Below, in pieces: positions 1-32,000 of a stretch of 32,000 bases of DNA. The stretch covers positions 60,001 through 92,000 of the forward strand of contig NC_014731.1 of NCBI RefSeq assembly GCF_000172995.2, written 5' to 3'. Both the position numbers and the translations under genes were made by a program. This DNA is from Halogeometricum borinquense DSM 11551 (GTDB lineage Archaea; Halobacteriota; Halobacteria; Halobacteriales; Haloferacaceae). A model generated the notes under the pieces. It saw only the letters and a list, made by a program, of their open reading frames with translations, did no database searches and had not been told where the DNA came from. Numbering within the stretch: position 1 is the first letter of the stretch; each line of letters starts with the position of its first letter.

Positions 1-103
1 TGAGATACCACGAAAGGTCCGAATCCGGACTTTCGAGAGCAAACTCCGGAAGGTATCCATTAGCCCGCCGACGGATGCGTTGCCACGCTTGTGACTGTGC
101 CAT
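1..103 (-). CDS. 5' end (34 codons) of an ORF running off the window; probably the first permease gene of the sugar ABC transporter operon
   Basis: ATG at 103 lies 2 nt after the TGA (108..106) of the binding-protein gene on the same strand. Hand translation MAQSQAWQRIRRRANGYLPEFALESPDSDLSWYL stays open to position 1. Function is inferred only from operon position; the fragment is too short to recognise. Confidence 0.35.
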   Translation of the reverse strand, partial: MAQSQAWQRIRRRANGYLPEFALESPDSDLSWYL

Positions 104-105
104 GA

Positions 106-1437
106 TCAGAGGAGTGCGTTGATCTCTTGAGCCGCCTTGTCGAGTGCCTTCTCAGGGTCTTCACCCTGCCACATCGACTGCGCCTGCGTGTGGACCGTGT
201 TCCACATCTTCGATACCTCGGGGTGACTCGGGAACGCCTTGGTGTTCTCCATCTCCTGTGCGACGGTTTTCAGTTTGGGGTTCTCCTCAAGGTATTGCTG
301 GAACGCGTCGGTTTCGTACGCATCTTTCCGGCCGGGGAACCCACCCATCGCCTTCGTGACGTTCTTTTGGACTTCCATCGAGTCGATGTATTCCAGCCAC
401 TTGAGACCGAGCTCCTTGCTCGCGCCGCCTCGACTCGGAACGCTGTAGAACACACCCGCACTCCACGTGTGGCTTACGTCAACGTTCGGTCCGCTCGGGT
501 GCGGATTGTACTGCCAGTCAAGTCCGCTTTTGCGCAGGCGCGGGAAGTGCCACGACCCGGCGTAGAACATCGGCGCTTCGCCCGCGAGGAAGTCCTCGAC
601 AGCCGACGTTCCGCCCGGGTTACGAGCGAGAATCGAATCGTCTTCGACGATTTTTGGCTGGAGGAAGTTCGCCGCTTCGAGGGCGGCGTCGCTGTTGATC
701 CGTGCCTCCGTGCCGTCTTCGCTGAGGTACCCGCTACCGTTCGAGAGAACGAACGAGTCGAAGCCCTCGCCTGCGGGCATCGAGTAGGCCGTGCCGTGCG
801 TCTTCGACAACTCGGTAACCCACGTCTCCCACTCGTCCCAGGACGGCCGATAGGTCGGATCGGGAACTTCGAGTCCGGCTTCTTTGAACATCGACCTGTT
901 GATACAGAGGAGACGGCAGTCGGCGTACCACGGGACAGCCCAGAGCTTACCGTCGTAGCTGGCGTTGTTTCGTGCGGCGGGCACGTAGTCGTCCGCGTTG
1001 AACCCGTTTGCCTCGAGGTCAACTGCGGCACCTTTGGAACCGAAGCGTGAAACCCAAAGCACCGAAAGCGCGAGACTGTCGGGCGCGTTCCCCGCGGGAA
1101 TCGCCGATGTCGCCTTCGAAAGGTAATTCTCGAATGGATAGTACTGCCAATCGACACCGCCGACGTCGAAGTTATTTTTGAACTCTTTGCCTTGCTCTTT
1201 CCGAATCGGGGTCAATCCGGGATCGTTCCACGCCCAAAGCGTCGCCTTTTCCCCGCTCGATCCGCCGGAGTTTGAATCCGTTCCGGAGCTGGTTTCGTCC
1301 CCGCTACCGCCGCCACCGTTGGTGGACGTGTTCGTACTACCATCATCGCCGCCCATACAACCGGCGAGTCCTGCGACACCGGCCGATCCGGTCAGTGAAA
1401 GGATTTTCCGCCGAGAGATACTGCGTCTGTTGCTCAT
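106..1437 (-). CDS. ABC transporter substrate-binding lipoprotein, carbohydrate (family-1 solute-binding) type
   Basis: 443-aa ORF. The N-terminus SRRKILSLTGSAGVAGLAGC is a twin-arginine signal plus lipobox Cys. A G/S/T/D-rich linker typical of haloarchaeal lipoproteins follows. The body resembles sugar-binding proteins, and the gene is flanked by an ABC ATPase and a downstream ORF. Confidence 0.85.
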   Translation of the reverse strand: MSNRRSISRRKILSLTGSAGVAGLAGCMGGDDGSTNTSTNGGGGSGDETSSGTDSNSGGSSGEKATLWAWNDPGLTPIRKEQGKEFKNNFDVGGVDWQYYPFENYLSKATSAIPAGNAPDSLALSVLWVSRFGSKGAAVDLEANGFNADDYVPAARNNASYDGKLWAVPWYADCRLLCINRSMFKEAGLEVPDPTYRPSWDEWETWVTELSKTHGTAYSMPAGEGFDSFVLSNGSGYLSEDGTEARINSDAALEAANFLQPKIVEDDSILARNPGGTSAVEDFLAGEAPMFYAGSWHFPRLRKSGLDWQYNPHPSGPNVDVSHTWSAGVFYSVPSRGGASKELGLKWLEYIDSMEVQKNVTKAMGGFPGRKDAYETDAFQQYLEENPKLKTVAQEMENTKAFPSHPEVSKMWNTVHTQAQSMWQGEDPEKALDKAAQEINALL

Positions 1438-1580
1438 AGTCTGACCTCGAAACCAACACGATGTTAGTTCATAATAAATGTTCGGTATTAGATATCGAAT
1501 GTCACGATAGACTCGTCAGTGGCGCTCCGAAGAGAGACCGGGTGGGAGTGCTGGGCTCGGGAGAGCAGGGGGTGCGCTCT

Positions 1581-2717
1581 CTACGCGCGGATGTCGGCGT
1601 CGGCTTCGGGAGCAGTGGCGATGGTTCTGGTTTTCAGTGATTCCCCGGTGTCGGGGTCGAACAGGTGCATCTTGTCTTCGGGGAAAACGACGTGAAGCGT
1701 AGATCCGGGCTCGACGATGCGGTCGCCACCGACCGTCACGGTGTACTGTTGGTCGCCGATGTCAACGTAGACGTACGTCGTCTCACCCATCGGTTCCGTG
1801 ACAACGACGGGTACTTCGATGGCGTTCGTGTCTCCCGCCGAGGCGAGTTCGATACTCTCCGGGCGGACACCAAGCGTCAACGGTCCCTCACGCACCGAAA
1901 GTTCCTCACTCGTTTCCCGCGAGAGGTCGTAGCGGAACGTTTCGTGGATGAGACTTCCGTCCGCATACTCAACCTCAAAGAAGTTCATCGACGGCGAGCC
2001 AATGAATCCTGCGACGAACCGGTTCGTCGGCTCGTAGTAACACTCCAGTGGGGTCCCCAGCTGCTGGAGTTCGCCGTCGTTGAGAATGGCGATACGGTCG
2101 CCCATCGTCATCGCCTCCGTCTGATCGTGCGTGACGTAGATAGTGGTGATGCCGAGTTGCTGCTGGAGATCCTGCAGTTCGGTCCGCATCGTCGTCCGCA
2201 GTTTCGCGTCGAGGTTCGACAACGGCTCGTCCATCAGGAAAACGGACGGTTCGCGGACGATTGCCCGACCCAGCGCAACGCGTTGTTGTTGCCCACCAGA
2301 GAGTTCACCCGGTTTTTTGTCGAGCAGATCCTCGATGCCCATCATTTCGGCCGTTTGTTCGACTCGTTCTCGTATCTCGTCTTTCTCCATATCGGTGGAC
2401 ATCTTCAGCCCGAATCCGATGTTGTCACGCGCCGTCATATGGGGATACAGCGCGTAGTTCTGGAACACCATCGCAATATCCCGGTCGGTTGGGGGTTTGT
2501 TCGTGATGTCCGTGTCGTCAAGTATGATCTGTCCGGATGTGGCCGACTCTAATCCGGCAATACATCGAAGCGTCGTTGACTTTCCACACCCTGATGGGCC
2601 GACGAAGATGAGGAACTCTCCGTCCTCGATGTCGATGTTCAAATCGTCCACCGCCACGATGGAGCCACCGTCGTCCTCGAAGACCTTCCGGAGGTTACGG
2701 ATGTCTAGTTTTCCCAT
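1581..2717 (-). CDS. ABC transporter ATP-binding protein, MalK/UgpC-like (sugar import)
   Basis: Walker A GPSGCGKST, signature LSGGQQQRV, Walker B FLMDEPLSNLD, H-loop YVTHD, and a C-terminal MalK-type regulatory extension. Start placed at ATG 2717 (MGKLDIRNL...) instead of the 9-codon-longer ORF start at 2744. Confidence 0.9.
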   Translation of the reverse strand: MGKLDIRNLRKVFEDDGGSIVAVDDLNIDIEDGEFLIFVGPSGCGKSTTLRCIAGLESATSGQIILDDTDITNKPPTDRDIAMVFQNYALYPHMTARDNIGFGLKMSTDMEKDEIRERVEQTAEMMGIEDLLDKKPGELSGGQQQRVALGRAIVREPSVFLMDEPLSNLDAKLRTTMRTELQDLQQQLGITTIYVTHDQTEAMTMGDRIAILNDGELQQLGTPLECYYEPTNRFVAGFIGSPSMNFFEVEYADGSLIHETFRYDLSRETSEELSVREGPLTLGVRPESIELASAGDTNAIEVPVVVTEPMGETTYVYVDIGDQQYTVTVGGDRIVEPGSTLHVVFPEDKMHLFDPDTGESLKTRTIATAPEADADIRA

Positions 2718-2828
2718 TGCGAACTCACTACGTGAGCGAATCACTATCGAAGATAATAAAAGTGTAGGATAGTCGCCCGAGAAATCTCAAAAAGACGCGA
2801 GAGGGACGAAATCGGGGACAATGAAGAG

Positions 2829-3791
2829 TCACAGGTCGATACAGTCACCGGTTTCAGCCGCTTCACGCGCCGCGAGCGTTACCTCGAACGTCCTCGCCGC
2901 GTCGGCGTAGTCCGACCGCACGTCGTCCCCCCGTCCGCGTACGGCAGCAAGGAACGCCTCGAATTCACGCTGATACCACGACCCATCGCCTTGGAATGTC
3001 ACGCGCTCGCCGTCTACGACACCGGAAAGAGAGTGCTCGAAGTAATCCAGTTCGAGGAAGGCATCGTCGGCGACGACACGCACTTGGAACCGGGACTCCG
3101 GTGACGCGCAGGTCGAAGAGATGTGTGACACCGCCCCTGACTCGTGTGACAGCGTCGTCGAGGTCGCATCCTGGAAATCAAGCCCGTCGGCAAGCAGGCC
3201 GTCCGTTCCATCGCCACGGACAGTCTCAACCTCACCGAGGAGATACCGGTGTACGTCGAAGACGTGCGTCGATTGTTCGACGAGTTGTCCGCCGGAGTGC
3301 GCGCGCGACGACCACCATGAGGTATCGGGCACCGATACCCAGTACTCGCTATCGACGTGAGCCACTTGCCGCCCGTCCAGTAGTTCCCGTGCCCGGTCCG
3401 TTATCTGCGCGTATCGGCAAACGTACCCGACCTGCGTGACGACGCCCGATGATTCAAGCTCTCGTCGCGTCGCCGCGACCACCTCCGAGTCGAGACCGAC
3501 CGGTTTCTCCACGAACAGGTCGATCCCGGCGTCGGCCGCTTCGCGTTCGTAGCCTTCGTGTGCAAACGGAGGAATAGCGACGACGAGGGCGTCTAGCGAC
3601 TCCGACTCCTCCGCGATGAGTTCGTGACCGTCCGTGTACGCCGTTGCCCCCCGCGGGTCGGCCACCGCACGTGCGCGTTCGCCGTCGATGTCAGCGACGG
3701 CGACGAGCGTCGCACCGTCGTACTGGTCCAACGAATCGAGATGGACCGCGGCGATACCCCCCGCACCGACGAACCCGACGGTTGTTGTCAT
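2829..3791 (-). CDS. Gfo/Idh/MocA family NAD(P)-dependent oxidoreductase (copy E)
   Basis: N-terminal Rossmann fingerprint VGFVGAGGIA, EKP motif (LFVEKPVGL), E-x3-H (VEQSTH) in the C-terminal domain. TATA-like GTTTAAC lies 27 nt upstream of the ATG on the minus strand. Confidence 0.85.
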   Translation of the reverse strand: MTTTVGFVGAGGIAAVHLDSLDQYDGATLVAVADIDGERARAVADPRGATAYTDGHELIAEESESLDALVVAIPPFAHEGYEREAADAGIDLFVEKPVGLDSEVVAATRRELESSGVVTQVGYVCRYAQITDRARELLDGRQVAHVDSEYWVSVPDTSWWSSRAHSGGQLVEQSTHVFDVHRYLLGEVETVRGDGTDGLLADGLDFQDATSTTLSHESGAVSHISSTCASPESRFQVRVVADDAFLELDYFEHSLSGVVDGERVTFQGDGSWYQREFEAFLAAVRGRGDDVRSDYADAARTFEVTLAAREAAETGDCIDL

Positions 3792-3881
3792 GGTGGTCGG
3801 AGGAACTCACCGTCGGATGTTAAACTTTGCCGGGTGCAGTTCGTGCGAACCTATTTCACATCCCCGCCGAATCGAGGTGGT

Positions 3882-4685
3882 ATGCGGTTTGCACTCAACC
3901 AGATGGGGTTCCCCAATGACGGACTCGAAACGAACGCGGAACAACTCGCATCGGCCGGATACGACGGTATCGAACCGAATCTGACCGCCGACGGCCCACT
4001 GTGGGACGACGACGCCGTCGCCGCGTTCGGTGACTGCATCTCGACACTCGAATTAGAAGTCCCCGCCGTCTCCACCACGCTTCACTGGAAGCAGCAATTG
4101 TCGAGTCCCGACGCCGAAACGCGCGAGGCCGGTATCGACGCTGGAGAGCGGATGATTCACATCGCCGACGAACTCAATGCGGGTGCCATTCTCGTCGTTC
4201 CCGCTATCGTTGACGAAGAAACACCGTACGACGCCGCGTACGACCGCGCTCTCGAATCCGTTCGGACGTTAGCCGAGACTGCCGCGGAGTACGACGTGAC
4301 CGTCTGCATCGAGAACGTCTGGAACGACTTCCTGCTCTCACCGCTCGAATTCGCTCAGTTCGTGGACGAGGCGAGCGAAGCGGGACCCGTTGGCGCGTAC
4401 TTCGACGTGGGGAACGTACGCCGGTTCGGCCGTCCCGAACAGTGGATTCGAATTCTGGGAGACCGAATCGAACGGGTACACGTGAAAGATTACGACGCGG
4501 ACGTGGACACGATACACGGCTTTACGTACCCACTACAGGGAGACGTAGACTGGTATGCCGTGCGCGACGCCCTCGCGGACATCGGATACGACGGGTGGCT
4601 GACGGCCGAGGTCCCGCCGTACCAGACGGCACCCGAGCGGATGCCACCACAACTGTTAGACAACCTCCAGTACGTGTTCGACTAG
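3882..4685 (+). CDS. Xylose-isomerase-like TIM-barrel protein (sugar phosphate isomerase/epimerase family)
   Basis: 267 aa from ATG 3882 (MRFALNQMGF...). Motifs VCIENVWN, YFDVGN and HVKDYD are typical of this fold family. TATA-like TATTTCA (3852..3858) lies 23 nt upstream. The 86-codon extension in the ORF track is Arg/Pro-rich antisense of the divergent gene. Confidence 0.8.
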   Translation: MRFALNQMGFPNDGLETNAEQLASAGYDGIEPNLTADGPLWDDDAVAAFGDCISTLELEVPAVSTTLHWKQQLSSPDAETREAGIDAGERMIHIADELNAGAILVVPAIVDEETPYDAAYDRALESVRTLAETAAEYDVTVCIENVWNDFLLSPLEFAQFVDEASEAGPVGAYFDVGNVRRFGRPEQWIRILGDRIERVHVKDYDADVDTIHGFTYPLQGDVDWYAVRDALADIGYDGWLTAEVPPYQTAPERMPPQLLDNLQYVFD

Positions 4686-4712
4686 CGGAGACGCCCCTAC
4701 CTCGCGGAATCT

Positions 4713-5870
4713 TCAGTCATCGCCACCCGCCAGCGACGCGTTTCGAGTCACTCGGTTCGCATCAACAGTTGCGAGGAACACGACAACGGAGACGACAGCG
4801 ACGACGGCGTAGCCGCCGAACAGCCGAAAGATACCAAGTACGTCGAGCAACGCCCCAGAGAGCAGTTCGCCAGTTGCACCGCCGAGGCCAATGCCGAGAG
4901 CGGTCAGCGCTGTCTGCGCCGTCGCCCCGAGTTCGTCCGGCGAGAGTTCGTCTGCAAGTTCGACAACAGAGGTCATTACGGCGGCGTAGCCGACGCCGAG
5001 AAGCGGTTGAACCGCAATCACGGCGGCCGTCGTACCACCGAGGACGTACATTGAGAACACGGCAGCGTGGGCGAGTCCACCAGCGACGAAGAGAAGGCGT
5101 CGAGACGGTGCGGCGCGGACGAACGCGAGGAACGCAATCGCCTCCGCTGTTGTCTTGACAGCGAAGGCGGCCCCCGTTGTCTCGTTCCCGCCGCCGACCG
5201 CGTTGACGAAAAAGACGAAATACGAGTTGTTAGCCGAGAGGACGATGCCGACGACGAACGTCGCCGCGAGGAGTCCGGCGAACGACCGATTACGGAGGAG
5301 CGCCGGAACGCGGCGGCCAACCCCATCGAGTGGGTCGCCGTCCCCGACGGGCGTTCGGAGAACGACAAAAAATGCGAGCGCTGCACCGACCGCGTAGACG
5401 TAGAACAACACGGACGGGTCGGTGCGCGCGAGGACCAATCCGTACGCGAGCGTTCCGACGCCGAATGCGATACTCCCGAACGCGCGAACTGTCCCGTATC
5501 CGTACCCGGCCGAAAGAACAAGCGAATTCGCCACCGGGCGAACGGGCGACTGAAACGCAGCGAACGCAATCGTCAGTCCGACGAGTGCGAGGACACCGAC
5601 GCGCGCGGCGGGGGGAAAAGCCAGCGAGAGCGCACCAGAGACGGCTAACGCGATGAGGACGACACGCTTTTGCGCGCCGAGTCGGTCGCTAAGAAGCCCC
5701 CAAACGGGTTGTGCGACGATACCGACGACGAGAAGTGCCGCGCCGACGAGTCCCATATCACTACCCGAGAGGCCAACAGACCGGAAGTAGACGTTTCGGA
5801 ACGCCAAAATGCCGCTTGAGGAGAGGAAGAAGACGAAGTAGAACGACTGCAGTCTGGTAGACTTTCTCAT
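4713..5870 (-). CDS. MFS transporter
   Basis: 385 aa with about 12 hydrophobic G/A/V/L-rich segments. GLLSDRLGAQKR resembles the MFS TM2-TM3 loop motif. TATA-like TTTATC lies 24 nt upstream of the ATG. Confidence 0.8.
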   Translation of the reverse strand: MRKSTRLQSFYFVFFLSSSGILAFRNVYFRSVGLSGSDMGLVGAALLVVGIVAQPVWGLLSDRLGAQKRVVLIALAVSGALSLAFPPAARVGVLALVGLTIAFAAFQSPVRPVANSLVLSAGYGYGTVRAFGSIAFGVGTLAYGLVLARTDPSVLFYVYAVGAALAFFVVLRTPVGDGDPLDGVGRRVPALLRNRSFAGLLAATFVVGIVLSANNSYFVFFVNAVGGGNETTGAAFAVKTTAEAIAFLAFVRAAPSRRLLFVAGGLAHAAVFSMYVLGGTTAAVIAVQPLLGVGYAAVMTSVVELADELSPDELGATAQTALTALGIGLGGATGELLSGALLDVLGIFRLFGGYAVVAVVSVVVFLATVDANRVTRNASLAGGDD

Positions 5871-6021
5871 TCGATACGTTTGTCGCAGTGAACAGATAAA
5901 GTCGTTTTCACGTCCGCGTCGCGTGCCGGGGCGGGTCGATACCGCACGCTAGACACCAGAGATCACACACCAAGCACACGGCGATACGATTTTCACGGAC
6001 GCCTGCGCAGTCGCAGGTGCG

Positions 6022-6399
6022 ATGGAAGAACTCAGTACCGACGAGGCACCGCCGAGTATCGGCCCGTTCTCGCAGGGGATCCGCGACGGAGACCGCATCT
6101 ACGTCTCAGGACAGGGACCAATCGACCCCGACTCAGGCGACATCGTCGGCGAAGACGCGACAGCACAGACCGAACAAACGCTCGACAACGTCGAGGCAGT
6201 CCTCGAATCGGCCGGGCAGTCACTCGATGACGTGGTGAAGGCAACGGTGTTCGTCACCGATATGGACGATTACGACGCTGTCAACGAAGTGTACGGCGAC
6301 AGAATGAGTCAGCCGTATCCGGCCCGAAGCGCCGTCGAAGTTGTCGAACTCCCGGTAGACATCAGGGTCGAGATAGAAGTTATCGCCAGCGCAGAGTAG
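6022..6399 (+). CDS. ridA: RidA (YjgF/YER057c/UK114) family enamine/imine deaminase
   Basis: 125 aa with the family pattern GPFSQGI, IYVSGQGPIDP, KATVFVTDMDDYDAVNEVY, PARSAVEVVELP. TATA-like TTTTCA lies 26 nt upstream of the ATG. Confidence 0.9.
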   Translation: MEELSTDEAPPSIGPFSQGIRDGDRIYVSGQGPIDPDSGDIVGEDATAQTEQTLDNVEAVLESAGQSLDDVVKATVFVTDMDDYDAVNEVYGDRMSQPYPARSAVEVVELPVDIRVEIEVIASAE

Positions 6400-6420
6400 A
6401 GACGCGGCCCGAGGCCGCGG

Positions 6421-7161
6421 TTACGTTTCTTTTGTCGCCCAGTCGAGAAGGGCACCCCAGAGTACGGGAAGCCCATCCCACTCTAAGAGTTCCATCGGTG
6501 CCCAGTGGGGCGCACAGTCCGTCGCGAAGGCGAACGTCCGGCCTGCACCGGCCTCGCCGACGACGACGAACGGGTCCGCTCGGTCACCAACCGTCGCCCA
6601 CACGTCCGCGTCGTCTTTCGCTTGGAGGTGGTTGTAACCGAGAACGGCAGGCCACGTCTCGGGAAGGTCAGCGGGAACGCCGCGGTTCATCGGGATCGCG
6701 CCAGCGGGGGTTTCGACTCTATCGTCGCCGTCACGTATCTCGACCGGAAGCACATCAGCGATTGGCGTTCGGCCATAGCGTGCCGCACCGCCCTTCCCGG
6801 CGAAACTCATGTAGCCGCCGATCATGCCGAGTGCGCCGCCGTCGCGGACGTACTCAGCGAGGAGTCGGCACCGGTCAGTGTCGGTGTCGCCTGCAGTTAC
6901 GGCGGGCGTCAACTGGAGGGAGTCTGCGCCGACGTCGCTCAGCAGCACGAGGTCGTAGCTGTCGAGTTCCTCGCGGGTGCCGGGGAACGACGTTAGCGTC
7001 TCCTCGCACGTCAAGAAGTCCACAGCTGCACCGTTGACTTCGAGCGCGGCCACAAGGTGTTCCTCGGCCGTTCCGTAGTCCGCGTCCACGAGGACGTTTC
7101 GTCCTTTGACCTCGAACGTCACCGTCGTCCACGATTCGCCCGCAAGGAGTACGCGGGTCAT
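6421..7161 (-). CDS. GATase1-like (putative glutamine amidotransferase-like, DUF1355/ThuA-like fold) protein
   Basis: 246 aa. The pattern ESW...YDLVLLSDVGADSL...GGALGMIGGYMSFAGKGG...VLPVEI...DDRVE matches my memory of the putative-GATase family found beside sugar genes. No obvious Cys-His-Glu triad was recognised. The start overlaps the stop of the upstream ADH by 1 nt. Confidence 0.6.
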   Translation of the reverse strand: MTRVLLAGESWTTVTFEVKGRNVLVDADYGTAEEHLVAALEVNGAAVDFLTCEETLTSFPGTREELDSYDLVLLSDVGADSLQLTPAVTAGDTDTDRCRLLAEYVRDGGALGMIGGYMSFAGKGGAARYGRTPIADVLPVEIRDGDDRVETPAGAIPMNRGVPADLPETWPAVLGYNHLQAKDDADVWATVGDRADPFVVVGEAGAGRTFAFATDCAPHWAPMELLEWDGLPVLWGALLDWATKET

Positions 7162-8180
7162 TACGGTCGAAGGACGGCTTTGACCACGCCGTCGCGGCGT
7201 TCACGGACCGTCTCGATGGCCGTTTCGTACTCCGCGAGGTCGAACTCGTGGGTGACGATACCGTCGATAGACAGGTCACCGCGGCGGAACAGATCGATAA
7301 CTTGGTCAACCGTATGAGAGGCGGTGACGCCGCCGACGACTTGCAACTCCTTCGAGACAATGTCGTTGGGGTCGATCTCCTTCATACCGCCGAAGACGCC
7401 CGTAAGGACGACGTTTCCGCGCTTTCTCGTCGCCTTCAGACACGTGTTCACCACGTCTCCTGCACCCGCCGCTTCGACGCAGATGTCCGCACCTTTGCCG
7501 TCGGTGTACTCCAAGATGCGCTCGACCGGGTCCTCCTCGCGGACGTTGATAGTCAACGACGCGCCGTGATGTTCACCGATTTCGAGGCGTTCCTCGCGGG
7601 TTCCAGTGAGAATCACGTCTTTGACGCCCTGCGCGCGCAGGAGTTGGACGCCGTAGAGACCGAGCGAACCCGGTCCGAGAACGACACCGGTATCGTCGAA
7701 CGAGGTAGAGACGCGTTGAAGCCCGTGAAGCGTACATCCCGCCGAGTCGATTTGGGTCGCTTCGAGATCCGACACGTCGTCGGGAATCGGCGTGAGCGTG
7801 TAGGCCGGGAGCGCGGCGTACTCGCGGTAGCCGCCGTCGATAGTGAAACCGACCTCTTTCAGGTCATCGCACTGGTAGTACCGGCCCTCCCGACAGGCCG
7901 TACAGGTGCCGCAATAGACGAATCCGTGAAGAGCCACTCTGTCGCCGACGTTCAGGTCTTCGACGCCCTCACCCAGTTCGACCACTTCGGCGCACACCTC
8001 GTGGCCGGGAACGAGCGGGTAGTCAGTCCACGGTGGACCCTCACCCTCCATCAGTCCGATGTCGCTACCACAGATACCGACTGCGGAGACGCGGACGAGC
8101 GCTTCGCCCGGTTCCGGTTCGGGACGAGGTCGATCCTCATCCCAGATACTCCCTTCTCCGTCGATGACGACTGCTTGCAT
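7161..8180 (-). CDS. Zinc-dependent alcohol/polyol dehydrogenase (MDR family, sorbitol/threonine dehydrogenase-like)
   Basis: GICGSDIGL and PGHEVCAEV (catalytic Zn ligands), structural Zn cluster CGTCTACREGRYYQC (C-x2-C-x2-C-x7-C), Rossmann GPGSLGLYG. I prefer ATG 8180 (MQAVVIDG...) because TTATTA (8207..8212, minus strand) lies 26 nt upstream. ATG 8201 is an alternative. The 546-aa ORF-track version runs through the divergent PIG-L gene and is rejected. Confidence 0.85.
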   Translation of the reverse strand: MQAVVIDGEGSIWDEDRPRPEPEPGEALVRVSAVGICGSDIGLMEGEGPPWTDYPLVPGHEVCAEVVELGEGVEDLNVGDRVALHGFVYCGTCTACREGRYYQCDDLKEVGFTIDGGYREYAALPAYTLTPIPDDVSDLEATQIDSAGCTLHGLQRVSTSFDDTGVVLGPGSLGLYGVQLLRAQGVKDVILTGTREERLEIGEHHGASLTINVREEDPVERILEYTDGKGADICVEAAGAGDVVNTCLKATRKRGNVVLTGVFGGMKEIDPNDIVSKELQVVGGVTASHTVDQVIDLFRRGDLSIDGIVTHEFDLAEYETAIETVRERRDGVVKAVLRP

Positions 8181-8267
8181 AGCGTTTTGGTTATCTAACA
8201 TCCGAGTAATAAGCGTGTCGCCGAGTGGCATAACACTTAATGTGTGATTCGTCCTCAGTGGGTGTGT

Positions 8268-8969
8268 ATGCACGTGACAGCGATAGTTGCGCATCCAGAC
8301 GACGCAGATATCTTCTGCGGCGGAACTCTCAAGAAACACGCCGAACGCGGCGACGACGTTACCATCGTCTATATGACTCGCGGCGAATACGGCGGGTTCG
8401 ACACGACCGAGGAAGAAGTGGCCGAAACGCGCGAATCGGAGGCCGAAGCGGCTGCTGAGGCCCTCGACGCGGAGGCACGCTTTCTCGACTTCCGAGACGG
8501 TCGTATCACCTACTCGATGGAGAACCGCCTCGAACTGGTTGACGTGATACGCGAACTTCGTCCGGACATCATCCTCACGCACTTCCGGGACGATATGCAC
8601 CCCGACCACCGAGTCACCTCCCGACTCGTCACAGACGCGTACTACATGGCGTCGCTGCCGTTGGCACAAACTGATCACGAGGAGTGGGAACCGGACAACG
8701 TCTACTACTTCGGAAAACCGACCGCCGACGAGTTCGACCCCGAGGTGTTCATCGACATGAGCGACCAACAGGAAGCGAAAGAGGAAGCGATTCTCCAACA
8801 CGAGTCACAAGTCGAGTGGCTAGAGGAACACGGCGGTGTGGACGCCGAATTCGACGGTCTCGTCGAAGGGGTGCGAGCGCAGGCACGGACCACGGGTCGA
8901 ACCCGCGGTGCCGAGTTCGCGGAAGGTTTCGTTCCGCTTCACAAGGGAACGTCCGAGTACCTCGAATAG
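8268..8969 (+). CDS. PIG-L/LmbE family N-acetyl-sugar deacetylase
   Basis: AHPDDADIFCGG (AHPDD motif) near the N-terminus, a second metal motif MHPDHRV, 233 aa. ATG 8268 is preferred over the GTG at 8244. TATA-like ACTTAAT lies 26 nt upstream. Confidence 0.85.
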   Translation: MHVTAIVAHPDDADIFCGGTLKKHAERGDDVTIVYMTRGEYGGFDTTEEEVAETRESEAEAAAEALDAEARFLDFRDGRITYSMENRLELVDVIRELRPDIILTHFRDDMHPDHRVTSRLVTDAYYMASLPLAQTDHEEWEPDNVYYFGKPTADEFDPEVFIDMSDQQEAKEEAILQHESQVEWLEEHGGVDAEFDGLVEGVRAQARTTGRTRGAEFAEGFVPLHKGTSEYLE

Positions 8970-8977
8970 ACGTCAGT

Positions 8978-8992
8978 ACCCCCGTTCGACTG
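8978..8992 (-). promoter_or_regulatory. ORB-like element (left, inverted) with C-run/G-string
   Basis: ACCCCCGTTCGACTG. Its reverse complement CAGTCGAACGGGGGT resembles the archaeal origin recognition box core (..CAGTGGAAAC...GGGG) with one base missing from the A-run. Confidence 0.35.
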
Positions 8993-9030
8993 TTTTTACT
9001 GCGACGGATCGTTGCGGACAACGGTTCCAA

Positions 9031-9110
9031 TCTCCGGATAACTAGATTCCGAGTAAACATAGTTGACTGTAAGCTATTCGCAAGCCATTACACTATTAGA
9101 ATCGTAATGA
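9031..9110. other. AT-rich stretch between the two ORB-like elements (candidate duplex unwinding element)
   Basis: Hand count 30 G+C in 80 nt (about 38%), against about 63% in sampled coding DNA. Confidence 0.4.
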
Positions 9111-9113
9111 GAT

Positions 9114-9139
9114 ACAGGTGAAACGAGGGGGGAGGGGGT
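9114..9139 (+). promoter_or_regulatory. ORB-like element (right) with long G-string
   Basis: ACAGGTGAAACGAGGGGGGAGGGGGT. GTGAAAC followed by a G-string matches my memory of haloarchaeal/Sulfolobus ORB elements (TCCAGTGGAAAC..GGGGG). It lies 66 nt upstream of the orc1/cdc6 ATG. Confidence 0.5.
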
Positions 9140-9173
9140 ACTGAGACGGAGCTGACAGCCGAACCCCGACGAA

Positions 9174-9180
9174 TTTATCA
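9174..9180 (+). promoter_or_regulatory. TATA-like box of orc1/cdc6 (TTTATCA)
   Basis: 24 nt upstream of ATG 9205. This spacing is typical of haloarchaeal leaderless transcripts. Confidence 0.4.
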
Positions 9181-9204
9181 TGGTCCTCACTGTTACGGCA
9201 ACAT

Positions 9205-10485
9205 ATGACACGCCACGACGAAGCGATCGAGGACGCGAGGGCGGTGGACGACGCGTTCAGCGTCCGCGAGAACATCTTCCTACAGGAGAGCCTGCTCGAC
9301 GTTTGTTACGTCCCCGGCCCTGACCGAATCGTCGGGCGGAACGAAGAGATTCGCCGCCTCGCCGGCTCTCTGAGTCCGGCAACCGTCGGCGATTCGCCGA
9401 ACAACGTCTTCCTCTACGGAAAAACGGGGACCGGCAAGTCGCTCTGTGCGAAGTACGCGACCAAACGGACCGTAGAGGCGGCCGTAGAGAACGATATCAC
9501 CGTCGGACGCGTCGTGGTCGATTGTTCGCAGGAAGATACGGAAACACGCGCCGTCAGATGTATCGCCCGTGAACTAAACGACCCCGAAGAGACCGATATC
9601 GTGATTCCCGAAACGGGACTCGGTCGGTCCCGGTACTACACGCTCCTCTGGGACGTTCTCGATTCGCGCTTCGACGTGGCGTTCATCGTTCTCGACGAAA
9701 TCGACCACCTCGAAACCGACGACATTCTCATGCAACTCTCGCGGGCGGCGGAATCAGAGAAGATTTCGCGCTGTGCGCTCGGGATCATCGGAATCAGCAA
9801 CAAGATTGGCTACCGCGACCGCCTACAAGAGCGCGTCAAGAGCAGCTTACAGGAACGAGAAATCGTGTTTGCACCGTACGGGAGAGACAAACTCCGCGAG
9901 ATACTCCGGTCACGGGCGGACGCGTTCCAGACGGATACGCTCTCGAACGAGGTCATCACCGAGTGTGCCACGCTGGCGGCCGAAGAACACGGTGACGCCC
10001 GGAAGGCGATAGACCTCCTGCGACACGCGGGCGAAGTCGCCCGGAGCAACGGGGAAACCGCCGTCGGCGTCGATCACGTACGGGAGGCGAACGAACTCGC
10101 CGAACGCGACCGGTTCCGCGAACTGCTCGCCGGAGCGACCGACCAGCAGAAGGCGACGCTTCTGTCCGTCGTCCTCTTGGCCCTCTCGGAGAAGACGCGG
10201 ACCTTCAAGACTCCCGAGATATACACCGCCTACGAGGAAATCTGCGCCGACACCGGTCTCGAAGTACTGTCGAAGCGTCGCGTTCACGACCTGCTGCGCG
10301 AGTGGGAGTTCCTCGAAGTCCTCGATATCGTCCGAACCGGTGACGGCCGCGCCCGCGGAAGCTACCTCGAACACCACTTGGTCGAAGACCCGTCAGTCAT
10401 CCGGTCGGTGTTCAACGAAGACGGTCGATTCTCCGGCGTCGGGTTTGCCGCCGGTCCGAGCACGAACACGTGGTCGAATATCTGA
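9205..10485 (+). CDS. orc1: Orc1/Cdc6 family replication initiator protein
   Basis: N-terminal LDVCYVPGPDRIVGRNEEI, Walker A GKTGTGKS, Walker B IVLDEIDHL, AAA+ lid (GDARKAIDLLR) and a C-terminal winged-helix region. TATA-like TTTATCA (9174..9180) lies 24 nt upstream of the ATG. Confidence 0.92.
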   Translation: MTRHDEAIEDARAVDDAFSVRENIFLQESLLDVCYVPGPDRIVGRNEEIRRLAGSLSPATVGDSPNNVFLYGKTGTGKSLCAKYATKRTVEAAVENDITVGRVVVDCSQEDTETRAVRCIARELNDPEETDIVIPETGLGRSRYYTLLWDVLDSRFDVAFIVLDEIDHLETDDILMQLSRAAESEKISRCALGIIGISNKIGYRDRLQERVKSSLQEREIVFAPYGRDKLREILRSRADAFQTDTLSNEVITECATLAAEEHGDARKAIDLLRHAGEVARSNGETAVGVDHVREANELAERDRFRELLAGATDQQKATLLSVVLLALSEKTRTFKTPEIYTAYEEICADTGLEVLSKRRVHDLLREWEFLEVLDIVRTGDGRARGSYLEHHLVEDPSVIRSVFNEDGRFSGVGFAAGPSTNTWSNI

Positions 10486-10538
10486 ACGGGGCATGTAGAG
10501 GGAAGTTTTAATAGCGAGACATGCGCACCGCGACAGTG

Positions 10539-11537
10539 ATGCAACGAGTTGGCTTAGTCGGGAGTGGCCTCATGGCTACGACCCACGCTAACAGCTACCA
10601 GGAAGTAGACGACGCCGAAGTGGTCGCCGTCGCCTCCCACGGGGAGAATCGAGACGAATTTGCCGCCGAACACGCACCCGGAGCGGACGTGTACTACGAC
10701 CCCGAGGAGATGATGGATGATGCGGACGTGACCGTCATCGACGCCTGTACGCCGACGCCGACACACAGGCCGTTGATAGAGGCCGCAGCGGACCGCGGAC
10801 TCGACGTGTTCTCCGAAAAGCCGATGGCTCGGACGGTCGAGGACGCAGAGGCCGTTGTAAACGCCGTCGAGGAGTCTGGAATCACGTTCATGACGGGACA
10901 CGTCCTGCGATTCTTCCCGGAGTACGCCGAGGCGAAGCGCCGCATCGACGACGGTGAAATCGGGACGCCCGGAACCCTTCGTGCAGAACGACTGTCGAGT
11001 CCACCACGCTACGGCACGGAAAACTGGTTCAGCGACAAAGCCCAAAGCGGTGGTGTGCTCCTCGATATGGCTATCCACGACTTCGATTTCCTCCGGTGGG
11101 TCGCAGGCGACGTCGAACGCGTGTTCACCCGGACGGCAGAGTGGGATAACGACCACCTCCACCAACACGCCGCTGTCCACCTCCGCTTCGAGGACGGCAC
11201 CGTCGGGCAGGTCGAAACGTCGTGGGCCTACCCAGAGGACACACCCTTTACGACCGCCTACGAGTTCGCCGGCAGCGAAGGCATGCTAGAGTTCGATAGC
11301 CGGGACGAACACTCGATCCGTATTTCCGGCACCGCAGACGACGCGAACGTCCCGGCAAGTGCGTTGAAAACGAGTCCGTACACGGCCGAACTCAGACACT
11401 TCGTGGACTGTCTGGAGAACGGCACCGAACCCAAAATATCGCCAGAAGACGCCCGCGAAGCGGTTAAGATCTCGCTCGCAGCCATCGAGTCCGGCGAGCG
11501 CGGTGAACCCGTCGAGCTCTCGGAGGTGGGCGCATGA
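10539..11537 (+). CDS. Gfo/Idh/MocA family oxidoreductase (copy A)
   Basis: VGLVGSGLMA fingerprint, FSEKPMA, D-x3-H (LDMAIHDFDF). ATG 10539 (MQRVGLVG...) is preferred over 10521 because TTTAATA (10507..10513) lies 25 nt upstream. The stop overlaps the next start (ATGA). Confidence 0.85.
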   Translation: MQRVGLVGSGLMATTHANSYQEVDDAEVVAVASHGENRDEFAAEHAPGADVYYDPEEMMDDADVTVIDACTPTPTHRPLIEAAADRGLDVFSEKPMARTVEDAEAVVNAVEESGITFMTGHVLRFFPEYAEAKRRIDDGEIGTPGTLRAERLSSPPRYGTENWFSDKAQSGGVLLDMAIHDFDFLRWVAGDVERVFTRTAEWDNDHLHQHAAVHLRFEDGTVGQVETSWAYPEDTPFTTAYEFAGSEGMLEFDSRDEHSIRISGTADDANVPASALKTSPYTAELRHFVDCLENGTEPKISPEDAREAVKISLAAIESGERGEPVELSEVGA

Positions 11538-12571
11538 ACGTCAAAATCGGAATCTGTTCGACTGCGCATCTGCATGCTGATTCGTACGCGGCCTGTCTTC
11601 GAGAGAGCGATGCCGAGTTTGTCGGCGTCACTGAACACGATGACAGAGCGGACGACGCGCAGGCGAAAGCCGCGGAATACGGCGTTGATTTCTACGAACC
11701 GGACGAGTTACTCGAACGGGTCGATGGCGTCGTCGTCTGTTCGACGAACGCCGCCCACCGAGACTGGGTCGAGCATGCGGCCGACGCCGGCGTGGATATT
11801 CTCTGTGAGAAACCGCTCGCGCCATCCATCGAAGACGCCGAACAGATGGTCGAGACGTGCCGCGAGGCGGACGTCCATCTCGGAGTGGCGATGCCACTTC
11901 GGTTCAACCAACCCGTTAGAAACGCGAAGACGGCGCTCGAAGACGACGCACTCGGCGAACTACGGTTCCTCAGCGGGACGAATCGCGGACAGATGCCCGG
12001 TGGATGGTTCGCTGACCCAGAGCAGGCGGGCGGCGGCGCGGTGACGGACCACTCCGTCCACTTGGTCGATGCGGTACGGTGGATGACCGGCGAAGAGGTA
12101 GCCGAAGTGTACGCCGAGACGGGAACGCGATTCCACGATATTGCCGTCGAGGACGTGAACGTGCTATCGATGGAACTTACGGATGGAACCGAGTTTGTCC
12201 TCGACGGGTCGTGGAGTAAACCCGACGAGTGGGACAACTGGGGCGACGCAACGCTCCGTCTCGTCGGCACAGAGGGTGTCGTCTCCATCGACTGCTTCGG
12301 GCAGACGATCAAACAGACGCGCGACACGGACGACGACCCCGGGATCCGCTCTGTGTTCTGGGGTTCGAATCCCGATGAAGGACTCGTCGAAGACTTCGTT
12401 CGCGCGGTCGAAGCGGACCGCCCGCCACTGAAGACAGGGGCGGACGCGCTCGAAGACGTAGCTGTTGTCGAGGCAGCGTACGAGTCCGCAGAACAGTCCG
12501 CTCCCGTCAGCGTCGAACGACCGACCCCGAAAGGGAGAGTCGTCAGCGACGGAAGCGGAACCGAGGAGTGA
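11534..12571 (+). CDS. Gfo/Idh/MocA family oxidoreductase (copy B, variant GICSTAH fingerprint)
   Basis: N-terminal KIGICSTAHLH in place of GxGxxG, CEKPLA, DHSVH. It is a clear paralogue of the convergent gene at 12626..13621. 4-nt ATGA overlap with copy A. Confidence 0.85.
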   Translation: MNVKIGICSTAHLHADSYAACLRESDAEFVGVTEHDDRADDAQAKAAEYGVDFYEPDELLERVDGVVVCSTNAAHRDWVEHAADAGVDILCEKPLAPSIEDAEQMVETCREADVHLGVAMPLRFNQPVRNAKTALEDDALGELRFLSGTNRGQMPGGWFADPEQAGGGAVTDHSVHLVDAVRWMTGEEVAEVYAETGTRFHDIAVEDVNVLSMELTDGTEFVLDGSWSKPDEWDNWGDATLRLVGTEGVVSIDCFGQTIKQTRDTDDDPGIRSVFWGSNPDEGLVEDFVRAVEADRPPLKTGADALEDVAVVEAAYESAEQSAPVSVERPTPKGRVVSDGSGTEE

Positions 12572-12625
12572 AAATCGGGACATCGACCGACGAAAGACCC
12601 CCAACCGAGAATCAACCACAGGGCG

Positions 12626-13621
12626 TCAGATAACGCTGGTATCGACTTCGACCGGTTCGCCTCGTTCAGCAGATTCATACGCCGCTTCCATGACGGCAAC
12701 CGTCGCCACGGCGTCCGATAGCGTCGTCTGTGGTTGGCGGCCGGTTCGAACTGACTCAGCGAAGTCTCGTAACAGTTCGATGTTCGGGTCCGCACCCCAG
12801 TAGATAGATTCGACGCTCCGGTCCTGTTTCGTATCCTGCACGTGCGTACACCGCTGGCCGAAGCAGTCGGCCGAGAGCGTTCCGTCGGTGCCGACGAATT
12901 CAACGCGTGCGTCCCCCCAGAACGGGTTTTTCAGCGGTGTACTCCACGATCCGTCGAGGACGAACGACGCGCCGTTCGAGAGCGTCATCGACAGCAGATT
13001 CACGTCTTCGACCGGAATGTCGTAAAATCGCGTATCGAGTTCGGCGTACACGTCTTCGACTTCCTCGTTCGTTATCCAGCGAACCACGTCGATGATGTGG
13101 TCAGTGTGGTCCATGACGGCCCCGCCGCCCGCGAGTTCGGGGTTAGTGAACCACCCACCGGGCATCCGACCGCGGTTGACGCCTGAAACGGCGACCACGT
13201 CTCCGAGCGTGCCGTCTTCGTACGCTCGCTTGAGTCGGATCATTGGCCGACTACAACGAACGGGCATCGCCATTCCGGCGACGATACCGCTCTCGTCGCA
13301 CCGGTCTCGGAGACGTTTCGCCTCCGACAGCGACGTTGCGAGCGGTTTCTCCGTGAGAACCGCAACATCGTGAACCAGAGCCAAATCGAACAGTTCGCCG
13401 TGGATAGCCGTCGGCGAGCAGATAACGACGCCCTCGACGCTCCGCATCAGTTCCGACCGAGACATGGCTTTCGTCCCGACGGCGGACGCGCGGCGACGCC
13501 CCCGCTCGACGTTTTCATCCGAAATACCGACGAGTTCGACGTCTGAAAGTTTCGACAGCAGCGCTGCGTACACCTCAGCGTTGACGTGAGCGGTCGAACA
13601 GATACCGAGACGGACGGTCAT
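12626..13621 (-). CDS. Gfo/Idh/MocA family oxidoreductase (copy C, variant GICSTAH fingerprint)
   Basis: RLGICSTAHVN, TEKPLA, DHTDH. It shares long conserved blocks with copy B: MPGGWF, AGGGAV, VEDVN.LSM, FVLDGSWS, AYESAE. Confidence 0.85.
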   Translation of the reverse strand: MTVRLGICSTAHVNAEVYAALLSKLSDVELVGISDENVERGRRRASAVGTKAMSRSELMRSVEGVVICSPTAIHGELFDLALVHDVAVLTEKPLATSLSEAKRLRDRCDESGIVAGMAMPVRCSRPMIRLKRAYEDGTLGDVVAVSGVNRGRMPGGWFTNPELAGGGAVMDHTDHIIDVVRWITNEEVEDVYAELDTRFYDIPVEDVNLLSMTLSNGASFVLDGSWSTPLKNPFWGDARVEFVGTDGTLSADCFGQRCTHVQDTKQDRSVESIYWGADPNIELLRDFAESVRTGRQPQTTLSDAVATVAVMEAAYESAERGEPVEVDTSVI

Positions 13622-14589
13622 CGACTCACCTCACCCAGTTCGACCGGTCGTTCTTCGTCCATCGACGTGCGGACGGCGACGACGGTTCGCAATAGGTCGC
13701 CATCCGATCCGATGGCGGCCGGCGGTCGTTCGGCGCCGTGAAGTCGGTCAACGAACGCTCGGAGGAGGCGACCCCGGCAGTCATCCTCCGGCGGGTCCGG
13801 ATCGAGTGATCCATGTTCGTCTTTGAGCGCCGCGGACGCATCGTCCTCCGTGAACCGAAGTCGTCCGTGATCGCCCGCGTACTCGACCTCGACGCGCGAT
13901 TCTGGCGGGTCCGCTCGGCCCCACGTCGCTTCAACGGTTCCTCGACCGCCGTTGCGAAATCGCAGGAGGAGGTGGACGTGGGCGTACGAATCGCCGGTTC
14001 GTCGTCGTGCGAAGACGCGTTCGACCGGACCGAACGTCCAGTGGAGCGTATCTACGTCGTGTGAGACGACGTCGCAGAGGGCATCTTCGGGCGATGATGC
14101 GCGGTCGATTCCGAGATACGAGTCGTTCCATCCGACGCGGTCGAAGGGCGCGGTACGCTTCACTCGGGCGACACCGAGGGTCCCGATATCACCGGACTCG
14201 ACACCCCGTTGCAGTCGCTCGTAGAGGCGAGAGAACCGATGGGAAGAAGGCGCGTACAGCCATCCATCACCGTTCGACGCCAGTTCTTCGACACGTTCGA
14301 CCGTCTGCGTATCGAGCGCAACCGGTGGATCACACCGGACGGGAATCTCCTCGTCGAGTGCCGCCTCGACCGACTGTACGTGAGCGCTTCCGGGGCCGCA
14401 GACATCAACCGCGTCAGCCTCTGTCTCCGTGACCGCGTCGGACACCGACTCGAACGTCGGGATGGCAGTACCGGACGGCGGGTCGTCGAATCCGACCGCA
14501 GCGCAGACTGTCACATCCTCGAACCGGACGTACCGCTCGGCGTGGCCCCGGGCGGCCGGTTCGCGTCCGACGATGGCGATGCGTCGCAT
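13618..14589 (-). CDS. Divergent Gfo/Idh/MocA-like protein (copy D) lacking the canonical cofactor and EKP motifs
   Basis: 323 aa from ATG 14589 (MRRIAIVGREPAARGH...). TTATAAA (14612..14618, minus strand) lies 22 nt upstream, which supports this start over the ORF-track 14784. VRCDPP replaces the EKP motif, and D-x3-H (CDVVSHD) is retained. ATGA overlap with copy C. Confidence 0.65.
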   Translation of the reverse strand: MRRIAIVGREPAARGHAERYVRFEDVTVCAAVGFDDPPSGTAIPTFESVSDAVTETEADAVDVCGPGSAHVQSVEAALDEEIPVRCDPPVALDTQTVERVEELASNGDGWLYAPSSHRFSRLYERLQRGVESGDIGTLGVARVKRTAPFDRVGWNDSYLGIDRASSPEDALCDVVSHDVDTLHWTFGPVERVFARRRTGDSYAHVHLLLRFRNGGRGTVEATWGRADPPESRVEVEYAGDHGRLRFTEDDASAALKDEHGSLDPDPPEDDCRGRLLRAFVDRLHGAERPPAAIGSDGDLLRTVVAVRTSMDEERPVELGEVSR

Positions 14590-14611
14590 AGCTATACGTC
14601 CTCCACGATAG

Positions 14612-14618
14612 TTTATAA
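14612..14618 (-). promoter_or_regulatory. TATA-like box (TTATAAA) for Gfo/Idh/MocA-like copy D
   Basis: 22 nt upstream of ATG 14589 on the minus strand. Confidence 0.4.
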
Positions 14619-14723
14619 GCGTTCGCGAGACCGAAGACGAATTCAAACCGAAACAGAAGTAACGGAGGAGAAACCGGAACGCACCAGTGAACCACTCGAA
14701 GGCGATAGGGAACCGCCGCGAGG

Positions 14724-15935
14724 TTACGAGAGATTCTCTCGGATGCGTTCTGCGACGTACTGAGCCTCGTCGTCGGTGAGACACATCGGGTTGAGAACGA
14801 ACGTCGCATCAGCGAGAGCGTCCGCCCCGACAAACACGCGCGGATTCTCGCGTCGGAGTGCGAGGACGAGTTCCGCCGCCGTCATCCCCGCAGCGTCCTC
14901 GTCTACCGTGACGTGGAGGGCCGGGGCAACGTCCACTTTACCGCCGCCTACTGTCTCACAGGAGAGCGTGTCTACGTCAGTGAGTTCAGCGTCAAGAAGG
15001 GCAGTTCGGTCGGTCCACTCAGCAACCAGTTCGTCTTGATCCTCCTCCAAGAACAGTTCGAGCGCACGGATGAGGCCGACGAGTTCCTCTTTGCCGACTT
15101 TCAACGTCCGACCGATACCTTGTCGCGGAACGCCGTCGTAGGCCGACGGGTCGAGGAGGTCACGTGGCGGATCCCAAACTTCGGCGGCAGCGTGCATATC
15201 GAGATGCTGGAAGGCCGCAGATTCAATCAGGTCGGCGCGTCCGGCGAGGATACCCGTCGATTGCGGGCCGCGAATCGCCTTCCCGCCGCTGAAGACGACC
15301 AGATCAACGCCCGCGTCGATAAAGCGGGTGAGATTCGCCTTCGGTGGTACCTCCGCCGCAGCGTCCACAAGAACGGGAATGTCGTGCCGATGGGCGATTT
15401 CGACGACCTTCGAGAGTGGCGGCGTCGTGTACTCCTTCTGAAGATAGGCGATAGCGGCGGTATCTTCCGTGATTGCCGTCTCTATCTCCCATGGTTCGAT
15501 CGCCGCAGATCCAGTGCCGAGGTGTGGGTCGTTCGTTCCCACATCGACGATTGTCGCGCCGGCGGCCCGGATAGCGTGGTCGTAGCCAGTTCGGTGCGTC
15601 CGCGGCATGATGACTTCGTCCGGTCGGCCCTCGGTGTCGGGGAGGCGGTCCATCGCGGCTACGTCGTCACCTGCGATACACGCCGCCGTGCCGAGCGTCA
15701 TCGCGGCGGCCGCCCCGCTTGCGACGTAGCCCGCTTCGGCCCCGGTACAGTCAGTTATGAGTTCACTCGCTCGTGCCTGCAAGTCGGAGATACGGGCGAA
15801 CCCTTCGGCGGCGCGTGACATCGCTTCCACCGCCTCGGGTCGGATGAGGCTCCCGCCGATTCGTGTCTTCGTCCCCGCCGCGTTCACGACGCGCGGAACG
15901 CCAAGTTCGTCGTAGATGGATGAGTCACTCGTCAT
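14724..15935 (-). CDS. DgaE/SelA-like fold-type-I PLP-dependent enzyme (putative amino-sugar-acid ammonia-lyase)
   Basis: 403 aa. Features: an N-terminal IYDELGVPRVVNAAGTKTRIGGS block, VDAAAE, FSGGKAIRGPQSTG (presumptive Schiff-base Lys), and GIGRTLKVGKEE. From memory these match the D-glucosaminate-6-phosphate ammonia-lyase / SelA-like family. Confidence 0.75.
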   Translation of the reverse strand: MTSDSSIYDELGVPRVVNAAGTKTRIGGSLIRPEAVEAMSRAAEGFARISDLQARASELITDCTGAEAGYVASGAAAAMTLGTAACIAGDDVAAMDRLPDTEGRPDEVIMPRTHRTGYDHAIRAAGATIVDVGTNDPHLGTGSAAIEPWEIETAITEDTAAIAYLQKEYTTPPLSKVVEIAHRHDIPVLVDAAAEVPPKANLTRFIDAGVDLVVFSGGKAIRGPQSTGILAGRADLIESAAFQHLDMHAAAEVWDPPRDLLDPSAYDGVPRQGIGRTLKVGKEELVGLIRALELFLEEDQDELVAEWTDRTALLDAELTDVDTLSCETVGGGKVDVAPALHVTVDEDAAGMTAAELVLALRRENPRVFVGADALADATFVLNPMCLTDDEAQYVAERIRENLS

Positions 15936-15982
15936 ACGAGCACGGACGAACCCACACCGCCCCCGTCAATAAGTCATTCGCG

Positions 15983-16741
15983 TCAGTCGCCCGTTACACC
16001 GAGAAGCGACTGAAGCCGTTCACCCCCGCGCTGAAGTGTCTCGGCTTGGGCCGTCGATTGACCGTGTTCGAAGACGAACCATTCGATGCCGAGGTCGCGT
16101 GCGACTTCGACGGCCGATTCGAGGTCGGTATCGCCGTCTCCGAGTTCGACGTGGTCACGGTCGGGGTCGTCTACGAGCGTGTCAGTCACGTGGACCAGCG
16201 GAATCCGGTCGGCGTACGTTCGGAGGAGTGCCACCGGATCAGCACCGCCTTTCGTGGCGAGGCCAACGTCGAGTTCGAAGCCGACGCTATCGGACGTCTC
16301 ACGGATCAGTCGTTCAAACGCGAGGTCCCCGTCAATATCACCGAATTCGTGCGTATGGTTGTGATACAGGAGGTCGAATCCGCGGTCCGACAGGCGGTCT
16401 CCGAGCGACGACAGTTTCGTCGCCGTCTCCGCGACCGCCTCGGTTGACTCGAAGTGCGAGTCGTCCAATGCGGGGATGACGAGCGTCGAACAGCCGAGTT
16501 CGCCGTACATCTCCACGACGGATTCGAAGTCGCTTTCGAGTTCATCGTACGGGACGTGTGCGCTGACCGCAGACAGGTCGTTCTCCGTGAGTGCTTGCCG
16601 AACATCCTCAGGGGGCGACTCGCGGACGCGGTATGCGAACTCGACGCCGTCATATCCTTCGTCCGCGACTCGCCGGAGCACGTCCGGATACGAGTCGGTG
16701 AGATCCCTGACAGTGTACATCTGCACGGCTATCGCTGGCAT
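15983..16741 (-). CDS. Xylose-isomerase-like TIM-barrel protein (sugar phosphate isomerase/epimerase family), second copy
   Basis: 252 aa. MPAIAVQMYTVRD start, GYDGVEF, LLYHNHTHEF, FELDVG, VHVTD: typical metal-binding TIM-barrel pattern. First gene of a same-strand run 16741 -> 12626. Confidence 0.8.
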   Translation of the reverse strand: MPAIAVQMYTVRDLTDSYPDVLRRVADEGYDGVEFAYRVRESPPEDVRQALTENDLSAVSAHVPYDELESDFESVVEMYGELGCSTLVIPALDDSHFESTEAVAETATKLSSLGDRLSDRGFDLLYHNHTHEFGDIDGDLAFERLIRETSDSVGFELDVGLATKGGADPVALLRTYADRIPLVHVTDTLVDDPDRDHVELGDGDTDLESAVEVARDLGIEWFVFEHGQSTAQAETLQRGGERLQSLLGVTGD

Positions 16742-16794
16742 GTCGTGGTGGTCATCTCAGCGAATAGGCATAAGTGTACCTCACCGGAGGGCGC

Positions 16795-17125
16795 AGTGAG
16801 TGTACAACTAATAATATAGAATCCAAGGAGCGTGATGAAATATAGAATTGGCTATTGGCAGAGGAATAGAAAATAGAACCAACTTATACATTTTATAAGT
16901 AGATGAAATTGTGTATTGTGAGAAGAATACGGGAGATAAACACAAAATAGAACAGAATATTAGAAAAGTGGTGTTTTTATTACATATAATCCAATATATG
17001 GCCGTGTTCAACCGAATGAACAGTTATAAATCATTTTTAGAGAATAAACCGGCGATCAAAAATAGACTATCCAGTCAGATTATGCAATAGTTCGTACCAA
17101 ATCAAATATAAATAATTGTAACTAC
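16795..17125. other. AT-rich island in the divergent intergenic region
   Basis: Hand count 94 G+C in 300 nt over 16801..17100 (about 31%). Contains repeated AAAATAGAAC (16870..16879, 16944..16953) and a 7-bp inverted repeat ACTTATA/TATAAGT (16882..16900). Confidence 0.8.
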
Positions 17126-17305
17126 TGACCACGGCGTCCGATAAGTGGTGACATCGGAACCGGGGATGAGACGAACAAATCGAGTGGGAGAGGAGCCGAG
17201 TCGATTTGGAACCGACTGGGCGTGTAGATCCTCAGTCAACGGCCAGTGGCCCCCACTCCGCGATACTCTCGGTGGGTTTTTTGACAGCGGGGATGACCCC
17301 AGAGT

Positions 17306-18508
17306 ATGACAGGGCAACCTCCATTCCGGTCGCCGGAATGGCTCCGCCGAGATGCCATCGGCGCGCTTCGCTTCCACCGAGAGCGGTCGATGGATACGCA
17401 CTTCGGTGGCTACATCACGCAGGTGAGCGACCGAGACGGCGCGATATACGACTCGCGGACGAAACACCTCGTCCCCACCGCTCGATTCGTCTTCGCGTTC
17501 AGCATCGGCGCGCTTCTGGACGGGCCAGTGTGGTGTGAGCCAGCCGCCGAACACGGTCTCTCGTATCTTCGCAACGTCGCCTACGACGAAGAACACGGCG
17601 GGTACAGTTGGCTGTTCGAAGGTCGAAATGTGACAGACGAGACGCGCTCGACGTACGGCCACGCGTTCGTCCTTCTCGCGTACGCCACGGCGACGCGCGC
17701 CGGAATCGGAGACGTAGAGGACGACATCAGGGAGACGTTCGACATCTTGGACGAACGGTTCTGGGAAGAAGAACACGGCGCGTTTGCCAGCAACCGGACA
17801 GCCGAGTGGGATCCGGCCGAACCCGATTACCGGGGGCAGAACGCGAACATGCACTCCTGTGAGGCTCTACTCGCAGCCTACGAGGCCACCGGCGAAGAGC
17901 GATATCTCTCACGGGCGGTCACCGTCGCAGAAACCATCGCACGCGACAAACCTGACGAGGCGGATGGGCTCCTCTGTGAGCACTTTACGTCCGACTGGGA
18001 GATAGACTGGGAGTACAACCGCGACCAGAAGGCCGACCTGTTCAGACCGTGGGGCTACCAACCCGGACACATGCTCGAGTGGGCGAAGCTCCTTGTCCGA
18101 CTCCACCACCACCACGACGGCAACTGGTATCTCGACAGAGCAAAGCGGTTCTTCGACGCCTCCGTCACGGACGGCTGGGACGACGAACGCGGGGGATTCT
18201 ACTACACCATCGACCGCGACGGAGCTCCCATCGTCGATGCGAAATACACGTGGGCGCTCGAAGAAGGTCTCGGCGCGGCGGCACGTCTGGGCGCAGTGAC
18301 GAACGATGACCGCTACTGGGAGTGGTTCGACAGGATCCACGCGTACCTGCACGAGAACGCGACGAACCACTCGCTCGGGATTCGCTACGAACGGCTCACA
18401 CCCGACGGCGAAATTCACCCCACAATCGACGAGACGCCGAAAGTCAAAAGCGGATATCACCACGTCAACGCCTGCTACGAAGTACTTGAGTCGCTAGACG
18501 CAGTGTAG
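17306..18508 (+). CDS. AGE-family (N-acylglucosamine 2-epimerase / aldose-ketose isomerase) protein
   Basis: 400 aa with repeated (alpha/alpha)6-barrel motifs: YGHAFVLLAYA, NANMHSCEALLAAYEATG, GHMLEWAKLL, WALEEGLGAAARL. Confidence 0.8.
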   Translation: MTGQPPFRSPEWLRRDAIGALRFHRERSMDTHFGGYITQVSDRDGAIYDSRTKHLVPTARFVFAFSIGALLDGPVWCEPAAEHGLSYLRNVAYDEEHGGYSWLFEGRNVTDETRSTYGHAFVLLAYATATRAGIGDVEDDIRETFDILDERFWEEEHGAFASNRTAEWDPAEPDYRGQNANMHSCEALLAAYEATGEERYLSRAVTVAETIARDKPDEADGLLCEHFTSDWEIDWEYNRDQKADLFRPWGYQPGHMLEWAKLLVRLHHHHDGNWYLDRAKRFFDASVTDGWDDERGGFYYTIDRDGAPIVDAKYTWALEEGLGAAARLGAVTNDDRYWEWFDRIHAYLHENATNHSLGIRYERLTPDGEIHPTIDETPKVKSGYHHVNACYEVLESLDAV

Positions 18509-18521
18509 CGCAAGCGGTCGT

Positions 18522-19940
18522 TTACTGTCTGCTGTCGGCCGGTCGCATCTTCGTCCCGTATCTCGTGACACCCTCTTGGGTGTACACGCGTCGAATCGTC
18601 GCAGTCAGTGCATCACCGATAGCCGGCTTCTCGTCGGTATCGACGACCTGCATCGGTGCGCTTACCGTCCCGCCGTCGGGGGCGTCGAGTGCGACGACCG
18701 CACTGACGTAACTCCCGTCGCGGGCCTGTTGCTCGACGAACTCAGGTGGGGCGCCGCCCTGACCGATGACTGTCGCCGCCTCGACAGTTCCGGTTCCGGG
18801 GAGCGCAACTGACTCGTAGCTATCGAGCGTGCCGCAGGACGAACACGCTCCCTCGGGTGGGAACGCGAGTGACTCGCACTCTGCGCACTGACCGGCGACG
18901 AGACGGTGGCGCTGCGGGAGCGTCCGCCGCCAACTCGGAACGCTGACGTACGCGCCGCCGCCGTCGGGTTCACCGGGTGTCACAACCCCGCGGATGCGCA
19001 GGTACTCGCCGTAAGAGAGTTCGACCGTTCCGTCTCGGTCCGATTCAGTCGGAACCGAACCATCGATGACGGCGGCAGTTGCTTCGCTTCCACTTCCGTA
19101 ACCGACGACGAGGATGCGGTCCGCACCATTGTCGAGCGCTTTCGTCAGTCCCAAGAGCGGCATCGCCGCGCCCGTATCTCCGAGTTCGTGGACGGTCGCA
19201 CCCGCCTGAATCGTCTCGGCATCGACGCCCAACTCGCCCGTAGCGCGATACGGAAGCTTCCCGTCCGGACCACCGACGGCCGCGGCGTCCACGTCAGTGT
19301 CGGCGCCGAGTTCGGAAACGGCCCCGCTGACGGCCTCGCGATAGGCCTGCCGGTCGTACTGCGTCACACCGAGGGATCGCGTCTCCGACTCGCCAGCGGG
19401 CCGGAAGCGGGTTCCCGGGTAGGTTGCGGTGTGCGTTGCGCGGTCGGTCACCACACCCGTACCGCCTTCGGAGAGGACGACTGCCGCCGCACCCGCGCCC
19501 GCGGCGTGTTCTACGTCGCTATCGGGCGCACCGAGCGGTGCGTCGCTGGCGACGACGAGAGCGGTTTCGCCCGGTCCGGCGTCGAGACCGAGCGTGAGTC
19601 CGTTGACGCCCGCATTTGCGCTTCCCGTGAGTTGGGTCGTCGCCACATCGTCTGTGAGTCCGAGGAACGAAGCGAGTCTGGCAGTAGCCGACTCCTCCTC
19701 GTTTGGCGGTGTCGTCGTCCCGAAGATCAGCGTTGTAACCGCCTCAGCGTCGATATCGGCGGCGGAGAGAGCGCGTGTCGCCGCCTCGTACCCCATCGTC
19801 AGCGTGTCTTCGTCGGCACCCGTGACGGACGTCTGTTGGATACCGTCCCCACCGAACTGGCCCCACGCCTCGCGTATCGTCTCTGCGGTGACGTAGGTCT
19901 GCGGTGCATACGCACCGACGCCTGCAAGTTCGAGCGTCAT
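18522..19940 (-). CDS. HMG-CoA-synthase-like thiolase-fold domain fused to a DUF35 Zn-ribbon/OB-fold domain
   Basis: The N-terminal ~340 aa align by eye to HMG-CoA synthase/FabH-like enzymes (DEDTLTMGYEAATRAL, VVGYGSGSE). The C-terminus has C-x2-C-x10-C-x2-C (CAECESLAFPPEGACSSC) followed by an OB-fold-like region, as in DUF35 proteins. ATGA overlap with the upstream thiolase gene. Confidence 0.75.
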   Translation of the reverse strand: MTLELAGVGAYAPQTYVTAETIREAWGQFGGDGIQQTSVTGADEDTLTMGYEAATRALSAADIDAEAVTTLIFGTTTPPNEEESATARLASFLGLTDDVATTQLTGSANAGVNGLTLGLDAGPGETALVVASDAPLGAPDSDVEHAAGAGAAAVVLSEGGTGVVTDRATHTATYPGTRFRPAGESETRSLGVTQYDRQAYREAVSGAVSELGADTDVDAAAVGGPDGKLPYRATGELGVDAETIQAGATVHELGDTGAAMPLLGLTKALDNGADRILVVGYGSGSEATAAVIDGSVPTESDRDGTVELSYGEYLRIRGVVTPGEPDGGGAYVSVPSWRRTLPQRHRLVAGQCAECESLAFPPEGACSSCGTLDSYESVALPGTGTVEAATVIGQGGAPPEFVEQQARDGSYVSAVVALDAPDGGTVSAPMQVVDTDEKPAIGDALTATIRRVYTQEGVTRYGTKMRPADSRQ

Positions 19941-21109
19941 CGGGCTACCTCCTGTTCGAGAATGTGAACGACGGTCGCGCCACCGCTTCCACCCACGTTG
20001 TGCGTCAGACCGTACGTCGGGTCGTCGAGTTGTCGATCCCCCGCGCTCCCGGTCAGTTGGTCGAACGCCTCGACCATCTGTCCGGTCCCAGTCGCACCGA
20101 TGGGGTGACCTTTCGACTTCAGGCCGCCAGAGGTGTTCACCGGTAGGTCACCATCCGGATCGGTCACACCCTCACGGAGAAGTGTCGCCGCCTCGCCGGG
20201 AGCGCAGAAGCCCAAGTCCTCGTAGGCGAGAAGTTCAGCGATAGCGAAGCAGTCGTGTACCTCCGCGAAATCGAGGTCGTCAGGTTCGATTCCGGCCATC
20301 TCGTAGGCCGTCTTCCCGGCTTCCTGTGAGGCGGAAATGCCCGTATATGAATCCCGGTCTGCGAGTCCGACGCGTTCGCTCGCGGCACCGACGCCAGCGA
20401 CGCGAACGCGTTCGTCGGTGTACTCCGATACGACATCGCCACTTGCGAGAAGGACTGCAGCGGCCCCGTCGGAAGTCGGACAGCAGTGATAGAGATTGAG
20501 CGGGTCGGCAACGGTCGGTGCGTTCGTCGCATCCTCCAGCGAGCAGGAGAATCCGAGGTGGGCTTTCGGGTTTTTCGCGCCGTTCGCGTGGTTTTTGACG
20601 GCGACGCGAGAGAGGTCTTCAGGTGTCGCGTCGTATTGGTCGAGGTACGCGTCGGCCATCTGAGCGTACACGCCGGAGAACGTCGTGCCGGTAAGCCGTT
20701 CCCACTCCGTCTCACCGCTGACGCCGAGCCAGTACTTCGTCGTGTCGCCGCTCATATCCGTCATGACTTCGACACCGCCCGCGAGAACAACATCGGCCAT
20801 CCCACTCTCGATGGCCTGCACCGCCTGCCTGACCGCAAATCCTCCCGCGGCGCAGGCATTCTCGATTCGGGAACACGGGATGTTGTGGAGACCGACGTGT
20901 TCGGTGACAGCGGGAGCCGACAACCCGAGTTGTCGTCCCCCAACACCGAGCGTTCCGACGACCGCTTCGTCGATATCCTCGGCGTTCAGCGATCCATCAA
21001 CGCTCGCTACGGCCGCCTCGAACGCCTCGGTGAACAACGTCCGATAACTCTCGGACGGGAACGCCCCGAACGGCGTCTGACCGGCACCGACGATGTACGC
21101 GTTTGGCAT
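19937..21109 (-). CDS. Thiolase (acetyl-CoA C-acyltransferase-like, archaeal/SCP-x type)
   Basis: Nucleophile motif IENACAAGG, plus GHPIGATG and NVGGSGG. ATG 21109 (MPNAYIVGAGQTPFG) is preferred because TTTGATAAA (21132..21140, minus strand) lies 22 nt upstream. Confidence 0.85.
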   Translation of the reverse strand: MPNAYIVGAGQTPFGAFPSESYRTLFTEAFEAAVASVDGSLNAEDIDEAVVGTLGVGGRQLGLSAPAVTEHVGLHNIPCSRIENACAAGGFAVRQAVQAIESGMADVVLAGGVEVMTDMSGDTTKYWLGVSGETEWERLTGTTFSGVYAQMADAYLDQYDATPEDLSRVAVKNHANGAKNPKAHLGFSCSLEDATNAPTVADPLNLYHCCPTSDGAAAVLLASGDVVSEYTDERVRVAGVGAASERVGLADRDSYTGISASQEAGKTAYEMAGIEPDDLDFAEVHDCFAIAELLAYEDLGFCAPGEAATLLREGVTDPDGDLPVNTSGGLKSKGHPIGATGTGQMVEAFDQLTGSAGDRQLDDPTYGLTHNVGGSGGATVVHILEQEVAR

Positions 21110-21468
21110 ACTGCGTGGTAATTCTGCATGGTTTATCAAATACGTTCTGCCGCCGGAACCGTCGTTTTCGTGTGAGACGGGTGTCGTTCTTCCGAAACTA
21201 CGTTCCGAATCTCGGGTAGCAAAATGCGTTTTGCCATTTTGGCTGTCTTTTCTGCCTCTGCTAGTTTTTATATCTTAGATAGATTCAAAGCGTTGAGGCG
21301 CTATCGAAGCAGGGTACCGGTGGCTGATACGGCTGATCGTCATCATCGGAGCGATGACTTCGTAATTCCTCACTTATATGAAAATAGCTACAATCAGTGC
21401 TAACTAGACGACGAGCGTGGATTATCGGTAAACGAGTTTTGTAGCGAGAGGTGGCGACGGTTCCTATC

Positions 21469-22659
21469 TCAGAAGTCGCCGTTTACGATGTCGGAAACGC
21501 GTTTGCGGTCGAACAGTTGCTCACCAGCGAACTCGTCGGGGTAAAGTCCCTGTGCCGCCCGTTCGAGCTGGAAGAGGTGAATGATCGGACCCTGATACGT
21601 CAGGCCGCCGTAGACGACGCGGTCGTTCTGCACCGCCCGGAGTTGGCTCGCCACATCGTGGTTCTTCAGATGCGAGACGATGTTCTCCTCGAAGTACTCC
21701 GGTGTGATTTCCCCTTGGAGTCTGATTGCGAGGGCGTCAGGATCGATTTCCAAGAGCGTCTCGTAATCGATAGTGCCGCCCGCCTGTGCGTCCGTGATGT
21801 CTTGGTTTGCCAGTGCGTCGCCGACGTGCAGGTCGTTCCAGTGCTTCGATTGGCTCCCAGAACCGACGAGATACGGATAGAACGATTCCGGTGGAACGTC
21901 AGCAGGATACAGAATTGCAATATCTGGTGTCTCGTCGGGGAGACGAGACTGAACGTCCGCTATAACCTCGTTGTGGTACGTCTCAAATGCCTCGAACCGG
22001 TCCTGTGCTTGGAACACGTCTGCGACCTTCTCGAAGGCTTCGTACAGGGTGTAATCGGCGTAGTCGTGCCAGTCGTAGGCCCGTGTGAAGATGGTGTTAC
22101 CGAAGAACGGAGCGACGTTCGAGTCGATTTCGTCGATATCTTCTTGACTCCACTGCAGTCGGTTGACCATGAAGTTGGGATCGATGAGGTGAACGTCGGC
22201 GTCGAGTTCGTAGAACACCTCCTTGCCGGTCCCATCCTGCCACAGTTGTGTGAGATCCGCTTTGTCGACGGAGACACCGGAGAGTTCCTCGTACAGATGT
22301 GTACCGAACCGGGCGCGGACACCAATAGCCGAGAGTCCGTCTCCCTGCCCGAGTGCGACACCCATATCGGCGTAGTCGGCGGTGTACGAGAACCACGACT
22401 CCGGAACCTCGTCGAACTCGACAGTTCCGACTGGCTCCATCGAAACGGTATAGGAATCGTCTGTCTCGGCCGTCTCGCGTGAGGTTTCCGTTGCCTCGGC
22501 TGTAGAGGTCTCAGCTGTGCCCTCTGTGTCCGGTTCGCTGGTCGTCGGTGAACTGCTATCTTGTCCCGCACAGCCAGCGAGTGCGCCGCTGACGGCGATT
22601 CCAGCACCGGTTCGGAGGAATCGACGCCGCGACTGTCCGAAATTTGAGTCTCGTTCCAT
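21469..22659 (-). CDS. ABC-type periplasmic binding lipoprotein, Fe-siderophore/cobalamin (FecB/BtuF-like) class; no cognate permease or ATPase nearby
   Basis: 396 aa from ATG 22659 (MERDSNFGQSRRRFLRTGAGIAVSGALAGC), giving a Tat signal plus lipobox, then a T/E/S-rich linker. The body (YTVSMEPVGTVEFDEVPE..., IDPDALAI) resembles haloarchaeal iron-complex binding proteins from memory. The 84-codon ORF-track extension crosses the promoter region and is rejected. Confidence 0.7.
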   Translation of the reverse strand: MERDSNFGQSRRRFLRTGAGIAVSGALAGCAGQDSSSPTTSEPDTEGTAETSTAEATETSRETAETDDSYTVSMEPVGTVEFDEVPESWFSYTADYADMGVALGQGDGLSAIGVRARFGTHLYEELSGVSVDKADLTQLWQDGTGKEVFYELDADVHLIDPNFMVNRLQWSQEDIDEIDSNVAPFFGNTIFTRAYDWHDYADYTLYEAFEKVADVFQAQDRFEAFETYHNEVIADVQSRLPDETPDIAILYPADVPPESFYPYLVGSGSQSKHWNDLHVGDALANQDITDAQAGGTIDYETLLEIDPDALAIRLQGEITPEYFEENIVSHLKNHDVASQLRAVQNDRVVYGGLTYQGPIIHLFQLERAAQGLYPDEFAGEQLFDRKRVSDIVNGDF

Positions 22660-22663
22660 GGAT

Positions 22664-22680
22664 TTTGGCGTGCCTAAAAC
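22664..22680. promoter_or_regulatory. Operator-like imperfect palindrome, copy 1 (TTTTGGCGTGCCTAAAA)
   Basis: Shares the 11-nt core GGCGTGCCTAA (22667..22677) with copy 2. It lies immediately upstream of the binding-protein ATG (22659, minus strand). Confidence 0.45.
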
Positions 22681-22699
22681 ATCAAAGAGTTTCCGATTT

Positions 22700-22713
22700 T
22701 TAGGCGTGCCTAA
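22700..22713. promoter_or_regulatory. Operator-like perfect palindrome, copy 2 (TTAGGC-GT-GCCTAA)
   Basis: 6-bp perfect inverted arms with a 2-nt centre. Same 11-nt core (22703..22713), 36 bp from copy 1. On the minus strand it runs into a TAAAAAT TATA-like element. Confidence 0.45.
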
Positions 22714-22771
22714 CCAATCGGACAGAGTGATATGACGGTTCACTAATTTAAAATGGACGGAGCGGCGAGAG

Positions 22772-23707
22772 ATGATAATGGCCCTCCATCGCCGCCGCCT
22801 CCTCCAATCTGTTGCCGCGGCATCGCTCGGTGCGTTCGCAGGATGTGCAACGCCCGTGTTTTCCGGCAACGAGGAGAAACAGACCACGTACACGCTCAAC
22901 ATCGACGACATCCCCGTATCGCCAGTGGAGCATGCACTCTACGAACCGAGCGACGGTGCGTTGTTCGGTGATCCCGCTCGAACCGCCCTTGACGACATCA
23001 TTCCCGAGGGACGGCACACCACGTACGGTTACCAGCCGTTATCAGAGGATCACTATGTCGAACGCAACGGAACGTACTACCAGACGAAGCACACCGTCAC
23101 CGGTCAGAAGCGTCTGCAACGGACGCTCGTTCGGGGCGAACCACTCCCCGAAGACGAGAAGACACCCGACGACGCGATAGTTGTGGAGTCGCTCGACAAA
23201 CCGACGTCCCGCGTCGTGAAGATACTCCACAGCAACGCACAGACAGGCTCAACTGCCGACCTCCTCCGCGACGATTCGTACGTCCTGCGCCGTCCCGCAG
23301 AACAGGAAAGCGCTCTCGCGGCGGGTGAGTTGGACGGCCGCGTCGTTACGATGAAAAAAGGTGGACCGTGGGTCTATCGGATACAGACCACACAGACGGA
23401 ACTCGTCGAAACGGAACACACCATCTTTGCCGTCGAAGTCGCCACCTCACGCGAGGCGTTGCGCGAAATCGTCTTCAACACGCGAATCGACACCGAACTC
23501 GAACCGGGAGAGCTCTCCGAAGACGAGCAAGAGATACTCGAAGAAGCTATTGGGCTACCGCCGTACGAAGAGACGGCACCACTCTCGGAGTCGTACGAGT
23601 CTCTCCTCAATGCACTCAAACTTGCGGAAGTCGAGCAGTTCGACAGGAAGCACCTCTGGTACGACGGCGGATACTACCGCTATTCACTGAACGTGAGCGA
23701 GAACTGA
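22772..23707 (+). CDS. Hypothetical secreted Tat lipoprotein, function unknown
   Basis: HRRRLLQSVAAASLGAFAGC is a twin-arginine signal plus lipobox. Acidic 311-aa body with no motif I recognise. TTTAAAA (22747..22753) fits a leaderless start at the in-frame ATG 22778 slightly better than 22772. Confidence 0.6.
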   Translation: MIMALHRRRLLQSVAAASLGAFAGCATPVFSGNEEKQTTYTLNIDDIPVSPVEHALYEPSDGALFGDPARTALDDIIPEGRHTTYGYQPLSEDHYVERNGTYYQTKHTVTGQKRLQRTLVRGEPLPEDEKTPDDAIVVESLDKPTSRVVKILHSNAQTGSTADLLRDDSYVLRRPAEQESALAAGELDGRVVTMKKGGPWVYRIQTTQTELVETEHTIFAVEVATSREALREIVFNTRIDTELEPGELSEDEQEILEEAIGLPPYEETAPLSESYESLLNALKLAEVEQFDRKHLWYDGGYYRYSLNVSEN

Positions 23708-23715
23708 CTCGTAAT

Positions 23716-23732
23716 GGTGGTAACAGACCACC
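23716..23732. terminator. Short hairpin between convergent genes (GGTGGT-aacag-ACCACC)
   Basis: Perfect 6-bp stem with a 5-nt loop in the 45-nt gap between the lipoprotein stop (23707) and the GH3 stop (23753). Possible bidirectional terminator, but the stem is weak. Confidence 0.25.
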
Positions 23733-23752
23733 TCGTTCGGGCGGCAGTTCCG

Positions 23753-25972
23753 TCAGTCGCGTCCGGTTCGGACCGTTATCTCGGCGGTTTCGTCCTCACA
23801 GTGGAAAACGAATTCGCCGGGTTCGACCCGTTCGTAGTCCCGACCGTGGACGGCGAGCCGTTCGACCGGAACCGACATCGAGAGCGTCGCTGACTCGCCT
23901 GCCTCCACAGTCGTCTTCTCGAACCCAACGTGTTCACGAACAGGTGTCACCCGAGAACTCACCACGTCCTCGACAAACAAGTCCACCGCTTTCGTACCGT
24001 CTCGGTCACCGGTGTTTTCCACAGTCACCTCAACCGTCACCGTTCCGGCGGGACCGACTGTCGAAGACGACAGTGAGAGGTCAGTCACCTCGAAGTCGGT
24101 GTAACTCAAGCCGTGCCCGAAGGCGTACAGCGGGTCGTACGAGTCGGGGTGTTCGTCCGCTCCAATCGGTGTGGGGTGTCGGAGGTAGTTGTACCGAGTA
24201 GGGAGATGTCCCACCGAACGCGGAACAGAGATTGGCAGGCGTCCGCTGGGATTGTGGCGGCCGAACAGCGTCTCAGCGACGGCAGTTCCGCCATCCATTC
24301 CGGGGTAGTATGCCATGAGAATACCCGGAACGTGCTCGTCGGCCCATGCAATCGACAGGGGACGGCCCGAGACGAGGACAAGAACCGTCGGCGTGCCGGT
24401 GGTCTGCACCGCTTCGAGGAGTTCTCGCTGGGCATCGGGCAGACCCAGTTGCGTCCGCGTGGGGAACTCGCCGGTGGCACGATTCATCTGCTGAGGACCG
24501 AACTCGTGAAGGTACCAATCTTCACCGAGGACGACCACCGCGGCGTCGGCGTCTTCGGCCGCGTCTGTGGCCGCTGCAACGTCTTCTGTCTCGGTGATGC
24601 CCGAACCGGGTTCGTACGTCACAGACTCCTCACCGACGATTGCTTCGATTCCCTCGCGGACGGTCACACCAGTGAGGTCTGCGTCGTCCATGACGCTCCA
24701 GCCGCCGAACTGGTGGTGTAAATCGTCGGCGTTCGGACCCGTGACCAACACGTCGTCCAGCGACTCCGAGAGCGGGAGAACGCCGTCGTTTTTCAGAAGC
24801 GTCATGGACTCGCGGGCAGCGTCGAGAGACATCTCCCGGTGGCTTTCCCGGGAGACGGCCTCCGTAGCGGACTCGGCGTCCACGTACGGGTCGTCGAACA
24901 GACCGAGACGTGCCTTCAGTTTGAGAACGCGGCGGACGCTCCGGTCGATGCGTTTCTCGGAGAGTTCTTCGGCGCGTACGAGTTCACACACCTCCTCAGC
25001 GTACGACGGGCCACCGACGGAGACGAGGTCGAGTCCGGCGGAGAACGCCTGCCACGCGGCAGTTCGTCGGCTGTCGGCGGTTCGGTGGTATTGATGGAGG
25101 TGTTCGACGCCATCCCAGTCAGACGTGACTACGCCGTCGAACCCGAGTTCGTCGCGGAGAAGGCTCGTGAGAAACCGTTTCGACCCGTGCGCCGGTTCGC
25201 CGTCGATGGAGTTGTAACACGGCATCACCACGTCCACGCCGGCTTCGAGAACTCGCTCGAACGGCGGTAGAAAGTCCCGGCGGAACGTCGATTCGGAGAT
25301 TTCGACCACGGATGCGTCCTCGCCGCGGGTCGGTTGCCCGTACGCGGGGAAGTGTTTGGCCGTCGCCGCAATCGTCGGGTTGTCGGCCGACCCTCGGAGG
25401 CCGCGCGCCTCGGCGGCGGCGAGTTCGCCGCAAAGGTACGGACTCTCGCCGTACGTCTCGAACACGCGACCCCATCGTTGATCGCGGGCCACATCGCAGG
25501 TCGGGCCGTAGTTCACCGTTGCACCCGTCGCGGCCGCTTCGCGTCCTGTCACTTCCCCGCTTCGTTCGACGAGTTCGGGATCACGGACCGCCGCCATCCC
25601 TAAATTGTGCGGAAACACCGTCGTCCCGTTGAGATAGGCGTGACCGTGAACGGCGTCGATTGGGATATGGATCGGAATCCCGTGCTGCGTCTCCTCGATA
25701 GCGACCCGCTGGAGTCGGTTCGCCGTCTCGGCGGCCAGTTTCGGGTCGTCGCGCGTCGAGATGCCGATACCGAACGGAGAGACAGACCCGACATGGTCGT
25801 CTACAATTTCGCTGATGGCATCTTCGAGCGTCTTCTCCGCTCCCATGTGACCGACGTAGGTGCCGACGAGTTGCCCGACCTTCTCTTCGAGCGTCATCGA
25901 TTCGAGGAGGTCGTCAATATCGGCGGCGGATACCGTTGGAAGGGGCCTGTCGGCCTGCGTATCTGAACCCAT
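23753..25972 (-). CDS. Glycoside hydrolase family 3 (BglX-type beta-glucosidase/beta-hexosaminidase-like), cytoplasmic
   Basis: 739 aa. MTLEEKVGQL start region, KHFPAYG, nucleophile context VVTSDWDGV, FGHGLSYTDF before a C-terminal Fn3-like domain. No signal peptide at the N-terminus. Confidence 0.9.
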   Translation of the reverse strand: MGSDTQADRPLPTVSAADIDDLLESMTLEEKVGQLVGTYVGHMGAEKTLEDAISEIVDDHVGSVSPFGIGISTRDDPKLAAETANRLQRVAIEETQHGIPIHIPIDAVHGHAYLNGTTVFPHNLGMAAVRDPELVERSGEVTGREAAATGATVNYGPTCDVARDQRWGRVFETYGESPYLCGELAAAEARGLRGSADNPTIAATAKHFPAYGQPTRGEDASVVEISESTFRRDFLPPFERVLEAGVDVVMPCYNSIDGEPAHGSKRFLTSLLRDELGFDGVVTSDWDGVEHLHQYHRTADSRRTAAWQAFSAGLDLVSVGGPSYAEEVCELVRAEELSEKRIDRSVRRVLKLKARLGLFDDPYVDAESATEAVSRESHREMSLDAARESMTLLKNDGVLPLSESLDDVLVTGPNADDLHHQFGGWSVMDDADLTGVTVREGIEAIVGEESVTYEPGSGITETEDVAAATDAAEDADAAVVVLGEDWYLHEFGPQQMNRATGEFPTRTQLGLPDAQRELLEAVQTTGTPTVLVLVSGRPLSIAWADEHVPGILMAYYPGMDGGTAVAETLFGRHNPSGRLPISVPRSVGHLPTRYNYLRHPTPIGADEHPDSYDPLYAFGHGLSYTDFEVTDLSLSSSTVGPAGTVTVEVTVENTGDRDGTKAVDLFVEDVVSSRVTPVREHVGFEKTTVEAGESATLSMSVPVERLAVHGRDYERVEPGEFVFHCEDETAEITVRTGRD

Positions 25973-26128
25973 TTGACAGTCATTCGCTCAGTACCGAGTA
26001 ATAGCTAGGGGGCAAGTTACCAAGAGACAGAGAATCGCCACAGGCACCACCCAAAGTCCCGGACGGAACGAAGGGACGGTCGATGGAATCCTATGGAGTT
26101 TATCATCCGTGCCCGTCCAGTGTAGCCT

Positions 26129-26872
26129 ATGGTCGACCGATTAGACGAAGTCGACAAACGAATCCTCTACCACCTCGTTCAGGACGCGCGAAACACCTCC
26201 GCGCCGATGGTGGCCGAGGAGGCGCACGTCTCCGCGGGGACGATACGAAACCGTATCAAGCAACTGGAGGCAGACGGGGTCATCCGGGGGTATCACGCCC
26301 ACGTGGACTACGAACGGGCCGAAGGGCGGCTGAGGAACCTCGTCATCGGGACCGCCGAGATAGACGAGCGGGAACGGCTAACAAAGCAAATTGCCGATAT
26401 CCCGGGTGTCGTCAACGTCCGACAGCTCATGTGCGGAACCGGAAACGTTCACGTCACAACCGTCGGAGAAGACGCCCAAGAGCTCGCCCGAGTCACCCGA
26501 GACGTGGCTGAGATGGGTCTGGAAGTCGAGGACGAACACCTCCTGCAACACGAGGAGTTCCGCCCGTACCACGCGTTCGGACCTGAAGGGCGGCGCGACC
26601 GGCAATCCATCGCGGACTTCATGTCGCTGTCCGGCGGTGCAGAAGTTGTCGAAGTGAGCGTCACGCCCGGTGCGGAGGTTGACGGAATGACGCTCAGCGA
26701 GGCGAACGAACAGGGTCTAGTCGAACCCGAAGTTCTCGTCGTCTCCGTCGAACGCGACGAAGAGATTCTCACCCCGCGCGGCGACACCGAAATCCGGGCG
26801 GACGACCTTGTGACGCTATTTGCCCGCGGTGACATTCCGGAGAAAACAATCGCTGCCTTCACGGACGACTGA
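26129..26872 (+). CDS. Lrp/AsnC-type HTH transcription regulator with a C-terminal TrkA-C (RCK_C) domain
   Basis: LDEVDKRILYHLVQDARNTSAPMVAEEAHVSAGTIRNRIKQLEADGVI is an AsnC-type HTH. The C-terminus VVEVSVTPGAEVDGMTLSE...ADDLVTLFARGD is a TrkA-C pattern. TTTATCA (26099..26105) lies 23 nt upstream of the ATG. Confidence 0.85.
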   Translation: MVDRLDEVDKRILYHLVQDARNTSAPMVAEEAHVSAGTIRNRIKQLEADGVIRGYHAHVDYERAEGRLRNLVIGTAEIDERERLTKQIADIPGVVNVRQLMCGTGNVHVTTVGEDAQELARVTRDVAEMGLEVEDEHLLQHEEFRPYHAFGPEGRRDRQSIADFMSLSGGAEVVEVSVTPGAEVDGMTLSEANEQGLVEPEVLVVSVERDEEILTPRGDTEIRADDLVTLFARGDIPEKTIAAFTDD

Positions 26873-26878
26873 GAGACG

Positions 26879-27589
26879 TCAGACCGCAGAGTTGTCCGAT
26901 GAGACTGTCGAGTGGTCCTCGTAGTGTCCGAACACATCCGTTACGTCGGGCGTCGCACCCTTTGCGGAGTAAACTGTCAGAAGGTCACCGGAACGAACTG
27001 CTGTCGAACCGTGCGGCGTAATCGGATTCGATTCGTCGTTTCGTTCGACGGCGACGACGAGAACGTCGTCCGGAAGCAAGCCATCGCCCGCCGCATCATC
27101 GAGGCGCATCCCCACAATCGGCGCGGACTCCGAAACCCGAATCTCGAAGACTTCCGCTGTGTCTCCGACGCGCATGAAATCGACGATTGACGGTCGCTTG
27201 ACCGCACGGTAGAGATACTCTGCGATGAGACTGGCAGGGTTCTCAATGGTGTTGGCACCGATTCGTTCGAACAGGGGGCGATGGTGCGGATTGTGGACCA
27301 CGGAGACGACAGACGGGACCGCAAGTTCCGTCGCAAGGAGACAGACCATGACGTTCGTCGCGTCCTCGTCAGTCGTAGAAATGATAGCGTCAGCCCGGCG
27401 CGCACCCGCTTCGAGGAGCGTCTCTTTGACTGTCGCGTCATCGTTCAGAACCAGACAGTCGTACTCGGCGGCGACGTACTCGGCCTTTTCGTCGTCAGTT
27501 TCGACGACGACAACTTCGTGTCCGGACCGGGTAGCGATGTCAACGAGCGGTATCCCGATGCCACCCGCGCCGACGACGATGAGATACAT
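26879..27589 (-). CDS. trkA: TrkA-type K+ transport NAD-binding protein (TrkA-N + TrkA-C)
   Basis: 236 aa from ATG 27589 (MYLIVVGAGGIGIPL, a Rossmann motif). C-terminal TrkA-C (VFEIRVSESAPIVGMRL...SGDLLTVYS). ATTTAGA (27612..27618, minus strand) lies 22 nt upstream. The 185-codon ORF-track extension overlaps the divergent gene and is rejected. Confidence 0.85.
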   Translation of the reverse strand: MYLIVVGAGGIGIPLVDIATRSGHEVVVVETDDEKAEYVAAEYDCLVLNDDATVKETLLEAGARRADAIISTTDEDATNVMVCLLATELAVPSVVSVVHNPHHRPLFERIGANTIENPASLIAEYLYRAVKRPSIVDFMRVGDTAEVFEIRVSESAPIVGMRLDDAAGDGLLPDDVLVVAVERNDESNPITPHGSTAVRSGDLLTVYSAKGATPDVTDVFGHYEDHSTVSSDNSAV

Positions 27590-27611
27590 GGATTGTGTTT
27601 CTGAATCCGTA

Positions 27612-27618
27612 TCTAAAT
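27612..27618 (-). promoter_or_regulatory. TATA-like box (ATTTAGA) for trkA
   Basis: 22 nt upstream of ATG 27589 on the minus strand, within an AT-rich divergent promoter region. Confidence 0.4.
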
Positions 27619-27684
27619 CGCTTTTTGTTTCTTGTAGAGCAAATATAGTGCAGTATTCTTCGTAATGCTTACTGACTAGGCTGG

Positions 27685-27691
27685 ATTTAAG
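27685..27691 (+). promoter_or_regulatory. TATA-like box (ATTTAAG) for the 140-aa Cys-motif protein gene
   Basis: 24 nt upstream of ATG 27716. Confidence 0.4.
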
Positions 27692-27715
27692 TCCGTAGAA
27701 TATCACCTTAAACAC

Positions 27716-28138
27716 ATGAGCGATGATGCAGTGGCGGGTGATTCTCTCAACCGTTCTCCGGACTTCGCTGCGCGACTCGATGAACTCACGCTCCAAGAAC
27801 TTCGAGAAGTAGTCCGATACGCACAACAACAGATTCGTGAGCGACAGGGAAAGCGCGAGCACCAACAGAGACAGGAGCAACACGAACCGTCGGAACGACA
27901 GGAGTCCGTTTCGGGGCGGATAACCGCCGCACCCGGCGAGGAGATACTTTCGGTGACAGAGCGCTCGGAGTACACCGAAGTCATCAAGCGCGAACCGTGC
28001 GGCGAACACTGCTCGAACTGCCCACACGGACCGTATCTCTACCACGTGGACGAGGAAACGCACCCCGACGGGGAGTCGTCGCTCCACTGGGTCTTTCTCG
28101 GTCACGTGTCCGAATCGTTGCGGACGACAGAGAGGTAG
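27716..28138 (+). CDS. Small hypothetical protein with a Cys/His motif (CGEHCSNCPHGPYLYH)
   Basis: 140 aa. Charged Q/E/R-rich helical middle and the C-terminal motif C-x3-C-x2-C-x-HGPY. ATTTAAG (27685..27691) lies 24 nt upstream of the ATG, which supports it as a real leaderless gene. Confidence 0.55.
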   Translation: MSDDAVAGDSLNRSPDFAARLDELTLQELREVVRYAQQQIRERQGKREHQQRQEQHEPSERQESVSGRITAAPGEEILSVTERSEYTEVIKREPCGEHCSNCPHGPYLYHVDEETHPDGESSLHWVFLGHVSESLRTTER

Positions 28139-28182
28139 CGACACGAATCCGCGGCGGACGTGGATGCAGCCGTCAGTGCGGA

Positions 28183-28192
28183 TCGATATATC
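28183..28192. repeat. 10-bp perfect palindrome CGATATATCG
   Basis: Read directly from the sequence, in the same non-coding stretch. Confidence 0.6.
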
Positions 28193-28253
28193 GCCACAGA
28201 TGACCCAGGCCTGCTACCAACACGCGTATGAGCAGTCCTTACGGTTCCGGAAG

Positions 28254-28270
28254 CGCGTCGAATCGACGCG
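28254..28270. repeat. 17-bp perfect palindrome CGCGTCGA-A-TCGACGCG
   Basis: Read directly from the sequence. It lies in the 412-nt non-coding stretch upstream of the SLC13 permease gene. Confidence 0.7.
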
Positions 28271-28550
28271 ATTCTCGCTACCTTTCAGACACGTGGGGAA
28301 GGACAGATAGCTGCAGTGGGCGATCAGATCGATGCGAACGGGTACGTCATTCAGGTTGGGACAGTCATGATACTCGAATCGAACAACTCGTGATTCAAGG
28401 GGCACAGGCTGTACAGGAGGGGGCCGGGTACGGAACACCACTCACACCCACCCAATAGTTTCCGGTACCCGCGAACACGGACACCTGAAAGAAATGCAGG
28501 TGCCTGTGTGGGAAACAAGATCTTTTCCCTCCGAGGTGCGTCCGTTCGGT

Positions 28551-30422
28551 ATGACATTCTTTTCAGCACCTCTGGTCACTCAGGGCTTGGCTTCCACGCC
28601 CGTAACGGCCGAGATGCTCGTCGTCTTCGCTCTCATTCTCCTCGCTCTCGTGCTCTTTGCGACTGAACGGTTCCCGATTGACGTCACCGCCATCCTAGTG
28701 ATGGTTCTGTTGATGGTACTCGAACCGTGGACGCAGATCTCTCCACGTGAGGGAATCTCGGGATTTGCGAACCCGGCGACAATCACGGTGCTGGCGATGC
28801 TCATTCTGAGTACGGGGGTCAATCGAACCGGCATCGTCCAGTTGATCGGCCGGAAGATGGCTGCGTTCGCCGGGACCGACCGACGTAAGCAACTCGCCGC
28901 GACGGTCGGCGTCACTGGTCCAGTCTCGGGATTCATTAATAACACACCAGTCGTCGCGATTCTGGTTCCCGTAATCGCCGATCTGGCACACGAGGGGAGA
29001 ACGTCGCCGTCGAAGCTCCTGATGCCGCTGTCGTTTGCGTCGATGCTTGGGGGGACACTCACACTCATCGGGACGTCAACGAACATCCTCGCGAGCGATA
29101 TCGCGGCCCAACTCGGTGCGGAGTCACCCGGCCTCGGACTACATGCGTTTGGAATGTTTGAGTTCACCAAGCTCGGTGTCGTCGTCTTCGCCGTCGGTTC
29201 TCTCTACCTCATGACGATCGGCGTTCGACTCCTTCCCAAACGGATTCCGGCTGACGAGGACCTCGTCGAGGAGTACGCGCTCCAGGAGTACCTCGCGGAC
29301 GTCGTCGTCCCGGCGAACTCACAACTGATTGGCCAGACTGTCGGGGAGGCGCTCGGCGACGACAACCTCGATATCGACGTGTTACAGCTAATTCGCTACG
29401 GTGAGCGGTTCGATGAACCGCTCGCTCGAAAAGAAATCCACGAAAACGATACGCTCCGACTCAGGACGAATCGGGAGACACTCGAGTACATCATGGATGC
29501 GGAGGGGCTCACACTATCGGGTGGTCCGCGAACCGAAGACGACCTGCATCCGGAGGAGGAAGAACCGGTGCTCGTCGAAGTCGTCATCCCGTCGGGATCG
29601 TTTCTCGTTGGCGAAACGCTGGCAAGTTCATCGTTTCGACAGCGCTACGACGCGAATGTTCTGGCCTTTCGTACCCGTGGAGACGTGGTCCGGGATCGGT
29701 TCGAGGACATCCGTATTCGCGTCGGTGACACGCTACTCGTGCAGGCACCGCCCGACAGCCTTACGCGACTCGTCGAGAACGAGGATTTCATCGTCGCCCA
29801 CGAGTTCGACGAGGTGACCTACCGGAGCGATAAAATCCCATTCGCGGTCGGTATCATCGCCGGCGTGGTCGCATTGCCGGCGTTGAACATCCTCCCGATT
29901 GTCGTCTCAGCACTTGCTGGCGTCGTAGCAATGATCTTCACCGGCGTCCTCAAGCCAACAGAGCTCTACTCGTCCGTCGAGTGGAACGTGATCTTCCTCC
30001 TCGCAGGCGTCATCCCGCTTGGTATCGCCCTCCAGCAGACGGAAGCTGCGGCGCTGCTCGGCGATGCCGTTGCTGCGACGTCGCTGTTCCTGCCACCGAT
30101 CGGCGTCCTGTGGGTCTTCTACCTCGCGACCGGCCTGTTGACGAGCGTCATCAGCAACAACGCGAGCGTCGTGTTGATGATTCCGGTGGCTGCCAACGCT
30201 GCCCAGTCGATCGGAGCGAACGCGTTCGCGTTCGTTCTGGCGGTCACGTTCGCAGCCTCGACGGCGTTCATGACGCCCGTCGGCTACCAGACGAATCTTT
30301 TCGTCTACGGGCCTGGTGGGTACACGTTTTCTGACTTCATTCGGGTCGGCGCCCCGCTACAGTTCCTCCTCTCGATCGTTACCGTCCTCGGGATTGCGTT
30401 CTTCTGGGGCGTCCGCGCGTGA
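28551..30422 (+). CDS. SLC13/DASS-family anion (di/tricarboxylate or sulfate-type) permease with two internal TrkA-C domains
   Basis: Hydrophobic N- and C-terminal halves (LFATERFPIDVTA..., NNASVVLMIPVA) flank two TrkA-C-like repeats (ADVVVPANSQLIGQTV..., VEVVIPSGSFLVGETL...). Start at ATG 28551; ATG 28614 is possible. Confidence 0.85.
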   Translation: MTFFSAPLVTQGLASTPVTAEMLVVFALILLALVLFATERFPIDVTAILVMVLLMVLEPWTQISPREGISGFANPATITVLAMLILSTGVNRTGIVQLIGRKMAAFAGTDRRKQLAATVGVTGPVSGFINNTPVVAILVPVIADLAHEGRTSPSKLLMPLSFASMLGGTLTLIGTSTNILASDIAAQLGAESPGLGLHAFGMFEFTKLGVVVFAVGSLYLMTIGVRLLPKRIPADEDLVEEYALQEYLADVVVPANSQLIGQTVGEALGDDNLDIDVLQLIRYGERFDEPLARKEIHENDTLRLRTNRETLEYIMDAEGLTLSGGPRTEDDLHPEEEEPVLVEVVIPSGSFLVGETLASSSFRQRYDANVLAFRTRGDVVRDRFEDIRIRVGDTLLVQAPPDSLTRLVENEDFIVAHEFDEVTYRSDKIPFAVGIIAGVVALPALNILPIVVSALAGVVAMIFTGVLKPTELYSSVEWNVIFLLAGVIPLGIALQQTEAAALLGDAVAATSLFLPPIGVLWVFYLATGLLTSVISNNASVVLMIPVAANAAQSIGANAFAFVLAVTFAASTAFMTPVGYQTNLFVYGPGGYTFSDFIRVGAPLQFLLSIVTVLGIAFFWGVRA

Positions 30423-30519
30423 GACGAACATGGTCTGCCCGAGATAGTGCGCCAACGTCACTCCTTCCGACTGGAGACGTCGTACGAACGTTGATTGCTC
30501 CAACCGTTCACATAGGACC

Positions 30520-30876
30520 ATGGCCGAATTTCCCGACGAACGACAGCTCGTACTACGGGCACGCTCTCAGTTGGACCAGTGGACGAAAAGTGTCCGAATG
30601 GAGGCGTACACTGAACTGTTCGAAGGTGACGATCCGATCCTCTCTCCCGAAGAGGTGCAACTGCTCGATGCGCTCGATTCCGAATTAGAGCGAGAAGGCG
30701 GTGATGGTGTCTGGGGGACCGATCAGTACGGAATCCACACGACGGGAACCTCAAGTTCGGATACCTCACTCGGGGTGGTCTGCGTGTACCACCCACAGAT
30801 CACGAAAGACTCCATCCTCCGTGGGGCCGACGATCCGGACGACGAAACTGAAGAGCGACTCAACGCAGCGCTCTAG
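30520..30876 (+). CDS. Hypothetical small acidic protein
   Basis: 118-aa ORF with halophile-like acidic composition (D/E-rich) but only moderate third-position GC. No recognisable motif. Confidence 0.45.
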   Translation: MAEFPDERQLVLRARSQLDQWTKSVRMEAYTELFEGDDPILSPEEVQLLDALDSELEREGGDGVWGTDQYGIHTTGTSSSDTSLGVVCVYHPQITKDSILRGADDPDDETEERLNAAL

Positions 30877-31311
30877 AAATACAGCGAGCGCGTCTTGACA
30901 CTCATCGAAGCAAAACTCGGCGATTTCGTCCGTCAAACGCAGAGTTAGGCCTCGGTCCAGGTTCAGCCTCGTATTGACAGATAGTTGGTTTACACGATAG
31001 TGACCCTCTTTCCACGAGTTAGTAGAGTGAAGACGACTGGTCGAATGGCACTCGCGGCTTATTCGGTCAACTGGCTGTTTGCTTGCATATGCGTCGAACC
31101 AAGCGTTTTCAGATTGCTTGAGCACTCTGCTTGTACTCCCAGAATTCATCAGCTGAGATCGTCAGCCGCTTTTCGTTGTGGTCGTTCATCTCCATAGGCG
31201 AAAGCCACCGAGTACGTCCGACAGAGCCGCTACCCTCAACGATATGTACTCGAACTGTTCACACTGACAAGCGTCCACACAGTTATCCGAATCGGGCACC
31301 TACTTGTAAGG

Positions 31312-31644
31312 ATGCCAGACGACAAACGAAGCCAAGACGAGAACAAAGACAACGAGCAGCCACAACAACCAGATCGGAAGCAAGAGAAGGTACGTGACCG
31401 CGCCCACGAAGACAGAGCAATGAGCGGCGACCCCGGTGGGCGGCTTGGTGACCTCGATGAGGCACTCGAAATCCAGAACTACCCAACCACGACCGAGGAA
31501 CTGGTTGAGGCCTACGGAGACTACGAGATCGAAACACAAGGCGGAACAGAATCACTCGAAGAAGTGCTTGCCTCAACTAAGAACCAAACGTACGACTCCG
31601 CTGACGATGTTCGAAGTCGAATACTGGGACTAATACATCGCTAA
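31312..31644 (+). CDS. Small conserved haloarchaeal protein (DUF5789/DUF2795-like, from memory)
   Basis: Highly charged N-terminus, then LGDLDEALEIQNYPTTTEELVEAYGDYEIETQGGTESLEEVLAS...YDSADDVRSRILGLIHR, a pattern I recall from a conserved haloarchaeal family. TTATCC lies 23 nt upstream of ATG 31312. Internal ATG 31420 is an alternative start. Confidence 0.6.
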   Translation: MPDDKRSQDENKDNEQPQQPDRKQEKVRDRAHEDRAMSGDPGGRLGDLDEALEIQNYPTTTEELVEAYGDYEIETQGGTESLEEVLASTKNQTYDSADDVRSRILGLIHR

Positions 31645-31821
31645 CCGCTGTCGTTCGGGTATCCACTATTGCCCGTCAACTCTCTATGTACTCTGAACTA
31701 GCTCTCCGCCTGACGCTTCGGGTATCGCTCTAGGAGTTCCGCAACACCGTCGCACGCGACATACGAAATCGACATCTGACTTCCCACGACACCATCTTCC
31801 TCGTTCCGCTGGAGTCCTCCG

Positions 31822-32000
31822 TTACTGAGCCAATTCACGTGCTTCGCTCGCTCCGTGAGATTGTAGCATCCGCGGCGACCCACCGCTCTGAATGACGTTG
31901 AACGCCCGCATCATGTCTGTCCGAGAAATGATTCCAACGAGATCACCGGCATCGTTGACGACCGGTAGTCGACCAACGCCGTTCTGCTGCATCTGCTGGA
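31822..32000 (-). CDS. 3' end of a CBS-domain protein gene (partial, continues beyond the window)
   Basis: Hand translation of the minus strand from 31998 gives QQMQQNGVGRLPVVNDAGDLVGIISRTDMMRAFNVIQSGGSPRMLQSHGASEARELAQ*, stop at 31824..31822. GRLPVV.....LVGIISRTD is a classic CBS motif. It is absent from the ORF track because it has no start codon in the window. Confidence 0.6.
   Translation of the reverse strand, partial: QQMQQNGVGRLPVVNDAGDLVGIISRTDMMRAFNVIQSGGSPRMLQSHGASEARELAQ

What the first reader, a model, noticed from the sequence alone, without database searches (positions are those of the whole stretch)
12626..16741. Core minus-strand operon TIM-barrel -> DgaE-like PLP enzyme -> degenerate Gfo -> Gfo, facing a convergent Gfo-Gfo pair
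Seen in sequence:
- Four same-strand genes have a 47-nt gap, a 134-nt gap (with its own TATA-like box) and a 4-nt ATGA overlap.
- The last stop (12626) lies 54 nt from the stop (12571) of the convergent, translationally coupled pair 10539-12571.
- The PLP enzyme keeps the blocks I associate with DgaE: VDAAAE, FSGGKAIRGPQSTG, GIGRTLKVGKEE.

Established knowledge: the characterised DgaE acts on a 6-phosphorylated aminoaldonate made by a PTS, and a KDPG aldolase follows it.

Inference: no kinase, PTS or aldolase accompanies it here, but dehydrogenases and a TIM-barrel protein surround it. The substrate is therefore probably a non-phosphorylated or differently oxidised amino sugar (acid). RidA sits 8 kb away and would fit as the imine scavenger.
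Basis: partly seen in the sequence, partly recalled or inferred. Interest (0 to 1): 0.65.

Follow-up and report, generated by a model that had tools for sequence, protein, structure and literature searches.

The report
Haloarchaeal amino-sugar-acid deaminase gene cluster
A salt-loving archaeon carries an uncharacterised relative of the bacterial enzyme DgaE that most likely removes ammonia from an unphosphorylated amino-sugar acid, which would supply a missing step in how these archaea consume chitin-derived sugars.

Summary
In this Halogeometricum borinquense window, four minus-strand genes lie exactly as described: TIM barrel 15983-16741, PLP enzyme 14724-15935, degenerate Gfo 13618-14589 and Gfo 12626-13621. 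The PLP protein is DgaE-like but not a DgaE orthologue. It scores below both NCBIfam cut-offs. It belongs to an uncharacterised "long-form" subfamily with a 27-residue insert. It lacks DgaE's His162-His163, and the three arginines modelled to hold the substrate 6-phosphate are replaced.

Across 28 haloarchaeal loci its recurring neighbours are RidA (19/28), a PIG-L deacetylase (18/28) and, in several, an authentic glucose dehydrogenase. The Gfo/TIM block accompanies it in only 7. The best reading is a non-phosphorylated 2-amino-2-deoxy-aldonate (glucosaminate-type) ammonia-lyase. RidA would then hydrolyse the released enamine/imine to give KDG.

Conserved TATA-like boxes precede both the PLP gene and Gfo4, so a single four-gene operon is doubtful. 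The TIM protein keeps every catalytic residue of a 3-keto-glycoside beta-eliminase. All functions are inferred and none has been assayed.

The parts
14724..15935 (-). Long-form DgaE/Cap15-family fold-type-I PLP enzyme (403 aa). Proposed 2-amino-2-deoxy-aldonate (glucosaminate-type) ammonia-lyase acting on an unphosphorylated substrate.
   Evidence: PDB sequence hits: DgaE 7lc0 E=4e-41 and Cap15 8t7j E=1e-38. AF2 model pLDDT 87.7. Foldseek TM 0.79/0.86 to 7lc0 and 0.81/0.89 to 8t7j. NCBIfam DgaE models score below cut-off. PLP Lys219 and Asp191 are invariant. The His-His pair and the Arg cluster are absent.
15966..15972 (-). TATA-like box (TTATTGA, within cgaatgacTTATTGA) in the 47-nt TIM-PLP gap, about 31 nt upstream of the PLP ATG.
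   Evidence: Sequence. The same motif is conserved upstream of the PLP gene in L001 and L002, and analogous TTTCATAA / TTTATG boxes occur in other loci.
15983..16741 (-). Xylose-isomerase-like TIM barrel (252 aa) resembling the Mn2+-dependent 3-keto-O-glycoside beta-eliminase AtOGE.
   Evidence: Pfam AP_endonuc_2 E=3e-20. Best PDB hit is 8bvk (AtOGE), E=2e-22 over residues 4-235. His132, His134, Asp163, His189 and Glu233 all align to identical residues (residue roles from PMC10628242).
14613..14618 (-). TATA box (TTATAA) about 27 nt upstream of the Gfo4 ATG. Likely an own promoter giving a leaderless Gfo4-Gfo3 transcript.
   Evidence: Sequence. A TTAT[C/A]A box at the same distance is present upstream of Gfo4 in all 7 orthologous loci, whichever gene lies upstream.
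13618..14589 (-). Degenerate Gfo/Idh/MocA paralogue (Gfo4, 323 aa). Probable non-catalytic partner of Gfo3.
   Evidence: Pfam hits are weak. The EKP motif is replaced by CDPP and there is no GxGxxG. Both changes are conserved in 7 orthologues at 45-55% identity. The 4-nt overlap with Gfo3 is shown.
12626..13621 (-). Gfo/Idh/MocA oxidoreductase (Gfo3, 331 aa). Has a 'GICST' N-terminus and keeps EKP and D-x3-H.
   Evidence: Pfam, NCBIfam, alignment. It is 48% identical to Gfo2.
11534..12571 (+). Gfo2, a paralogue of Gfo3. Translationally coupled to Gfo1 and convergent with Gfo3.
10521..11537 (+). Gfo1, a canonical Gfo/Idh/MocA dehydrogenase (GxGxxG and EKP present). IolG-like, but below the cut-off.
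   Evidence: (TIGR04380 195.7 bits against a cut-off of 355).
6022..6399 (+). RidA-family imine/enamine deaminase (125 aa), with Arg in the PARS motif.
   Evidence: PF01042 E=4e-40. Sequence. Orthologues lie beside the PLP gene in 19 of 28 loci.
8244..8969 (+). PIG-L / CE14 de-N-acetylase.
   Evidence: PF02585 E=8e-36. PDB hits include diacetylchitobiose deacetylases 8bgn and 3wl4. Found near the PLP gene in 18 of 28 loci.
7161..8231 (-). Zn-dependent MDR dehydrogenase (356 aa). It is threonine-dehydrogenase/IolM-like, not the canonical glucose dehydrogenase.
   Evidence: Orthologues are near the PLP gene only in L001, L002 and L020.
6421..7161 (-). GATase1_like (PF07090) protein of unknown function. 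Overlaps the Zn-ADH gene by 1 nt.
   Evidence: Best PDB hit is 3soz (STM1381), E=2e-45. Near the PLP gene in 9 of 28 loci.
17306..18508 (+). AGE-superfamily (N-acylglucosamine 2-epimerase / mannose isomerase-like) protein, divergent from the TIM gene.
   Evidence: PF07221 E=2e-98. NCBIfam D-mannose isomerase 226 bits, below the cut-off of 600. A 55% homologue lies in the PLP cluster of L021.

Best explanation
The 403-aa PLP protein belongs to an uncharacterised long-form branch of the SelA-like DgaE/Cap15 family. It most likely catalyses PLP-dependent alpha,beta-elimination (dehydration plus deamination) of an UNphosphorylated 2-amino-2-deoxy-aldonate, D-glucosaminate or an epimer. The product would be 2-keto-3-deoxy-gluconate (KDG) and ammonia.

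The enzyme lacks DgaE's stereospecific proton donor His163. The enamine/imine product is therefore probably released and hydrolysed by the co-inherited RidA.

Upstream, a PIG-L/CE14 deacetylase would remove the N-acetyl group. A sugar dehydrogenase would then oxidise C1. In most haloarchaea this is glucose dehydrogenase. In this genome it would be one of the Gfo enzymes or the TDH-like Zn-ADH. Downstream, KDG would enter the haloarchaeal semi-phosphorylative Entner-Doudoroff route, so no dedicated kinase or aldolase is needed in the cluster.

In H. borinquense and six relatives this module is embedded in a conserved block of Gfo pairs plus TIM barrels. One TIM barrel is AtOGE-like, which suggests additional sugar oxidation and 3-keto-sugar chemistry. 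The TIM gene, the PLP gene and Gfo4-Gfo3 form a co-directional cluster but probably have separate promoters.

Shown here: the fold, the family placement, the residue substitutions, the gene neighbourhoods and the promoter-like motifs. Inferred: the substrate, the reaction, the role of RidA and the roles of the Gfo and TIM proteins.
For: Family and fold.

Both characterised relatives act on sugar-derived beta-hydroxy-alpha-amino acids. DgaE acts on D-glucosaminate-6-P and Cap15 on 5'-C-glycyluridine.

Catalytic Lys219 and Asp191 are invariant in 51 haloarchaeal homologues.

The phosphate-cluster arginines of DgaE map to Ala/Glu339, Gly370 and Met384. His162-His163 map to Glu168-Tyr169 (residue roles from PMC9529869).

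RidA lies within 10 kb in 19 of 28 loci and PIG-L in 18 of 28.

An authentic GDH lies adjacent to the PLP gene in L033 (E=3e-154). Members of its ORF cluster c5 lie near the PLP gene in L008-L010, L015, L019, L021, L022, L024 and L027.

Clusters also carry sugar or oligopeptide ABC transporters, a GH3 with only the N-terminal domain, IclR and MR_MLE. In Natrarchaeobius they carry chitinases (PMC12343721).

There is a bacterial precedent for unphosphorylated GlcN1A going to KDG, with an essential RidA (OngC/OngD, PMC9537276).

No kinase, PTS or aldolase was seen in the window or in the three loci with gene calls.
Against: - There is no biochemical or genetic data for any long-form member.
- The Arg-cluster role in DgaE rests on manual docking, not on a complex structure.
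- Most short-form family representatives also lack Arg332 and Arg346, and Cap15, whose substrate is unphosphorylated, keeps two of the three arginines. The cluster is therefore not a clean phosphate signature.
- An invariant Arg366 and an insert-borne Arg271 might create another anion site. I could not inspect model coordinates.
- This genome's cluster lacks the canonical GDH, and its Zn-ADH is TDH/IolM-like. The window's paralogue may therefore use a different amino-sugar acid.
- Haladaptatus litoreus has two copies in different contexts that fall in different subclades.
- The window's GH3 is the three-domain form (GH3 N- and C-terminal domains plus Fn3-like), not the single-domain GH3 seen in the Natrinema and Natrarchaeobius loci.
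- Bacterial long-form contexts differ: penicillin amidase with PhyH, or MR_MLE with a ThDP enzyme.
Confidence: 0.5

Rival explanations
1. It is an orthodox DgaE-type enzyme. Glucosaminate is first phosphorylated by an unidentified kinase, and the PLP enzyme converts D-glucosaminate-6-phosphate to KDPG. This is the scheme drawn for Natrarchaeobius in PMC12343721.
For: The closest characterised sequence relative is DgaE. This pathway was proposed in the literature. KDPG is also an Entner-Doudoroff intermediate in haloarchaea (established knowledge).
Against: All three modelled phosphate-binding arginines are replaced, one by Glu in the haloarchaeal consensus. The score is far below the DgaE equivalog cut-off (186 against 600 bits). 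No kinase was seen in the window or in the loci with gene calls. The 2025 authors themselves had to invoke an unknown kinase. The adjacent GDH produces unphosphorylated aldonates.
Confidence: 0.1
2. The PLP enzyme performs different chemistry on a sugar-derived amino compound. Options are Cap15-like O2-dependent decarboxylating oxygenation, retro-aldol cleavage, or transamination of a keto-sugar made by the neighbouring Gfo dehydrogenases. In this cluster it would work mainly with the Gfo/TIM genes.
For: Cap15 is as close structurally as DgaE (TM 0.81/0.89; E=1e-38). The family is functionally diverse and half of its representatives are long-form with unknown function. The window gene is flanked by an AtOGE-like TIM barrel and Gfo genes. 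Gfo-plus-aminotransferase pairs are a known way to make or degrade amino sugars (established knowledge). Weak DegT/aminotransferase profile hits were found.
Against: Tight, widespread linkage to RidA is the hallmark of enzymes that release enamines or imines, that is, eliminating deaminases. The Gfo/TIM block is absent from 21 of 28 loci, while active-site residues stay invariant. Nothing indicates a secondary-metabolite context. The aminotransferase profile hits are local and much weaker than the DgaE hit.
Confidence: 0.25
3. The cluster is biosynthetic, making an amino sugar or amino-sugar acid for N-glycans or the cell envelope, rather than catabolic.
For: Gfo3, Gfo1 and Gfo2 give sub-threshold hits to archaeal UDP-GlcNAc 3-dehydrogenase. 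In L033, GlmU-like, GlmS and epimerase/dehydratase genes lie a few kb downstream.
Against: The recurring neighbours are uptake systems (ABC, MFS), glycoside hydrolases, a deacetylase, GDH, IclR regulators and RidA. No glycosyltransferases or nucleotidyltransferases occur in the window.
Confidence: 0.05

Closest known systems
[quoted passage not shown]
   Same: Same SelA-like fold-type-I architecture (TM 0.79/0.86). About 28-31% identity over the full length. PLP lysine in S-G-x-K, Asp in VDAAAE, the GI(A/G)R..K(V/I)GKE block and His112/His114 are all shared. Probably the same reaction type, beta-elimination of a 2-amino-3-hydroxy sugar acid.
   Different: Scores below both NCBIfam cut-offs. 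Has a 27-residue conserved insert after DgaE His237. His162-His163 are replaced by Glu-Tyr. Arg301, Arg332 and Arg346 are replaced by Ala(Glu), Gly and Met. No PTS or DgaF aldolase in the neighbourhood. Archaeal host. Linked to RidA.
Cap15, O2- and PLP-dependent monooxygenase-decarboxylase of capuramycin biosynthesis (PDB 8t7j)
   Same: Equally close in fold (TM 0.81/0.89) and in sequence (E=1e-38). Its substrate is also a sugar-borne beta-hydroxy-alpha-amino acid.
   Different: Cap15 is short-form and sits in an antibiotic gene cluster. It keeps Arg at the positions equivalent to DgaE 301, 332 and 346 in part. The window protein is in a catabolic-looking sugar cluster with RidA.
OngB-OngC-OngD-KdgK pathway for N-acetylglucosaminic acid in marine bacteria (PMC9537276)
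   Same: Same proposed logic: deacetylase, then PLP deaminase acting on unphosphorylated glucosaminate to give KDG, with an essential RidA protein. Phosphorylation occurs only at the KDG stage.
   Different: OngC is a fold-type III PLP enzyme, unrelated in fold. OngB is a D-aminoacylase, not PIG-L. The bacterial substrate arises from LPMO-oxidised chitin, whereas here a dehydrogenase would make the acid.
Predicted GlcNAc pathway of Natrarchaeobius (PMC12343721, 2025)
   Same: Same gene family (their 'DGA') in haloarchaeal clusters with a CE14 deacetylase, GDH, IclR and a RidA-family gene. L013 is from N. versutus.
   Different: That paper assumes an unknown kinase and a 6-phosphorylated substrate, and calls the RidA-family gene a RutC-type repressor. 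It does not describe the Gfo/TIM block variant or the residue differences from DgaE.
AtOGE, 3-keto-O-glycoside beta-eliminase of Agrobacterium (PDB 8bvk), and the Gfo + TIM-barrel oxidative glycoside-cleavage systems
   Same: The window TIM protein aligns over nearly its full length, with identical metal ligands and catalytic His. Gfo-family oxidoreductases are adjacent, as in the Agrobacterium operon.
   Different: Only 84 bits of similarity. No activity data. The metal-ligand set is shared widely in the xylose-isomerase-like superfamily. The partner dehydrogenases here are unusual paired Gfo proteins, one of them degenerate.

Membership tests
[quoted passage not shown] | Score at or above the NCBIfam cut-offs (NF047797 equivalog 600 bits; TIGR01437 DgaE family 385.3 bits) | tested here: not met
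   185.9 and 202.8 bits.
[quoted passage not shown] | SelA-like fold-type-I PLP fold with the Schiff-base lysine (Lys213) and the pyridine-N aspartate | tested here: met
   Foldseek top hit is 7lc0, TM 0.79/0.86. Lys219 and Asp191 are invariant in 51 homologues.
[quoted passage not shown] | His162-His163, described as strictly conserved in DGL sequences; His163 is the C3 proton donor | tested here: not met
   They align to Glu168-Tyr169. None of the 60 long-form representatives has the His-His pair. The definition comes from PMC9529869.
[quoted passage not shown] | Arg301/Arg332/Arg346 cluster placed at the substrate 6-phosphate | tested here: not met
   Profile-profile alignment maps them to Ala339 (Glu in the consensus), Gly370 (invariant) and Met384. 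Caveat: the cluster was assigned by docking only.
[quoted passage not shown] | Genomic association with a mannose-family PTS (DgaABCD) and the KDPG aldolase DgaF | tested here: not met
   No PTS or aldolase domains in the window or in the loci with gene calls.
[quoted passage not shown] | Catalytic activity on D-glucosaminate-6-phosphate | not testable with these tools
   Requires an enzyme assay.
SelA (selenocysteine synthase) | TIGR00474 score of at least 267.9 bits, and close structural match to SelA | tested here: not met
   54.7 bits. TM only about 0.58 to SelA structures. The protein is 403 aa, against a 455-position SelA model matched only from position 73.
Cap15-type O2-dependent PLP monooxygenase-decarboxylase | Close fold match, and location in a nucleoside-antibiotic biosynthetic cluster | tested here: inconclusive
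   The fold match is met (TM 0.81/0.89). The context is not met, since this is a sugar-catabolic neighbourhood. The chemistry cannot be tested here.
3-keto-glycoside beta-eliminase (AtOGE-like), for the TIM gene 15983-16741 | Metal ligands His132, Asp163, His189 and Glu233, plus catalytic His134 | tested here: met
   All five align to identical residues (YHNH, ELDV, VHV, FEH). Residue roles come from PMC10628242. Activity is not testable here.
Gfo/Idh/MocA NAD(P)-dependent oxidoreductase, for Gfo4 13618-14589 | N-terminal GxGxxG dinucleotide loop and the EKP catalytic-lysine motif | tested here: not met
   The N-terminus reads IVGREPA and EKP is replaced by CDPP. Both changes are conserved in all 7 orthologues. 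The C-terminal domain and D-x3-H are retained.
RidA imine/enamine deaminase, for 6022-6399 | YjgF/Ribonuc_L-PSP domain with the active-site arginine (the Arg105 equivalent; its role is recalled from established knowledge) | tested here: met
   PF01042 E=4e-40. The PARS motif is present in the sequence.
Single four-gene operon | Co-directional genes with short gaps and no internal promoters | tested here: inconclusive
   Co-directionality and gaps of 47, 134 and -4 nt are met. However, conserved TATA-like boxes precede the PLP gene and Gfo4 in orthologous loci. Transcript mapping is needed.

The most novel reading that the evidence does not exclude
Haloarchaea may run a wholly non-phosphorylative, redox-driven amino-sugar pathway not yet described in Archaea. 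In it, paired Gfo dehydrogenases, each with a non-canonical or catalytically dead partner subunit, together with an AtOGE-like Mn2+ eliminase, would cleave amino-disaccharides or other amino-glycosides through 3-keto intermediates instead of using a glycosidase. The freed amino sugar would be oxidised to the aminoaldonate. A new long-form DgaE-family lyase, working obligatorily with RidA, would then deaminate it to KDG. This would also give the classical but sequence-poor activity 'glucosaminate ammonia-lyase' a fold-type-I sequence family shared by Archaea and several bacterial phyla.
Probability: 0.15. Interest if true: 0.8.

Novelty: new variant of a known kind. Interest (0 to 1): 0.52.

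Why it matters
How chitin-degrading and other haloarchaea metabolise GlcNAc or GlcN after deacetylation is explicitly described as unresolved (PMC12343721). If this long-form DgaE relative deaminates unphosphorylated glucosaminate, the missing link is closed without any unknown kinase. GlcNAc would go to GlcN, then glucosaminate, then KDG, which joins the semi-phosphorylative Entner-Doudoroff pathway these organisms already use.

It would also assign a function to a large uncharacterised subfamily. In the 50%-identity representative library, 814 proteins match at E<=1e-30, and half of the 121 full-length proteins among the best 150 hits carry the insert. Databases currently label these proteins 'selenocysteine synthase' or 'aminotransferase class V'.

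It would further give a natural example of a PLP eliminase that lost its internal proton donor and became dependent on RidA.

The conserved pairing of active and degenerate Gfo proteins, and the AtOGE-like TIM barrel, would be an entry point to oxidative glycoside cleavage in Archaea.

Tried and rejected
- Single-sequence AF2 of the PLP enzyme gave an unusable model (pLDDT 42.5). It was repeated with a 51-sequence alignment.
- I searched homologues of the GATase1_like protein, hoping to reach Salmonella STM1381 and test whether a SelA-like gene neighbours it there. The best 120 hits were all haloarchaeal, so the idea remains untested. A literature search for STM1381/STM1382 was uninformative.
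- Cluster look-ups of bacterial long-form representatives returned only names from uncultured Dehalococcoidia, NC10 and Inquilinaceae, with no functional annotation.
- Contexts of two bacterial homologues (L023, L028) showed no RidA, GDH or PIG-L and gave no clear function.
- The Phillips 2021 DGL structure paper is not held. Residue roles were taken from the 2022 follow-up.
- PDB sequence searches for TIM_A, Gfo1 and Gfo3 gave only uncharacterised or distant hits.
- Literature searches for experimental work on glucosaminate or SelA-like genes in haloarchaea found nothing beyond the 2025 in-silico proposal.
- Selenocysteine synthase function was rejected (see the membership test).
- The idea that the window's Zn-ADH is the glucose dehydrogenase was rejected. 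It is TDH/IolM-like, and the true GDH orthologue occurs next to the PLP gene in other genera.
- My NJ tree misplaced L001, L005 and L035, probably because of over-extended or wrongly chosen ORFs. It is used only for the coarse statement that the two Haladaptatus litoreus copies fall in different subclades.
- Rfam and tRNA scans of the window were empty.
- The repeat search in the AT-rich spacer found only weak imperfect repeats.

Full report
**Origin and gene map.** The PLP protein is 99% identical to a Halogeometricum borinquense protein. The window carries an Orc1/Cdc6 gene, so the host is a haloarchaeon and promoters should be read as TATA/BRE types. Pfam and NCBIfam scans, together with independent gene calls in two other H. 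borinquense assemblies, give this map:
- SBP 106-1437(-) and ABC ATPase 1581-2744(-)
- GfoA 2829-3791(-), TIM_A about 3882-4685(+), MFS 4713-5870(-)
- RidA 6022-6399(+), GATase1_like 6421-7161(-), Zn-ADH 7161-8231(-), PIG-L 8244-8969(+)
- Orc1 9205-10485(+), Gfo1 10521-11537(+), Gfo2 11534-12571(+)
- Gfo3 12626-13621(-), Gfo4 13618-14589(-), PLP 14724-15935(-), TIM 15983-16741(-)
- AGE-like 17306-18508(+), followed by HMG-CoA synthase, thiolase and a GH3

**Observation.** Every number in the finding is reproduced.
- The gaps are 47 nt and 134 nt.
- Gfo4 and Gfo3 overlap in ATGA.
- The convergent stops are 54 nt apart.
- Gfo1 and Gfo2 overlap by 4 nt.
- The three peptide blocks are present.
- RidA lies 8.3 kb away.
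- No kinase, PTS or aldolase domain occurs in the window.

The only qualification is that the 54-nt spacer belongs to a 64-nt strain-specific indel (window 12539-12602). In strain CP048739 the two 3' ends overlap.

**What the PLP enzyme is.** By sequence, the best solved relatives are DgaE (7lc0, E=4e-41) and Cap15 (8t7j, E=1e-38). SelA is far behind at E about 1e-5. An AF2 model built on 51 haloarchaeal homologues is confident (pLDDT 87.7, pTM 0.86). It superposes on DgaE (TM 0.79/0.86) and Cap15 (0.81/0.89), and only loosely on SelA (about 0.58).

It fails the curated DgaE models: 186 bits against 600 for the equivalog, and 203 against 385 for the family. A search of 1.84 billion representatives finds 814 relatives at E<=1e-30. 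Among 121 full-length representatives, 60 are 'long-form' like the query. These carry a conserved insert of about 27 residues (QHLDMH...WDPP...GVPR) after DgaE His237. None of them has DgaE's His162-His163, and 38 of 60 have no basic residue at the three DgaE arginine positions. Named long-form members outside the Halobacteria come from Dehalococcoidia, NC10 and an alphaproteobacterium. The protein therefore sits in an uncharacterised clade beside DgaE and Cap15, not in a clade of known different function.

**Active-site comparison.** PMC9529869 states that His162 and His163 are strictly conserved in DGL, that His163 is the stereospecific C3 proton donor, and that the substrate phosphate was docked at Arg301, Arg332 and Arg346. 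A profile-profile alignment of the haloarchaeal family against a short-form/DgaE alignment (hhalign, probability 100%, E=3e-121) gives these correspondences:
- Lys213 to Lys219, and the VDAAAE aspartate to Asp191. Both are invariant.
- His162-His163 to Glu168-Tyr169. Tyr169 is at least 90% conserved.
- Arg301 to Ala339, which is Glu in the family consensus.
- Arg332 to Gly370, which is invariant.
- Arg346 to Met384, which is at least 90% conserved.

Loss of the whole cluster, including one charge reversal, argues against a 6-phosphate on the substrate. Three caveats apply. The cluster was assigned by manual docking. Most short-form relatives also lack Arg332 and Arg346, and Cap15, whose substrate is unphosphorylated, keeps two of the three arginines. 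I also could not inspect coordinates to exclude a new anion site formed by the invariant Arg366 or the insert-borne Arg271.

**Comparative genomics.** One scan of GTDB species genomes returned 30 loci, 27 of them haloarchaeal. Three further haloarchaeal loci came from contig look-ups. tblastn of the window's proteins against these loci and ORF clustering show the following.
- The Gfo block (Gfo4-Gfo3, Gfo2-Gfo1, Orc1, PIG-L, TIM_A-GfoA) accompanies the PLP gene in only 7 genomes: Halogeometricum, Halegenticoccus, a Haloferacaceae MAG, one of the two Haladaptatus litoreus copies, and Halocatena.
- RidA orthologues (64-76% identity) lie within 10 kb in 19 of 28 loci, typically 0.8-2.5 kb away.
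- PIG-L lies within 10 kb in 18 of 28 loci, and GATase1_like in 9.

In Haladaptatus paucihalophilus the called genes run as follows: Opp-type ABC transporter, MR_MLE, PIG-L, GATase1_like, an unknown gene, PLP, Zn-ADH, RidA. That Zn-ADH is an orthologue of Haloferax mediterranei glucose dehydrogenase (E=3e-154). Members of its ORF cluster lie beside or near the PLP gene in nine other loci. Natrinema loci add a single-domain GH3, a CUT1-type ABC transporter, MR_MLE and IclR.

The 2025 Natrarchaeobius paper finds the same gene ('DGA') in chitinase clusters. It proposes GlcNAc to GlcN (CE14), then glucosaminate (GDH), then an unknown kinase, then DGA giving KDPG, explicitly as an untested hypothesis. 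It labels the RidA-family gene a RutC repressor. The window's RidA has the PARS arginine typical of imine deaminases (the residue's role is from established knowledge).

**Mechanism proposed.** Four points are relevant:
- Both characterised relatives act on sugar-borne beta-hydroxy-alpha-amino acids.
- Linkage to RidA marks enzymes that release enamine or imine products.
- H163A DGL accumulates a transient and loses stereospecific protonation, and the authors suggest that His163 prevents release of a reactive intermediate. The haloarchaeal enzymes naturally lack that His and have RidA instead.
- Bacteria already show the unphosphorylated route from GlcN1A to KDG, with an essential RidA, using an unrelated fold-type III enzyme.

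Haloarchaea phosphorylate at the KDG stage in their semi-phosphorylative Entner-Doudoroff pathway (established knowledge). This explains why no kinase or aldolase needs to be in the cluster. I therefore favour, at about 0.5, an unphosphorylated 2-amino-2-deoxy-aldonate ammonia-lyase working with RidA.

The specific sugar in H. borinquense is less certain. Its cluster lacks the GDH, its Zn-ADH is threonine-dehydrogenase/IolM-like, and its GH3 is the three-domain form. The two copies in Haladaptatus litoreus fall in different subclades, so the Gfo-context paralogue may prefer another epimer.

**The other three genes of the finding.** The TIM protein's best solved relative is AtOGE (8bvk, E=2e-22), the Mn2+ 3-keto-O-glycoside beta-eliminase. 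Four metal ligands and the catalytic His134 all align to identical residues (roles). The next hits are uncharacterised-by-name sugar phosphate isomerase structures 8tcd and 8tcs.

Gfo4 is indeed degenerate. It has no GxGxxG, and EKP is replaced by CDPP. These changes are conserved in all seven orthologues, which remain intact ORFs at 45-55% identity. It is therefore a maintained pseudo-enzyme, probably a partner of Gfo3, with which it is translationally coupled.

Gfo2 and Gfo3 are 48% identical paralogues with an unusual GICST N-terminus. The locus thus holds two mirror-image pairs: Gfo1 with Gfo2, and Gfo4 with Gfo3. Their substrates cannot be assigned, because all NCBIfam hits are below cut-off. 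C1 oxidation of an amino sugar, or C3 oxidation feeding the AtOGE-like eliminase, are both plausible.

**Operon structure.** A TTAT(C/A)A box sits about 27 nt upstream of the Gfo4 ATG in all seven loci, whichever gene lies upstream. That is the geometry of a haloarchaeal promoter for a leaderless mRNA. The 47-nt TIM-PLP gap contains cgaatgacTTATTGA, which is conserved in L001 and L002, and other loci have TATA-like boxes at similar distances upstream of the PLP gene. Gene order also varies. The TIM gene lies upstream of the PLP gene in the window and L001 (it was not detected in L002), whereas in L004, L006, L007 and L019 it lies between the PLP gene and Gfo4, with RidA adjacent to the PLP gene in L004 and L007. 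The four genes are a conserved co-directional cluster, but probably two or three transcription units. Read-through cannot be excluded computationally.

**Verdict.** The protein is a new variant of a known enzyme kind: a DgaE-family lyase adapted to an unphosphorylated substrate and dependent on RidA. It lies in a pathway that was sketched in silico in 2025 but has never been tested. Interest is moderate (0.52). The finding makes an acknowledged gap in haloarchaeal amino-sugar catabolism directly testable and would annotate a large mislabelled family. The core idea is not unprecedented, and all functional claims remain inferential.

Noticed in passing
window 9205-10485 (+): An Orc1/Cdc6 paralogue sits inside the sugar cluster, between PIG-L and Gfo1. 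It is syntenic at 67-72% identity in 7 genomes of about 5 genera. No typical origin-like repeats flank it. There is only an 11-nt inverted repeat at 8973-8983 / 9134-9144. It may travel with the island or have a non-replicative, regulatory role.
   Followed up: partly
window 16742-17305: A 564-bp strongly AT-rich intergenic region lies between the divergent TIM and AGE genes, in a genome of about 61% GC. It has imperfect direct repeats of 23 nt and 17 nt. It is variable between strains: CP048739 carries an extra 420 nt here.
   Followed up: partly
window 10521-14589: There are two mirror-image, translationally coupled Gfo pairs. Each pairs a canonical or degenerate subunit (Gfo1 / Gfo4) with a 'GICST'-type subunit (Gfo2 / Gfo3, 48% identical). 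Gfo1/Gfo2-like pairs recur 7-9 kb from the PLP gene in L014 and L021. This suggests obligate heteromeric Gfo enzymes.
   Followed up: partly
window 6421-8231 (-): The TDH/IolM-like Zn-ADH and the GATase1_like (PF07090) gene overlap by 1 nt, and the same pair is adjacent in L034. The best solved relative of GATase1_like is Salmonella STM1381, of unknown function. From memory, not tested here: a GATase1-like partner to a dehydrogenase recalls ThuA with the Gfo-family ThuB in 3-keto-trehalose formation.
   Followed up: partly
L033:8499-9503 (-), and homologues in L013, L015, L017, L020, L026: A conserved 333-344 aa protein with no Pfam hit lies in the PLP gene clusters of six loci and is directly adjacent to the PLP gene in L033. 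It is absent from this window. It is a candidate for a missing step, for example a glucosaminidase or lactonase, in the GDH-context clusters.
   Followed up: partly
window 12539-12602: A 64-nt indel relative to H. borinquense CP048739 spans the C-terminal tail and stop of Gfo2 and part of the convergent spacer. In the other strain the Gfo2 and Gfo3 3' ends overlap.
   Followed up: yes
window 18522-21139 (-): An HMG-CoA synthase fused to a DUF35-type zinc ribbon/OB domain (zf-ChsH2, OB_ChsH2_C) overlaps a thiolase gene by 4 nt. This is the archaeal mevalonate-pathway trio encoded as two genes, and it is unrelated to the sugar cluster.
   Followed up: no
literature: PMC12343721, Figure 5: The RidA-family gene in the haloarchaeal chitinase/DGA clusters is annotated there as a 'RutC family transcription repressor'. 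The orthologous window protein has the features of an imine deaminase.
   Followed up: yes
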